A stretch of 64,000 bases of DNA from Selenomonas ruminantium (GTDB lineage Bacteria > Bacillota > Negativicutes > Selenomonadales > Selenomonadaceae), in assembly GCA_902780915.1 (NCBI GenBank), contig CACZHK010000011.1, forward strand, positions 3,767 through 67,766, written 5' to 3'. The notes below the pieces were generated by a model. The model ran no database searches. It saw only the letters and a list, made by a program, of their open reading frames with translations, and had not been told where the DNA came from. Every line of letters starts with the position of its first letter. Positions within the stretch are counted from its first letter, which is position 1. Shown here piece by piece: positions 1 to 64,000 of this stretch. The position numbers and the translations under genes are program-made.

Positions 1-113
1 ATTACTTCGTTCACGACTACCTTTCAATAGATAAGGAATTGGCCTGGGACATGATAGAGAAGGATATTCCGACTCTATACGAAAACCTTTGTAACATATT
101 GAAGGACAAATAA
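1..113 (+). CDS. Window-truncated C-terminal fragment of a HepT/DUF86-like (HEPN) toxin
   Basis: Frame 3 is open from the window edge to TAA at 111-113 and reads YFVHDYLSIDKELAWDMIEKDIPTLYENLCNILKDK. The VHDY..ID....W..I..D.P.L pattern matches the DUF86 C-terminus as I remember it. Only 36 aa are visible. Confidence 0.4.
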   Translation, partial: YFVHDYLSIDKELAWDMIEKDIPTLYENLCNILKDK

Positions 114-141
114 CCGGCCAGCAACAGAGTATTTACGCAAT

Positions 142-1263
142 TCATCTGCCACGATTGCTGGCCTTGCCTGCCTCGCCCAGATGCCGAATCTTGTCTTCGC
201 CGAATTTCGTCTTGATCTTGTCAATGGCCGAGTAGAGGCTTTCCTTCTTGCGGTTTTCCTCCAAACTGAAAAGGGAAAGCTCACTGGGGGCATTGAAGCC
301 GCTGCAGCTTACTCCCTCCTCATCATAGCAGACAGCCTCCTCAAGCTTTCGCTGACGGGTGTAGGTGGAAAAGTCCGCCAGCCTGATTTTGATCTGCACT
401 GTCTGGGCTTTCTTGCCACTCCGACGAAGCCGCCAGCCCACTTGGGAAGCCAGCGAGAGCAGATGGTGCTCTGCCTCCTCTCCTGAATGCAGGTCTTCCT
501 CAAAAGTAGTCTCCTTGCCGAGGGACTGAGCTTCCCGCGGAACTTCCACAGGCCGGTCATCCCTGCCATTTGCCAGCTCCACCAGATGATTTGCCAGTCT
601 CTCCCCCACCTGCCTTTGCAAAAGCTCCGGCCTGGCCTTGGCAATATCACCGATGCAGCGATAGCCCAGCTGCAAAAGCCTGGCCTCTGTCTTCTTACCC
701 ACTCCCCAGATGCGTGAGACAGGCAGGGGCCAGAGAATATTCTGAATGTCTTCGGGACGGATGACCACCAGCCCATCCGGCTTCTCCAAATCGGAAGCCA
801 GCTTGGCCAGGAATTTGTTGGGAGCAACGCCCACTGAGGCCACCAGCCCGGTCTCCGCCAAGACAGTTTCTTTCAGTTTCAGCCCATAAGCTCTGGGATT
901 GCCCTTGAGCAGATGTTCCATGCCAGTGAGGTCAAGGAAGCCCTCATCTATGGAGAGGGGTTCTATCAAAGGCGAAAAGCGGGAGAGTATCTCAAAGATC
1001 TGTGCCGAAACAGCTCCATACTGGCGGTAATTGCCCTGCAGGAAAATTCCTGCGGGGCATTTCCTTTTGGCCAGAGCCATGGGCATAGCCGAACGCACCC
1101 CATACTGCCTGGCTTCATAAGAAGCAGTGGACACCACGCCCCTGGCTGAAAGCCCACCGACAATGACAGGCTTCCCCTTGAATTCCGGGTGGTCTCTCTG
1201 CTCTACCGCAGCAAAGAAACAATCCATATCCACATGAAGAACCAGTCGCTCATGTTGTTCCAT
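142..1263 (-). CDS. dinB: DNA polymerase IV (Y-family translesion polymerase)
   Basis: The ORF 142..1350 carries HVDMDCFFAAVE and SIDEGFLDLT motifs. The start is trimmed to ATG 1263 (MEQHERLVLHVDMD), which is preceded by GGAGAGGAG. Confidence 0.9.
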   Translation of the reverse strand: MEQHERLVLHVDMDCFFAAVEQRDHPEFKGKPVIVGGLSARGVVSTASYEARQYGVRSAMPMALAKRKCPAGIFLQGNYRQYGAVSAQIFEILSRFSPLIEPLSIDEGFLDLTGMEHLLKGNPRAYGLKLKETVLAETGLVASVGVAPNKFLAKLASDLEKPDGLVVIRPEDIQNILWPLPVSRIWGVGKKTEARLLQLGYRCIGDIAKARPELLQRQVGERLANHLVELANGRDDRPVEVPREAQSLGKETTFEEDLHSGEEAEHHLLSLASQVGWRLRRSGKKAQTVQIKIRLADFSTYTRQRKLEEAVCYDEEGVSCSGFNAPSELSLFSLEENRKKESLYSAIDKIKTKFGEDKIRHLGEAGKASNRGR

Positions 1264-1432
1264 AATCGCTCCTCTCCTGTAACCTCCAGCCTCCTGCCCT
1301 TTCTTGGATATCAACGCATCAGAAAACCACGAGGCATCGTTTGTCTGCAAGCATGATATTTCCTTTTCAGAGGAAGTGCATGTATTGCCAAAAACGCTGC
1401 CCGCACAGAATGCAGGCAGCGTTTCATCTTAT

Positions 1433-3442
<2,010 letters not shown>

Positions 3443-3514
3443 TCCATTGCCCCTCCTTCTGCCAAGGCCATGAATCCCTGCCCGGCACGATTTTTTTCAT
3501 ATTCCAACTTGCAA

Positions 3515-4060
3515 TCAAGCGTAAATCTCAGGTTTCAGAACCCCGATGAAAGGAAGATTGCGGTAAACCTCGGCGTAATCCAGGCCATAGCCCACCAGGA
3601 ATTCATCAGGCACCTCGAAGCCGCAGTAGTCGATATGCACATCCACCGTGCGGCGGGAAGGCTTGGACAGCAGGGAGCAGAGCTTCACGCTGGCAGGCTT
3701 GCGCTCCCTGAAGTACTTCATAAGGTAATTCATGGTGGTGCCTGAGTCGATGATATCCTCGATGACGATGAGGTGCTTGCCCTCGATGTCGTAATCAAGA
3801 TCCTTCAAGATCTTCACGGAACCCGTGGTAGAGGTGCCATTGCCATAGCTGGAAGCGATCATGAAGTCATATCGCACGGGCAGGTTGATCTGCTGCACCA
3901 GATCCGTATAGAAGTTCACAGCTCCTTTGAGGATGCCGACGCAGTAGATTTCCTCCTGCACATCCTTGTAGTCCTCAGTGATGCGGCGGCCCAGCTCGGC
4001 AATCTTCTCGCGGATCTGCTCCTCGGTGAACACTACCTTTTCGATATCGTCTCTCATCAT
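3515..4060 (-). CDS. hpt: Hypoxanthine phosphoribosyltransferase
   Basis: PRPP loop LIVIEDIIDSGTT. The tilS-hpt-ftsH order matches Bacillus. ATG 4060 follows AGAGGAGAGG. Confidence 0.9.
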   Translation of the reverse strand: MMRDDIEKVVFTEEQIREKIAELGRRITEDYKDVQEEIYCVGILKGAVNFYTDLVQQINLPVRYDFMIASSYGNGTSTTGSVKILKDLDYDIEGKHLIVIEDIIDSGTTMNYLMKYFRERKPASVKLCSLLSKPSRRTVDVHIDYCGFEVPDEFLVGYGLDYAEVYRNLPFIGVLKPEIYA

Positions 4061-4067
4061 GATGGGT

Positions 4068-5084
4068 TTACCTCTCCTCTTGCATAAATCTTGCATAAAG
4101 CTTCTTTTTTTCCCGGTACAGCCGCAGGCACCTGCCGTGAGGAAGCTGCTGCTGGCTGCCGGCGTGGCCCGTATCTATGATATGGCAGAGCCGCAGCACA
4201 TGGGCATAGGGCAGATCCTTGCACTCGCCTGTCTCCTGCTGCCAGAAAAGCCGCAGCACATGCCACTTGAGTGCCCTGGGCAGCTGCTTGAATCCTTCTG
4301 CTTCCAAGCCCTCTTTTCCTGCCAGTTTTGCAAAAACCCTCCCGGCCTCTGCCCCGATAAAGTCTGACTCGGCAGCACTGATGGCGGCCAGCTGGCAGAG
4401 AGCCTGCACCAGCCGGGGATTGTACTCCTCCCTGAGCCGGGGAAGTGTCTCCAGCCGCAGGCGGTTGCGGGTGCAGTCCGGCAAATCATTGGTGGCATCC
4501 TGCCGGGGGCAAAGGCCTCTGGCTTCGCAATAAGCCTCAATGGCCGCCCGGGGGGCAAAGAGCAGGGGGCGGATCAAGGGCAGTTCCCCTTCCGTCCTGG
4601 GCCGCATGGCTGCAAGCCCTGCAGTGCCCGTGCCTCTCAGGAGCCGCATCAGAACTGTCTCCGCCTGGTCATCTGCCTGATGGGCAGTGGCAATGAGGTC
4701 AAGGCCACGCTCCCTTCTGGTCTTTTCCAGAAAGCCATAGCGGCACTTACGGGCGGCAGTCTCGAGGGACAGCTTCCTTTCCTCCGCATAGGCTGGCACA
4801 TCGCCGTGGGCAACAGTGCAGGGAATGCCGCGTTCCTCACAGAAACCCGCTACAAAGTCTGCATCCTCCTGCGAAGCTCCATCCTCCACCCGTATGCCAT
4901 GCTCGAAGTGGGCGGCTTCCACGATGAAATCGTATTTGGAAAGTCTTGAGAGCCGCCAGAGGATATCCAGCAGAGCCAGGGAATCCGGGCCGCCGGAGCA
5001 GGCCACCAGCACCCCGGCACCAATGGGAATCAGGCCCTCATGTTCGCAGAATCTGGCCGTATCCTTCAGCAGCGCTTCCAGCAT
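4068..5084 (-). CDS. tilS: tRNA(Ile)-lysidine synthetase
   Basis: PP-loop SGGPDS near the N-terminus. The position immediately upstream of hpt is conserved. Confidence 0.85.
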   Translation of the reverse strand: MLEALLKDTARFCEHEGLIPIGAGVLVACSGGPDSLALLDILWRLSRLSKYDFIVEAAHFEHGIRVEDGASQEDADFVAGFCEERGIPCTVAHGDVPAYAEERKLSLETAARKCRYGFLEKTRRERGLDLIATAHQADDQAETVLMRLLRGTGTAGLAAMRPRTEGELPLIRPLLFAPRAAIEAYCEARGLCPRQDATNDLPDCTRNRLRLETLPRLREEYNPRLVQALCQLAAISAAESDFIGAEAGRVFAKLAGKEGLEAEGFKQLPRALKWHVLRLFWQQETGECKDLPYAHVLRLCHIIDTGHAGSQQQLPHGRCLRLYREKKKLYARFMQEER

Positions 5085-5109
5085 GGGGACTTTCCTCCTT
5101 GATTAAGCA

Positions 5110-5136
5110 GAAAAAGCACCCTGAGTAACAGAGTGC
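5110..5136 (-). terminator. Intrinsic terminator after the S1-domain gene
   Basis: Minus strand reads GCACTCTG-loop-CAGGGTGC followed by TTTTT. Confidence 0.5.
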
Positions 5137-5239
5137 TTATATACGCCAGCAAACAATCAATCTGAACGGCGTGAACCCCGTCCCCCGCGCTTGGAATCAG
5201 TTTTGCGGCGCAGATCCGTGAGACGCTCATCGCTGTCCT

Positions 5240-5503
5240 TCAGGAACTCGCTGCCTCCTCAGGCTTCTTTTCCTGAAGCTGCTTGATGGAAAGACCAATC
5301 TTGCCACGGTCATCTACGCTGACCACCTTGACTTTGACCTTGTCCTTTTCGCTCAGGAAGTCATGGACATCCTTTACATAGACATCGGCCACCTCTGAAA
5401 TATGGATGAGTCCGGTCTTTCCCTCCGGCAACTCCACAAAGGCACCAAAATTGCTGATACCCGTGACTACGCCCTCAACCACGCTGCCAACTTCAATGGA
5501 CAA
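5240..5503 (-). CDS. S1 RNA-binding domain protein (YabR-like)
   Basis: S1 fold signature VEGVVTGISNFGAFVELPEGKTGLIHISE. TTG start at 5503 lies 9 nt after AAGGAGGA. The position between divIC and tilS matches B. subtilis yabR. Confidence 0.8.
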   Translation of the reverse strand: MSIEVGSVVEGVVTGISNFGAFVELPEGKTGLIHISEVADVYVKDVHDFLSEKDKVKVKVVSVDDRGKIGLSIKQLQEKKPEEAASS

Positions 5504-5564
5504 TGAAATTCTTCCTCCTTAAAGTAAATGGGAATACACAGATACCCTGATGCCTCAAACTGTG

Positions 5565-5879
5565 TCAAGGCTGGGCCTGCTTGCGGCCGGCCCCGCCCGG
5601 ACTGTAGGGCAGCTCCCCTTCGCGGGTCATGCCCAGTTCCTCCCGGGCCAGTTTCTCTATGTAATCCATACGGTTCAAGTTTTCCCGCTCCTGACGCAGG
5701 GCCTCGTTTTCCTGCCTGGCTGCCGCCAGGCGCTGCTCCGCTGCCTCTTGGTCTTCACTGACCTGGCTCAGGTACATTTGCTGGGAAATCATAATCGAAG
5801 AGAAATACGCTATGACCAGTATCAGCACCAGAAAGAACCAGCTGAAACGCCTTTTCTTAGACTGCCGAGTCGGTATCAT
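5565..5879 (-). CDS. divIC: Septum formation initiator, FtsB/DivIC family
   Basis: Single N-terminal TM segment followed by a coiled coil (EAAEQRLAAARQENEALRQERENL) and the C-terminal YIEKLAREELGM motif. The second ATG (5879) has better spacing to GGGGAGGA. Confidence 0.75.
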   Translation of the reverse strand: MIPTRQSKKRRFSWFFLVLILVIAYFSSIMISQQMYLSQVSEDQEAAEQRLAAARQENEALRQERENLNRMDYIEKLAREELGMTREGELPYSPGGAGRKQAQP

Positions 5880-5999
5880 GCCCATTCCTCCCCTTGCTTA
5901 ATATCACACCCTCTTATAATACCTGCAAATAGGCTTCCTTGCAAGCATTAAGGGCATTTTTCGTGCAATTTTCCTCTAAAAAAAATATTTGCGGGAAAA

Positions 6000-6458
6000 T
6001 CATCGCTCTGACCACTGGAAATAGTCCGTGGTGGCAATGCGCCGATAGACGGACTTGCAATAGGGGCAGGAAAAATGATCCTTCACATTCTCCATATCAG
6101 GCTTGCCGTTGACGATGGTCACAGGCCGCCCCTCCACATAGTCCATGCGCTCCCCGCAACGGGGGCACTCGCATTTGCCGTCCGCCTCGCGCTTCAGCTG
6201 GGTGGGCGGTATATCTCCTGTTCTCAGTATCTTCTTGGGCGGCTTGGGCAGGGGGAATACATCGTAAAAACCCGAGCCCAGGAGCTCGCGGTAAAAGACA
6301 CCGCAGTTATGGCATTCATGCTTGGGCAGGATGGAATCCATATCGGCCCTTCCGCCTACCAGCTGCACCGCCTGGCCTTCCACATACTTAAGTTCCTGCC
6401 CGCAGGTGGGGCAAACGAAATTATTTTGGGCATTACGCTCCAGCTTTGTCACTGACAT
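6000..6458 (-). CDS. Hypothetical protein made of two tandem zinc-ribbon modules
   Basis: Two internally repeated units: CPTCGQELKYVEGQAV..HECHNCGVFYR and CPRCGERMDYVEGRPV..FSCPYCKSVYRR. Confidence 0.6.
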   Translation of the reverse strand: MSVTKLERNAQNNFVCPTCGQELKYVEGQAVQLVGGRADMDSILPKHECHNCGVFYRELLGSGFYDVFPLPKPPKKILRTGDIPPTQLKREADGKCECPRCGERMDYVEGRPVTIVNGKPDMENVKDHFSCPYCKSVYRRIATTDYFQWSER

Positions 6459-6572
6459 TCAAGTCCACCGCTCTTTCCGACTGCCGGCAGCAAGCAGTCC
6501 AACTTTAGACGCCGTTCTTTATCCTCTTTAATTCCCCACGCAGGTATAAAAAACCTGCCGCCCCAAAAATTT

Positions 6573-7694
6573 TTAAGGGCGGCAGAGTTCAATTATTTTT
6601 TTGGCGATGAGAGCAGCCGCCTCAGGATGGGAGCAGGCTCTGGCCTTCTCTCCCATGGCAGGCAATTCTCCCTGCAGCAGCTCAGTCACAGCCCTGGCTA
6701 AGGACTCGCCGGGATGGAGCCAGACCGCCGCCCCATGGCGGGCAGCGTAGACGGCATTCTCCGTCTCGGGGCCGGGAATGGGATCGTGCAGCAGCATGGG
6801 CAGCCCCAGCACAAAGGCTTCGCTGATGGTGAGGCCGCCAGGCTTGGTTATGAGCAGGTCGGAGGCTCCCATCAGTCGGCGGGCTTCATCAGTGTAACCC
6901 CAGCAGTGGATGGCATGATGGGATGCTTCGCCCAGCGCCCGCACTCTGTCCAGCAATTTCTCGTTGCGCCCCGCGATGACCAGCAGCTGCAATCGCTCTG
7001 GCAAACGCTCCAGCTGCCGCAGGGTGCCATCAAGACCTCCCAGCCCCAGGCCGCCCCCCATGAGCAGCACCGTGGGCAGTTCCTCCAGCCCCAGCTGCTG
7101 CCGCAGTTCCCTCTTGGCAGGCAGATCCTTCAGCTCCATGGAAACGGGAATCCCGGCCGCCATAGCCAGCTTCGGCGCAAGGCCCTTCCGCCCCATTTCC
7201 TGCCGCATGGCTTCCGTGGCCATGAAGTAGGCATCTACCTGGGGATAGAGCCATATCTGGTGCAGGCTGTAGTCAGTCATGACCACTGCCAGAGGCAGGT
7301 CCTTGCCTGCTGCCTGCAGCTCTTCCTTCAGGAGGGCGCAGGCTCCCTCGGGGAAGGGATGGGTGCAGAGCACCAGATCCGGCCTGGCTCCTGCCACGAT
7401 TTTTCTCAAGGCCGGCAGCATCAGCCGGGCCACAGCAGTCTGGGCCATCCCCCCGCCTGACTCACCCCCGGAAAACTTGTAGCAGAGGTCATAAAGATTG
7501 GGCACCCAGGCCAGCATGATGAGATAGAGCTTCTTGGTCAGCCAGTGAAGCAGGGATGTTTCCCTTGACATGAAATCCACTGTTATAAGCTCCAGCTCCG
7601 GCTCCTGCCGCCGAAGTTCTTCGGCCACCGCCTCGGCGGCCTTGATATGCCCGGAACCCACCGAGGCTGTGAGTATCAGGATGCGTTTCTTCAT
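6573..7694 (-). CDS. Diacylglycerol glycosyltransferase (MGDG synthase / UgtP-like, GT28)
   Basis: N-terminal ILILTASVGSGHIKAAEAV and C-terminal ITKPGGLTISEA motifs typical of the MGDG-synthase family. Confidence 0.8.
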   Translation of the reverse strand: MKKRILILTASVGSGHIKAAEAVAEELRRQEPELELITVDFMSRETSLLHWLTKKLYLIMLAWVPNLYDLCYKFSGGESGGGMAQTAVARLMLPALRKIVAGARPDLVLCTHPFPEGACALLKEELQAAGKDLPLAVVMTDYSLHQIWLYPQVDAYFMATEAMRQEMGRKGLAPKLAMAAGIPVSMELKDLPAKRELRQQLGLEELPTVLLMGGGLGLGGLDGTLRQLERLPERLQLLVIAGRNEKLLDRVRALGEASHHAIHCWGYTDEARRLMGASDLLITKPGGLTISEAFVLGLPMLLHDPIPGPETENAVYAARHGAAVWLHPGESLARAVTELLQGELPAMGEKARACSHPEAAALIAKKIIELCRP

Positions 7695-8461
7695 GCAGTC
7701 AGCCCCCCGTCTACCCCCCAGACTGCCCCCGTCACGAAGGAAGCAGCGGGAGAGGCCAAAAAAACAATGAGGCTGGCTGCTTCCTCAGGGGTGCCGATGC
7801 GCCCCAAGGGGTAGACCGAAGCCATTTCCCGCAGGGCTGCCTCGCGGTCAGGGCTGCCCGCCAGCTGATTCTCCGTCAGTGGGGTCAGGATATCCCCCGG
7901 GGCGATGGCATTCACCCGCACGCCGAAGGAGGCCAGTTCCAGTGCCATAGCCCTGGTAAAGAGCACCACCGCCCCCTTGCTGGCGCAGTAAGCACTGCAA
8001 TAGTAATTGCCATGCACTCCCGCATCGGAAGCCACATTCACCACGTTGCCCCTGCTTCGTTTGAGTTCCGGCAGGGCCGCCTGGGTGAGCCAGAAGGTGC
8101 CCTTCACATTGACGGAGAGGATTTCTTCCAGCCCCTCCTCCGTCACCTCCTCCAAGGCGCTTTCCCGGTAAAGTCCCGCAGAATTCACCACCACATCGAG
8201 CCTGCCAAAAGCGGTGACCGCTTCCCCCACCGCCCGCTGGCAGTCAGCTCTCTTTGCTACATCGCCCTGTATATATCTCATATTCTCAGAGGAAAATTCC
8301 TGCCCCAGCAGCGCCAGTGCCTCTTTGCCCCGCCCTGAATCCCTGCCCAGCAGCATGACCTTCGCCCCGGCTCTCAGCAGCAGCCCTGCCGCCGCCAGGC
8401 CGATGCCTGAGGTGCCCCCGGAAATCAGCACGGCCTTCCCTCTCATATCCATCAGGTCCAT
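7691..8461 (-). CDS. Short-chain dehydrogenase/reductase (SDR) family oxidoreductase
   Basis: Cofactor motif SGGTSGIGLA, NSAG, and the catalytic YCASKGA. A 4-nt overlap with the downstream glycosyltransferase suggests one operon. Confidence 0.85.
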   Translation of the reverse strand: MDLMDMRGKAVLISGGTSGIGLAAAGLLLRAGAKVMLLGRDSGRGKEALALLGQEFSSENMRYIQGDVAKRADCQRAVGEAVTAFGRLDVVVNSAGLYRESALEEVTEEGLEEILSVNVKGTFWLTQAALPELKRSRGNVVNVASDAGVHGNYYCSAYCASKGAVVLFTRAMALELASFGVRVNAIAPGDILTPLTENQLAGSPDREAALREMASVYPLGRIGTPEEAASLIVFLASPAASFVTGAVWGVDGGLTA

Positions 8462-8531
8462 AAAGTCCCCTCTATACGCGAAAAGCCGGGCTCCCTGGGA
8501 AGCCCGGCCTCTCTATCAATGCACGTAATGA

Positions 8532-8804
8532 TCAGTTCACAGCGTCCTTCAGAGCCTTGCCTGCCTTGAACACGGGGTTCTTGGAAGCGGGAATCTGAAT
8601 ATCCGCACCGGTGCGGGGATTGCGGCCCGTACGAGCTGCGCGCTCCTTTACCTCGAAGGTACCGAAGCCGATGATCTGGATCTTGTCTCCCTCGATGAGA
8701 GCCTGCTGGACAGTAGTAAACAGAGCGTTTACTGCCTTTTCAGCGTCCTTCTTGGTGAGACCTGCTGTTTCAGCCACATTAGCTACCAATTCAGTTTTGT
8801 TCAC
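8532..8804 (-). CDS. hup: Nucleoid protein HU
   Basis: A 90-aa HU sequence ([11 protein letters not shown]...[21 protein letters not shown]). GTG start at 8804 lies 8 nt after AAGGAGG. The longer track ORF to 8924 has no HU-like N-terminus. Confidence 0.9.
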
Positions 8805-8939
8805 AACCGTAGCCTCCTTAAAAGAGTTTTTGCGGGAAAGATGAAAGAACCCATCTATTCCTGTACGGTAGGTTCTATTCGCCAGCTCGCGCAATATTCC
8901 TACCTGCTTAGAAGAATTTACCAAAAAAACCTTGAAAAA

Positions 8940-9635
8940 TCAAGGCTTTTCAACAAAAAAAGGCTTCCGAGGCACAAAAAACGTAGTCAGATGGTCGATA
9001 TCAGGCTGGCGGTCCAGCTCATAGAGGGGAATCCTTCTCAATGACTCATCCGGCAGAGCCAGATTGTGGATATAAAGGCCCTCGTATTCATCCCCATAAA
9101 GCTCCATCAGCGCCAGTTTCGTATCCGAGGCAATCTGCCGGTTATAGACCTGGCTCACCACCAGGGACTGCAGGGGACGCTCCCTGAGTTTTTCCACGTC
9201 CTCTGCGTCGATGATGGTGAGGCCCTCGATGGGGTCAATGCCCAATCTGGTATACATGACCTCCACGAAGCTCATGCCCGGCAGGATTTCCACCTCCACC
9301 GAGGTTTCCTTCGCCATTTCCCGCAGCAGCACCACCGTGCGCTCTGCCACCAGGGGGCTGCCGGGAACGGCATAGAGGAAGTCCCCCTCCTCCTGCGCCC
9401 GCTTCAGCAAATCCCCGGCAATGGCGCTATAGAGCTCTTCAAAACTGCCAGCCTGCTCGTAGAAATTATCATAGGTGGAAAACTCGATGCCCGCGGCCCT
9501 GATCTCCTCCACCGTAGGATGGATAGCGGTGCGCAGCACCACCGGCAGTTCCTTAGAACTCAGCAGCTGCCAGCTTTCCCGGGTAATGAGCCCGGCCCTG
9601 CCCGGCCCCAGGCCCAGGACTGTTATCTTTGCCAT
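8940..9635 (-). CDS. Tetrapyrrole-methylase-fold protein (YabN N-terminal domain-like, no MazG domain)
   Basis: MAKITVLGLGPG start and a PGSPLVAE motif. The position downstream of mfd matches B. subtilis yabN, but the protein has only 231 aa. Confidence 0.75.
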   Translation of the reverse strand: MAKITVLGLGPGRAGLITRESWQLLSSKELPVVLRTAIHPTVEEIRAAGIEFSTYDNFYEQAGSFEELYSAIAGDLLKRAQEEGDFLYAVPGSPLVAERTVVLLREMAKETSVEVEILPGMSFVEVMYTRLGIDPIEGLTIIDAEDVEKLRERPLQSLVVSQVYNRQIASDTKLALMELYGDEYEGLYIHNLALPDESLRRIPLYELDRQPDIDHLTTFFVPRKPFFVEKP

Positions 9636-12600
9636 TTATCTTTTTCTCCTTCGCACTCTTCATTTTTTCCGCCTGGCTGGCCATGGCCGCCTCCTCGTCC
9701 CCGTCTGCCAGAAGCAGCACCCGCAGCACGAAGGAAGCGATATTTTTCTTCTTGGCCTCCGTCAGGCCTATCTCATAGTCACCGGTCTTGATGATGCGGC
9801 GCAGATTGTGGCCGAAATACTTGTCTATGAGCATGAGGCCCTTGGCGGGCAGGCGCCGCCCCGGCATGAGATGCAGGGCCAGAGCCTTAGGCTGGACAAT
9901 CACCGAGCGCAAGCCCAGCGCTCTGGCGTGGTTCTTGATGCGGGCAGCCTCCAGCAGGTTTCTGGCCGGAGCTGAGAGCTCGCCGAAGCGGTCCCGCATT
10001 TCCTCATAGAGAGCCTTTACCTCCTCGTCGCTGCGGATGGCGGCAATGCGCTGGTAAATCTCTATCTTGTGCATGGCATCATCTATGTAGTCAGCATCCA
10101 GATAGGCTTCGCAGGAAAGGTCAATGATGGGGTCAGGAGGAGGCTCCAGCACCGCGTCTTTCTTGCCGTGCTTCAGATTTTCCACCGCTTCTTCCAGCAG
10201 CTTGCAGTACATTTCAAAGCCCACGCTGGCAATATGCCCATGCTGCTGGGAGCCCAGGAGGTTGCCCGCCCCTCGGATTTCCAGATCCCGCATGGCAATC
10301 TTGAAGCCTGCCCCCAGCTGGGCGAATTCCTTCATGGCCTGCAGCCTCTTTTCCGCTGTCTCCGTGAGGATCTTGTCCCCCTGATATACGAAGTAAGCAA
10401 AGGCCATGTGGTGGGAGCGTCCCACCCGCCCCCGCATCTGGTAGAGCTGGGATAGGCCGAAGTGGTCGGCGTTGTAAACGATGATGGTATTGGCATTGGC
10501 CACATCCAGGCCATTTTCCACAATGCTGGTAGCCAGGAGGATGTCATAGCGGCCCTCGTAGAAGTCCATCATCACCTGTTCCAGCATTTCCTCCGGCATC
10601 TGGCCGTGGGCGGTCATGATGCGGGCATCCGGCACCAGATCCTGCAAGTGGTCCCGCATGCGGTCGATGGTGTCCACCCGGTTGTAGACAAAGTACACCT
10701 GCCCGCCCCGCTTGATTTCGCGCTTGATGGCGCCGGAGATAACCGCGTCGTTGTTCTCCACCACATAAGTCTGCACTGGGAAGCGCTCGGCTGGCGGCGT
10801 CTCGATGATGCTCATGTCCCGGGCCCCCACCAGGGACATGTGGAGGGTGCGGGGAATGGGGGTAGCCGACAGGGTCAGCACATCAAGTCCCGCCGACAAG
10901 CTGCGGATCTTTTCCTTCTGCTTCACCCCAAAGCGCTGCTCCTCATCCACAATGAGGAGCCCCAAATCCTTGAACTGCACCTTTTTCCTGTTCAGAATGG
11001 CATGGGTGCCGATGAGAATGTCCACCTGCCCCAATTTCACCTTTTCCAGGGTCTGCTTCTGCTCCTTGGCGGAACGGAAGCGGCAGATGACATCCACCTT
11101 GGGAGCAAAGTCGGCAAAGCGGGCGGTGAAGGTCTGGTAATGCTGCTGGGCCAGCACCGTGGTAGGCACCAGCACTGCCACCTGCTTGCCGTCCATGGCG
11201 GCCTTGTAAGCCGCCCGGATAGCCACCTCCGTCTTGCCAAAGCCCACATCCCCGCAGAGCAGGCGGTCCATGGGCTTTTCCTTTTCCATATCCTCCTTGA
11301 TTTCCTCGATGGCTTTCAGCTGATCCTCGGTCTCCTGATAGGGGAAGGCCTCCTCAAACTCGTGCTGGGTGGCATCATCGGGAGAAAAGGCTGTGCCCTT
11401 GGCCTCCCGGCGCTGGGCGTAAATCTCGATGAGCTTCTGGGCAATGTCCTCCACGGACTTCTTGGCCCTGGCCTTGGCCTTGGCCCACTCGGTGCCGCCC
11501 ATGCGGTGGAGCCTGGGCACCTCGCCCTCGGAGCCGATGTACTTCTGCAGGAGATTCACCTGCTCAGTAGGCACAAAGAGCTTGTCATCCCCGCCGTATT
11601 TGATGTGGAGATAGTCCTTGTGCACGCCCCCTACCTCAAGGGTTTCCACCCCCAGGTATTTGCCGATGCCGTGGTTCACATGCACCACATAGTCCCCGGG
11701 CTTGATATCCCGGAAATGGGACAGCTTTTCCCCCTTGGGTGTGCGCTTTACCCCCTGCCGCTTCTGATGGCCGAAGATATCCTTCTCTGTCACCACCACC
11801 AGTTGGGCCGCCGCCATTTCAAAGCCGGAAGTCAGGGCACCTACCTGGATATTCACCAGGCCTTTTTCCAGCGTCTCACCCTCTTTGATGACCAAGGAGG
11901 GAATGCGCTTCCGCGCAAAGAACTCCCGGATGCTGTTGGCCTTGTCCCGGGCATTCAGGAGAATCAGCACCTGCTGCTTCTGCCCCAGCCAGCGGCTAGC
12001 CTCGCTTTCCAAAAGATCCATCTGCCGATGGAAGGGTGTCATATTGGTGGAAGTGATGCTGACGGTGTTTTCCGGCTCCGCCCCCAGCACCTGCTGCAGC
12101 ATCAGGGCAGAATATATGACCCTGTTGCCCCTGGCACCCTCGATGAGATTTTCCCAGCTGAAAATGGAGTTCTTGATCTCCGGATTTTCCTTCACCATGG
12201 TGCGGATCTGCTCACGGATGCGGGTGGGTTCGTCAAAGATAACTGCCCCCCTGCCCCCCAGGTAGCTGAGGAAAGGCTCCGGCTTGCCATTGCTGTCAGT
12301 CTGCAGCAATGGCAGCACCGTGATTTCCGACAGCCCTGCCGACTTATCCGAGCGCATGGTGGAGAGGTCAAATTCTCTCAGGGACTCAATCTCGTCATCA
12401 AAGAACTCCAGCCGCACAGGAGAGAGAGCATTGATGGCAAAGATATCCATAATGCCGCCTCTGGCGCTGAACTGCCCGGCCCGCTCCACTTCCTCAGTGC
12501 GCTCATAGCCCAGTTCCGTCAGCCGCTGGATGAGTTTTTCCCTGGGCAGGACTTCCCCCAATTTTATAGAGAGGGCCAGCCGCTGGAAATCCGCAGGGCT

Positions 12601-12990
12601 TAGCCCCTTCTGCACCGCTGCCGCCGCCTGGGAAAGGATGATGACCTTCTCCTTGCGCATGAGCCGCCCCAGCACATCCATGCGGCGGGCACTGCGCTCA
12701 ATGCTTTTGGCTGCTGCCTGAATCTCCATCAGGTCGACTTCCGGCAGTTCCAGCACCGGCACCCCCGGCAACAACAAGGATAGATCTTCCCGCCACTCCT
12801 CCAGAGACTCCCTGCTATGGAGGATGATCACCATAGGCTGGGGCCCCGCCTCATAGCAGGCCGCCACCGCCGCATGTTTCTGGGATCCCCCCAGACCATA
12901 GGCCAGAGTCTCAGACGCCTCCCCGCAGAAGCATTCCTGCAATCGCTGCAGGGACTTGTCCTGCAGCATAGCCGCAAAAAGTGAATGCAT
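9553..12990 (-). CDS. mfd: Transcription-repair coupling factor
   Basis: 1145 aa with a UvrB-homology N-terminus, a CarD/TRCF domain (GDYVVHVNHGIGKY) and SF2 motifs GDVGFGKT and DEEQRFG. The last 27 codons overlap the next gene. Confidence 0.95.
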   Translation of the reverse strand: MHSLFAAMLQDKSLQRLQECFCGEASETLAYGLGGSQKHAAVAACYEAGPQPMVIILHSRESLEEWREDLSLLLPGVPVLELPEVDLMEIQAAAKSIERSARRMDVLGRLMRKEKVIILSQAAAAVQKGLSPADFQRLALSIKLGEVLPREKLIQRLTELGYERTEEVERAGQFSARGGIMDIFAINALSPVRLEFFDDEIESLREFDLSTMRSDKSAGLSEITVLPLLQTDSNGKPEPFLSYLGGRGAVIFDEPTRIREQIRTMVKENPEIKNSIFSWENLIEGARGNRVIYSALMLQQVLGAEPENTVSITSTNMTPFHRQMDLLESEASRWLGQKQQVLILLNARDKANSIREFFARKRIPSLVIKEGETLEKGLVNIQVGALTSGFEMAAAQLVVVTEKDIFGHQKRQGVKRTPKGEKLSHFRDIKPGDYVVHVNHGIGKYLGVETLEVGGVHKDYLHIKYGGDDKLFVPTEQVNLLQKYIGSEGEVPRLHRMGGTEWAKAKARAKKSVEDIAQKLIEIYAQRREAKGTAFSPDDATQHEFEEAFPYQETEDQLKAIEEIKEDMEKEKPMDRLLCGDVGFGKTEVAIRAAYKAAMDGKQVAVLVPTTVLAQQHYQTFTARFADFAPKVDVICRFRSAKEQKQTLEKVKLGQVDILIGTHAILNRKKVQFKDLGLLIVDEEQRFGVKQKEKIRSLSAGLDVLTLSATPIPRTLHMSLVGARDMSIIETPPAERFPVQTYVVENNDAVISGAIKREIKRGGQVYFVYNRVDTIDRMRDHLQDLVPDARIMTAHGQMPEEMLEQVMMDFYEGRYDILLATSIVENGLDVANANTIIVYNADHFGLSQLYQMRGRVGRSHHMAFAYFVYQGDKILTETAEKRLQAMKEFAQLGAGFKIAMRDLEIRGAGNLLGSQQHGHIASVGFEMYCKLLEEAVENLKHGKKDAVLEPPPDPIIDLSCEAYLDADYIDDAMHKIEIYQRIAAIRSDEEVKALYEEMRDRFGELSAPARNLLEAARIKNHARALGLRSVIVQPKALALHLMPGRRLPAKGLMLIDKYFGHNLRRIIKTGDYEIGLTEAKKKNIASFVLRVLLLADGDEEAAMASQAEKMKSAKEKKINGKDNSPGPGAGQGRAHYPGKLAAAEF

Positions 12991-13033
12991 AGCTACACCT
13001 CTTGTTTTCCTTCCGTTAAATTCTCCAGAAACA

Positions 13034-13076
13034 CGAAAAACAGGACTGTCACCGGGGAAACGGTGATAGTCCCTGC
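13034..13076 (-). terminator. Intrinsic terminator after the AlbA_2 gene (left island edge)
   Basis: Minus strand reads CAGGGACTATCACCG-loop-CCGGTGACAGTCCTG followed by TTTTT. Confidence 0.6.
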
Positions 13077-13164
13077 TATATACATCTACATTGGTTTAAT
13101 CATATGATAATCTACCGACCTAGTCAATAGGAATTTGCTGACTGAACTACGCCTGCATGATTGC

Positions 13165-14607
13165 TCAGTCCAACTTAACCACATCGGTATTTGTTTTGTA
13201 AAACTTTGTTCTTGCTTGCTGGCTTGTCAGCAGATATCCCTGTTCAACCAGATTGTTCAGCATCTTGCTGCGCAAGTAGCTTGAATTGCTGACGCCCAAA
13301 TGCTCAGCTATGTCCGCAGCTTTCCGAGCCTGGCTGTAGCAATAGCTCAATACCTTCGCATCATGTTCCGTTCCCTGTGACACTGGCGGGTATGACAATG
13401 TCATTGCATTGCCATTTTCCAGCCCTTCATGATAGGTCAGGTCAGGAAGAACTAAGGTAAAATGATCTGAAGTCGAAGAGATATACGGCTTATGTCTGTC
13501 ATCTGCTGTGGAATATGCCTCTACGATCTTGTCAAAACCTGTACCTGCTGCCTCCATGACATTACAAGCCACCAGCACTGCACAGATAATTTCATTTCTG
13601 CGCTTGGAAATGATATTGGATAGATCATAAGTCACACCTATTTCAGCTCCACGGTAAAAACTCCCCGGCGAGGATATTTCCAGCCTGTCACGGAACATAT
13701 CAATTTGTATCTGTGTACCATCCAGGAAATAGTCTCTATGGGCTATAGCATTTATTACTCCTTCGAATACAGCCCGCTTGGGGTAGGCATCTATGTTTAT
13801 ACGTCCCGTATCTGTCTTCAGCAATGAATGATTCATACGCTGATAAACAAATTCGCAAGTTTTTTTGATAGTCTGGATTATATTGCCTCGAAAGCGGTTC
13901 ACAGTCACAATGCGCTGACTGCCTTTATTAAAGCCGGAAAAGACGGAGCAAGTCACCGCTGTCTTAGCACCATCATAGCTATCAGCAAAAAGCGTACCAC
14001 CATTAGCCAGCAGTCCCTTTTCATCGAAGAAGCCCATTGAGCGCAAAGCCTTGTCAGTATATGCCTTGCCGTTATTATGCTCAGCATAAAAAGCCAGCAG
14101 TTCGCCAAAGTCATTCCTACTGTAACGAGTATCTGATGGCAAAGCATCAAACTGTACATTTTGACTGGCTATACTCATTTCTATTATTTCTTCGTAGGTG
14201 GCGCCATTAGTAAAGCCATCCCGCCTCATGTAAATTGAAGGTATATTTTGATACTTAAGGACCACCGGCCTTGTAGGAGATGTTTCAACCCTTATGTGAA
14301 CTACAAAACGCTCCTTATCCTTTACTGCATATCGTAGAAATTCAATCTTCATTGGGGGACGCGGAACCAAATGTTCATTAACCTGGTTATTGAAGTAGTT
14401 TCTTTCCTTATCAGCTGCCATGCGTTCATAGCCAATAAGTTTGTGAGTCTTATCTTCCACCCCCAGATACATATCCCCCCCGGCGGCATTGGCAAAGCCA
14501 GCAATGGTCTTCAGCCAGCCCACCACATCATCCCGGTTCAGCTTTCCTTTGTATTCCCTTTGACTGTCCTCCAGCTGTACATCAGCCGTCAGTTCCTCCA
14601 AAAACAT
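13165..14607 (-). CDS. Schlafen/AlbA_2-domain ATPase-like protein with C-terminal winged helix
   Basis: N-terminus EDSQREYKG...IAGFANAAGGDMYLGVED is typical of the divergent-AAA AlbA_2 domain. The C-terminus LGVSNSSYLRSKMLNNLVEQGYL looks like a wHTH. RBS GAGGTGA precedes ATG 14607. Confidence 0.7.
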   Translation of the reverse strand: MFLEELTADVQLEDSQREYKGKLNRDDVVGWLKTIAGFANAAGGDMYLGVEDKTHKLIGYERMAADKERNYFNNQVNEHLVPRPPMKIEFLRYAVKDKERFVVHIRVETSPTRPVVLKYQNIPSIYMRRDGFTNGATYEEIIEMSIASQNVQFDALPSDTRYSRNDFGELLAFYAEHNNGKAYTDKALRSMGFFDEKGLLANGGTLFADSYDGAKTAVTCSVFSGFNKGSQRIVTVNRFRGNIIQTIKKTCEFVYQRMNHSLLKTDTGRINIDAYPKRAVFEGVINAIAHRDYFLDGTQIQIDMFRDRLEISSPGSFYRGAEIGVTYDLSNIISKRRNEIICAVLVACNVMEAAGTGFDKIVEAYSTADDRHKPYISSTSDHFTLVLPDLTYHEGLENGNAMTLSYPPVSQGTEHDAKVLSYCYSQARKAADIAEHLGVSNSSYLRSKMLNNLVEQGYLLTSQQARTKFYKTNTDVVKLD

Positions 14608-14631
14608 TTCTTATCACCTCACAATTGAACT

Positions 14632-14684
14632 ACTTCAAATATACTTCAATACAACTTCAATGTCAACTTCAATACAACTTCAAT
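14632..14684 (-). promoter_or_regulatory. Promoter (TTGACA-17-TATATT) embedded in five tandem ATTGAAGT repeats
   Basis: On the minus strand the -35 box is at 14666-14661 and the -10 box at 14643-14638. The plus-strand motif ACTTCAA(T) starts at 14632, 14643, 14654, 14666 and 14677, giving spacings of 11, 11, 12 and 11 nt. Confidence 0.6.
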
Positions 14685-14697
14685 GACTTTATCAACT

Positions 14698-14750
14698 AAA
14701 AAAACCAGCAACAACCGGTGAGGTCTCCCCTCACGGTTGTTGCTGGCTTT
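14698..14750. terminator. Strong bidirectional hairpin terminator, repeat copy A
   Basis: CCAGCAACAACCGGTGAGG-TCTCC-CCTCACGGTTGTTGCTGG (14705-14746), flanked by an A7 run and a T-rich run. It recurs at 25815-25856 with one mismatch. Confidence 0.7.
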
Positions 14751-14803
14751 TCCTATCGGAGGCTTCGTTTATCGTGACCTAGGAAACGATAAGGCAAAAA
14801 CTG

Positions 14804-15931
14804 TCAAGAATTTTCTTTCAATCGTCCCTCTTCAAGCTTCAATCCAGCTTGTTGCGCCAGGAAAACCTGCTTCTGTGTTTCGATTTCTGCCCGAAGCTGC
14901 TCTTCGGTGGGAAGGTACAGCTTGTATTTCGAGGCAAATAGCTGCTCATTGTCATTGAGTATGGAGTAGCGGGCAATATCCTCGTCTGTCTCGGTACACA
15001 GGACAATGCCTAAGGTGGGGTTATCCTCTGGCATTTTCACCAAATCGTCGTACATGCGGATATACATATCCATCTGGCCTACGTCCTGATGGGTAATCTT
15101 CCCCATCTTCAAATCTATCAGCACAAAGCACTTCAGGATATAGTTATAGAAAACGAGGTCGATATAATAGTCTTCCTTTTCCGTGTGAATGCGTTTTTGC
15201 CGTCCGGCGAAGGTAAAGCCCTTGCCCAGTTCCATCATGAAATCCTGCAAATTGTCGATAATCCGTTGCTCAAGTTCTGATTCGTGATAGGCTCTATTCT
15301 CCTGCATACCAAGAAATTCGGCGATATAGGGGCTTTTTATATATTCTAGTTTGTCTTCATAGGGCGAAGCCAGCTCCTTCATTTCTTCACGGACGGATTC
15401 TTTGTCGTATGATTTTAGGATACGGTAATAATACTGGGTGGAGACGTTTCTTTGCAGGGTTTTTACACTCCACATTTCCTTTATGGCTTCCTGTTCATAC
15501 CAATCCCGAGCCGGCTTGTCAAGGACCTGCATCAATACTCGGTAATGTGTCCAGCTTAGCATGTTGAATTTTGCACTCGGCGAATGCAAAATCTCACTCA
15601 AGGATTTTTCCCCTAATTCTGCATTCGACAAATGCAAAATATCGGGATAAGCCTTGTAAAACCTTAGGTATTCATATAAATTCCTCGCACCGAAGCCGCG
15701 ACCATACTTGCCTTTAAGATGCTTGGAAAGTTTAATCATAACTTCAGTTCCATATTCGGCACGATTCTCGCCCTTCAATTCTTCATAGTGAATTCGCTTG
15801 CCTAGCAGCCAGTTCCTAATAGTCAAAATGCTATTCACAGCCCGAAAAGCTTGTTTCTGCATTACTTCTATAATTTGCTCCGCATCGGCATAGATGCTGT
15901 CAGTTTGTTCGTAAATCGTTATTGGTTCCAT
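14804..15931 (-). CDS. YhcG-family PD-(D/E)XK nuclease domain protein (DUF1016)
   Basis: N-terminal AEYGTEVMIKLSKHLKGKYGRGFGARNLYEYLRFYKAYP and the C-terminal nuclease core YYIDLVFYN...VLIDLKMGK. Confidence 0.8.
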   Translation of the reverse strand: MEPITIYEQTDSIYADAEQIIEVMQKQAFRAVNSILTIRNWLLGKRIHYEELKGENRAEYGTEVMIKLSKHLKGKYGRGFGARNLYEYLRFYKAYPDILHLSNAELGEKSLSEILHSPSAKFNMLSWTHYRVLMQVLDKPARDWYEQEAIKEMWSVKTLQRNVSTQYYYRILKSYDKESVREEMKELASPYEDKLEYIKSPYIAEFLGMQENRAYHESELEQRIIDNLQDFMMELGKGFTFAGRQKRIHTEKEDYYIDLVFYNYILKCFVLIDLKMGKITHQDVGQMDMYIRMYDDLVKMPEDNPTLGIVLCTETDEDIARYSILNDNEQLFASKYKLYLPTEEQLRAEIETQKQVFLAQQAGLKLEEGRLKENS

Positions 15932-15962
15932 CAGATCACCTCCCCCCTTCTACGATAAAAGT

Positions 15963-16118
15963 AAACGATAAAGCGCCAAATGTCAAGAATCTTCTCTTAC
16001 TATCCTCTCCTATCTGAATTTTCTTTTAATCGTCTCTCTTCAAGCTTCAATCCAGCTTGTTGCGCCAGGAAAACCTGCTTCTGTGTTTCGATTTCTGCCC
16101 GAAGCTGCTCGTCGGTGG
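15963..16118 (-). pseudogene. Remnant of the 3' end and 3' flank of a second yhcG-like gene
   Basis: 16019-16118 matches 14811-14910 (the last ~34 codons of yhcG) at 97 of 100 positions. The flank motif AAACGATAA..TGTCAAGAAT is also shared. There is no start codon or 5' part. Confidence 0.6.
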
Positions 16119-16203
16119 CCCCCAGTCGACGCTAAGGGGCTTGAATTCTGCGCACAGCGTGCGCACAATCTCTGGACAGACTTTCATAGAACAGAAAAAA
16201 TGC

Positions 16204-19200
16204 TCATATACAATGCATGAACTTCGGAAAATCATCTACTGGCATAAATGTCGCTTCGCCCCCCAAGGCTGCGAAGTGTTCCCTGCCGCACTGTATCTTT
16301 TCCTTCTCCGTCTGACGCAGGGCATCAGCTTCGATATTTCCCTTCGTCTCCAGCACGAAATATAGCTTCTTCTCGCCGTTCTTATTGACCATCACTGCCC
16401 AGTCCGGGTTATATGAGCCTAAAGGGGTGCTTATCTTGAACCAATCAGGCAATTTGGCGTAGAGCAGTATATCTTCGTTCTCCTCAAAGGCCGTGGCAAA
16501 TTTTCTCTCATTTTCGCTATCATAAACCACATAGTTGTATATCCCCTTGTGGCTCTCCAGCATATTGCTTTCCAGGTAGCCCTTCAATTCCTCGGACTCA
16601 AAGAGTTCCTGACAGTAGTATTCGCTGTCACCTATGCGCTGATACTTTATGCCATCAACTATCAGAGATTTCATCACTGAGCGCAGGATCTTGGCAGTGT
16701 TTTCCATAAACACCTGGGGATTTTTCTGAAAATCCTTCAGACGGTTGCCATAATCGTCAAATGGAATCCAGCTGCCTTCAGCATTTTGCCTGGTACCCGT
16801 CAGCAACTCCACGATAGTACGGCGGGTCAGATTGGTTTCATTCTGCAGATAGGCTACAATATCCGGCAGTATGTGGTGCGAACCATATGTACTTACTGCC
16901 CTGTCTGCCACCACCTTCGTATCAACACCACCTGTCCCTATATAGAGATCAGCCTTAGTCTGAATGATTTTCGGGGAAGGTATCTTCATTTCCAACGCCA
17001 TCTGCTTGCGACAGCGCCGCAAAAGTTCATCGGTGGAGAAATTTACTCGATAGGTGGTCTTCCATTTGATGCTGTCCCAGAGTTCCTTGAATTCCGGTGA
17101 CAGGAATACTTCCTTGTTGATGGCAGCTTCCCGCCGTTCCCTCTTTTGATGGATAGGAACCGTCCTGCAGGCCTGCATACAAATTTCCTGTATCTGGGAC
17201 TTGTAGGGAGCCAGTTCCTCTGCTACCGCGAATTTGTTCTGCTGTATATCGGCTTTCAGCGATTCCTGAATATTGCCCTGTTCGTCCACATAGCCATATT
17301 CTTTCAGCGATTCCATGACCATTTCGGCCTTCTCTGCGCCCAGATAGGAAGTTTCTCCCCTTGCCACACCTGTTGCAGAGTCATCTGTGGATTCGGGTAC
17401 AAGGATATTGGCAAAGTTTGCCACTTCCAGCACTTTGAAGCGGATGCCGTCTTCCTCATACTCCTTCTGCAAATTGCTTGCAAACTCCTCATAGCTTTCA
17501 TTGGCCATCACCGTCAAGATATTCAGATTGGCATCATACTGCCTTTCCCCCGTCTGATTGACACACAGGCGCAGGCCACGGCCAATTTCCTGACGCTTCT
17601 TGATGGTGCTCTTGGTTTCATTCAGAGTACAAATCTGGAACACATTGGGATTGTCCCAGCCCTCCCGCAGGGCAGAGTGAGAAAAGATGAAGCGAATTTT
17701 GCAGTCAAAGGACAGCAGTCTTTCCTTGTCCTTCATGATGAGATTGTAGGTGCTATCATCTGCCGCCGTAGAACCACTGGTATCCTTCCAATGTCCCGGC
17801 TCATTCTTCTTGCCCTTATCAGCAGAGAAGTAGCCGTCATGGGTAAGCTCGGCCTCGTCTTCTTCATTGTGCAGGCTGTGCCACAAATCGTGATACTTGG
17901 GACGGCGAATCACATCCTGATAGATTTCTTCAAACCACTTGGCATACTTGCCTTTTACGGCGTTGCCCTCAGCATCATATTCACGGTAGTTGGCCACCCG
18001 GTCGATGAAAAACAGAGAAAGAACCTTTATCCCCTTGGGATTCAGCTCCAGCTCCTTGTTCAAATGCTCCTCAATGGTCGCCCGCATCTGCTGACGCTTC
18101 ATCTCATCATCGTGGACAGTGCCGATAGGCTTGCCCAGACGAAGAATATCGCTGCAGCTGGTGAAGTCCATGTACTCATTGCCTTCTCCGCAGTAAATAT
18201 CCTTGACGATATAGCCCTCGTATACATCACGGCCACCGGATTTTTCATAGAGGTCATCCCCCTGCTTCACGGTAACGGCTTTCCGCTGGACAACACCCTT
18301 TTTGTTCTGCACATCCATTTCCACCCGGGCCGTGATGGGAGATTTCTTGTTGTTGACAGATTTCAGGAGCAGATAGGCTTCGTTGTGGTCATCCTGGGTA
18401 GCAAAGCTCTCCACCTCGATACCCTTGACCAGCTTCTTGGCAAAGCTATCTACGGCGTTTAGGCGGTAGAGTTTGTTCTCCACACGGATAGGCGTTGCGG
18501 AGTAGCGGATAGTACAGAGAGGGTTCAGAGATTCAACCGCCTCCACCTGGGCATCGGTACTGATGGTGGACTGCGGTTCGTCAATCACGACAATGGGCTT
18601 GGTTTCGCGAACCAAATCAATGGGCTTGGACTCGCCAAACTTCTTGTCATTGTAACGGTTAATCAAGTTTAGGTCATTCTGGAAGGAATTGATGGTCATG
18701 ACCATGATCTGTATATCGCTCGCCGTGGCAAAATCGCGGATTTTCTCGATATGCTTGCCATCATAGACAAAGGCATCATAATTCACATTGCTATATAGCC
18801 CCCGGAAATGCTCACGGGTTATCTCAATGGTCTTCTGCACACCTTCCTTGATGGCTACGCTGGGCACCACGATGATGAACTTGGTAAAGCCGTAGGCTTT
18901 ATTCAGTTCCAGCAAGGTACGCAGGTAAACATAGGTCTTGCCGGTGCCGGTTTCCATCTCAATATCCAGATTCAATTTATGGTTAGGCAAAGCCTTGGAC
19001 TGTGGCAGGCCATACCGCAGCTGAACTGCACGAATATTGTTCAGCAAATCTTCCCCATCAAGCATCAGCCGATTGCCAATGCCCTGCCCCAAGGTCAGTT
19101 GCTGGCTTTCACTGCCAAAGCCCAATGTCATCTGCTCATTCGTAATATCAGCCACAGTAAACAAGGACTGTTTCGGCGTTTGTCCCTGAAATACATCACG

Positions 19201-19257
19201 AACAGCGGCAATAGCTTCCTGCTGGTAGTCGAGGGCAGCATCAAATTTCAGTTTCAT
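16204..19257 (-). CDS. res: Type III restriction endonuclease, Res subunit
   Basis: SF2 motor motifs METGTGKT and VIDEPQ. C-terminal PD-(D/E)XK core NPDWAV...LETKG. N-terminus MKLKFDAALDYQQEAI is typical of type III Res. Confidence 0.9.
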   Translation of the reverse strand: MKLKFDAALDYQQEAIAAVRDVFQGQTPKQSLFTVADITNEQMTLGFGSESQQLTLGQGIGNRLMLDGEDLLNNIRAVQLRYGLPQSKALPNHKLNLDIEMETGTGKTYVYLRTLLELNKAYGFTKFIIVVPSVAIKEGVQKTIEITREHFRGLYSNVNYDAFVYDGKHIEKIRDFATASDIQIMVMTINSFQNDLNLINRYNDKKFGESKPIDLVRETKPIVVIDEPQSTISTDAQVEAVESLNPLCTIRYSATPIRVENKLYRLNAVDSFAKKLVKGIEVESFATQDDHNEAYLLLKSVNNKKSPITARVEMDVQNKKGVVQRKAVTVKQGDDLYEKSGGRDVYEGYIVKDIYCGEGNEYMDFTSCSDILRLGKPIGTVHDDEMKRQQMRATIEEHLNKELELNPKGIKVLSLFFIDRVANYREYDAEGNAVKGKYAKWFEEIYQDVIRRPKYHDLWHSLHNEEDEAELTHDGYFSADKGKKNEPGHWKDTSGSTAADDSTYNLIMKDKERLLSFDCKIRFIFSHSALREGWDNPNVFQICTLNETKSTIKKRQEIGRGLRLCVNQTGERQYDANLNILTVMANESYEEFASNLQKEYEEDGIRFKVLEVANFANILVPESTDDSATGVARGETSYLGAEKAEMVMESLKEYGYVDEQGNIQESLKADIQQNKFAVAEELAPYKSQIQEICMQACRTVPIHQKRERREAAINKEVFLSPEFKELWDSIKWKTTYRVNFSTDELLRRCRKQMALEMKIPSPKIIQTKADLYIGTGGVDTKVVADRAVSTYGSHHILPDIVAYLQNETNLTRRTIVELLTGTRQNAEGSWIPFDDYGNRLKDFQKNPQVFMENTAKILRSVMKSLIVDGIKYQRIGDSEYYCQELFESEELKGYLESNMLESHKGIYNYVVYDSENERKFATAFEENEDILLYAKLPDWFKISTPLGSYNPDWAVMVNKNGEKKLYFVLETKGNIEADALRQTEKEKIQCGREHFAALGGEATFMPVDDFPKFMHCI

Positions 19258-19268
19258 CGTCCCTCACC

Positions 19269-21176
19269 TCACACGCACACAAAGCTGTCTTCATCAAGGC
19301 CTGCCGCTTTCAGCGTTTCCTTGACGTTGGTCTTGTCCATATCCGAGGCAAAGCCCGTATCACGGAATACCACCTGCCAAAGATCCGACTCATATTCCTC
19401 ATGCAGTTTCACCACGGCTTCAGCTACAGCAGTAGTAATCTTCTGCCCCAGACAAATCATCAGGGCACCGCCGCCGATAATGTAGACCGTTTCTCCGGCA
19501 GCCTGTTCTTCCTCTACCTGGCACGTCAGCTCCAGTCCCATTTTGAGCATGATTTCATAGAGCACATCATGCTCCGTGCGGTCAGGCAGGAAATTGTCCG
19601 TGGCTTGTTGCAAAGTCATCACCAAATCATCCGGCTGAGGATTCCATTTCTGCAGATTGGAGCTGTCCAGCTTAAAGACCTTAAAGCCAATATCTAAATC
19701 AGCCGCCTTATCGCCAGCTTCTGCCTTTATTTTATCCCCGGCACGACGAATACGTTCTTTGCCAATTTCGCAGATATTTTTGTAACCTGACTTGTAGGCT
19801 TCACTCTTTTTGTTAGTTGACTCAGGAAGCTGTACCATAATGAATTTACGGTGACCACCATCTTCGACGTTTAATTGCATAACAGCATGGGCAGTTGTAG
19901 CCGACCCAGAGAAAAAATCCATTACAATATCTTCACTTTGAACAAATCCTAGAAACAGCAATTTATTCAAAAGGCTAGTCGGTTTTGGCGTATCGAATGG
20001 AATATTATTGAAAATGCTTTGCAATTCTTTACTAGCCACAGTAGTAGTTCCTATCTTATCTCCAGAAAACCAGCTATTATCAATAGATCCAAAATCTTTC
20101 TTTTCATTATAAAAAGATTTCATTTGTGGCCGCCCATTACCGTTTCTTCCAAAAATGATTCTTCCATCAGCTAAGGCACTGGAAAATTTTTCTTGTGAAA
20201 TTCTCCAGCACCTCCCACTAGGTGGGAGGTGCTGTTCTCCTGTCTTAGGATTTGTCACCGGATATGTGAGATTCGGTCTTACATTTGGTGCATCAAACGG
20301 GTCTGCCTTCCATAAGCCTCGCGGGTCATTATCTGGGTTATCAAATTTATCCTTATCTAACGGTAACGGCCGAAATACAAATGAATCTCTTTCATACCAT
20401 TTATTTGCATTTCCCTCCTTTAATCTTCTATTCTCTAAACGACGTTTTCTTGCATATACCAGTAAATACTCATGATTAACACTTAAATCAGTATCATTTT
20501 GCATTGACAATCTTGATTGCCAGGGTATGCATGCAGCAAGATTATTTTCACCAAACGCCTCGTCACAAATGCGTTTAAGATTCCCTTGTTCATTATCATC
20601 TATACTAATAAAAATAACGCCATCATCCGTCAGCAGATTTCTTGCTAATCTCAAGCGAGGATACATCATATTCAGCCAATTTGTATGAAACCGTCCATTT
20701 GCTTCTGTATTAGTATCAATCTTATCACCTTCATCATTAACTTGTCCTGTAAGTTCCTTGTAATTCTCTATATTATCCCTAAAGTCATCTTTATAGACAA
20801 AATCACTACCCGTATTATACGGCGGGTCAATATAAATCATCTTCACTTTCCCATAATAGGATTTCTGCAACAGCTTCAATACTTCCAGATTATCCCCTTC
20901 GATATAGAGATTTTCCGTATTGTCCCAATCCTTGCTTTCCTCCTTACAGGGACGCAAAGTTCCCATAGAAGGTGTTTGAGACAAGCGCAGTGCCTTGCCC
21001 TTGCCATTCCATTTAAAGCTATACCTTTCCTGTTCATCATCTACAAAATCGCCCAGCAGCTGCCGCAGGACATCAAAATCTATTTTCCCTTCCTCAAAAG
21101 CCTCCGGGAAAAGCTGCTGCATGGCTTTCAGATTTTCCTCTGTGATATTCATGGACTCGCCTGTTAATTTCTTCAT
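19269..21176 (-). CDS. mod: Type III DNA methyltransferase, Mod subunit (beta-class N6A/N4C)
   Basis: Motif IV IYIDPPYNTG precedes motif I DFFSGSATTAHA (beta order). An 11-nt gap separates it from res. Confidence 0.9.
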   Translation of the reverse strand: MKKLTGESMNITEENLKAMQQLFPEAFEEGKIDFDVLRQLLGDFVDDEQERYSFKWNGKGKALRLSQTPSMGTLRPCKEESKDWDNTENLYIEGDNLEVLKLLQKSYYGKVKMIYIDPPYNTGSDFVYKDDFRDNIENYKELTGQVNDEGDKIDTNTEANGRFHTNWLNMMYPRLRLARNLLTDDGVIFISIDDNEQGNLKRICDEAFGENNLAACIPWQSRLSMQNDTDLSVNHEYLLVYARKRRLENRRLKEGNANKWYERDSFVFRPLPLDKDKFDNPDNDPRGLWKADPFDAPNVRPNLTYPVTNPKTGEQHLPPSGRCWRISQEKFSSALADGRIIFGRNGNGRPQMKSFYNEKKDFGSIDNSWFSGDKIGTTTVASKELQSIFNNIPFDTPKPTSLLNKLLFLGFVQSEDIVMDFFSGSATTAHAVMQLNVEDGGHRKFIMVQLPESTNKKSEAYKSGYKNICEIGKERIRRAGDKIKAEAGDKAADLDIGFKVFKLDSSNLQKWNPQPDDLVMTLQQATDNFLPDRTEHDVLYEIMLKMGLELTCQVEEEQAAGETVYIIGGGALMICLGQKITTAVAEAVVKLHEEYESDLWQVVFRDTGFASDMDKTNVKETLKAAGLDEDSFVCV

Positions 21177-21191
21177 TGCGAATTGCTCCCT

Positions 21192-21902
21192 CTATTCCAT
21201 TATGCTTTTCTGTTCTCGTTTCAGTTTCTGCAAGCGGGTATTCAGCTCCATCTTGCGATTAAACTGACTCTCCTTCTTCATCTGAATGCGCAGGCTGTTC
21301 ATTTCCTGCTCGATAGCTTGGAGCCGTGCCACTTTCTCTCTGGCCTCGTCACCAGATATTTCCTCCACAGCCACAGACAAGGCTGACAAGTGACTTTTGC
21401 TGATAGCATCAAACCAGGCTTCATACAAAACACAGAAATTAGCAGCCATCATTTTGTTTAGTGCCATGTCCTGCCAGAATTTGTCATCTTCTGCCAACCA
21501 CGCCGTACTTTCCACCTCAGTCAGCGTCATGCGTTCACTGTCAGCCTGACTCTGGCGCAGCCTGCCCATATGGAGCTGCACCTTATCCCCCAGGCGGAAG
21601 AATAACAGCATGGGATAAGGAATTGCCCGCATGATTACCTCGGACAGCCGCTTTAGCTGCTTTTCCTCCCGCAGATTGACTTCCAGCACTTCTATCTCCG
21701 GATAATCCCTCTCTCCATCGCTGAAAGGCTGTATAAAAGTATTTTCCGTTTTCAAGGCAAAGAGCCAGCGGATTTTCTCCACATGCTCAAAAAGTTTCTT
21801 GTCTGCCGTTGATAAGTCACCATTATCATAAAACTGCTTCTTGGCAACCACCCTGTCAATCCACGCTGCAGAAGGCAAACCCATTATCTCGTAAATATTC
21901 AT
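21192..21902 (-). CDS. Hypothetical protein, probably DUF4391 family
   Basis: 236 aa with no catalytic motif recognised. ATG 21902 lies 8 nt after the SNF2 stop. The DUF4391 call is from my memory of how the gene between an SNF2 helicase and a type III mod is usually annotated, not from a search. Confidence 0.5.
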   Translation of the reverse strand: MNIYEIMGLPSAAWIDRVVAKKQFYDNGDLSTADKKLFEHVEKIRWLFALKTENTFIQPFSDGERDYPEIEVLEVNLREEKQLKRLSEVIMRAIPYPMLLFFRLGDKVQLHMGRLRQSQADSERMTLTEVESTAWLAEDDKFWQDMALNKMMAANFCVLYEAWFDAISKSHLSALSVAVEEISGDEAREKVARLQAIEQEMNSLRIQMKKESQFNRKMELNTRLQKLKREQKSIME

Positions 21903-21910
21903 AGGCCACC

Positions 21911-24900
21911 TCACTTCAATATCAGGAAAGCCACCAACTCAAAATCAGCCATGCCATCATCTACATTCTGCGGTACAGCTGTGCCGCCTTTGCTAAAGAG
22001 ACTGGCTACGCCCACTTCCTGCTTCTTGCCGATCAAATCTTCAATGGTCTTTTGCAACAAAGCAGAATATCTATCCATATATCTGCCGTGTTTGGTTTCC
22101 CGATTGAATACCTCTGCTAAATCCTTGGCCACAGTTTTCTGCCCCGAACAGAATTTCTTCAGATAATCCAACACCTGCTTGCCCTGCAGGAAATTGGCCT
22201 GCACTTCCCCCTCATCGGTAATATAGGCCAGATAGTAGGGAAACAGTGCGTTTTGTTCCTTGGTCTGTCTGGCACCTTTGATTTGCCGCAGGACAAAGAT
22301 TACACCAGGCTTTACCGCATCACGCAAATTATCCGAGATATGAGCAAGGGCATACAAACCGCTGGGAGCATTTGCTAGTTCTGCCTCATGCTCCTTCATA
22401 TATTCCATCAAATCAATCTTGAAGTCATTGAAGGTTAGATCTGTAATGGAAATACCGCCAGAAATATCTTCCAAATCCACCACTTCATTCTGAAGTTTCT
22501 GCAACTGTTTCTTGCGATACTCCAAATCGTTCATTTCCTTGGAGGTCTGTTCATCAATGATATTTTCTTCTCCAGTGGCAGAAACATCTAAAAGCACCAT
22601 GCGTCCTTTGACCCGCTCTGCAAGGTCAATGTAGGCATCGAGGTCGTCAGTGGGCCAAAAGTTCAATAGCTGGATAACCTCATTTTTCGAGCCAATGCGG
22701 TCAATTCGTCCAAACCGCTGAATAATGCGTACAGGATTCCAGTGTATATCGTAGTTAATCAGATAATCACAGTCCTGCAAATTTTGACCTTCGGAAATAC
22801 AATCAGTAGCAATCAAAATATCAATTTCTTCCTGCATATCCGGGAATATGCTTTGGCCAGATTTTGATATAGGCGAAAACAAGGTAAGCACCGTATTGAG
22901 GTCAGAAAGTTTTATGCTGCGTTTTAACGATGAAGGAATGGGTATGGTAGACTTGTTCGTGCCTGTACCGCCCGTTACCAAAGCCGTATAAATTCCCAAT
23001 GGTTCCATCTGCGGTGCGATATTTTCATACAGATATTCTGCAGTATCGGCAAAGGCTGTAAAAATAATCAGCTTGCCATTACCTGCATTGATGGGATTCT
23101 GTATTTTATCTGCTATTCTGCTTTTGAGGGTCTGCAGTTTATTATCCCGCCTTGGCGTAATAACCGTGGCACTTTGCAGTATTTGCCTGAGTTCTGCTAA
23201 ATCAATTTCCAAATCCTGCCGCCATTTGATCAAATCCATATCCTGCAATAACACTTTGACCTTGCTGCCGAAAACCAAATCGCCAATGTCCAGGCCTTCC
23301 TCATCAAAGTCCAGTTCCTCGATATTCAAATCCGCATGATACTCCCCTTCATGCTTTGCAATGATTTCCAGGGTATGCTCTATTCGCTGGGAAATCTTCT
23401 CCACCGTCAGCACAAAGGAATGAATTGAGCTTTCCATGCGTTTCAGAAGATTTACCCGCATCAAGTGAATAAGCTGATTCTCACGGTCAATCTGCCGGAA
23501 TACGCTGCGTCCATCCCCTACAGTCATATCGTAACGACTTTCATACGAATGACGTTTATTCGGACGTACATAGCGGAGAGGTGCATATAGGCCCAATGTC
23601 AGGCGGTTGATCATCTTATTGACTTCGCCAATGGGCGGAAACTCACCCAGGGTATCAATTTCCGGACACTCGTTAATCGGTTTCAACCGTGTGGGGAATC
23701 TACCGATTTCCGCCACATTGTAATACTTCTCAATATGCTTGCGAGAGCGGGCAATGGTCAGAGTATCCAGCAGTTTGAAATACTCCAGATCCATCATTTC
23801 CACGAAGGCCTTAGTTGTACGCTCCCTTTCAGGCAATTCTGACCAACGGTTGAAAACCATCTGCGCTTTCCGCAGAGTTGTTTCTATATTGGGAATCCCT
23901 GCGGGCTTCAGGGCATCATTCCTACCCTCCGTGATGAAGGCAATCTGATTTTTGATATCGTTCATGCGATTGTTGACTGGCGTTGCCGACAGCATCAGCA
24001 CCTTGGTCTTGACGCCTGCCTTGATGATATCTTCCATCAGCCGTTCATAACGGGTCTTGCGGTCTTTGTGGGGAATATTATTGCGGAAGTTATGACTTTC
24101 GTCTATCACGATGAGATCGTAATTCTCCCAATTCAGCGTAGACAGGTTGATGGCCCCGGAAAGGCCTTTGTAGCGGCTTAAATCCGTATGATTCAACACA
24201 TCATAGTTGAACCTGTCAGCTGCAAAGATATTCCGCTTGTCATTCTGAGTGTATATCGTCCAGTTCTCCCGCAGTTTCTTGGGTGCCAGCACCAGCACCC
24301 TGTCATTGCGCAGTTCGTAATACTTGATGATGGCCAGTGCCGTAAAGGTCTTGCCCAGGCCTACGCTATCCGCAATGATGCAGCCACCGTATTTTTCTAT
24401 CTTGTCAATGGCCCCCATCACTCCGTCACGCTGGAACTTGTAGAGCTTATTCCAGATCAGTGACTCCTTGATGCCAGTCTTGGTCTTGATGATGGTTTCT
24501 TCCGTCAGTTCTCCCAGATAGGCTTCAAAGATATGATAGAGAGTAATGAAGTAGATGGCCTCCGGCGTATTTTCCTTGTAGAGCACCTCCATTTCAGAAA
24601 GCACCTTTTCTGTCACATCTTCCACTACGGCGGGATTGTTCCATATTCCCTCAAAGAGCTGCAGGAACCCCTGGGTCATGGTTCTCCCGTACATGCAGGT
24701 ATTGGCATCATTCCGCGCCGAGGGTGTAATCCCCAGACCATCACTGGAAAAGTCCACCGTCCCCTGAATGGCAATGTCCTTTTCCGGGTCAACACTCTCC
24801 ACATAGGCCAGCCGCATCTGTGCAGGATTGTTTTCCCGATAAGACTTGATGCTGACTTTCTTCCTCAGCCACTGCGCACAATCCTTAGCAATAGCAGATT

Positions 24901-25198
24901 GCGTCAACTTATTTCGCAGCTTCAACTCAAATTCGTTGCCGAACAGCCTGTTGCCCAACTCACGATGGGCAATATAGAATTCCCGCTGGAAATCCCTTTC
25001 CTGCTTGAGATACGACGGCGTAGTAAAGATAAAACGCAGCTCGTCTATCTGAGACAGCTCTTTTTTCAGTTCTTCATAGGCGTAGATGGTGAAGTATGCT
25101 GAAATTACAGACATTTTAGCTCCTGGCTCTATTCCCTGGCGAAGCTCATCAATCACCCGCCCCTGCTGTTTGTTGTCCAGTATCTTAGGTGGTCGCAT
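21911..25198 (-). CDS. SNF2/RAD54-family helicase with a long uncharacterised N-terminal domain
   Basis: Motifs ADSVGLGKT, VIDESHNFRN and HWNPVRIIQRFGRIDRIGS. The start is trimmed to ATG 25198 (MRPPKILDNKQQ) after GGGGGAGAG. Confidence 0.85.
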   Translation of the reverse strand: MRPPKILDNKQQGRVIDELRQGIEPGAKMSVISAYFTIYAYEELKKELSQIDELRFIFTTPSYLKQERDFQREFYIAHRELGNRLFGNEFELKLRNKLTQSAIAKDCAQWLRKKVSIKSYRENNPAQMRLAYVESVDPEKDIAIQGTVDFSSDGLGITPSARNDANTCMYGRTMTQGFLQLFEGIWNNPAVVEDVTEKVLSEMEVLYKENTPEAIYFITLYHIFEAYLGELTEETIIKTKTGIKESLIWNKLYKFQRDGVMGAIDKIEKYGGCIIADSVGLGKTFTALAIIKYYELRNDRVLVLAPKKLRENWTIYTQNDKRNIFAADRFNYDVLNHTDLSRYKGLSGAINLSTLNWENYDLIVIDESHNFRNNIPHKDRKTRYERLMEDIIKAGVKTKVLMLSATPVNNRMNDIKNQIAFITEGRNDALKPAGIPNIETTLRKAQMVFNRWSELPERERTTKAFVEMMDLEYFKLLDTLTIARSRKHIEKYYNVAEIGRFPTRLKPINECPEIDTLGEFPPIGEVNKMINRLTLGLYAPLRYVRPNKRHSYESRYDMTVGDGRSVFRQIDRENQLIHLMRVNLLKRMESSIHSFVLTVEKISQRIEHTLEIIAKHEGEYHADLNIEELDFDEEGLDIGDLVFGSKVKVLLQDMDLIKWRQDLEIDLAELRQILQSATVITPRRDNKLQTLKSRIADKIQNPINAGNGKLIIFTAFADTAEYLYENIAPQMEPLGIYTALVTGGTGTNKSTIPIPSSLKRSIKLSDLNTVLTLFSPISKSGQSIFPDMQEEIDILIATDCISEGQNLQDCDYLINYDIHWNPVRIIQRFGRIDRIGSKNEVIQLLNFWPTDDLDAYIDLAERVKGRMVLLDVSATGEENIIDEQTSKEMNDLEYRKKQLQKLQNEVVDLEDISGGISITDLTFNDFKIDLMEYMKEHEAELANAPSGLYALAHISDNLRDAVKPGVIFVLRQIKGARQTKEQNALFPYYLAYITDEGEVQANFLQGKQVLDYLKKFCSGQKTVAKDLAEVFNRETKHGRYMDRYSALLQKTIEDLIGKKQEVGVASLFSKGGTAVPQNVDDGMADFELVAFLILK

Positions 25199-25256
25199 AA
25201 ACTCTCCCCCTGCGTAAATTTTATGAGTAGCAGAGATACCTATTTCGCATAGTTTA

Positions 25257-25285
25257 ATTATATATTCGTTTTTCGAATATATCAA
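25257..25285 (-). promoter_or_regulatory. Near-consensus promoter of the SNF2 operon, overlapped by a perfect palindrome
   Basis: Minus strand reads TTGATA (25285-25280), 17 nt, then TATAAT (25262-25257). The inverted repeat ATATATTCG-N5-CGAATATAT (25260-25282) fills the spacer and touches both boxes. Confidence 0.6.
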
Positions 25286-25353
25286 ATGACTTTTTATTCA
25301 CTAAATAGATAAAAAAGCCATTAGTCACCTATCATTAACACAGGGTGATGAAA

Positions 25354-25704
25354 ATGTCTTTCGGCGATAGACTGAAAAGCTATAGAAAATATCACAATTA
25401 CAGTCAGTGCCAGATGGCTCAAAAACTTGGTATCAGCCAGTCTGTGTATAGCAGATACGAGTCCGGGGGGCTTGAGCCTTCCATAACTACTCTAAAGAAG
25501 ATATCCATTTGTCTCAATGTTTCTATTGATTACTTGTTAGAAAATTATGAGGATTATAGTTCTCAGGACATAGTTGACTTTGAATATTACATTCTCCACG
25601 GCAACTACTCCCTATACTCAAAAACACCTACCCCCGATGACCGGCAGATGATCAGCACCATCATCAAGGCCATCTTTGACCACAGCAAATTCCGTGCGAA
25701 ATAG
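25354..25704 (+). CDS. XRE-family helix-turn-helix transcriptional regulator
   Basis: HTH segment LKSYRKYHNYSQCQMAQKLGISQSVYSRYESG. It is divergent from the SNF2 operon. The ATG at 25354 has the best spacing to AGGGTG; the track ORF starts at 25345. Confidence 0.8.
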   Translation: MSFGDRLKSYRKYHNYSQCQMAQKLGISQSVYSRYESGGLEPSITTLKKISICLNVSIDYLLENYEDYSSQDIVDFEYYILHGNYSLYSKTPTPDDRQMISTIIKAIFDHSKFRAK

Positions 25705-25807
25705 GACTTCGCCTCCCTAAAGGGACTAGCTTCGCGTCGCTACGCCCTTACACGAAATCTAATCTACCACGGCGCCTTGCGGCCTGTGCTCGCTAAGATT
25801 TCACAGC

Positions 25808-25862
25808 AAAAAAGCCAGCAACAACCAGTGAGGTCTCCCCTCACGGTTGTTGCTGGCTCTTT
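25808..25862. terminator. Strong bidirectional hairpin terminator, repeat copy B
   Basis: 25815-25856 is identical to 14705-14746 except for one base (A for G at repeat position 13). It lies between the convergent XRE and Rpn genes. Confidence 0.7.
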
Positions 25863-25944
25863 GCTGTTCTGACAAAAACTCTCACAATATCTGCAGGACA
25901 AAAGCACTACTAGCCAGCAGTGCAACGCTAATCATTTCCTTTTA

Positions 25945-26886
25945 TTACCACCTGCTATTCACCAATGCTGTTGCCTTGTCATTTGTGAGAGCATAGTTCT
26001 CTACAATCTGCTCTATAACTGCATCTTTGCTTAGCTTCAGCTTTTTGAGCATTGAAACTGCCTTAAGTATAGCATCATTGCGGGCTTCTTCCTTCATATC
26101 TTCAATGGCCTTGCACACATTGACCGCCTCCTCTCCCACAGGGATGTTGAAATCTACATTTGAACAAATGCTGATAGTCTGAGCCGCTAGACGAGACAAG
26201 CTAGTATAACAGGGATTTTCTTCCAGGAGCTTGGTCAAGCCATCCTTGTCGCCAGAGTGCTTGATGAATTTCAGCACATCCCTCAAATCAGATTTGAAAA
26301 TGCCCAGTTCCTCGTCGCTCATCAAGGAAGGAGACACGAGGTTTACCTTGTAATCCGCCACATATTGCAACAACCGAGGGTTTATTCCCTCAGAGTACAT
26401 TTCCCGCAATGACAATGGCGCATCCCAAGGCTCCGCCCCCCAATGAATAACAATTGTTATCACAGGCAGCACTCTATCCTCACGATGGAAACCGCTCAAA
26501 AATTCTGCCGTGTCTTTGCCGTAATCGCCTGCCTGACGGTAGGAGCGGGACGCCGCTTCCACCTGGCCTATCAGGGACAGGACATCATAAAGCATATTTC
26601 TTATGGGCATAGCGGTATGGACTTTGCTCTGATTTTCCACACCAAGTAGGCAATAAGCCGCCTTACCGTCAGTTTTCAAGAGCATTTTCAAAAGATCTCT
26701 GTCCTTTTGTACGGGATTTGCCGTTCCATCTTTGCCATATGGCAGAGCAATGCTGGCTGTGTCCATTTCCCGCAAATTTTCGGGTTTGATGACTTCCTCG
26801 CCTCCGAAACAATAACCGTTAAAAAGGTCAGCAAACTGTCTTGGCTGCTTCATGTATTCTTTAGTGACGGAATCTTTATCACTCAA
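25945..26886 (-). CDS. Rpn-family recombination-promoting nuclease / putative transposase (PD-(D/E)XK)
   Basis: N-terminal FADLFN motif, a D...LLGVENQS core resembling the (D)...ExQ signature of YhgA/Rpn proteins, and a helical C-terminal tail. Confidence 0.6.
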   Translation of the reverse strand: MSDKDSVTKEYMKQPRQFADLFNGYCFGGEEVIKPENLREMDTASIALPYGKDGTANPVQKDRDLLKMLLKTDGKAAYCLLGVENQSKVHTAMPIRNMLYDVLSLIGQVEAASRSYRQAGDYGKDTAEFLSGFHREDRVLPVITIVIHWGAEPWDAPLSLREMYSEGINPRLLQYVADYKVNLVSPSLMSDEELGIFKSDLRDVLKFIKHSGDKDGLTKLLEENPCYTSLSRLAAQTISICSNVDFNIPVGEEAVNVCKAIEDMKEEARNDAILKAVSMLKKLKLSKDAVIEQIVENYALTNDKATALVNSRW

Positions 26887-27117
26887 AGGTTGGCACCCCG
26901 TTTCATATTTATTCTTAGTTATATTGTACTACGATTTGGGGGCGAATCAAGCCCTATTGAACCACTACATCAGAGCCATCTCTTACCATAGCAAACTCTG
27001 TAAGAAGTAGTATTTCTCTCTATGCCATTTACACAGCATCAAAACTTCCTCTAGCCAAATCCGCCCATTTGAAGTATAATTCTATCTTGATTTCAATATA
27101 AGGAGCATAACATCAAC

Positions 27118-28233
27118 ATGCCTATCTTACAAAAACTGCGGAGCAATCCTGACCTTGCGGTGGCTCTGTTCTTTGCCCTTCTCACCAGCCTTGCCACTCC
27201 CCCGGAGGCGACGGAGCTTTTGGAGCGCATCAACCTTCCTTTGCTGGGGCTGCTGCTGTTCCTGATGTGCATCGTGGCAGGGCTGCGGCTCAGTGGCTTC
27301 TTTGCCGCCATCTTCCACAGGCTTTTCCGGGAGCGCGCTTCCGGCAGGAGCCTGGGGCGCTTCTTTATCTTCAGCTGCTACTTCAGCTCCATGCTCATAA
27401 CCAACGATGTGGCCCTCATCATCTTCGTGCCCCTGGCCATCCTAACTTTTACCGAAGCCAGGCGCATCCGACTCATCGTCCCCACGGTTTCCTGGCAGAC
27501 CATTGCCGCCAACTTGGGCAGCATGCTGACTCCCATAGGCAATCCCCAGAATCTCTTCATCTACTCCCACTACGGCCTCACTCCCACGGAATTCTTTTCC
27601 ATCACCACCCCTGTAGTGCTCCTCAGCGGCGCAGCTATCTACCTGGGCACCTGCCTGCTGCCTGACGGTGAAGTAAATCTTCCTGACAGCAAAAGGGATG
27701 CCCTGCCGTGGAAAAGCATCATTCCCCTGCTGCTGCTCTTTGCCCTGTGCCTGCTGCATGTGCTGCACCTTGTGTCCTTCCCTCTACTGGCAGCCATAGT
27801 CCTGCCCGGGCTGGCCCTGCTTGACCGCAGGCTCTTCCTTGAGGCCGATTACAAGCTCCTGCTGCTCTTTGCCCTGCTCTTCATCGGCGTAGGCAATCTC
27901 AGCCAGATTCCCCTGTTTCAAAGCTGGCCTGCCCAGGCTCTGGCAGGAAATGAATTCTGGCTCTCCCTGCTCCTGAGCCAGCTGCTCAGCAATGTGCCTG
28001 CCACGGTGCTGCTCTCCGGCTTCACGGATGCCTACACGCCCCTGCTCCTGGGGGTGAACATCGGCGGCCTGGGCACCATCATAGCCTCCATGGCCAGCGT
28101 GATTTCCTTCAAAGCCTATATGCAGACGCGCTTCAGCAAGCCCGGCTACTATCTCCGCTCTTTCACCGGCAGCAACTTGGCTATCCTGCTCCTGTTGCTC
28201 CTGTTCTATCATTTCCACCAACCCCTGCATTGA
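27118..28233 (+). CDS. Polytopic membrane permease, ArsB/NhaD (citrate-transporter-like) superfamily
   Basis: About 10 predicted hydrophobic helices and an NDVALIIFVPL-type motif. The family call is by resemblance only. Confidence 0.5.
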   Translation: MPILQKLRSNPDLAVALFFALLTSLATPPEATELLERINLPLLGLLLFLMCIVAGLRLSGFFAAIFHRLFRERASGRSLGRFFIFSCYFSSMLITNDVALIIFVPLAILTFTEARRIRLIVPTVSWQTIAANLGSMLTPIGNPQNLFIYSHYGLTPTEFFSITTPVVLLSGAAIYLGTCLLPDGEVNLPDSKRDALPWKSIIPLLLLFALCLLHVLHLVSFPLLAAIVLPGLALLDRRLFLEADYKLLLLFALLFIGVGNLSQIPLFQSWPAQALAGNEFWLSLLLSQLLSNVPATVLLSGFTDAYTPLLLGVNIGGLGTIIASMASVISFKAYMQTRFSKPGYYLRSFTGSNLAILLLLLLFYHFHQPLH

Positions 28234-28280
28234 AAAAGCAGCAAGACCACCTGCACTCAGACGGTCTTGCTGCTTTTTTT
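28233..28280. terminator. Bidirectional intrinsic terminator
   Basis: GCAGCAAGACC-loop-GGTCTTGCTGC with A5 upstream and T7 downstream, between convergent genes. Confidence 0.7.
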
Positions 28281-28299
28281 CTTGTTTTCCCTAGCGGTT

Positions 28300-28914
28300 T
28301 CAAAGCTGTGACCTAAGCCTCCAGGAAGCCCCCAGTGACTGCACCAGATGATTGAGGTCCTCAGCGGATTTCACTGGCAGGACACAGCTGCTGCCGCAGT
28401 CCTGGCACTGGAGCACGATGCTCTCTCCCGTAAGCCCGGCACTCACTTCCTGTGAGCCGCAGGGGCAGGAAAGATCTCCGTGGGCTGCCAGTTCGTGAAC
28501 CCTGGTGAGCCCCTCCAGGAGAATCTGCTGCCGCTCCAGGAAGCGGTCTCCATCCCCCGGATGCATGGAATCATACTCGGCGTCATTGAAATCAAGGAAC
28601 TCGGCTATATCCTGCCAGCGGCCTATATAACCAAGCTCAAAGTGATCATGATGGCAATAGAGCTTCTCAAAGCGCAGTCTCTTCAGCTGGTGCCAGCTGT
28701 ACTGCTGATGGCTGATGCCACCGCAGACGCCGCAGTGTATGGTGAGCCCCAGACCGGCCTTAGGGCGCAGGATAGTCTCCCCCATCCGCTCCCCACAAGC
28801 TCCGCAGCGAAGTTCCTGACGCTGCCGCCCGGAGAACAAAGGCACATCCAAAAGCTGCACTTTGCCACAGCGCTGACAGTACAGTGCCACCGAGCAAAGC
28901 GTATCAATAAGCAT
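28300..28914 (-). CDS. Hypothetical cysteine-rich protein (multiple CxxC zinc-ribbon-like pairs)
   Basis: CQRCG, CGACG, CGVCG, CPCG and CQDCG pairs. The start is trimmed to ATG 28914 (MLIDTL) after GGAGGAGG. Confidence 0.55.
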   Translation of the reverse strand: MLIDTLCSVALYCQRCGKVQLLDVPLFSGRQRQELRCGACGERMGETILRPKAGLGLTIHCGVCGGISHQQYSWHQLKRLRFEKLYCHHDHFELGYIGRWQDIAEFLDFNDAEYDSMHPGDGDRFLERQQILLEGLTRVHELAAHGDLSCPCGSQEVSAGLTGESIVLQCQDCGSSCVLPVKSAEDLNHLVQSLGASWRLRSQL

Positions 28915-29089
28915 CCCTGTTCCTCCTCCCCTCAGAAACGGGCAACAGGATATGAATCTCCGTGGTCTTCCCTGAGCGGAGTCTTGCCTGTAAACCAAGC
29001 ATCGGCACATCTTCAATCCGATGCTTTCTTTGCTAGATATTTCGCCAAGGAAATAAAAAAATCCTTCTCACTTCTGACGGCTTCTGAAT

Positions 29090-29128
29090 TAAATTTAAAA
29101 AGGCGCAAGCCTTTTTGAGACTTGCGCC
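29090..29128 (-). terminator. Intrinsic terminator after pyrG
   Basis: Minus strand reads GGCGCAAG-loop-CTTGCGCC followed by TTTTTAAATTT. Confidence 0.6.
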
Positions 29129-29141
29129 TTGAGCGTAATTT

Positions 29142-30773
<1,632 letters not shown>

Positions 30774-30801
30774 TCAAGCGCACTATGAAAGGGACCTTCC
30801 C

Positions 30802-31137
30802 TTACTCCTGGATGCTCTCCAGCTTCTTCTTGCGGGCGCTGCTGGCCTTGGCTGCGGCCTTGGAGCTGCTGCCGGCAGCGGAGGAGCTGCGCACATGGCG
30901 CTTCACCTCGGGGGGATTCCACTCGGTGAGGCCCCACTGGCCGTCACCTTCGTACTGGAAGCGGCTGTCCATGTTGATGAGGGTGTAGACCTCGGAAATA
31001 GCGGCAGACAGGGACTGCACAGGCTTGCGCTTCTTGTCGATGACATCCAGCACCAAATCCTTGTAATACATAGTCTGGCCGGCCTGGTTGAGAACGTGGT
31101 ATGCTACATCCACTTCGGAACTGTTGACAAAATCCAT
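30802..31137 (-). CDS. rpoE: RNA polymerase delta-subunit-like HARE-HTH protein lacking the acidic tail
   Basis: The HARE-HTH core (VAYHVLNQ...YTLINMDSRFQYEGDGQWGLTEW) and the position directly upstream of pyrG match B. subtilis rpoE. The C-terminus is Ser/Ala/Lys-rich. Confidence 0.65.
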   Translation of the reverse strand: MDFVNSSEVDVAYHVLNQAGQTMYYKDLVLDVIDKKRKPVQSLSAAISEVYTLINMDSRFQYEGDGQWGLTEWNPPEVKRHVRSSSAAGSSSKAAAKASSARKKKLESIQE

Positions 31138-31178
31138 CTAAAAATCCTCCTAAATACTTGCGGTATATTTGCGCTATA

Positions 31179-32843
31179 TTACATGTGCTCAGGAGCAGAA
31201 ACTCCCAGAAGTCCAAGAGAATGCTTGATAACATGGGCCGTGACCGTCACCAGGGCCAGCCTGGCCTCAGCCAAGGGTGCGTCCACGCCTACGATGCGGC
31301 ACTTGTTGTAGAAGCTGTGGAAAAGGGCAGCCAGGTCATAGCTGTAGCGGGCAATGCGCTGGGGAGCGTAGTCGGCGGCAGCCTTCTCCACTTCCTCGGG
31401 ATAGGACTCGATCTTCTTGATAAGGTCAATCTCGCTTTCGTCCGTGAGCAGCTCAAGATTCACGCTGTCCGTGAGCTTCAGCCCCGTTTCTTCTGCCTGA
31501 CGGAAGATGCTGCAGATGCGGGCGTGGGCGTACTGGATGTAGTACACTGGGTTGTCGTTGGACTTCTTCTTCGCCAGGTCAAGGTCGAAATCAAGCTGGC
31601 TGTCCAGGGAGCGCATGAGGAAGAAGTAGCGGGCAGCATCGGTGCCCACTTCCTCCATGAGCTCGTTCAGCGTCACGCTCTGGCCCGTACGCTTGCTCAT
31701 CTTCACCAGCTCGCCGCCGCGATAGAGGGCTACCATCTGCAATAGCAGCACCGTGAGCTTTTCGGAGTCATGTCCCAGGGCATCCATGGCAGCCTTCACG
31801 CGGCACACATAGCCATGATGATCGGCACCCCAGATGTTGATGAGACGGTCAAAGCCCCGCTCGTACTTGTTGTGATGGTAGGCAATATCTGCTGCCAGAT
31901 AGGTAGGCACGCCGTTGTCGCGGATGACTACCCGGTCCTTGTCGTCCCCGTAGGCGGTGGACTTCAGCCAGAGGGCGCCGTCCTGCTCGTAGATATTGCC
32001 GTTGTCCTGCAGGATCTTCACGGCGGCTTTCACAGCCTCCGGGTGCAGGGTGCGCTCGCTGAACCACTTGTCAAAGGTCACCTGGAAGGCCTCCAGGTCT
32101 TCCTTCAGGGCGGCCAGCTTCTCAAGATAGGCCAGATCCTTGAAGATTTCCAGGCGCTCTGCCTCCTCCATCTTCAGGTATTTGTCCCCGTCCTTCTTGA
32201 TGATGCGCTCAGCCGTATCAATGATGTCGGCACCGTGGTAGCCATTCTCCGGGAACTCCACTGCCACACCGAAGTGCTCCAGATAGCGGGCGTTGACGGA
32301 GAGGGCCAGATTGTCCATCTGGTTGCCTGCGTCATTGATGTAATACTCGCTTTCCACGGGATATCCTGCCGCCCGGAGGATATTCACCAGGGCAGAGCCT
32401 GCAGCAGCCCCGCGGCCATGGCCCACGTGCAGGGGGCCGGTGGGGTTGGCGCTGACATACTCCACCTGGATCTTCGGGGCATCCTTCCGGGGCAGCTGGC
32501 CAAAGGCCTCCCCTGCCGCCAGGATTTTGGCAAAATCATCGTAGAGCACATTGCCCTTCAGATAGACATTGAGGAAGCCCGGCCCTGCAATCTGCGTGTG
32601 GTCCAACCAGCTGTTATCCCCGTTCTCCAGACGCTCGGCAATGGCCTCGGCAATCTGCCGGGGTGCCTTATGGAACACTCTGGCAGACTGCATGGCGATA
32701 TTGGTGGCAAAATCACCATACTCCTTCTGGGGGGGCACCTCCAGATTGATTTCAGGCAGCTCGCCTGCTGGCAGGGCACCGTCAGTGATGGCCTGCTGGG
32801 CGGCCTTTCTGATAGCTTCACACAAGAGATCCTTGATTTCCAA
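31179..32843 (-). CDS. argS: Arginine--tRNA ligase
   Basis: Class I HIGH variant (SANPTGPLHVGHGRG) and a KMSKR motif. TTG start at 32843 lies after AGGGGGA. The longer track ORF would overlap the upstream gene. Confidence 0.92.
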   Translation of the reverse strand: MEIKDLLCEAIRKAAQQAITDGALPAGELPEINLEVPPQKEYGDFATNIAMQSARVFHKAPRQIAEAIAERLENGDNSWLDHTQIAGPGFLNVYLKGNVLYDDFAKILAAGEAFGQLPRKDAPKIQVEYVSANPTGPLHVGHGRGAAAGSALVNILRAAGYPVESEYYINDAGNQMDNLALSVNARYLEHFGVAVEFPENGYHGADIIDTAERIIKKDGDKYLKMEEAERLEIFKDLAYLEKLAALKEDLEAFQVTFDKWFSERTLHPEAVKAAVKILQDNGNIYEQDGALWLKSTAYGDDKDRVVIRDNGVPTYLAADIAYHHNKYERGFDRLINIWGADHHGYVCRVKAAMDALGHDSEKLTVLLLQMVALYRGGELVKMSKRTGQSVTLNELMEEVGTDAARYFFLMRSLDSQLDFDLDLAKKKSNDNPVYYIQYAHARICSIFRQAEETGLKLTDSVNLELLTDESEIDLIKKIESYPEEVEKAAADYAPQRIARYSYDLAALFHSFYNKCRIVGVDAPLAEARLALVTVTAHVIKHSLGLLGVSAPEHM

Positions 32844-32883
32844 AATAAATCCCCCTAAAACTTCATTTATATTAAGGTTAATA

Positions 32884-33315
32884 TCAATCAATCTGCGCAA
32901 CCTCGATGAAGAGGCTGTTCTGGCTTTGATGGACACCCTCCACCGCCAGGCTGTATTCCACCGTGAGCTTCTTGGTATCTGTGGAAAAATCCATGCCCAA
33001 AAATTCCGTGCGCACAGTCAGGTTCAAGCTCCCTATGGGCGTGCGGTAAGGGCTGCGGCTTTCGCGACGGGGCATGAACTCCAGGGTCTGCTCCACGGCA
33101 CCGTGCCGCAGGAGAGTGAGCTTTTCCTCATCGAACTTCAAGGTGGTGGAAACCTTCCCCACCTCAGAGAGTCCCTCTTCCTCATAGAGGACATAATGCT
33201 TGCCCCCTCGGAAAATATAGCGTCCCCTGGCCTCTGTCCGAATGGTGTTTTCTTCTCCCTCAGGAGTTTTCTGCACCCCTCTGACTTTCACCAGCACTGG
33301 GTTCATTTCCTTCAT
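32884..33315 (-). CDS. DUF1934 (YwiB-like) beta-barrel protein
   Basis: The sequence pattern GKHYVLYEE...TLKFDEEKLTLLRHG and its position upstream of argS. ATG 33315 follows GGAGAGGGG. Confidence 0.7.
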   Translation of the reverse strand: MKEMNPVLVKVRGVQKTPEGEENTIRTEARGRYIFRGGKHYVLYEEEGLSEVGKVSTTLKFDEEKLTLLRHGAVEQTLEFMPRRESRSPYRTPIGSLNLTVRTEFLGMDFSTDTKKLTVEYSLAVEGVHQSQNSLFIEVAQID

Positions 33316-33445
33316 TAAAGCCCCCCTCTCCTGCAAACAATACTGTTCCTTATTATAGCTTATGAAAGCCTGCTTGCCAACAAAAATTTGAACAATGATG
33401 GCATAAATGATGGTATAATAAACCTTATCCTAAGGAGGAATCTAT

Positions 33446-34291
33446 ATGCACCAGTATTTATTCTATATAGGGAACTTTCCTATCCGCAGCTATGGACTCG
33501 TCATCTCCCTCTCCATCATTCTGGCCACAGGGGTGGGCTACTTCCTGGCCAAGAAGGAAAGAAAAGGCTACGAGAAACATATCGTGGATCTTGGCATCTA
33601 CTGCGGCATCGCCGGACTTATCGGAGCGCGGCTCTGGGATGTGTTCTTCTTTGACTGGGACTACTACTCCCACCATCTGACGGAACTCTTCGCCGTCTGG
33701 CAGGGAGGCATGGCCATCCAGGGCGGCGTGCTGCTGGGGGTGCTCACGGGTGTTTATTATTGCCAAAAGCACGATCTCCCTACTCTGGAACTCATGGATA
33801 TCCTTGCTCCCGCTATCATCTTGGGGCAGGCTTTGGGGCGCTGTGCCAATCTTCTCAACGGTGATGCCTTCGGCGCCCCCACAGGCGGCAGCTTCGGCCT
33901 GCTCTACCCCGATACCACCCTGGCCTACCGCACTTACGGCAGCCAGCCCCTGTGGCCTGCTGAGGTCTGGGAAGGGCAGCTTGACATAGTCATCTTTGCC
34001 CTGCTCCTGATGTTCCGCAGCCATCGCCACGCCAGGGGCCAATGCTTCGCCCTCTATGTCTTTCTCTACAGCGCTGCCCGCTTCTGCCTGGAATTCCTGC
34101 GGGGTGACTACACAGATAAGGTGTTGGGCCTGTTCACCAGCGCCCAGACCACCAGCCTCCTGCTCATGCTCCTTTCCCTGCTGGCCTTTGCAGGCGCCCA
34201 GCTTTATGCACGGAGGCAGCGGAAAAGGCGCCGACTTTCTCCCATCATTGCTGCCACCAGCAAGAAAAAGAAGGAATCTGACATTGATTGA
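33446..34291 (+). CDS. lgt: Prolipoprotein diacylglyceryl transferase
   Basis: FPIRSYGLVISLSI start, GARLWDV and GRCANLLNGDAFG motifs. Basic C-terminal tail. Confidence 0.9.
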   Translation: MHQYLFYIGNFPIRSYGLVISLSIILATGVGYFLAKKERKGYEKHIVDLGIYCGIAGLIGARLWDVFFFDWDYYSHHLTELFAVWQGGMAIQGGVLLGVLTGVYYCQKHDLPTLELMDILAPAIILGQALGRCANLLNGDAFGAPTGGSFGLLYPDTTLAYRTYGSQPLWPAEVWEGQLDIVIFALLLMFRSHRHARGQCFALYVFLYSAARFCLEFLRGDYTDKVLGLFTSAQTTSLLLMLLSLLAFAGAQLYARRQRKRRRLSPIIAATSKKKKESDID

Positions 34292-34353
34292 CGAACTAAT
34301 ATAAGATGCGGTATAATTTTTTCTATGACTATATAAAAAGGAGGGTTTGGTTC

Positions 34354-34812
34354 GTGAAACTCAATGCAAGACACCTGACGGTGGATTTGTATAACTGCAA
34401 GAACAGTCAGCTTACCGACATAGAGCTCATCAAGGAAACCCTGAAGAAAAGCCTCTCCCTGCACGGAGCCAGTCTCATCAGCCTTTGCTGTGAAAAAGTT
34501 GGGGAAGGCCATCACGCCCTGATGGGCATTTGGGAGGAAGGCCATATTTCCCTGCAAATCTACGGCGAACTGAGATATGTGGCCATGGACATCTTCCTCT
34601 GCAAGGAAAATGCCCAGCCCGAGGCCATCTCCAAGGCCATGCGCGCCTTCTTCAAGCCGGACAAGACCAAGACCACTCTCCTCAAGCGCGGAGACTTCAC
34701 TTCTGCGAAGGAAATCAAACCCAAGGTCAAGACCCATGTGGCTCCCCTGCGCAAGATACACAACACCGGTGCCAAAGTCATCCGCATCCTGGCCCGCCGC
34801 AACAACAACTGA
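34354..34812 (+). CDS. S-adenosylmethionine decarboxylase (SpeH/SpeD class 1) homologue lacking the processing serine
   Basis: It aligns by eye to B. subtilis SpeD: GRH..ELWGC corresponds to ARHLTVDLYNC, and ISESHLTIHSFPE corresponds to IWEEGHISLQIYGE. GTG start at 34354 lies 9 nt after AAGGAGG. Confidence 0.6.
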   Translation: MKLNARHLTVDLYNCKNSQLTDIELIKETLKKSLSLHGASLISLCCEKVGEGHHALMGIWEEGHISLQIYGELRYVAMDIFLCKENAQPEAISKAMRAFFKPDKTKTTLLKRGDFTSAKEIKPKVKTHVAPLRKIHNTGAKVIRILARRNNN

Positions 34813-34822
34813 TAATGCCAAG

Positions 34823-34848
34823 AAACCGCCCTCGGGCGGTTTTTATCT
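34823..34848 (+). terminator. Intrinsic terminator
   Basis: AAACCGCCC-TCG-GGCGGTTT followed by TTTAT. Confidence 0.65.
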
Positions 34849-34875
34849 AAGCCTGACCTCTAAGGAGTGTGTACT

Positions 34876-35925
34876 TTGGACAATCCCGACCCTAATAGTT
34901 GGCTCAAAATCATCATCGCCCTTCTCGCCCTGCTCTTTTTCTTTGCCTTCGCCGCCTGCCTCACCCTCACCCTCAGAGGCTACCTGCCCAAGGCCAGCGA
35001 CGACGAGGATGAAGAATCCCACCTGTTGCCCCGGGCAGTCAAATGCCTCTCGACCCTCTCCGCTCCCTGGCTCATCTTCACTGCCGGCCTGGCCAAGCTC
35101 CTGCTGCTGCTCTCGGGTCACACGCCCCAGAACCAGGAAAGCGTCACTGAGGACGAGGTCAAGGACCTCATCGAGCAGGGCACGGAAGAAGGCACCTTTG
35201 AGAAGACTGAGCAGGCCATGGTGGACAATATCTTCCACATGAGCGACCAGACCATCTACGCCCTCATGACTCCCAGGCCCCAAATGCTCTGGCTGGATCT
35301 GGCAGACCCCTTGAAGCACAATCTGCGCCTGATAAGGGAGACCGCCCAGACGGTGTTCCCCGTGGGCAGGGACAGCCTGGATGACTTCTGCGGCGTGCTC
35401 TATGCCAAAGAACTTTTAGATGCCAGCCTCTCCCGCAAGCCGCTGGACCTTGCCCAGTACATACACAAGCCCATCTTCGTGCCCCGTTCCATGGAAACCT
35501 TCCGGGTGCTGGAAAAGATGAAGGACAGTGACATCCACGAGGCCATGGTGCTGGACGAATACGGAGGCGTAGTAGGCTTCGTGACCCTCACGGACATCTT
35601 GGAAGAAATCATCGGCGACACCATCACGAATGGTGAGCCGGATCTGCCCCAGCTCACCATTCGTGATGATCACTCCTGGCTGGTGGATGGCCTCTACTCC
35701 ATCGACGATTTCAAGGAGCGCTTCGACATCGAAGAACTCCCCGACGAAGACCATGACCACTACCAGACCATGGGCGGCTTCCTCACCTCCTACTTCGGCT
35801 ATATCCCCAAGGTAGGCGAGAAAAAAGACTGGCAGGACTTCACCTTCGAGGTGCTGAATATGGACAGAGCCAGGGTAGACAAGATACTCATTACGGAAAA
35901 GCGGGATCTCTCCACAGAACCATGA
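34876..35925 (+). CDS. Hemolysin/CorC-family protein (short membrane N-terminus, CBS pair, CorC_HlyC domain)
   Basis: Motifs TEDEVKDLIEQGTEEG, IMTPR-like LMTPRPQM, a CBS pair and C-terminal TMGGFL...G. TTG 34876 has better spacing to AAGGAG than GTG 34867. Confidence 0.8.
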   Translation: MDNPDPNSWLKIIIALLALLFFFAFAACLTLTLRGYLPKASDDEDEESHLLPRAVKCLSTLSAPWLIFTAGLAKLLLLLSGHTPQNQESVTEDEVKDLIEQGTEEGTFEKTEQAMVDNIFHMSDQTIYALMTPRPQMLWLDLADPLKHNLRLIRETAQTVFPVGRDSLDDFCGVLYAKELLDASLSRKPLDLAQYIHKPIFVPRSMETFRVLEKMKDSDIHEAMVLDEYGGVVGFVTLTDILEEIIGDTITNGEPDLPQLTIRDDHSWLVDGLYSIDDFKERFDIEELPDEDHDHYQTMGGFLTSYFGYIPKVGEKKDWQDFTFEVLNMDRARVDKILITEKRDLSTEP

Positions 35926-35928
35926 CGG

Positions 35929-35976
35929 CAAAAAAATGCGCTCCAAAGCCACATCAGGCTTTGGAGCGCATTTTTC
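35929..35976. terminator. Bidirectional intrinsic terminator
   Basis: ATGCGCTCCAAAGCC-acatca-GGCTTTGGAGCGCAT flanked by A7 and T5, between convergent genes. Confidence 0.7.
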
Positions 35977-35979
35977 ATC

Positions 35980-36525
35980 TCATTTGATCACCCGGAACCG
36001 CTGCAGCCTCAGTTCCCTTTCCTGGGCCACCTGCGCGGGATCGCGGTTTTCCCTGGCCACCATATGGTGGGTGGGCACGGGATGCAAGGCCGGCTTCACA
36101 GCAGCCTTCTTTTGCTGCTCGAGGTAGAGAATCTCCAGCATATTGACCTGTCTCAGATAGTCCTTGAGATACCCCTGCTTGCGGGCGTAGCGGATTTTCC
36201 TGGCCAGCACCAGCACGGCTTCATCCTGCAGTTCCAGCAGGCTTTCCCGGGCCAGGATTTCCCCATTGCCTAAATAATCTATGAGCTCGCCCCGGAAATA
36301 GGCCAGACGCATGCGCTCCTGCAGGCGCAGGGCGGCCCTGGTCAGTATGCCGTCCAGCCTTTCCTCAAAACTGCCATGCTTCAAGCAAAGCACCTCCATA
36401 TCGCGAGCAAGGCTCCACTTCTCCCCATCTTGAAAGCTCCTCCCTTGCTGCTCATTACTGAGCATTTTGGGCATATATTCGCATTGGGCGTTTCTTTTTC
36501 CTGCTGGCAGGAAAAATTTTATCAT
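35980..36525 (-). CDS. Hypothetical helical protein translationally coupled to the sensor kinase
   Basis: The ATG at 36525 overlaps the kinase TGA (ATGA). No family recognised. Confidence 0.45.
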   Translation of the reverse strand: MIKFFLPAGKRNAQCEYMPKMLSNEQQGRSFQDGEKWSLARDMEVLCLKHGSFEERLDGILTRAALRLQERMRLAYFRGELIDYLGNGEILARESLLELQDEAVLVLARKIRYARKQGYLKDYLRQVNMLEILYLEQQKKAAVKPALHPVPTHHMVARENRDPAQVAQERELRLQRFRVIK

Positions 36526-37883
36526 ACTTCCGCCGGCTTCTCTTCCTGGCGGGTGAGTCCTGCCCAGCCCTTGCTGGTCAGGCGAGTCCTCAGTTCCACG
36601 ATGAAGGTTGTGCCCTTGCCCAAAGCGCTTTCGATGCGGATATGTCCCTTGTGCAGGTTCACGATTTCCTGGGCGATGGCCAGCCCCAGGCCATTGCCTC
36701 CCATCTCCCGGGAGCGGGCCTTGTCCACTCGGTAGAAGCGGTCAAAGACCCTCTCCTGATCTTCCGGGGCAATGCCGATGCCTGTGTCGGCCACGGCAAA
36801 CTTCACCCGCCCTTTTTCCGCCTTCAGCAGGGACACAGTGACTGCACCACCCTCCGGGGTGTACTTCACAGCATTGTCCACCAAAATGAGGATCAGCTGG
36901 CGGATTTTCTGCTCATCGGCCTGGATATCCGTTTTCTCAAGGTTGTAGGTATTGAGGGTGATATGCTTCTGATCAGCCAGCGGCTGCATGAGGCGGGAGG
37001 TCTGCTCGATGAGGCCTGCCAGGTCGAATTTCTGCGGCTTGAGCTTCAAGGCCTTGTTGTCGCTGCGGGCCACCACCAAGAGATCGCTCACCAGCTTGGT
37101 CATCTTCTTGACCTCGTCCCGCACATCTTCAATGACCTGCTTGAGGAAGGGAGACTGGATGCTGGGGTCATTCTGCAAAAGGTCTGCCGAGGCCATGACT
37201 ACCGCCAGAGGGGTTCTCAGCTCATGGGAAGCGTCCGCCGCAAACTGCCGCTGCTTCTCGTAGGCAGCCTTCAACGGCACCATGGCCCTGCCTGAGAGGA
37301 TATGCCCTACCCCGGCAGCAATCAGCAGGGCCAGCACCCCCACGATGGCCAGGGCGTAGGTGGACTTTTCCATGCCGTTGTACATGGCAGTGACATCCTT
37401 GCCCACATAGACCCGCTGGCCTGTAGCACCATTCCAGGTGCCCTTGACCTCTCTGGCAGTCATCATGATCTTGCTCTTGTGCCCGTTCTCTCCCGACTTG
37501 GTAAAGACAGACACCTCTCCCTCCGGCAGGTTCCAGTCCTGCATGACATCCAGGATAAAGGGCTCAATGCGGAAAGAAGCCCGGGAGAAGTTCAAGAGCC
37601 TCCCCTCACCGTCAAAGACGTAAAAGAAAAGCCTGTCATTGGTACTCTTGTATACCACGCTGTCATCAATCACCAGTTCCGGGTGCTGGTTGAGGTAGTT
37701 CTGGGCATCGCTGACATTTTCCGCCGTGTCAAGGAGTTCCCTGGCCTGCTCAGAGGTGATGGACCACTCCATAGAACGGTGCATGACGAAAAGTATCACC
37801 GCCAGAAAAACTATCATCACCAGGGAATAAAGCATTGTAAGCCGCTGGCGGCTGCGGCCGAAAAGATTTTCGGAAATGGCCAT
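36522..37883 (-). CDS. Sensor histidine kinase (HisKA + HATPase_c)
   Basis: Two TM segments, H-box ADASHELRTPLAV, N-box LVDNAVKYT and G-box ADTGIGI...GGNGLGLAI. Confidence 0.9.
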   Translation of the reverse strand: MAISENLFGRSRQRLTMLYSLVMIVFLAVILFVMHRSMEWSITSEQARELLDTAENVSDAQNYLNQHPELVIDDSVVYKSTNDRLFFYVFDGEGRLLNFSRASFRIEPFILDVMQDWNLPEGEVSVFTKSGENGHKSKIMMTAREVKGTWNGATGQRVYVGKDVTAMYNGMEKSTYALAIVGVLALLIAAGVGHILSGRAMVPLKAAYEKQRQFAADASHELRTPLAVVMASADLLQNDPSIQSPFLKQVIEDVRDEVKKMTKLVSDLLVVARSDNKALKLKPQKFDLAGLIEQTSRLMQPLADQKHITLNTYNLEKTDIQADEQKIRQLILILVDNAVKYTPEGGAVTVSLLKAEKGRVKFAVADTGIGIAPEDQERVFDRFYRVDKARSREMGGNGLGLAIAQEIVNLHKGHIRIESALGKGTTFIVELRTRLTSKGWAGLTRQEEKPAEV

Positions 37884-38560
37884 CAGGCACCAGCCTCCAG
37901 CTTGTAGCCTACGCCGCGGACAGTCTTGATGACAGTCTGGCCATCCCCGGTGTCGATTTTCTTTCGGAGTATCTTCATATAAGAATCAATGTTATTGGAG
38001 CTCACATCCGATTCCAGCCCCCAGATGCGGTCAAGGATGATGTCGCGTGGCACCACGATGCCAATATTCTGGGCCAGCAGGTCAAAAATCTGGAACTCCC
38101 GGGGGGAAAGCTGAATGACCTGGTCCTTCTTCTTCAGCACCTTGGCCGTGCGGTTCAGGGTGAAATCACCTACCTCCACCACATCCTGCTGAATCTTCTG
38201 GGTGCTGCGGCGGCCCAGGGCACGAAGCCTTGCCAGAAGTTCTGCAAATTCAAAGGGCTTCACCAGATAGTCATCGGCTCCTGCATCCAGCCCTGTGACC
38301 CTGTCCTCCACGGAATCCCTGGCCGTCAGCATGAGGATAGCCCTTTCATAGCCGTCCCTCCTGAGCCTTGCACAGGCATCCACGCCGTTTTCCCCGGGCA
38401 TCATCCAGTCCAGCACCAGAATGTCATAATCGGCATACATGGCATACTCATAGATGTCGCTGCCGTTGGTGACCCACTCCACCTGAATGTTGTTCTGCTC
38501 CAGCATATATTGTATCAGCTTGCCTAAGCGCTTGTCGTCTTCTGCCAAAAGAACCCGCAT
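37883..38560 (-). CDS. OmpR-family response regulator
   Basis: Receiver domain (RVLLAEDD...LVLDWMMPG) plus a winged-helix trans_reg_C domain (IKTVRGVGYKL). A 1-nt overlap with the kinase start. Confidence 0.92.
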   Translation of the reverse strand: MRVLLAEDDKRLGKLIQYMLEQNNIQVEWVTNGSDIYEYAMYADYDILVLDWMMPGENGVDACARLRRDGYERAILMLTARDSVEDRVTGLDAGADDYLVKPFEFAELLARLRALGRRSTQKIQQDVVEVGDFTLNRTAKVLKKKDQVIQLSPREFQIFDLLAQNIGIVVPRDIILDRIWGLESDVSSNNIDSYMKILRKKIDTGDGQTVIKTVRGVGYKLEAGA

Positions 38561-38646
38561 ATCTCATCTGCCTCCTGGAAAATCTAATTTGCATGCAATT
38601 CCCTTCTATTATAAACCTTTGACATTAGCCACGCTTGAAATTCTAA

Positions 38647-38672
38647 TGAAAAAGAGCACCTTGCGGTGCTCT
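38647..38672 (-). terminator. Intrinsic terminator after guaB
   Basis: Minus strand reads AGAGCACC-GCAA-GGTGCTCT followed by TTTTT. Confidence 0.6.
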
Positions 38673-38691
38673 CATAATCGGAAATTATATT

Positions 38692-40197
38692 TTAGTCACG
38701 TCCAAGCTGGTCGCGCTTGATGACATCATGGGCGCCGCCCTCCACGATGGAGGTAGCGGACACCAAAGTCAGACGGGCCTTATCCCTGAACTCAGGCAGA
38801 GAAAGGGCACCGCAGTTGCACATGGTGGAGCGGATCTTGGCCGTGGTGGTGAAGACATTGTCCTTCAGGGTGCCGGCATAGGGCACATAGGAATCCACGC
38901 CCTCCTCGAAGGAGAGCTTCTTGGCGCCGCCCAGATCATAGCGCTGCCAATTGCGGGCGCGGTTGGAGCCTTCGCCCCAATACTCCTTGTAGTAATTGCC
39001 ATTGAGCTTGATCTTGGCCGTGGGGCTCTCGTCAAAGCGGGAGAAGTAACGGCCCAGCATGAGGAAGTCCGCCCCCATAGCCAGCGCCAAAGTCATGTGA
39101 TAGTCATGGACAATGCCGCCATCAGAGCAGACAGGGATATAAATGCCAGTCTCCTCATAGTACTCGTCGCGAGCCTTGCAGACATCAATGAGCGCCGTAG
39201 CCTGGCCGCGGCCGATGCCCTTGGTCTCACGGGTGATGCAGATGGAGCCGCCGCCGATGCCCACCTTGACAAAATCTGCCCCGGCCTCGGCCAGGAAGCG
39301 GAAACCATCGGCGTCTACTACGTTGCCTGCTCCCACCTTCACATCCTCACCGAAGTTCTCGTGGATGTATTTCAAGGTGATGCGCTGCCACTCGGAGAAG
39401 CCCTCGGAGGAGTCAATGCACAGCACGTCAGCCCCAGCCTCCAGAAGCGCCGGCACGCGCTCAGCGTAATCCCTGGTGTTGATGCCTGCACCGACAATGT
39501 AGCGCTTGTCCTTGTCCAAAAGTTCCAGCTTATTTTCCTTGCTGTCCGTATAGTCCTTGCGGAAAACCATGTAACGCAGGCGCTGCTGCTTGTCTACCAG
39601 GGGCAGCATATTCAGCTTGTGCTCCCAGATGAGGTCGTTGGCCTGTGAAAGAGTAGTCGTATCGGCATCGGCGCAAACCAGCTTTTCGAAGGGAGTCATG
39701 AAGGTGCCGGCCTGAGTATCAAGGCTCATGCGGCTGATGCGATAGTCACGGCTGGTGACAATGCCCAGCAGCTTGCCATTTGAAGTGCCGTCTTCCGTGA
39801 CGGCCATGGTAGAGTGGCCGGTCTGTTCAAGGAGCTCTAAAATCTCCCCCAGGGTGGTAGTAGTCCTGATATTGGAATCGGAGCTGACAAAACCGGACTT
39901 GTAGCTCTTCACCTTGGCTACCATAGCTGCTTCTTCCTCAATGGTCTGCGAACCATAGATGAAAGAGACGCCGCCCTCCTTGGCCAGAGCAATGGCCATG
40001 GTGTCATTGGACACAGACTGCATGATGGCAGACGTCATGGGGATGTTCATGGAGAGCTTCGGCTCCTCGCCCTTCTTGAACTTCACCAAGGGCGTGCGGA
40101 GGGACACATTCGCCGGGATGCACTGCTCAGAAGAATAGCCCGGTACCAGAAGATACTCCCCGAACGTATGTGATGGTTCCTTGAAATAGAATGCCAA
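38692..40197 (-). CDS. guaB: IMP dehydrogenase family protein (501 aa, with a CBS subdomain)
   Basis: TIM-barrel motifs [11 protein letters not shown] and [13 protein letters not shown] (catalytic Cys loop), plus a CBS insert. A TTGACA-17-TAAGAT promoter lies at 40269-40241. Confidence 0.85.
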
Positions 40198-40300
40198 CGT
40201 AACCCCTTCTTTCTGTAGAGTGGAAAATTATATTTTCAAAATCTTAACATAGGCGTTATTCTCTGTCAATGATTTGGGGCAAATTTTCCAGCCCGCCCAT

Positions 40301-40510
40301 AAGAAAACCGGCAGGCCCTGCAGGTGCGTCCACCTGACCGGCTGCCGGTTTTTCCAAAATGCTATTTTCCGTTCTCATGTCTGCCTTGGGATCGCTTTAC
40401 GGGCCCATCGGACGTTCCCCTCCTTTGTGCTCCAGTCTACCAACCCACGGCAAGAGTTCCGCTTCCCTTCGGCTAGCATTACCATTCCCGGGAGGCCTCG
40501 CTCTCCTTTT
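40301..40510 (-). ncRNA. Candidate structured small RNA (class not identified) with its own promoter and terminator
   Basis: A TTGACA-17-TAATAT promoter (40544-40516) is followed by a body of about 155 nt with long-range pairings: AAUGCUA/UAGCAUU and CUUGCC-G-UGGG/CCCA-A-GGCAG. It ends in a long hairpin with a U-run (40355-40301). The guaB promoter lies downstream of that terminator. Confidence 0.35.
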
Positions 40511-40515
40511 GTAAT

Positions 40516-40544
40516 ATATTAGCAGATGATAAAGTGATTGTCAA
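40516..40544 (-). promoter_or_regulatory. Sigma-70-type promoter of the candidate sRNA
   Basis: Minus strand: TTGACA at 40544-40539, a 17-nt spacer, and TAATAT at 40521-40516. Confidence 0.55.
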
Positions 40545-40594
40545 CAATTTTTAGACTCTTTTGGCTACGAAGGATTAAAACATTTCAACACAAC

Positions 40595-40624
40595 AAAAAA
40601 GGTTCTGCATAAACCTGCAGAACC
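40595..40624 (-). terminator. Intrinsic terminator after tRNA-Pro
   Basis: Minus strand reads GGTTCTGCA-loop-TGCAGAACC followed by TTTTTT. Confidence 0.65.
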
Positions 40625-40638
40625 TCGACTATTCACAA

Positions 40639-40715
40639 TGGTCGGAGCGGCGGGATTTGAACCCACGGCCTCTTCCACCCCAAGGAAGCGCGCTACCAAA
40701 CTGCGCTACGCCCCG
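40639..40715 (-). tRNA. tRNA-Pro (anticodon GGG)
   Basis: A 77-nt cloverleaf: CGGGGCG acceptor, anticodon stem CTTCC/GGAAG with loop TTGGGGT, GGTTCAAATCC T-arm and an encoded CCA. Confidence 0.9.
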
Positions 40716-40727
40716 ACGACATGAATT

Positions 40728-40756
40728 ATTATAGCAGTGTCTCCCATCAGTGTCAA
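40728..40756 (-). promoter_or_regulatory. Consensus promoter of tRNA-Pro
   Basis: Minus strand reads TTGACA (40756-40751), 17 nt, then TATAAT (40733-40728), with an A/T-rich UP-like tract upstream. Confidence 0.65.
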
Positions 40757-40870
40757 CAGATAAATTTATTTTTTTTGCACTTTCTTTAAAAAAATTTGTT
40801 TGCACAGAGAAAAAGCCCTCCCGCAAAGGCTATTGAAGCACCGAAAGCAGGAAGGCATTTATTGTTTTGC

Positions 40871-41338
40871 TCAGTTGTTCTGATCCACGGCTATGTCCAG
40901 CTCCACTATGTGGCCCCCCAGATCCATTTCCACTGTCAGGTACTGGGAATCGCTGATCTTCACCTGAAAATTCTTGCCGATGGACAGGGACGGCGTGGAA
41001 ATATCCACTTCAAAGCCCATGCCCGTGAGATTAGTGGCAGCATTGGCAGTGAGCATATTGCTCATCTCCGAAATGGCGCTCTGAGCCATGGCATCAAACT
41101 CTGCCACCGGCATGCCCATCATCATGGTGGAGGCGATATACTTGGCCGTCTCCTCCTCCATATTGTATACTACATTGCCACGAATCTGCTTGGTAAAGCC
41201 CACCACTACGGAGACACCCAATCCTACAGCATTCTGATCCCTGACATAGAGCTTGGCCCTTTTAGGCTCGGGAAAACCAATCTGGGGCATGACGGTGATA
41301 AATGCATCAACGAAAGGATTCACTAATTTTGCGTCCAT
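40871..41338 (-). CDS. cheX: CheX-family chemotaxis phosphatase-like protein
   Basis: KLVNPFVDAFITVMPQIG start, and the spacing of the conserved E/N-containing helices (SAISEMSNMLTANA) is typical of CheC/CheX. ATG 41338 follows GGAGGGAG. Confidence 0.7.
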   Translation of the reverse strand: MDAKLVNPFVDAFITVMPQIGFPEPKRAKLYVRDQNAVGLGVSVVVGFTKQIRGNVVYNMEEETAKYIASTMMMGMPVAEFDAMAQSAISEMSNMLTANAATNLTGMGFEVDISTPSLSIGKNFQVKISDSQYLTVEMDLGGHIVELDIAVDQNN

Positions 41339-41342
41339 ACTA

Positions 41343-42206
41343 TCATTCTCCCTCCGCAAAGCCAATATTCATCTTGATATCGCCAATACGGGTCTTGGCA
41401 ACCACACGGAAGGTTGTGAGCTTCGGACTGGCTATGCGGATATCCACACCGCAGATGGTGCCCGGTGGAGTGATACGCATTTCCTTGTCCTTGAACACAT
41501 CATTGATATTGGAAACACCTCTGCCCACAATGATATTGGCCGCTTCCTCTACGGATTCGCTGGCTTCATCATCACCAATGCTTTCCGCTCCCTCTTCTTC
41601 CAGCATGACCATGGCAAACTTCCTCATGGTCTCTGCCTCCATGTAGACAATGGCCCTGCCGCTGGGATAACCTGTGAGGCCGATGATGACAGCCACCCCG
41701 GAAACCTCCAGGAAGCGGCGCTCATCAAGCTCCAATTCCACTTCGCTGTGCACCCCTATGAGGCTGAAGAGCCCCTGCTGCAGGGCGCGCATGAAAGGCT
41801 TGGCATATGACTCGCGCAGCACAGCCACCTTCCCCGCCTTGTTCTGGCAGAGAATCATCAGGGTATCCAATAGTTCATTGGGGCTTACAGGCTTTTGCAA
41901 GAAGGCGCTGATGCCCACCTCACGGCCCTTGGCCACCAGGCTGGCATCTTTCATGGCACTGATCATAACGATCTTGGCCTCGGGGTCTATGGCGTGGATG
42001 CGCTTGGAGCACTCGATGCCGTCTGCGTCCGGCAGGTTCATGTCCATGGTCACTACCGCAGGACTGTACTCACTGTACATCTTGACAGCTTCAGCGGCGT
42101 CCCTGGCCATCGCTACTACCTCAAAGTTCGTCCTGGCCAAAGTCCTTTCCAACATGGCCCGGCTGACCTTGGAATCATCGACGACCATTACTTTGACTTT
42201 CTCCAC
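41343..42206 (-). CDS. CheY-like receiver fused to a CheX-like domain
   Basis: N-terminal receiver (VMVVDDSKV...VTMDMNLPDADG...ISAMKD) and a C-terminal part of about 150 aa resembling CheX (ESVEEAANIIVGRG). Confidence 0.7.
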   Translation of the reverse strand: MEKVKVMVVDDSKVSRAMLERTLARTNFEVVAMARDAAEAVKMYSEYSPAVVTMDMNLPDADGIECSKRIHAIDPEAKIVMISAMKDASLVAKGREVGISAFLQKPVSPNELLDTLMILCQNKAGKVAVLRESYAKPFMRALQQGLFSLIGVHSEVELELDERRFLEVSGVAVIIGLTGYPSGRAIVYMEAETMRKFAMVMLEEEGAESIGDDEASESVEEAANIIVGRGVSNINDVFKDKEMRITPPGTICGVDIRIASPKLTTFRVVAKTRIGDIKMNIGFAEGE

Positions 42207-42348
42207 AAAGGCTCACCTACTTCTCTATGAATCTGCATCTGCTTCAATCCATTGGTCACTCTTAGCAATATTTTTAGATACATTTCGCTATAAGGGGCAA
42301 AAATCCCTGCCTGCTGAAATAAAATTTATCCATTCTCCCGCCACAATG

Positions 42349-42390
42349 CAAAAAAATCCCCGCAAAGCCCAGTTATGCTTTGCAGGGATT
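42349..42390 (-). terminator. Intrinsic terminator after rpoC
   Basis: Minus strand reads ATCCCTGCAAAGC-loop-GGCTTTGCGGGGAT followed by TTTTTTT. Confidence 0.65.
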
Positions 42391-42415
42391 CTGATATTCA
42401 CTTGAGCTCAGTACC

Positions 42416-45400
42416 TCAGGCGGTAGTAGTCTCCGTCTCCTCGGCAGTCTCAGCCGGTTTCGGGTCGTTGTCCACGACCTTGAGGCCACGATAGCGGCTC
42501 ATGCCGGTACCTGCAGGGATGAGCTTGCCGATGATGACATTCTCCTTGAGGCCGATGAGCGGGTCAACCTTGCCCTTGATGGCAGCGTCCGTGAGCACAC
42601 GGGTGGTCTCCTGGAAGGAGGCTGCCGACAGGAAGGAATCCGTAGCCAAAGAGGCCTTGGTGATACCCAGGAGGATGGGCTTGGCCACTGCAGGCTCGCC
42701 GCCTTCCTCGATGGCCTTGGTATTGGCCGTCTCGAAAGAGTTGATGTCGATGTACTCACCGGGCAGGAAGTCCGTAGTGCCGGACTCCTCGATCTTCACC
42801 TTGTGGAGCATCTGGCGCACCATGACCTCGATGTGCTTGTCGTTGATCTCAACGCCCTGGGACTTGTACACTTTCTGCACTTCGTAAACCAGATAACGCT
42901 GGGTGGCCTGGAGGCCGCAGACACGCAGGATGTCATGGGGGTTCACGGAGCCCTCGGTGATCTTGTCGCCGGGCTTCATATGGAGCCCATTCTTGGCTGC
43001 CATGCGGGCGCCATAGGGCACAGCATACTCGCGGGCCTCGCCTTCGGCAGGCACAATGGTGACCTTGCGCATGCCCTTGCCGTTGTCCTCCACCTGAGCA
43101 TCGCCTTCGATTTCGGCAATGATGGCATGATGCTTGGGCTTGCGAGCCTCGAAAAGCTCCTCGACGCGGGGAAGACCCTGGGTGATATCGTCACCGGCCA
43201 CACCGCCGGAGTGGAAGGTACGCATGGTGAGCTGGGTACCCGGCTCGCCGATGGACTGGGCTGCGATAATGCCCACAGCCTCGCCGATCTCGACCTCGCT
43301 CTGGTTGGCCAGATCGCGGCCATAGCACTTCATGCAGACACCGAACTGAGACTTGCAGGTCAGGACGCTCCTGATGGAAACGGTCTTCCTGACTTTCTCG
43401 ATGCGCTTGGCCAGGTCTTCATCAACACTGTCATTGATGGAGGCAATGCGCTCGCCGGTCTCGGGATCATCGATGTTCTCAGCCAGCACGCGGCCCACGA
43501 TGCGCTCTGCCAGGGATTCGATGACACCATCGCCTTCCATGATGGCCTCCACCTCGATGCCGCGGACGTTGTTGTCGCGGACATGGAGTTCCTTGGCATC
43601 GGAAGCCATGATGGTCTCGAAAGTCTCCTCGGTGAGGTGCTCACCGGCAGGCAGCACTACACTGCCATCCAAAGCCAGCACATCACGGGTGATTTCCTTG
43701 CCGTTCATCTCATGGATCATGGTCTCACGAGCCTTCTTGCGGGCAGCCGCATCCGGCTCGCCCAGCGTGATAGGCTCGGTGATCATGGCATTGCTGATAG
43801 CTGCCTCGGAAGCCAGGGAAGAACCGCGAACCATAATCTCGCGAATCTCCTTCTCACCGATGAGAGTGAGCTCTTCCTCGCTGAGGATGGTATCCCGCTT
43901 CAGGAGCACTTCCTTGGTCTCGGGATCAAGCACATCTGCGCCCAGCAGGCGGCCCATCAGGCTGTCGTTGAGAATCTCCAGAGCATCGAAGGCAGACTCG
44001 GCGAGGCGCGCACGAGCCTGTACCAGGTTCAAGGTGGAAACGTCGCAGTCCTCTTCACGCACGATGACATCCTGTGCCACGTCTACCAGACGGCGGGTCA
44101 GATAACCGGAGTCTGCCGTGCGCAGAGCCGTATCAGCCAGACCCTTGCGGGCGCCGTGGGAGGAAATGAAGTAATCGGATACGGACAGGCCCTCACGGAA
44201 GTTTGCCGTGATGGGCAAGTCGATGATCTTGCCGGAAGGATCTGCCATGAGGCCGCGCATGCCTGCCAGCTGACGCATCTGCTGCTTGTTACCGCGGGCG
44301 CCGGAGTCCGCCATCATGAAGATGGGGTTGAAGGCATCCATGTTGTCCATCATGGCATCTGCCACATCATCAGTGGTCTTGGACCAGAGGCCCACCACCT
44401 TGCGGTAGCGCTCATCCTCGGTGATGAGGCCGCGGGCGAACTGACGCTCTACCTTGTTGACCACCTTCTGAGTATCGGCGATCAAGGTCTTCTTCTGAGG
44501 CGGCACGATTACATCGGAAATAGCCACCGTCATACCTGCCACGCAGGCGTAGTGGTAACCCAGGTTCTTGACGTTATCGATGACCTCAGCGGTCTTGGTA
44601 GCGCCGAAGTGGTTATAGCAGTTAGCAACCAGCTTGCCCAGCTGCTTCTTCTTCATGCCCTCGCCCAGAATCCACTGGCCGGTTTCCTTGTCCTTATGAT
44701 ACTGACGCAGTTCCTCAGGCAGGATCTCATTGAAGATCATGCGGCCCAGAGAGGTCTTGACCAGGCCCTTGTCACCCAGGCGGGCCTGAATCTCAGCCTG
44801 CAGGTCCAGCTCATGCTGCTGGTAAGCCAGCAGAGCCTCGGCAATGCCCGTGACCACCTTGCCCTCACCCTTGGCACCGGGACGCAGGATGGTCAGATAG
44901 TAGCAGCCCAGCACCATATCCTGGGTCGGCACGATGATAGGCTTGCCGTCCTTGGGTGCCAGGATGTGGTTGGCAGCAAGCATGAGGATACGTGCCTCAG
45001 TCTGAGCCTCAGCGGACAGGGGCAGATGGATAGCCATCTGGTCACCGTCGAAGTCAGCGTTATAAGCTGTACAAGCCAGCGGATGGAGTTTCAGGGCGCG
45101 ACCCTCAGTGAGCACCGGCTCGAAGGCCTGGATACCCAGACGATGCAGGGTCGGGGCGCGGTTCAAGAGCACGGGATGCTCCTTGATGACATCCTCCAGC
45201 ACATCCCAAACCTCGGGACGTGCCCTCTCCACCATGCGCTTGGCAGATTTGATGTTGTGAGCGGCACCGGAAGACACCAGCTTCTTCATGACGAAGGGCT
45301 TGAAGAGTTCCAGAGCCATTTCCTTGGGCAGGCCGCACTGATGGAGCTTCAGCTCCGGGCCTACCACGATAACAGAACGGCCGGAATAGTCAACGCGCTT

Positions 45401-46399
45401 GCCCAAGAGGTTCTGGCGGAAGCGTCCCTGCTTGCCCTTCAGCATATCGGAGAGGGACTTCAGGGGACGGTTGCCAGGGCCCGTAACGGGACGGCCACGA
45501 CGGCCGTTGTCGATGAGGGCATCCACAGCCTCCTGCAGCATGCGCTTCTCGTTGCGGACAATGATGTCCGGGGCACCGAGATCCAGCAGGCGCTTCAGGC
45601 GGTTGTTGCGGTTGATGACCCGGCGGTAAAGGTCGTTGAGGTCGGAGGTGGCGAAGCGGCCGCCGTCCAGCTGCACCATGGGACGCAGCTCAGGCGGAAT
45701 CACCGGCACCACGTCCAGGATCATCCAGCTGGGCTTGTTGCCGGACTTGCGGAAAGCCTCCACAACCTCCAGACGGCGGATAGCGCGAATCTTCTTCTGG
45801 CCGGAGGTGGTACGCACTTCCTTGCGGAGCTGCACGCTCATCTTCTCCAAATCCAGTTCGTCAAGAAGTTCCTTGATGGCCTCGGCGCCCATGCCCACAC
45901 GGAAGGTGCGGCCATACTTTTCCAAAGCATCGTGGTACTCCTTCTCAGAGAGCAGGCTCTTCTTGGCCGGCCCATTTTCATCGGATTCCAGGACAATGTA
46001 GTAGGCAAAATAGAGCACTTTCTCCAAAGCACGGGGCGAAATGTCCAGGATCAGCCCCATGCGGCTGGGAATGCCCTTGAAATACCAGATATGGGACACA
46101 GGGGCAGCCAGTTCGATATGGCCCATGCGCTCACGGCGCACCTTGGCGCGGGTCACTTCCACGCCGCAGCGGTCGCAGACAATGCCCTTGTAACGGATAC
46201 GCTTGTACTTGCCGCAATGGCATTCCCAGTCACGGGTAGGTCCAAAGATGCGCTCGCAGAACAGGCCATCACGCTCAGGCTTCAGGGTACGGTAGTTGAT
46301 GGTCTCAGGCTTCTTGACCTCCCCGTGGGACCACTCACGGATCTTGTCCGGGGAAGCAAGGCCAATGCGCATCGAATCAAAACTATTTACATCCAGCAA
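42416..46399 (-). CDS. rpoC: DNA-directed RNA polymerase subunit beta'
   Basis: Zinc finger CHCGKYK...CDRCGVEV and catalytic NADFDGD; 1327 aa. TTG start at 46399 after AAGGGAG. Confidence 0.97.
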
Positions 46400-46417
46400 A
46401 GAGATGACACTCCCTTC

Positions 46418-49400
46418 TTAATCCTCGCCTTCGCCGTTATCCATATCAGCTTCCTCCATCATATTGCCAAGGTCGGCAATGATGCTTTCGGAAACTTCTT
46501 CCGGATCAATCTGCTCATCATCCGAGGAGGCACCTTCATCGTAGGAATCAGCGCCTGCACCGGGCACAGGAGCACCTTCCTTATTGGGGTCAACCCCCGC
46601 CACATCCAGATCCAGCTTCTTGGCTGTCTCATTGATATCTTCATCATCGTCATCGGTGATCTCGATTTCCTTGGCATCCTCATTGAGCACCTTGATATCG
46701 AGGCCGATGGACTGGAGTTCCTTGATAAGCACCTTGAAGGACTCCGGCACGCCGGACTCGGGGATATTCTCGCCCTTCACGATGGACTCATAGGCCTTCA
46801 CGCGGCCCACCACATCATCGGACTTGACAGTAAGGATTTCCTGCAAGGTATAGGCTGCGCCATAGGCCTCCAGTGCCCAAACCTCCATCTCGCCGAAGCG
46901 CTGTCCGCCGAACTGGGCCTTGCCGCCCAGAGGCTGCTGGGTAACCAGGGAGTACGGGCCGGTGGAGCGGGCATGGATCTTATCGTCAACCAGATGATGC
47001 AGCTTCAGCATATACACGCAACCAACGGTGACGCGGTTCTCGAAAGGCTCGCCGGTACGGCCGTCATAGAGGATGGTCTTGCCGTCTTCAGGCAGGCCGG
47101 AAGCCTTGATGGTGCCGAACACATCTTCCTCGCCAGCGCCGTCAAAGACCGGGGTAGCGATGTGAATGCCTGCCACATCGGGGATGGGCATGCCGTTCTT
47201 GTCGAAGTCATAGCCGGCAGCACGGAGGCGCTTCTCCACTGTGGGGTCACCCTGCTTGATCTGGATGCCCAGATTGCGGCAGGCCATGCCCAGATGGGTC
47301 TCCAGTACCTGCCCGATGTTCATGCGGGAAGGCACGCCCAAGGGGTTCAGCATGATATCCACAGGAGTGCCATCCGGCAGGAAGGGCATATCTTCCTGGC
47401 GCATGATGCGGGACACGACACCCTTGTTGCCGTGACGGCCGGACATCTTGTCACCCACGGAAATCTTGCGCTTCTGGGCGATATAGACGCGCACCAGGCG
47501 GTTCACACCGGGAGGCAGCTCATCATTGTTGTCGCGGCTGAAAACCTTCACGTCCACAATCTTGCCTGCTTCACCATGAGGCACACGCAGGGAGGTATCG
47601 CGAACTTCGCGAGCCTTCTCACCGAAGATGGCCCGCAGCAGACGCTCCTCGGCGGTAAGCTCAGTCTCTCCCTTGGGAGTGACCTTGCCCACCAGGATAT
47701 CGCCGGGACGCACATCGGCGCCGATGGAGATGATGCCTTCATCATCCAGATCCTTCAGTGCTTCTTCTGCCACATTGGGGATATCGCGGGTGATTTCCTC
47801 GGGTCCCAGCTTGGTATCGCGGGCATCGCACTCATACTCCTCGATATGGATGGAGGTGTAGAGATCGCGCTTGATGAGGTTCTCAGACAGCAGGATAGCA
47901 TCCTCGTAGTTGTAACCTTCCCAGGGCATGTAGGCAACGATGATATTGTAGCCCAGGGCCAGCTCACCGTGGTCAGTAGCAGGGCCATCAGCGATGGGCT
48001 GCTTCTCGAAGACCTTGTCGCCCTTGTAAACGATAGGCAGCTGATTGATGCAGGTGCCCTGGTTGGAGCGCAGGAACTTCTGCAGCTTGTAGCGATCACG
48101 GTCACCATTTTCCGTGCGGATGACGATATGGTCAGCGGAAACTTCCTCCACCGTACCTGCACGCTTGGCCAGGATCATGACACCGGAGTCGCAGGCTGCC
48201 TTGTACTCCATGCCGGTACCTACCAGAGGTGCCTGGGTGCGCAGGAGAGGCACGGCCTGACGCTGCATGTTCGCACCCATGAGGGCACGGTTGGCGTCAT
48301 CGTTCTCCAGGAAGGGAATCATGGCCGTAGCAATGGAGAACACCTGACGGGGGCTCACGTCCATGTAGTCAACAGTATCGCGGCCATGGAGACCGGTTTC
48401 CTCGTTGTAGCGGGCAGTGACGCGTTCATTGATGAACCACTCGTTCTCGTCCAAGGGCTCGTTGGCCTGGGCGATGACCAGCTCGTCCTCCTCATCAGCG
48501 GTGAGGTAGCGCACGTCATCGGTGACACGATGGTTCTCCTTGTCTACGCGACGGTAAGGAGTTTCCATGAAGCCGAACTGGTTGACGCGGGCATAAGTAG
48601 CCAGTGAACCAATCAGACCGATGTTCGGTCCTTCAGGGGACTCAACCGGGCACATGCGGCCGTAATGGGAGTTATGTACGTCACGAACCTCGAAACCTGC
48701 ACGCTCACGGGACAGACCGCCAGGGCCGAGAGCCGAGAGACGGCGCTTATGAGTAAGCTCGGACAGGGGGTTATGCTGATCCATGAACTGGGACAGCTGG
48801 GAGGAACCGAAGAATTCCTTCACGGCAGCCACCACAGGACGGATATTGATAAGAGCCTGGGGAGTGATGACATCCACATCCTGGATAGTCATGCGCTCGC
48901 GCACCACGCGCTCCATGCGGGAAAGACCGATGCGGAACTGGTTCTGCAAAAGTTCGCCTACTGCACGGACACGGCGGTTGCCCAGATGGTCGATATCATC
49001 AGTAGCCCCCACTTCATCCATGAGATTCAGCAGGTAGTTGATAGAAGCCATGATATCGTTGCGGGTGATGGTGCGGTCGTGCATCTCCAGGGTCGGAGAA
49101 CACAGAAGCTTCATCTTGGTACCGTCCTTCTTCAGGAGGTAGAGTTCGATGATATTGCCCTCACCGAAAATCTCGCGCTCACGCTCTACGCTGACAGCGT
49201 CCAGCATTTCCTCGGTGACCACTTCCTTGGCAGGAATGACGATCTCACCGGTGGCAGTGTCCACGATAGGCTCAGCCAGGACGCGACCACGGATGCGGCG
49301 CTTCCAGCCCAGCTTCTTGGTGAGCTTGTAACGGCCCACGGTAGCCAAGTCATAGCGCTTGGGATCGAAGAACAGGGAATCCAACAGCTGCTGGGCGTTG

Positions 49401-50146
49401 TCCTCGTTGGCAGGCTCGCCGGGACGGAGACGCTTGTAAATCTCCACCACAGCCTTGCCCTGGCTCTTGACCTCCTCGCCGTCACGTTCGATGGTGGCAG
49501 CAATACGGGGATCATTGCCAAAGAGCTGGAGTATTTCCTGGTCAGAAGCAAAGCCCAAAGCACGGATGAAATAAGTCACGGGCATCTTGCGGGTGCGGTC
49601 GATGCGGACGGACACGATATCATTGGTATCCGTCTCCAGCTCGATCCAGGCCCCGCGGTTCGGGATGACAGTAGCATTGTAGAGCTTCTTGCCGGTGGGG
49701 TCAATCTCCTCGCCATAGTAGGCACCGGGAGAGCGAACCAGCTGGCTGACGATGACACGCTCTGCACCATTGATGATGAAGGTGCCGGTATCGGTCATCA
49801 GGGGGAAATCCCCCATGAAAACTTCCTGCTCCTTGATCTCGCCGGTCTCGCGATTGATGAGACGGACATTGACGCGCAGGGGAGCAGCCCAGGTCACATC
49901 GCGTTCCTTGCACTCATCGAGGTCATACTTAGGCTCTCCCATAGAAAAGCTTTCAAAGGAGAGGACAAGATTTCCGGAGAAATCCTGGATTGGCGAAATG
50001 TCACGGAAGATCTCCTGCAGCCCCTCATCCAGGAACCACTTGTAGCTCGCCCGCTGGATATCCAGCAGGTGAGGCATTTCCATGACTTCCTTGATTCTGG
50101 CGTAGCTATACCTGGTTCTTTTGCCCACCGGCACAGGATTAAACAT
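46418..50146 (-). CDS. rpoB: DNA-directed RNA polymerase subunit beta
   Basis: Conserved blocks throughout ([16 protein letters not shown], the rif region, GRHGNKGV). The likely ATG is 50146 (MFNPVPVG); the track ORF starts at GTG 50158. Confidence 0.97.
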
Positions 50147-50334
50147 TAAATCCTTCACCCCTTAGCCTGATTTTCACTAATTACTTCTTGAACAATAAGA
50201 ATAACACATGAACACAAAGAAAACACGGAAAATGAAGTCAGAAAAAAAAACAAGGCATCCATCAAAACACACCTTGCTTCCATTCCCTTTCCGCTTGCGC
50301 ACAGTTACCCCTATTCAATTTCCTGTAGTTTATA

Positions 50335-50363
50335 ACTTTACCATAAGAAGAAACCTTTGTCAA
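50335..50363 (-). promoter_or_regulatory. Putative rpoB promoter
   Basis: Minus strand reads TTGACA (50363-50358), 17 nt, then TAAAGT (50340-50335), about 180 nt upstream of rpoB. Confidence 0.4.
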
Positions 50364-50430
50364 GGGTGAAAAATAACTTCTTCACCCCTGATAAATTTAC
50401 ATTCTCTTCCTAATTATATAATGAAAGCTT

Positions 50431-52104
50431 TCAAACCTCCAGTTTCTTAACCAAAGCCTGCTTGCGGAAAAAAGCCACACCGTAGCAAAGCACCGACTTA
50501 TAGCCCTCGAAGCCTTTCAGATACTCCTTATCCGCAATCTGCCTACCGCCGGCCAGGGCATCCTTTTCCATATCGTCCCGGCTTGCTGACTTCTTGGCCT
50601 CGATAATCATAGCCCGCCGCAGTTTCTTTTCACGAATATCAATATCTGTCCTCCCCAAACCGTTTTCCTGATTGGATTTCACTGCATAGCCCATACCAGT
50701 GAGCAGTCCTGTCAGGAAAGCATGATAATAGTTTTCATGATAATCGTGATAGCTGATGGTGGTAAACAGAATATCTGTCATAAGTTCCGAAGCCCTGGCC
50801 TCATCTCCCTGCCACAGGGCTTCCAGAAGTTCCTTCTGCCTGGAGGTATCGAGGGACTGCCGGAAATGCTTCACCACAGCATCCTCAAAAATGCTCGCTA
50901 CCTCTGCGTTGGGCAGCCGCAGTTCCACCAATTCCCCGTCATAGCCCGGCCTGGCCTTGGTGACATAGCCCGTCATCAGCAGGACACTCCACAGGTTCTC
51001 CTCAGAATCATGAAGGCTATCGTAGGTAAGCTCATCATAGACCTCCTGCCTGATAGTTCCACCGTTCAAAAGCTCTTCAAACTTATCCGACACATCAAAG
51101 TCAGTGCGTCCCACAAAGGTAAGCAAGACACCGTTGCCACTGGTATTGCGCCAGTAATTCTTGGGCCGTGCCTCCCTGTCATCTTTTAAGTCTGCCACAT
51201 AGCACACTACATCCCAGGGGCAAAAGACTCGTGACCTGCCAAACACATAGCCGTCATACCACTTCTTCACCGTGGAAAACTTATCCGAGACGTCAATAAC
51301 CGAAAGCATATCCCTGACTTCTTTTTCGCTAAAGCCAAAGCTCTCGCTGAACTTATCATCCAAAACAGAGTAGCAGGCAAAATTATTCATGCCCGTGAAG
51401 ATGCTCTCCTTGGAAATCCGCAGGCAGCCAGTCAGCACCGCAAACTGAAGATGCTCATTTGTCTTCATAGCCGCATCGAACATTCCCCGTATTACATCAA
51501 GCATTCTGGGATAGAAATCATTTCTTTCCGTATCGCTTTCATTTGCCTTTGCCAAAGGAACATCATATTCGTCAACTATCAATATTGCTGGTTTGCCATA
51601 GTAATCATGCAGCATCTTGGTAAGAAGTTCTAACGAGTCTTTTAGATCCGCAACATCGGCCATACCCGATGACAAGCTACGGAATTTAGCCTTCTCTTCT
51701 GAACTTGCCTGAGTACTTTCCTCCAAAATGCTAAACTCTTGGTACAATTTTGCTACCGTGTTGGATAGTCTTTTATAGGCAGAAGCAAAATCTACTCCCT
51801 CTATCCCCTTCAATGTAAGGAAAACTACAGGGTATTGGTTCATCCACTCCTCGCAAAATTCCTTATGCTGCATTATTGCCAGACCTGCAAAAGCATTGCC
51901 GCTATCGCGGCGATTATCAAAAAAACTATAAAGCATATTCATCGTCAGCGTTTTGCCAAAACGACGCGGACGAGTAAATAACGTTACGCCGCTGCTCCTC
52001 TCCTGCACCAGTTCATAGATAAATTCCGTTTTATCCACATAGTAAAAGTTTTCCTCACGCATCCGCTCAAAAAACTCAAGCCCTACCGGAATCTTTACAG
52101 ACAT
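50431..52104 (-). CDS. Predicted AAA-ATPase with C-terminal PD-(D/E)XK nuclease domain (AAA-ATPase_like / PDDEXK_9 architecture)
   Basis: N-terminus IPVGLEFFERMREENFYYVDKTEFIYEL...TRPRRFGKTL. C-terminal motifs GRTDIDI...IIEAKK. ATG 52104 follows GAGGGAGG. Confidence 0.75.
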   Translation of the reverse strand: MSVKIPVGLEFFERMREENFYYVDKTEFIYELVQERSSGVTLFTRPRRFGKTLTMNMLYSFFDNRRDSGNAFAGLAIMQHKEFCEEWMNQYPVVFLTLKGIEGVDFASAYKRLSNTVAKLYQEFSILEESTQASSEEKAKFRSLSSGMADVADLKDSLELLTKMLHDYYGKPAILIVDEYDVPLAKANESDTERNDFYPRMLDVIRGMFDAAMKTNEHLQFAVLTGCLRISKESIFTGMNNFACYSVLDDKFSESFGFSEKEVRDMLSVIDVSDKFSTVKKWYDGYVFGRSRVFCPWDVVCYVADLKDDREARPKNYWRNTSGNGVLLTFVGRTDFDVSDKFEELLNGGTIRQEVYDELTYDSLHDSEENLWSVLLMTGYVTKARPGYDGELVELRLPNAEVASIFEDAVVKHFRQSLDTSRQKELLEALWQGDEARASELMTDILFTTISYHDYHENYYHAFLTGLLTGMGYAVKSNQENGLGRTDIDIREKKLRRAMIIEAKKSASRDDMEKDALAGGRQIADKEYLKGFEGYKSVLCYGVAFFRKQALVKKLEV

Positions 52105-52361
52105 GACAACGCCTCCCTCGCACAGCCTCTCAGCAGCTTGGCATATCATCTGCCAGTCGCTTTTGCACTTCCCTATCCCAGGCCAACAACAAAGCTGCAT
52201 ATTTGCTCTTAATCAGCTTATATACCTCCAGTGCTGTTGCTTCATTATATTGTACCACGAAGCCAGCCACAATGGATAAATTCCTCAAGCTTGAAATACA
52301 AAAATGGCCTGCTTATTTCAACTTAGACATCCAAATTGAAACAAACAGGCTTACCCGTCAA

Positions 52362-52408
52362 ACAAAAAAGCCGTGAGGCTGCGGACCGTAGTCCGCTTCC
52401 TCACAGCT
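52362..52408 (-). terminator. Intrinsic terminator after rplL
   Basis: Minus strand reads GCTGTGAGGAAGCGGAC-TACG-GTCCGCAGCCTCACGGC followed by TTTTTT. Confidence 0.7.
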
Positions 52409-52440
52409 TCCAAATGACTTGACTATGCAGTCAAACTGAA

Positions 52441-52812
52441 TTACTTCAGCTCAACGGTAGCGCCAGCCTCTTCGAGCTTCTTCTTCAGCTCTTCAGCCTC
52501 AGCCTTGGCAACGTTCTCCTTGACAGCAGCGGGAGCGCCATCAACAAGAGCCTTAGCTTCCTTCAGGCCGAGACCAGTAGCCTCACGAACAGCCTTGATA
52601 ACGTTGATCTTCTTGTCGCCAGCGGAAGCGAGCATAACAGTGAACTCGCTCTTCTCCTCAGCAGCAGCACCAGCAGCAGCGCCGGGGGCAGCTGCAACAG
52701 CAACAGGAGCAGCAGCGCTAACGCCGAACTTCTCCTCCATAGCCTTAACGAGCTCGGACAGCTCCAGGACAGTCATGCTCTCAATGGCTTCCATGATTTC
52801 TTCTTTAGTCAT
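52441..52812 (-). CDS. rplL: 50S ribosomal protein L7/L12
   Basis: Ala-rich hinge and the C-terminal domain [20 protein letters not shown]. Confidence 0.95.
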
Positions 52813-52907
52813 TTCAATATACCTCCAATTTAATCTTTCGTTTAATTCTTATTCAACGGTACTAGGTACCAACGGCGAAGCATTTATCTTCGTCATGCAA
52901 GGTGGCC

Positions 52908-53453
52908 TCAGGCAGATGCCTGCTCCTCTTTCTGAGCGCGGACAGCCTCAAGCACATAAACGGCCTTGCGGATAACGCCCTGCAGCACATTGACAGTGTT
53001 GGTAATGGGGGCGTTCATGCTGCCAAGAGCCTTGGCAATGAGTTCCTCGCGGCTGGGCAGGGATGCCAGGGCCTTGACTTCGTTTGCGTCAATGACCTTG
53101 CCCTCTACCATACCGACCTTCACGGTCAGGATGCCGGCTTCCTCGAGCTTGTTCTTCTTGATGAAGTCGCAGATGACCTTGGCAGGAGCCACAGCATCAT
53201 CAGCGAAAGCGAAAGCAGTGGTGCCCTCAAGGTGCTCGGAGAGACCTTCGATGCCAGCCTCCTCAGCAGCGAAACGGAGCATGGTGTTCTTCACAACATG
53301 ATAGGTCACGCCAGCCTCGCGCAGAGTGCGACGGAGCTCAGTATCCTGGGCAACGGTAAGGCCTTTGTAGCCGGTGAGCACAACACCCTTTGCGGTGGTG
53401 AGCTGCTCTTTGAGCTCAGCTACGATTGCCTCTTTCTTTGCATTTACAGCCAT
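52908..53453 (-). CDS. rplJ: 50S ribosomal protein L10
   Basis: The sequence and its position upstream of rplL. Confidence 0.95.
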   Translation of the reverse strand: MAVNAKKEAIVAELKEQLTTAKGVVLTGYKGLTVAQDTELRRTLREAGVTYHVVKNTMLRFAAEEAGIEGLSEHLEGTTAFAFADDAVAPAKVICDFIKKNKLEEAGILTVKVGMVEGKVIDANEVKALASLPSREELIAKALGSMNAPITNTVNVLQGVIRKAVYVLEAVRAQKEEQASA

Positions 53454-53668
53454 TGTTTGGTTGCACCTCCTTTTTCATTTATTATTAAAGCCTGTAAAAA
53501 ACCTCCGGCTGACACCAGCCGGAGGTATGATTTTCAAAGTCATGTGCTCCGGCCTCGGCAGGCGGCTTAAAGCCGTTAGATGAAAATTCAAACCTGCTGT
53601 CTACAGCCATCGATATACAGTTGTCAGGGTGCCATGCGGCGCCCCTGAGGCCGGAGCCTCGCTGATCC
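53454..53668 (-). promoter_or_regulatory. rplJ leader, probable L10(L12)4 autoregulatory leader with attenuator hairpin
   Basis: A 215-nt untranslated region. Its minus strand contains ACCTCCGGCTGGTGTCAGCCGGAGGT followed by TTTTTT just upstream of the rplJ RBS. L10 leaders are known in Firmicutes. Confidence 0.5.
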
Positions 53669-54349
53669 TTAAAGCTGAACCGGCACGCCGGGGCCCATAG
53701 TAGCGCTCACAGTGATGGAGCGGATGTACTGGCCCTTGGCAGCAGCGGGCTTTACGCGGATCAGTGTATCAATCAGGGCCTGGAAGTTCTGCTGAAGCTT
53801 CTCAGCGTCGAAGGATGCCTTGCCGATGGGGCAATGCACGTTACCGGCCTTATCGGTGCGGTATTCGACTTTACCTGCTTTAATCTCGGAAATTGCCTTG
53901 GCAAGATCCATGGTAACCGTACCCAGCTTCGGGTTCGGCATGAGGCCGCGGGGGCCCAGAACCTTACCGAGACGGCCGACGGTGCCCATCATGTCAGGGG
54001 TAGCAACAGCCACATCGAAATCCAGCCAGCCGCCCTGAATCTTCTGCACGATCTCATCGGAACCGACGAAATCTGCACCAGCCTCTTCGGCCTCCTTGAC
54101 CTTCTCGCCCTTTGCAAAGACGAGGACGCGCTTGCTCTTGCCCGTACCATGGGGAAGAACCATTGCGCCACGAACCTGCTGATCAGCGTACTTGGGGTCA
54201 ACGCCGAGACGGACATGGAGCTCGATGGTCTCATCGAACTTAGCCGTAGCGGTCTTCTTGACCAGTTCCATAGCCTCAGCAGCCGTGTAGACCTTGCCAG
54301 CTTCGATGAGCTTGCAAGCGTCCTGGTATTTCTTACCAGCTTTAGCCAT
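53669..54349 (-). CDS. rplA: 50S ribosomal protein L1
   Basis: Conserved L1 sequence (MAKAGKKY...[10 protein letters not shown]). Confidence 0.95.
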
Positions 54350-54413
54350 TTTTCATTCTCCTATCATCGTGGTGATAACGGTATTTGCCTCCCACGAGGC
54401 TCGAAACCATTGC

Positions 54414-54839
54414 TTAGTCAACGATCTCGATGCCCATGCTGCGGGCAGTACCCTCGATCATGCGGGTAGCAGCCTCGATATCAGCAGCGTTGAGGTCTTT
54501 CATCTTGCTCTCAGCAATCTCCTGTGCCTTGGCACGGGGCAGCTTAGCAACCTTGTTCTTGTTAGGCTCACCGGAAGCCTTCTCGATGCCTGCAGCCTTC
54601 TTCAGGAGCACAGCAGCCGGCGGAGTCTTCGTGATGAACGTGAAGGATCTATCCTCAAAAACCGTAATCTCGACCGGAATGATAAGACCAGCCTGAGCCT
54701 TGGTTCTCTCGTTGAATTCCTTGCAGAAGCCCATGATGTTAACGCCTGCCTGACCAAGTGCCGGACCTACCGGAGGAGCCGGATTAGCCTTGCCTGCCTG
54801 AACCTGGAGCTTGACAATCTTTGCAACTTTCTTTGCCAT
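54414..54839 (-). CDS. rplK: 50S ribosomal protein L11
   Basis: [33 protein letters not shown] 54839 follows GAGGAGG. Confidence 0.95.
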
Positions 54840-54881
54840 CTTCAAAACACCTCCTCAAAAGGAAATAATCTACAATCACAA

Positions 54882-55436
54882 TCAGATTTCATCAACCTGC
54901 TTGTAATCGAGTTCAATCGGAGTCTCCTCCACCAGCACCTTGAGACGACACTTCTCAGTATCAATGGAAGTGATTGTCCCGGTGTAGTTTTCAAAGACGC
55001 CCGAATTGATGCGAACTACATCCCCGACTTCAAAATCAATCTCGGGTTTGAGCTCCGTTCCATCCGTGGATTTCAGGATACGCTGCGCCTCAGCATCAGT
55101 AAGCGGTATCGGGTGCTTTTCAGAGCCGACAAAGCCGGTGACACCAGTTGTATTGCGCACAACATACCAGGAACGCTCATCGACAATCATGTCAACCAGC
55201 ACATATCCAGGGAAGACTTTATGCGGAACGACTTTCTTCTGGCCGTTTTCCTTGATCTCGACTTCCTCTTCCACAGGAACCACCACATTGAAGATCATCT
55301 TCTCCATGCCGGCGGTGTGGATAAGGCGCTCAAGGTTAGCCTTTACTTTGTTCTCGTAACCGGAATAGGTATGGATCACATACCATGCCCTGCCAGGATT
55401 GTCCTTGTGCAGGTCCAGCTCGTCCTTTTCTGCCAT
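54882..55436 (-). CDS. nusG: Transcription termination/antitermination factor NusG
   Basis: NGN domain WYVIHTYSGYENKV and a C-terminal KOW domain. Confidence 0.95.
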   Translation of the reverse strand: MAEKDELDLHKDNPGRAWYVIHTYSGYENKVKANLERLIHTAGMEKMIFNVVVPVEEEVEIKENGQKKVVPHKVFPGYVLVDMIVDERSWYVVRNTTGVTGFVGSEKHPIPLTDAEAQRILKSTDGTELKPEIDFEVGDVVRINSGVFENYTGTITSIDTEKCRLKVLVEETPIELDYKQVDEI

Positions 55437-55452
55437 GCCTAACTCACCCAGC

Positions 55453-55635
55453 TTACCTTAATATGATGTGGAATAGTCTCGCGAAGAACGTATCGCAAAT
55501 CCAGATGAGGGCGCATACAACCGCCACGGCGATGCCTACGACACCGGTATAAGTGGCGAGCTCCTTCTTGGTGGACCAGGACACCTTTTTCATTTCGGCG
55601 ATTACTTCGTCTATGAACTTCTTCATGAGTTTCAC
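55453..55635 (-). CDS. secE: Preprotein translocase subunit SecE
   Basis: A 60-aa single-TM protein between rpmG and nusG. Confidence 0.85.
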   Translation of the reverse strand: MKLMKKFIDEVIAEMKKVSWSTKKELATYTGVVGIAVAVVCALIWICDTFFARLFHIILR

Positions 55636-55656
55636 ATCCCCTGCCCTGACTGCAAC

Positions 55657-55806
55657 TTACTTCGTCTCCTTGTGGACCGTGTGCTTCTTGCAGAACTTGC
55701 AGTACTTATTGAACTCCAGACGATCCGGGTTGTTCTTCTTGTTCTTGTTGGTACGGTAGTTGCGGCTCTTGCACTCCGTGCACTCCAAGGTAATATTGTT
55801 GCGCAT
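55657..55806 (-). CDS. rpmG: 50S ribosomal protein L33
   Basis: Not in the ORF track (49 aa). My translation is [49 protein letters not shown], with the CxxC...CxxC zinc-type L33 pattern. Confidence 0.9.
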
Positions 55807-55869
55807 CTCTTCTTACACCCCTTACGCTTTGGACTCTTTGACGCTGCCTCTTGCAAACGTCACTAATAT

Positions 55870-55898
55870 AATTTAGCATAGAAGCCCTAGCGTGTCAA
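55870..55898 (-). promoter_or_regulatory. Promoter of rpmG-secE-nusG
   Basis: Minus strand reads TTGACA (55898-55893), 17 nt, then TAAATT (55875-55870). Confidence 0.5.
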
Positions 55899-55997
55899 CA
55901 GAAAAACCTTGACACCTTTTAGGATTTTCCTCAGGAAATTTCCATAAAATTCCAGGGCATAAAATAAAGCCCCTCGAAAGGGACTCTTTTTTGCATT

Positions 55998-56074
55998 TGG
56001 TGGCGGCACAGAGACTTGAACTCCGGACACTGCGGGTATGAACCGCATGCTCTAGCCAGCTGAGCTATGCCGCC
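55998..56074 (-). tRNA. tRNA-Met, elongator (anticodon CAT)
   Basis: 77 nt with a GGCGGCA acceptor, anticodon loop TTCATAC and an encoded CCA. It lacks the initiator features. Confidence 0.85.
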
Positions 56075-56082
56075 AATATATA

Positions 56083-56158
56083 TGGAGCTGATGACCAGGA
56101 TTGAACTGGTGACCTTATCCTTACCAAGGATACGCTCTGCCGACTGAGCTACATCAGC
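56083..56158 (-). tRNA. tRNA-Thr (anticodon GGT)
   Basis: 76 nt with anticodon stem TATCC/GGATA, loop TTGGTAA and an encoded CCA. Confidence 0.9.
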
Positions 56159-56169
56159 ATTCCAAACAT

Positions 56170-56245
<76 letters not shown>

Positions 56246-56270
56246 ATGAGTGAAATGGTAAAATCATAAT

Positions 56271-56346
<76 letters not shown>

Positions 56347-56536
56347 ATTATCTTGCCTAGGCTTTGGCCTTTCGCCTCAGCACCGGCTGACAAGATAGTA
56401 TTATAGATTATCCTCCCCCTCCCGTCAACCCCCTTTTTGAAAAAAAATGTAAAAAACTTTCACGAGCAAACAAAAGCAGCCTGCCAGGCTGGAATCTCCT
56501 GACAGGCTGCCGTATTTGTTTCTATTAGAAATGCAT

Positions 56537-57805
56537 TTAACCTTCCACCGTGGGAGTGCCCTCGAAGAGGTATTCATAGCGTGACTTGAATTCCTCCTGG
56601 CTCATGTGGTAGGCATTGGCAAGGCCCGGATCTTCAAGATCCCCTTCCTCAAGCCGCATCATGAGGCCGCGGGCAATCTGATAGTGCACTGACTCGATGT
56701 TCACCTTGCGGACTGCCGTCTTGCCAGTCTCAGGATCCTTGATATCCTCGAAGTACATGGGCACTGACTTGTTGTCCTGGATGGTGATGAGGGCGCCGCT
56801 GCCGCCTTCCTTCAGGAAGCTGACTGCCGAAAAGCCCAGCTGGCGGGCATAGTCGATGTCGTAAGCGATAGGCGCGGTGCAACGAAGCTCATAGCCAATC
56901 TCCTTATCAATGATGGAGACTTTGATGCCGAGCTTCTTGACCTCAGCCAGGACTGCCTGCTTGATGATTTCACCAAAGTCCAGCTCGCTGTAGCGGATAT
57001 GGCCATGCTCATCCTTCACAACCTGGCCCAGCTTGTCGAAATCCTCCGGGGCAATCTTCTCGATAACGCCTTCGGCAATGACTGCCACGCCATAATTCTT
57101 GCCGGTGAGATAACGCTTCACCAAAGAACCGGTGAGGATATCAACCACCTGCTGGAGAGGAATCTTTTCCTGGGGGAATTCCTCGGGAATGATGGTGATG
57201 GCAGCTCCTGCGCTGCGGCCCATGCCCAGAGCCAGGTGGCCTGCAGTGCGGCCCATGGCAATGGTGAAGTACCAGCGGTTGTTGGAAGTGCGGGCATCTT
57301 CCATCAGGTTCTCGATCTCTGTGGTGCCGAAAGCCCTGGCCGTCTCAAAGCCGAAGGTGGGAACACCTTCCGGCAGCGGCAGGTCGTTGTCGATGGTCTT
57401 GGGCACATGCACCACATTGATGGTGCGCCCGGCACGGCGGGCGTAGTCAGACACAGCAGCGGAGCTGTAGGCCGTGTCGTCGCCGCCGATGGTCACCAGA
57501 TGGGTGACGCCCAGCTCAGTCAAAGTCTCCACCACCGTGCGGAGGTCAGACTCTTTCTTAGTGGGATTGAAGCGGGACATCTTCAGGATGCAGCCGCCAG
57601 TCAAGTGAATGCGGCTTATATTCTTCGGCTCCAGGCGGATGTAGTTCTTCTCGCCGCGAGCCAGGCGGGAAAAGCCGTCATAGATGCCAAGCACATCCCA
57701 GCCCTGGCGGTGTGCTTCGTTCACCACTCCGGAAATAACGCTGTTGATGCCAGGTGCAGGGCCGCCGCCGCAAACAATAGCAATGACATTCTTGATCCCG
57801 ATCAT
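56537..57805 (-). CDS. pfp: Pyrophosphate-dependent 6-phosphofructokinase
   Basis: PFK fold CGGGPAPGIN. GGDD (Asp rather than Gly) and PKTIDND (Lys rather than Gly) are the residues associated with PPi rather than ATP use. ATG 57805 follows GGAGGGGG. Confidence 0.8.
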   Translation of the reverse strand: MIGIKNVIAIVCGGGPAPGINSVISGVVNEAHRQGWDVLGIYDGFSRLARGEKNYIRLEPKNISRIHLTGGCILKMSRFNPTKKESDLRTVVETLTELGVTHLVTIGGDDTAYSSAAVSDYARRAGRTINVVHVPKTIDNDLPLPEGVPTFGFETARAFGTTEIENLMEDARTSNNRWYFTIAMGRTAGHLALGMGRSAGAAITIIPEEFPQEKIPLQQVVDILTGSLVKRYLTGKNYGVAVIAEGVIEKIAPEDFDKLGQVVKDEHGHIRYSELDFGEIIKQAVLAEVKKLGIKVSIIDKEIGYELRCTAPIAYDIDYARQLGFSAVSFLKEGGSGALITIQDNKSVPMYFEDIKDPETGKTAVRKVNIESVHYQIARGLMMRLEEGDLEDPGLANAYHMSQEEFKSRYEYLFEGTPTVEG

Positions 57806-58002
57806 AGTAAAAACCCCCTCCAAAATACGAGCTGCAATTATTGCTGCGAATAGTAGTACAGCTCCTAAAACCTTTCAGCTTCCACGCTGACAATAGTAGT
57901 GTTTCGCCTTTTTTTGAAGAATTCCTGCTTGATTGTTATTTTTTTGTAAAAAAAGTCCCGGACTCAGCAAAGAATCCAGGACTTTCACGCAATTGTACTG
58001 TT

Positions 58003-59133
58003 TTACTTGAGCATAGCCAGCATTGTGCCTGCAGCTACTGCCGTACCGATAACGCCGGCCACATTGGGGCCCATGGCGTGCATCAGCAGGTAGTTGCCTG
58101 GCTTGGCCTTCATGCCCACCATCTGGCTGACGCGGGCTGCCATAGGCACGGCGGAAACGCCGGCGGAGCCAATCAGCGGGTTGATCTTCCAGCCGGAGAG
58201 ACGGCACATGATCTTGCCGAAGAGGACACCGCCTGCAGTACCTGCAGCGAAGGCCACAAGACCCAGGCAAATAATCAGCAGGGTCTGGGGCACCAGGAAG
58301 CTCTCAGCACTCATGGTCATGCCGGTACCGGTGGCCAGGAAGATAGTGACAATGTTGCACAGGGAGTTCTGAGCCGTATCGGAGAGACGGTCAGTCACAC
58401 CGGACTCACGGAACAGATTGCCCAGCATCAGCATGCCCAAGAGCGCAGCGATAGGCGGCAGGAGCAAGCTGATGAGGATGGTGGCCACGATGGGGAACAT
58501 CACCCGCTCGAACTTGGTCACAGGGCGAAGCTGCTCCATCTGCACCTCACGCTCTTTCTGGGAGGTCAGGAGCTTCATGATGGGCGGCTGGATCAGCGGC
58601 ACCAGAGACATATAGGAGTAAGCTGCCACGGCGATAGCACCCAAAAGATGCGGAGCCATCTGGATGGAAAGATAGATGGCCGTCGGACCGTCAGCGCCGC
58701 CGATGATGCCGATAGCGCCTGCCTCCTGCACATTGAAGCCCAGGAGCATGGCGCCCACCAGAGCCACGAACACGCCAATCTGGGCAGCAGCGCCCAATAG
58801 AAGCACCACAGGACGGGCCAGGAGCGGGCCAAAGTCCGTCATGGCGCCGATGCCAAGGAAGATCAGCGGCGGGAAAATCTCATTGGCAATGCCGTAGTGG
58901 ATAGCCTGCATGAGGCCGGGCTCTTCCAGAAAGCCAGTGCCGGGGAAGTTGGCCAGGATGCAGCCAAAAGCGATAGGCCCCAGGAGCAGAGGCTCAAATT
59001 CCTTCACGAAGGCCATATAGAGCAGCACCAGGCCTACGCCAATCATGATGGCATGCCCGCCAGTAAAGGTGGCAAAGCCGCTCCCCGTCCAGACGGACTG
59101 CAGGGAGACTACGAAAGCATTAAATAATTCCAT
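58003..59133 (-). CDS. Sodium-ion-translocating decarboxylase, beta subunit (OadB/MmdB/GcdB family)
   Basis: A polytopic 376-aa protein with conserved blocks of the family ([17 protein letters not shown]). Confidence 0.85.
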
Positions 59134-59149
59134 CTATATCCCTCCCTGC

Positions 59150-59500
59150 TTATACTGTGCGATCCATGCCCATGGCGCGGCCAGACTGCTTCCAGCCATT
59201 GCGGTCAATGGGCCTGATGGCCTTGATGGCACCGGGGCCGTAGCCGAAGCTGGCCACAGCGGCGGCAATGACTGCCACCACCTCCGGGGTCAGTCCCTCT
59301 TCCTTCACAGGCTCAGGCGCAGCCTTAACTGCCGGCGCAGGAGCCGGTGCAGGAGCCTCCTCGGGCTTGGCCTTGGGCTTAGTAGGATCGAAGTAATGGA
59401 TAAGATTGATGACTACTCCCAGAGCAATCAGAACCAGGAACACCACCGTCATGTTGATCAGCATGATGATAAAGGGGTTCGTCGTGACTGGTTGTGACAT
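59150..59500 (-). CDS. OadG-like small subunit of a Na+-translocating decarboxylase
   Basis: N-terminal TM segment, Pro/Ala-rich linker and a conserved EVVAVIAAAVA segment. It lies immediately upstream of the beta subunit. Confidence 0.6.
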   Translation of the reverse strand: MSQPVTTNPFIIMLINMTVVFLVLIALGVVINLIHYFDPTKPKAKPEEAPAPAPAPAVKAAPEPVKEEGLTPEVVAVIAAAVASFGYGPGAIKAIRPIDRNGWKQSGRAMGMDRTV

Positions 59501-59615
59501 GGAATCACCTCATTATAGTTTATTAAGACAAAAACATAAATTCCCATCTGTGTATTATACAACAATCAGGAAAAATATCAAAATATTTTATGTGAATATA
59601 ACTGATAGATATGGG

Positions 59616-60410
59616 CTATTCGCCCTTCACCAAGGACAGGGCCTTATTTATATACAGCTGGCGAAAAGCAGGATATTCGGCCAGCCCCCTCAGTTCCGCC
59701 CTGACTTCAAGGCCGTTTTTCCTCAGGCGGGAAAGCCAGGAGCCCGCCCCCTCCCCTGCCATATCCTCGCGGACATGGAGGCCGCCGGACAGCAGCAGGG
59801 GGGCAAGCAGGACTTTCCTGGCACCTTTTTCCTGCAAGCGTGCCAGCACCATGGGAAAGTTCGGCGTATCGCCTTCTTCCACCACGCCGATATGGACGGG
59901 AAGCTTCTGCCTGTCCGCCCTTTCCTGCAGCTTCTCATAGACAGGATTGTGCTGATGCGGGGAGCCGTGGCCCAGCAACACCAGCTCCTCGCCGTCTCCA
60001 AGCTGATGGATGGCGTACACAGCCCCAAGCCCGACCGCAAAGTCGTCTTGTCCCGGCCCCTCCCTATAGAAGAGAGGTTCGCCGATTTTCAGCACTTCAA
60101 AGCCGCCTTGAAACTCTTTCGCCGGCATAGTGACCTTGTGGGCATATTCTTCCCCAGGGGTGAAGTAAGTGGGCTGCAAAAAAACCTTCTCAAAGCCCTC
60201 CTGCTTCAGCTCTTCAAGGCATTCTCCAAGAGAAGGAATGACTATTCCTTCTCTCAAAAGTTTCTTCCTGATGAAGACGGAAGTATAAGCCTGCCGGATT
60301 TCCAGCCCCGGCAGGGCCTCCCCCATTTCCACAGCCAGCTTTTCCAATCCCAGGGCGCGAGCCTCATGGCCCGCCACCCCGAAACTCACCAGGACCAAAG
60401 CCTTGCCCAT
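59616..60410 (-). CDS. cbiK: Sirohydrochlorin cobaltochelatase (anaerobic, CbiK type)
   Basis: VLVSFG start, the LQPTYF..PGEEY block and LLGHGSPH. Confidence 0.75.
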   Translation of the reverse strand: MGKALVLVSFGVAGHEARALGLEKLAVEMGEALPGLEIRQAYTSVFIRKKLLREGIVIPSLGECLEELKQEGFEKVFLQPTYFTPGEEYAHKVTMPAKEFQGGFEVLKIGEPLFYREGPGQDDFAVGLGAVYAIHQLGDGEELVLLGHGSPHQHNPVYEKLQERADRQKLPVHIGVVEEGDTPNFPMVLARLQEKGARKVLLAPLLLSGGLHVREDMAGEGAGSWLSRLRKNGLEVRAELRGLAEYPAFRQLYINKALSLVKGE

Positions 60411-61762
60411 CAGCCCTGCTCAGCCTTCACCACATCAGCAATGCGGTTGCAGATATCGTCCAGCTGTGCCTGGTCAGGTCCTTCAGCCATGACGCGGATC
60501 AGAGGCTCGGTGCCGGAAGGACGCACGAGGATGCGGCCCTCGGAGCCCAGTTCAGCCTCACCTGCAGCGATGGCAGCCTTGATCTTCTCGTTCTCTTCCC
60601 AGCCATCCTTGGTGGCCACCTTCACATTCAGCAGCAACTGGGGATAGGTGGTCATCATGGCCGTGAGCTCAGAAGCCTTGCGGCCGCTGCGCTTCAGGGA
60701 CTTCAGCACCTGCAGGGCCGTGATGAGGCCATCACCGGTGGTGGTGTAATCGGTGAAGATGATGTGGCCGGACTGCTCGCCGCCAATCTTGTAGCCATTC
60801 TTCAGCATATTTTCCAGCACATAGCGGTCGCCCACCTTGGTGATTTCTGCCCGTCCGCCTGCAGCCTTGATGGCCTTGTGGAAACCGATATTGGCCATGA
60901 CAGTAGTGACCACAGTCTTATAGGGCAGGGTGCCGTTCTTGATCATATCCGTGGCGCACATGACGAGGATGTGGTCGCCGTCAATGATCTCACCCTTTTC
61001 ATCCACGCAGAGGCAACGGTCAGCATCGCCATCATTGGCAATGCCCAGGTCTGCACCGTACTCCACCACCGCCTTCTGGAGGGACTCCATATGAGTGGAG
61101 CCGCAACCGTCGTTGATATTGATGCCGTTGGGCAGGGCATGGATGACCTTGACCCTGGCACCAAGCTGGCGCAGGATCTGGGGCATAGCCTCATAAGAAG
61201 CTCCGTTGGCGCAGTCCAGCACCACCTTCATGCCGTCCAGACGCTCCTCGCAGGTGCTCAGCACGAAGTCGATATACTGGTTCAGAAGATCCTTGCGGGC
61301 TTCCAGATGGCCGATGCGGCTGCCTTTGGCCCGGGGCAGGTCATCATTTTCCTCCAGCTGGTGCACGATGGCTTCCAATTCATCCTCCACAGAATCCGGC
61401 AGCTTATAGCCGTCTCCGCCAAAGAACTTGATGCCATTGTCGTGGAAAGGATTGTGGGAGGCAGAAATCACGATGCCTGCCTTGGCGCGGTGCTTGCGAG
61501 CCAGATAGGCAATGGCAGGAGTAGGAATGACTCCCGCCAGCATGGCGCGCCCCCCGGCAGAGCAGATGCCGGCCACCAGAGCCGCCTCCAGCATCTCGCC
61601 GGAGAGACGGGTATCGCGGCCAATGATGATGAGGGGCTGCTCCTCCTCACTGTCCTTGCCGAAATAAAGCGTGGCCGCACGCCCCAGGCGGTAAGCCATT
61701 TCCGGCAGCAAAGTCACATTGGCCTCGCCACGGACCCCATCCGTGCCAAACAATCTTGCCAT
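60410..61762 (-). CDS. glmM: Phosphoglucosamine mutase
   Basis: MARLFGTDGVRG start, the phosphoserine loop SASHNP and the metal loop DGDADR. Confidence 0.95.
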   Translation of the reverse strand: MARLFGTDGVRGEANVTLLPEMAYRLGRAATLYFGKDSEEEQPLIIIGRDTRLSGEMLEAALVAGICSAGGRAMLAGVIPTPAIAYLARKHRAKAGIVISASHNPFHDNGIKFFGGDGYKLPDSVEDELEAIVHQLEENDDLPRAKGSRIGHLEARKDLLNQYIDFVLSTCEERLDGMKVVLDCANGASYEAMPQILRQLGARVKVIHALPNGININDGCGSTHMESLQKAVVEYGADLGIANDGDADRCLCVDEKGEIIDGDHILVMCATDMIKNGTLPYKTVVTTVMANIGFHKAIKAAGGRAEITKVGDRYVLENMLKNGYKIGGEQSGHIIFTDYTTTGDGLITALQVLKSLKRSGRKASELTAMMTTYPQLLLNVKVATKDGWEENEKIKAAIAAGEAELGSEGRILVRPSGTEPLIRVMAEGPDQAQLDDICNRIADVVKAEQG

Positions 61763-61809
61763 AATATAAATCCCCCTATATATCTTTGAATAATAAAATC
61801 ATAACTCAT

Positions 61810-63426
61810 TTAGTATGCCACATGAGAGCCTAAAAATGCAAGAGCCGACTTCATGCCATCCACCGCAGCGCTCATGATGCCCCCGGCGTAGCCTGCCCCT
61901 TCTCCGATGGGATAAAGGCCCGGCGTGGCCTCGGCCATCATAGACTCCCGCTGCCGCACTATGCGGCAGGGGGCAGAAGAACGGGACTCAAGGCCCGTCA
62001 TCACCACCCCAGGGTCGGCAAAACCGGGAATCTTCCTGTCAAAGAAGGGCAGCGCCCCCGCCAAAGTCCTGCTGATGAAGTCCGGCAGGCAGCCATGCAG
62101 GTCAGCGGCCCTCACCCCCGGACGGTAGGTAGGACTGGTGAGGAAGGCTTCAGAGCCGGCAGTTCCGGAGAGAAAATCCCCCACCGTCTGCACAGGCGCC
62201 CTGTAATCCCTGCCCCCGAGCTCAAAGGCCAGGTGCTCCAGCTTTTCCTGCATTTGCATGCCGGAAAGCACCTCCCTGCCAAAATCCTCCGGCCCCACCT
62301 GCACCAGGAGAGCACTGTTGGCGATGCCGGAGTCACGGGCAAAGTTGCTCATGCCATTGGTGACCACACCTTCATGCTCGGAGGTGGCTGCCACCACCAG
62401 CCCGCCGGGGCACATGCAGAAGGAATAGGCTCCCCTGCCCGTCACCGGATCCTTGTAGGTCAGGGCATAATCTGCCACAGGCAGCCGCGGGTGCCCCGCG
62501 TCAATCCCGTACTGGGCCCTGTCAATGAATTCCTGGGGATGCTCGATGCGCACCCCCATGGCAAAGGGCTTGGCTTCCATTTTGAGACCCCGGCTGAAGA
62601 GCATGCGGTAGGTGTCGCGGGCAGAGTGGCCGATGCCGAAGAAGGCAGCCTGGCAGGGAAGGCGCTCCTCCCCCTCCACTATCAGAGCCGCAAGGCTGCC
62701 GTCACTGCCCAGCTCAAGATCCGTGACCCTGGCACCGAACCGCACCTCACCACCCAGGGCGATGATTTCCTGCCTGATGCGTTTGACAATGCCCCGCAAC
62801 AGATCTGTCCCGATATGGGGCTTGTGGAGGTAGCGGATTTCCTCGGGCGCTCCTGCCTTGATAAAAGCCTCTATGACTTCCCCCATCAAGGGGTCGCTCA
62901 CCCTGGTAGTGAGTTTGCCGTCGGAAAAGGTACCTGCCCCTCCCTCGCCAAACTGCACATTGGACTGAAGCTTCAGCCTGCCTCCCTGCCAAAAAGATTC
63001 TATGTCCTTGGTACGGGTATCAACATCCGCCCCCCGCTCCAGCACCAAAGGCCTGTAACCTGCTCTGGCCAAAGTAAGGGCTGCAAACATGCCCGCAGGG
63101 CCAAAGCCCACCACCACAGGCGGCAATTCGCCCTGTCCGGGAGCAGGGAACTTCCTTTCAGCCCGGGGCTTGGGTGCCGTGATTTCCAGATCCTTGTCCT
63201 TTTTCAGCTTCCCCCGCAGCTTCTTTTCGTGAGCCGGGGCCACCTCCACATCCAGCATATAGGTGAACTGGATAGGTGCCCCGCGATAGCGGCGGGCATC
63301 TATGGCCTTACGCACAATTACCACCCCAAGCACAGCCTGGGGTGGTAATCCGAGACGCTTAGCCACAAGGATCGGCAAAGCAGCCTCTTCGCTGAGAGGC
63401 ACCTGCATATTCTTGATTCTAAGCAA
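61810..63426 (-). CDS. FAD-dependent protein of the COG2509 type (NAD(FAD)-utilising dehydrogenase-like)
   Basis: N-terminal ferredoxin-like segment (IKNMQVPL...KAIDARR), dinucleotide fold VVVGFGPAGMFAAL and the NVQFGEGGAGTFSDGKLTT block. Confidence 0.75.
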   Translation of the reverse strand: MLRIKNMQVPLSEEAALPILVAKRLGLPPQAVLGVVIVRKAIDARRYRGAPIQFTYMLDVEVAPAHEKKLRGKLKKDKDLEITAPKPRAERKFPAPGQGELPPVVVGFGPAGMFAALTLARAGYRPLVLERGADVDTRTKDIESFWQGGRLKLQSNVQFGEGGAGTFSDGKLTTRVSDPLMGEVIEAFIKAGAPEEIRYLHKPHIGTDLLRGIVKRIRQEIIALGGEVRFGARVTDLELGSDGSLAALIVEGEERLPCQAAFFGIGHSARDTYRMLFSRGLKMEAKPFAMGVRIEHPQEFIDRAQYGIDAGHPRLPVADYALTYKDPVTGRGAYSFCMCPGGLVVAATSEHEGVVTNGMSNFARDSGIANSALLVQVGPEDFGREVLSGMQMQEKLEHLAFELGGRDYRAPVQTVGDFLSGTAGSEAFLTSPTYRPGVRAADLHGCLPDFISRTLAGALPFFDRKIPGFADPGVVMTGLESRSSAPCRIVRQRESMMAEATPGLYPIGEGAGYAGGIMSAAVDGMKSALAFLGSHVAY

Positions 63427-63451
63427 TTATCCTTCACTCCATCATCAGAAA

Positions 63452-64000
63452 CTACTTCTCCTTCTCATCGGACTTCTTGATGTCCAGGTACACCGTAACT
63501 TCCTTGTTGGTCACTGTGACTCCCTCGGGCAGTTTCAGCTGCACCTTGCGGCTGGTGGACTTGTCAGCCGTCCCCAGATCTATCTCCTCCGTCTCCACAG
63601 CCGTGATCTGGGAAAGCACCTCGTCTGAACCAGCAATCTCAATCTTCACCGGATCTACCTTCACGCCGGACATAACCAGCCCCTTGGGCAAGGATCCCTT
63701 GGTCAAAGCCTTGATTTTCACCACTTTCTTGGTAAGCCCCCTGGCCAGCTGCACATCTGCCTGCACGGAAGAAGGCCTCACAATAATCCCGCTGACTTCC
63801 CTGCCATCTACATTGATGGCAGTAAGGGGCACCTGCAGGCTGAAATCCGTGCCATTGCCGGAAAGCCCCACATAGCCAATCACCCGATTCACCTCGTCCA
63901 GCAGGGACTTCGGCCCCTCCACCTCCACCACGGCAGCTGTCTGGGAAACCTTGGCCACAGTAGTACCCGGAGCCGTAGCCCCGGTGACAATGAGCTCCGC
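63452..64000 (-). CDS. cdaR: YbbR-domain protein (CdaR-like), C-terminal part; 5' end lies outside the window
   Basis: Repeated YbbR-type beta modules. The frame stays open from 63958 to the window edge (AELIVTGATAPGTTV...). The position upstream of glmM matches the cdaA-cdaR-glmM order. Confidence 0.7.
   Translation of the reverse strand, partial: AELIVTGATAPGTTVAKVSQTAAVVEVEGPKSLLDEVNRVIGYVGLSGNGTDFSLQVPLTAINVDGREVSGIIVRPSSVQADVQLARGLTKKVVKIKALTKGSLPKGLVMSGVKVDPVKIEIAGSDEVLSQITAVETEEIDLGTADKSTSRKVQLKLPEGVTVTNKEVTVYLDIKKSDEKEK

Follow-up and report, generated by a model that had tools for sequence, protein, structure and literature searches.

A widespread, apparently undescribed variant of type III restriction-modification in which an SNF2 ATPase and a DUF4391 protein accompany mod and res

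Canonical type III restriction-modification (R-M) systems, such as EcoP15I and EcoP1I (PDB 4ZCF), consist of two genes only, with mod directly 5' of res, and they pair a beta-class Mod with a Res protein that combines an SF2 ATPase and a C-terminal PD-(D/E)xK nuclease. Class 1 DISARM, made up of DrmD (an SNF2 protein), DrmMI, DrmA, DrmB and DrmC (a PLD protein), reportedly includes SNF2, PLD and adenine methylase parts (Ofir et al. 2018). SauUSI (PDB 7CLG), an ATP-dependent type IV restriction enzyme, acts as a modification-dependent nuclease in a single chain, with an active PLD site in its N-terminal domain, an SF2 motor after it and a further domain at the C-terminus. In the BREX-related 'Type-2 BR' system, an HKD-Swi2/Snf2 helicase is found with a DUF499 ATPase, an N6-methyltransferase and DUF3780, and the HKD domain is the active primary effector (PMC12839542). 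An HKD+Snf2 fusion is also listed as C3a139 (PADLOC PDLC01075), which was put forward as a possible accessory gene at type III CRISPR-Cas loci (Shah et al. 2018, PMC6546367). Here we analyze an operon encoding SNF2, DUF4391, Mod and Res proteins in a 64,000-nucleotide stretch of Selenomonas ruminantium DNA (hereafter, the window). The operon belongs to a widespread, apparently undescribed variant of type III R-M in which SNF2 and DUF4391 genes nearly always accompany mod and res. A preliminary description of the locus knew of no functional account of this accessory pair, and likewise no published description of DUF4391 function or of the four-gene architecture was found in the literature.

The operon and its type III core

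The four genes lie on the minus strand, separated by gaps of 8, 15 and 11 nt. The longest open reading frames of Res (16204..19257, 1017 aa) and Mod (19269..21176, 635 aa) start with ATG, and those of the remaining genes span 21192..21914 and 21911..25285. For DUF4391 the supported start is ATG 21902 (21192..21902, 236 aa), N-termini across the family aligning at MNIYE, and for SNF2 it is ATG 25198 (21911..25198, 1095 aa), the same gene call being obtained in independent metagenome contigs; the alternative upstream SNF2 start, TTG 25285, falls within the promoter. The junctions read TGA-ggtggcct-ATG (SNF2/DUF4391), TAG-agggagcaattcgca-ATG (DUF4391/Mod) and TGA-ggtgagggacg-ATG (Mod/Res), each with a GGAGG-like Shine-Dalgarno sequence, and GGGGGAGAG lies ahead of the SNF2 ATG. 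A sigma-70-type promoter (TTGATA-17 nt-TATAAT; 25257..25285, minus strand) scores 11/12 and is the sole minus-strand match of at least 10/12 in a scan of positions 15900-25950. The total of promoter-like matches in that scan equals shuffle expectation, and hence only this one stands out. The preliminary reading of four tightly packed minus-strand genes, each with its own Shine-Dalgarno sequence, behind a single near-consensus promoter thus holds in all its coordinates.

Mod is a type III, beta-class N6-adenine DNA methyltransferase (PADLOC MTase_III, 2.9e-233; Pfam N6_N4_Mtase) matching EcoP15I Mod (4zcf_A, 4e-69), and Res is a type III SF2 ATPase with a C-terminal PD-(D/E)xK nuclease (PADLOC REase_III, E=0; Pfam ResIII and RE_endonuc, 1.5e-36) matching EcoP15I Res (4zcf_C, 2e-67). 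The motifs cited in the preliminary description were borne out throughout: DPPYNTG ahead of DFFSGSATT in Mod, which is the beta-class order, METGTGKT (Walker A), DEPQ and NPDW...ExK (PD..ExK) in Res, and SNF2 motifs I, II and VI (DSVGLGKT, DESH, QRFGRIDR) are all present here and invariant in 36/36 related cassettes. The cassette clade of Res proteins lies at 33-50% identity, and Res is only about 27% identical to the canonical EcoP1/EcoP15 type.

Upstream of the operon, a divergent gene (25345..25704, plus strand) encodes a 119-aa XRE-family HTH protein (Pfam HTH_3, 7e-16; PADLOC Control_protein, 2.3e-7, and also HTH_VI), a candidate controller of the operon. No homologue of this gene adjoins the cassette in 53 loci; in E. 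faecium a different small HTH gene is found upstream. The block from XRE through SNF2, DUF4391, Mod and Res to YhcG (11.1 kb) is bracketed by the only two copies in the window of a 54-nt repeat, D2, which lie at 25808..25861 (left copy, a terminator hairpin of -50 kcal/mol, z=-10.5, bounding the inserted block) and at 14698..14751 (right copy). The island around the operon also carries YhcG-like and Schlafen/AlbA_2 genes.

The accessory pair

The SNF2-family ATPase matches Pfam SNF2-rel_dom/ResIII/Helicase_C and, over its full length, the PADLOC 'HKD+Snf2' model C3a139 (1.6e-143), so that the fused architecture is one already catalogued. Its first ~270 aa, in which no motif could previously be named, turn out to be a catalytically dead PLD/HKD domain followed by a helical linker. 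The PLD-fold domain itself (about residues 1-200; 24599..25198, minus strand) has no Pfam match; it does, however, share 35% identity (E=6e-55) with relatives scoring above the PF13091 PLDc_2 cutoff, and its AF2 model matches SauUSI, Zucchini, NgoAVII-R, BfiI and Nuc (Foldseek, probability 1.00), SauUSI being the best match (E=7e-7). In the alignment, Q-M-R replaces the catalytic HxK and GTVD replaces GSxN, and the catalytic H/K is lost in all 76 of the 76 DUF4391-linked SNF2 proteins checked, which leaves Res as what sequence comparison marks as the only intact nuclease of the operon. A C-terminal domain (about residues 900-1095; 21914..22498, minus strand), which alignment and a conservation profile show to be conserved across the clade, has neither a Pfam match nor a PDB sequence match. 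Identification of the SNF2 protein as DrmD was considered and rejected, the matches to these next-best named models being partial (PADLOC, 3.9e-35; NCBIfam, 144 bits against a cutoff of 610).

The 236-aa protein had been described as DUF4391-like and as devoid of any recognizable catalytic motif, and the family assignment proved correct. It matches PF14335 (E=2.1e-55), and profile searches yielded this family only, with no relative of known function: there was no PADLOC or NCBIfam match (PADLOC contains no DUF4391 model), no PDB sequence match and no Foldseek match in PDB or BFVD. Its AF2 model (pLDDT 92) shows an acidic alpha/beta N-domain (pI 5.0) followed by a basic three-helix C-terminal tail (pI 9.6) with a conserved KKExQFNRxxELN motif. 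Over the family at large, conservation is confined to K21, Y67, E69, the IPYP strand and the C-terminal helix motif, and no catalytic-looking triad was found. In many relatives the DUF4391 gene overlaps the SNF2 gene; here it begins 8 nt past the SNF2 stop.

Conservation and dependence of the four genes

The order SNF2-DUF4391-Mod-Res is kept in two independent locus sets (n=53 and n=80) that span many bacterial phyla and archaea. Among GTDB loci, SNF2 lies directly 5' of DUF4391 in 42/44 assessable cases, Mod 3' of DUF4391 in 38/39 and Res after Mod in 29/29. In the metagenome set, where DUF4391 is only 22-35% identical to that of the window, SNF2 adjoins DUF4391 in 48/53 loci (a further 3 being split by an insertion), Mod is 3' of DUF4391 in 43-44/45 and Res follows Mod in 22/22. 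The association of SNF2 and DUF4391 with type III mod/res is hence conserved in both sets, order and strand agreeing in almost every assessable locus, and the accessory pair is no chance neighbour. The unit comprises exactly four genes, since any further gene family is found in at most 11 of 133 loci. In other loci the cassette genes are frequently separated by variable cargo, which can also sit between DUF4391 and Mod, and this loosens the case for strict translational coupling of DUF4391/Mod and Mod/Res. The cassette is highly mobile: it resides on plasmids and ICE-like elements, with plasmid copies in E. coli, E. faecium, E. faecalis, Listeria, Lactococcus and B. cereus and another on an Erysipelothrix mobile element.

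Dependence within the cassette is asymmetric. DUF4391 almost never occurs without Mod/Res (it lacks Mod in at most 1-2 short contigs), and the SNF2+DUF4391 pair was practically never met on its own or joined to some other partner. Conversely, Mod-Res of the cassette clade persists without the pair on some plasmids, but all such cases look like products of deletion, marked by an IS at the junction or by a remaining DUF4391 C-terminal stub; throughout the Res clade the four-gene form is ancestral and predominates. Because such Mod-Res-only derivatives survive, the R-M core probably works autonomously, with the pair added on to it and not essential. The pair is thus not required for R-M maintenance, and it may not alter restriction at all. 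In mirror-tree comparisons all four proteins co-diverge (r=0.74-0.90), most tightly SNF2 with DUF4391 (0.90) and DUF4391 with Res (0.85); partial correlations link DUF4391 with SNF2 (0.69) and with Res (0.53), that of SNF2 with Res being about -0.1. These correlations are only suggestive, since sequence pairs are non-independent and p-distances partly saturated.

A proposed composite system and its relatives

We propose, with about even confidence, that the four genes constitute one composite R-M system derived from type III, with SNF2-DUF4391 as an accessory translocase module that depends on Mod/Res. Mod would recognize an asymmetric site, probably as a dimer like that of EcoP15I, and methylate adenine, thereby marking self DNA, and Res would provide the ATP-dependent switch along with the sole nuclease activity. 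The SNF2 protein would be an active, ATP-driven double-strand DNA translocase that has kept its inactivated PLD domain as a DNA- or protein-binding module. We infer that the proteins form a physical complex in which DUF4391, presumably translated in step with SNF2, would play no enzymatic part but act as an adaptor, binding SNF2 and linking it to Res/Mod. The pair would depend on Mod/Res and extend or strengthen restriction. Judging from known abilities of SNF2 motors and type III enzymes, one can speculate that the benefit lies in active DNA movement between sites, which would free cleavage from its sole reliance on head-to-head sites and passive sliding, or else in stripping proteins off invading DNA.

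The asymmetric dependence of the pair is of the kind expected of a guard module, a reading that the co-divergence of DUF4391 with Res also favours. Such a module would be akin to PrrC of the type I system EcoprrI: in this scheme, an autonomous type III Mod-Res holds SNF2-DUF4391 inactive until a phage anti-restriction protein disables Mod/Res and releases a second line of defence. Backup effectors embedded in R-M and BREX operons are a described theme (PMC12839542). Against such a role, the pair has no recognizable toxic or effector domain, with the PLD dead in 76/76 and DUF4391 lacking a catalytic signature. Guard modules, moreover, are usually patchy add-ons, as opposed to the ancestral and dominant four-gene form of this Res clade, and we regard this reading as unlikely. 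Clustering of defence genes in islands, as with the YhcG-like and Schlafen/AlbA_2 genes here, might instead suggest that a plain type III R-M merely travels with a separate SNF2/DUF4391 defence or DNA-maintenance system; Mod-Res functions as a unit in other systems, and the cargo between DUF4391 and Mod shows that tight coupling is not universal. Such independence is nonetheless quite improbable given that order, strand and adjacency persist over about 130 loci in distant phyla and archaea despite the low DUF4391 identity, that the pair hardly ever stands alone or has another partner, that all four proteins co-diverge, and that the Res clade concerned coincides with the cassette clade and stands apart from the EcoP1/EcoP15 type.

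An affinity to DISARM, with the inactivated PLD-SNF2 protein standing for DrmC plus DrmD, Mod for DrmMI, and Res replacing DrmA/DrmB as the sensing and cutting arm, would imply that incoming DNA is blocked or degraded in a methylation-gated manner, as DISARM does it. The matching parts of class 1 DISARM, the DrmD models as next-best named matches, and a B. cereus plasmid operon in which drmA and DUF1998 precede SNF2-DUF4391-Mod-Res speak for it. The DrmD score of 144 bits, however, falls far short of the 610-bit family cutoff, neither the window nor any of 133 other loci contains DrmA/DrmB, the PLD is catalytically inactive, Mod and Res are genuine homologues of EcoP15I, and DUF4391, lacking any PADLOC match, is not a DISARM component; we thus hold this affinity to be decidedly doubtful. 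Least probable of all, and indeed very improbable, is regulation of the R-M core by the pair, which would delay restriction or promote methylation on host entry, or remodel DNA for Mod. A highly mobile R-M system needs establishment control, and SNF2 enzymes do remodel protein-DNA complexes, but such control is normally exerted by small C-proteins, the locus already has an HTH gene, and a 1095-aa motor with invariant ATPase motifs would be a costly regulator, for which we know of no precedent.

The earlier suggestion of a DISARM/BREX-style machine stands as regards the composite linkage, and the analogy with DISARM has some basis in the B. cereus plasmids, where drmA-drmB lies directly ahead of the cassette in one packed operon; with DrmA, DrmB, active DrmC, PglZ and BrxC all absent from the locus, it is nevertheless a member of neither system. 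As in DISARM, an SNF2 ATPase, a PLD fold and an adenine methylase are combined. The catalytically dead PLD of the present locus, however, forms one chain with SNF2, a type III Res serves as nuclease, and DUF4391 is foreign to DISARM. With 'Type-2 BR' the locus shares an N-terminal HKD domain fused to Swi2/Snf2, an N6-adenine methylase and a small, separately encoded DUF protein (PMC12839542); it differs in lacking DUF499 and DUF3780, in having a type III Mod with Res as methylase, and in having DUF4391 as the small protein. C3a139 was catalogued as a lone CRISPR-neighbouring gene, without a function or a link to DUF4391 or type III R-M, and no mention of HKD inactivation was found in its description (PMC6546367). 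SauUSI has the same domain layout, yet in the present protein the PLD is dead, the motor is of SNF2 type and the chain is tied to a methylase/nuclease pair. Mod and Res are clear homologues of their counterparts in canonical type III systems and share the domain composition and gene order of these. The Res proteins of the cassette nonetheless form a separate clade, and besides the two canonical genes this clade ancestrally carries conserved genes for an inactivated PLD-SNF2 protein and DUF4391, upstream and in the same operon.

Gene content of the operon

The four minus-strand reading frames of the cassette lie where the preliminary description had placed them, as confirmed by an ORF listing: an SNF2-family gene (21911-25198) is followed by a DUF4391 gene (21192-21902), mod (19269-21176) and res (16204-19257). 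The junctions, read directly, measure 8 nt between SNF2 and DUF4391 (TGA-ggtggcct-ATG), 15 nt between DUF4391 and Mod (TAG-agggagcaattcgca-ATG) and, on the same strand, 11 nt between Mod and Res (TGA-ggtgagggacg-ATG). A GGAGG-like Shine-Dalgarno sequence is found 5' of each start codon, with GGGGGAGAG preceding the SNF2 start ATG at 25198, and the sole strong minus-strand promoter match in the region (TTGATA-17-TATAAT, 11/12) is located at 25285-25257. In support of the SNF2 start and that of DUF4391 (ATG at 21902), independent metagenome contigs carry identical gene calls and the N-termini of DUF4391 family members align. Phase variation of mod was considered and discarded, since there are no tandem repeats within the operon.

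The distal genes encode the components of a type III restriction-modification (R-M) system. Mod is a type III beta-class N6-adenine methyltransferase, with DPPY before FxGxG, and matches Pfam N6_N4_Mtase (4e-30), PADLOC MTase_III (2.9e-233) and EcoP15I Mod (4zcf_A, 4e-69). Res pairs an SF2 helicase-like ATPase with a PD-(D/E)xK nuclease at its C-terminus and is a homologue of EcoP15I Res (4zcf_C, 2e-67), with further matches to Pfam ResIII and RE_endonuc (1.5e-36) and to PADLOC REase_III (E=0); it scores 374 bits against NCBIfam PRK15483, under the cutoff of 564, and thus belongs to a divergent type III clade. In type III systems, ATP-dependent cleavage needs two inversely oriented, unmethylated asymmetric sites, and one strand is hemimethylated. 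As in type III systems, mod immediately precedes res within a single operon, and a definition confined to Mod and Res does not describe the locus, since two further operon genes are kept in ~90-100% of assessable related loci. The Walker A, DEPQ and PD..ExK motifs of Res, the DPPY of Mod and SNF2 motifs I, II and VI are invariant in 36/36 four-gene loci, so that, judging by its motifs, every cassette would possess three enzymes that are active, a single nuclease and an inactive phospholipase D-type (PLD) domain. In the window proteins, K283 belongs to the SNF2 Walker A motif, and E970 and K972 to the nuclease motif of Res. One environmental cassette (L080, 10763-14682) has two full-length tandem Mod genes between DUF4391 and Res.

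The 1095-aa product of the first gene is an SNF2-family ATPase, with SNF2-type lobes, motifs I (GxGKT), II (DExH) and VI (QxxGRxxR), Pfam matches to SNF2-rel_dom and Helicase_C, and PDB matches to Sth1, RapA and Snf2. Its sole full-length named match is the PADLOC model 'HKD+Snf2' (C3a139, 1.6e-143); models for DrmD, BrxH, HmaA, ZacC and DpdE match only the motor, far under their family cutoffs, and the C-terminal domain (residues ~900-1095) has no match in Pfam or among PDB sequences. The first 260-270 residues yield no Pfam match even at E<=10, and their assignment to the PLD fold comes instead from homologues and a structure model. Relatives 35-51% identical over this region score above Pfam cutoffs for PF13091 (PLDc_2) and PF09565 (RE_NgoFVII), and the window protein aligns to one PLDc_2-positive relative at E=6e-55, while an AF2 model of the domain (pLDDT 75 overall, >85 in the core) matches PLD nucleases with a Foldseek probability of 1.00, SauUSI being the best, followed by Zucchini, NgoAVII-R, BfiI, Nuc and NucT. 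The PLD catalytic motif HxK(x)4D...GSxN is not present in the N-terminal domain of the window protein: where active relatives read LLHGKMYHI...GSSNFT, the window reads PAQMRLAYV...GTVDFS, and these substitutions (HGK to QMR, GSSN to GTVD) replace the catalytic His, Lys and Asn. From its motif state and modelled fold, the domain is predicted to be a catalytically dead PLD/HKD nuclease. The H-x-K pair is missing in all full-length cassette SNF2 proteins of two sets of related loci (38/38 in each), which places the inactivation in the ancestor of the DUF4391-linked clade. The one active-HKD relative with a readable neighbourhood has no DUF4391, Mod or Res nearby; two other active-HKD sister loci end at a contig edge and their neighbourhoods are uninformative.

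The preliminary description had named the 236-aa protein as a DUF4391 member, and the family profile bears this out: PF14335 matches residues 7-230 of 236 at E=2e-55 and 188.6 bits, well over its Pfam gathering score of 29.9. The protein has no match in PADLOC or NCBIfam, and its sole PHROG match is to an 'unknown function' PHROG. An alignment-based AlphaFold model (pLDDT 92, pTM 0.85) presents an N-terminal domain of alpha/beta type, spanning residues 1-135, and then three long helices. With this model as query, Foldseek retrieved nothing significant from PDB (best E=0.055, TM <0.2) and nothing below E=0.03 from PDB and BFVD (TM <0.25); a profile search of PDB sequences gave no match. An exhaustive profile search of 1.84 billion representatives yielded 2305 DUF4391 clusters (at 50% identity) with E<=1e-3, and nearly all members are stand-alone proteins of 235-270 aa. 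Among the 150 matches listed, only P0329, a DUF4391-family protein of 469 aa, carries a large extra domain, made up of ~220 N-terminal residues with no Pfam match, which may reflect either a genuine fusion or an artefact of gene calling. Conservation across the family is restricted to K21, Y67, E69, an I-P-Y-P strand and a C-terminal KKExQFNRxxELN helix motif, and in the window protein an acidic N-domain (pI 5.0) precedes a basic tail (pI 9.6). A conserved Y-P-E-x-E-x-x-E strand in close relatives at first suggested a PD-(D/E)xK or other known nuclease, a reading that was rejected since E71 and E74 vary family-wide and neither Foldseek (PDB, BFVD) nor the PDB sequence profile supports it. The conservation pattern and the model lead us to infer that DUF4391 is probably no enzyme and serves instead as an adaptor or in binding.

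Conservation, mobility and genomic setting

The preliminary description had associated the accessory pair, that is, the SNF2 protein and DUF4391, with mod and res on the basis of a single operon, and co-occurrence across genomes turns out to be near-universal in two sets of loci (53 + 80). Scanning one genome per GTDB species with DUF4391 patterns identified 53 loci in Negativicutes, Clostridia, Tissierellia, Bacteroidota, Spirochaetota, Planctomycetota, Proteobacteria and one Methanosarcina MAG, the closest being those of Selenomonas and Mitsuokella (Negativicutes, 66-76% identity). Where the locus could be assessed, SNF2 lies directly upstream of DUF4391 in 42/44 cases, Mod downstream in 38/39 and Res after Mod in 29/29, with order and strand always constant. 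A second, independent scan of metagenome contigs for divergent DUF4391 proteins (22-35% identical to that of the window) provided 80 further loci, in which SNF2 adjoins DUF4391 in 48/53 (and in 3 more across a ~4-kb insertion), Mod is present in 43-44/45 and Res in 22/22, and in many of which the SNF2 stop and the DUF4391 start overlap. No other gene family is found in more than 11 of the 133 loci, and the conserved unit thus consists of exactly four genes. Many loci (L007, L009, L010, L013, L015, L020, L024, L025, L029, L035, L048, L066, L071, L072 and L093 among them) carry inserts of variable cargo, 0.5-6 kb in length, which lie in the DUF4391-Mod and Mod-Res intervals and sometimes in that between SNF2 and DUF4391. 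This cargo comprises membrane proteins, IS elements and ORFs resembling, by eye, PIN, Bro-N, Fic/DOC, AbiEii, RhuM and ATPase proteins, and additional genes of defence type seem to gather preferentially at the junctions of the cassette.

The cassette is also borne by mobile replicons. In E. coli, 10 of 5426 complete genomes possess it, and one copy resides on the IncF plasmid pCPWW7-IncF (NZ_CP075717, 25504-34844); Acinetobacter sp. NEB149 (NZ_CP051210) is a further carrier. The cassette is also found on conjugative plasmids of E. faecium, where a small HTH gene lies upstream, on plasmids of Listeria (pLI100-type), E. faecalis, Lactococcus, Acinetobacter, Vibrio and Methanomethylovorans, and on an Erysipelothrix element deposited as a phage (L142, MF172979.1, 'Erysipelothrix phage phi1605'). 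The latter resembles a lytic phage less than it does an integrative element; in it, the cassette lies between the macrolide-resistance genes mef(A)/msr(D) and site-specific recombinases, and DUF4391 is mis-annotated as a 'methyl-accepting chemotaxis protein'. In Listeria and E. faecalis, the DUF4391 position is taken by a 185-aa 'hypothetical protein', which Pfam (33.4 bits, cutoff 29.9) and hhalign (E=1.8e-6) identify as a truncated form of DUF4391.

Plasmid matches to the window Res fall into two tiers, with full-length matches at 33-50% identity constituting the cassette clade and canonical EcoP1/EcoP15-type enzymes lying at ~27%. Seven upper-tier Res records lacking a tblastn match to DUF4391 were inspected, and those from B. 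cereus, E. faecalis and Listeria proved to have the full four-gene form after all. Mod and Res alone are found on a 14-kb S. hominis plasmid and on Lactococcus pUCCL627D, where ISS1 sits exactly at the junction; a copy in Aeromonas is disrupted by IS elements, and in Rhodococcus a more remote record, a partial match at 34% identity, has Mod and Res and lacks the pair. On small E. faecalis plasmids, Mod-Res stands beside a C-terminal DUF4391 stub only (residues 129-185). Mod/Res can hence persist alone, as deletion derivatives, and the accessory pair is practically never found without them, which defines an asymmetric dependence. The four-gene form is the ancestral and dominant state of the whole Res clade.

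In the window, the operon lies in a low-GC island (from ~13 to ~27 kb; GC 0.43-0.49 vs ~0.57) flanked by mfd on one side and citMHS/pyrG/argS on the other, an arrangement that recurs in metagenome contigs. Two copies of a 54-nt terminator hairpin (D2; 14698-14751 and 25808-25861), 94% identical and the sole ones in the 64-kb window, bracket exactly XRE-SNF2-DUF4391-Mod-Res-YhcG (11.1 kb); the hairpin has a fold energy of -50 kcal/mol (z=-10.5), and its copies are probably the limits of a defence block that was inserted here. Right after the Res stop and upstream of the complete yhcG gene, an intergenic 103-nt segment (16016-16118) is 97% identical to the yhcG-like 3' end (14808-14910) and looks like the vestige of a former gene copy or the trace of recombination. 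Together, the repeats and the yhcG copy point to insertion or recombination at this site. Two defence candidates lie downstream in the same island (13165-15931, minus strand): a YhcG/DUF1016 PD-(D/E)xK protein matching PADLOC candidate PDC-S02 (7.6e-134), and a Schlafen-type protein with AlbA_2 and HATPase_c_4 domains. At the upstream island edge, a YhgA-like (Transposase_31/Rpn-type) protein (25945-26886, minus strand) has one D2 copy as its terminator. A second low-GC patch (~50000-53000; 0.46-0.47 vs ~0.57), with four tRNA genes nearby (Met, Thr, Met, Met; 55998-56346), may be another acquired segment.

A proposed composite restriction system and its implications

The distance matrices of the four proteins correlate with each other at r=0.74-0.90 in 36 cassettes with four full-length genes, the tightest pairs being SNF2-DUF4391 (0.90) and DUF4391-Res (0.85). 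In partial correlations, DUF4391 remains associated with SNF2 (0.69) and with Res (0.53), and the values are ~-0.1 for SNF2-Res and ~-0.12 for DUF4391-Mod. This pattern is weakly consistent with DUF4391 bridging SNF2 and Res, given that sequence pairs share phylogeny and that distances are partly saturated.

The cassette is classed here as a four-component variant of type III R-M. Given what was observed of the proteins and their motifs, of the layout of the operon, and of linkage, asymmetry and co-divergence, the best-supported reading, to which we give about even credence, is that its four genes make up a single composite R-M system of type III descent. Mod would set specificity and mark self DNA, and Res would supply the ATP switch and the only nuclease. 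SNF2 would work as an active dsDNA translocase, its PLD domain being kept as a non-catalytic binding module, and DUF4391, made together with SNF2, would tether it to Res/Mod. We infer from this a physical complex in which DUF4391 is the adaptor, its C-terminal helices being predicted to contact Res, and the SNF2-DUF4391 module, which would depend on Mod/Res, probably contributes its motor to broaden or strengthen restriction. A bolder and rather doubtful extension is that the dead-PLD SNF2 protein and DUF4391 define an unrecognised, widespread class of four-component ATP-dependent R-M enzymes, in which a remodeller-type motor, coupled through a novel-fold adaptor to type III Mod/Res, would alter the type III rules (e.g. 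by making head-to-head sites unnecessary or by defeating DNA-protecting phage proteins). Such a class would also connect type III R-M, in evolutionary terms, with DISARM-like systems.

With standard tools, these loci are classed as ordinary type III R-M and the two genes upstream go unnoticed: PADLOC lacks a model for DUF4391, and PGAP labels the pair 'helicase-related protein' and 'DUF4391 domain-containing protein'. In a recent lactococcal defensome study that sequenced cassette-bearing plasmids, type III systems are defined as one R and one M, and Lcr007I, a lactococcal type III system that may or may not belong to the cassette clade, is reported to confer moderate phage protection when cloned (PMC12418389). 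Neither this architecture nor a function for DUF4391 is described in the full-text literature within reach, which excludes most subscription journals, REBASE and current DefenseFinder models, and a description may thus already exist. The cassette matters because it is widespread, gives context to a large orphan family, is readily testable and is carried by clinically and industrially relevant plasmids, including conjugative or mobilisable ones of E. coli, Enterococcus faecium/faecalis, Listeria monocytogenes, Lactococcus and Bacillus cereus. The plasmid versions from E. coli and Listeria lend themselves directly to experiment. If the module alters restriction, it would explain a large orphan protein family, reveal a new use of remodeller-type motors in bacterial immunity and be relevant to the barriers that plasmids and phages meet when they spread among food-borne and clinical bacteria.

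Alternative readings and relation to DISARM and BREX

Several other explanations may be put forward for the accessory pair. It could be a PrrC-like guard of the R-M system, which is unlikely and weakened by the lack of an effector domain of any kind. That SNF2-DUF4391 and Mod-Res are two independent neighbouring systems is quite improbable, since their linkage is near-obligate even at 22-35% identity, and we attach very little probability indeed to a role in regulation or establishment. A DISARM-like mode of action is also quite improbable. The composite DISARM/BREX-style machine that the preliminary description had envisaged is an idea that survives only in part. DrmA and DrmB are absent from the window and from the 133 related loci in phmmer searches with B. 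cereus queries, Pfam detects no DUF1998 among the island proteins, and an active PLD nuclease such as DrmC was not found, the only PLD fold of the island being fused to SNF2 and devoid of the catalytic H and K. The SNF2 protein reaches 144 bits against the NCBIfam DrmD model (cutoff 610) and 3.9e-35 against that of PADLOC, with partial coverage in both, and is, by these profile scores, apparently related to DrmD and not its equivalog. In support of the earlier idea, B. cereus plasmids carry a packed six-gene operon, drmA-DUF1998(drmB)-SNF2-DUF4391-Mod-Res (L147, NZ_AP022875.1, 16724-30457), with overlaps or gaps of <=33 nt. This hybrid of the DISARM core helicase pair and the four-gene cassette is lineage-specific and shows that a connection between the cassette and components of DISARM can arise; as regular partners of the cassette, DrmA and DrmB were discarded, being confined to B. 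cereus plasmids.

Class 1 DISARM, as reportedly set out by Ofir et al. in 2018, includes an SNF2 protein, a PLD protein and an adenine methylase, and the SNF2, PLD and adenine methylase of the cassette echo this parts list. On the BREX side, neither PglZ, a BrxC/DUF499 ATPase, a PglX-type methylase nor DUF3780 was detected in the eight island proteins with Pfam and PADLOC, and the SNF2 protein matches the BrxHI/HII models only partially (6.8e-28). The nearest published architecture found is that of a 'Type-2 BREX-related' system, which consists of an HKD-Swi2/Snf2 helicase, a DUF499 ATPase, an N6-MTase and DUF3780 (PMC12839542); in that system, the HKD effector is active and the partner genes differ from those of the cassette (PMC12839542).
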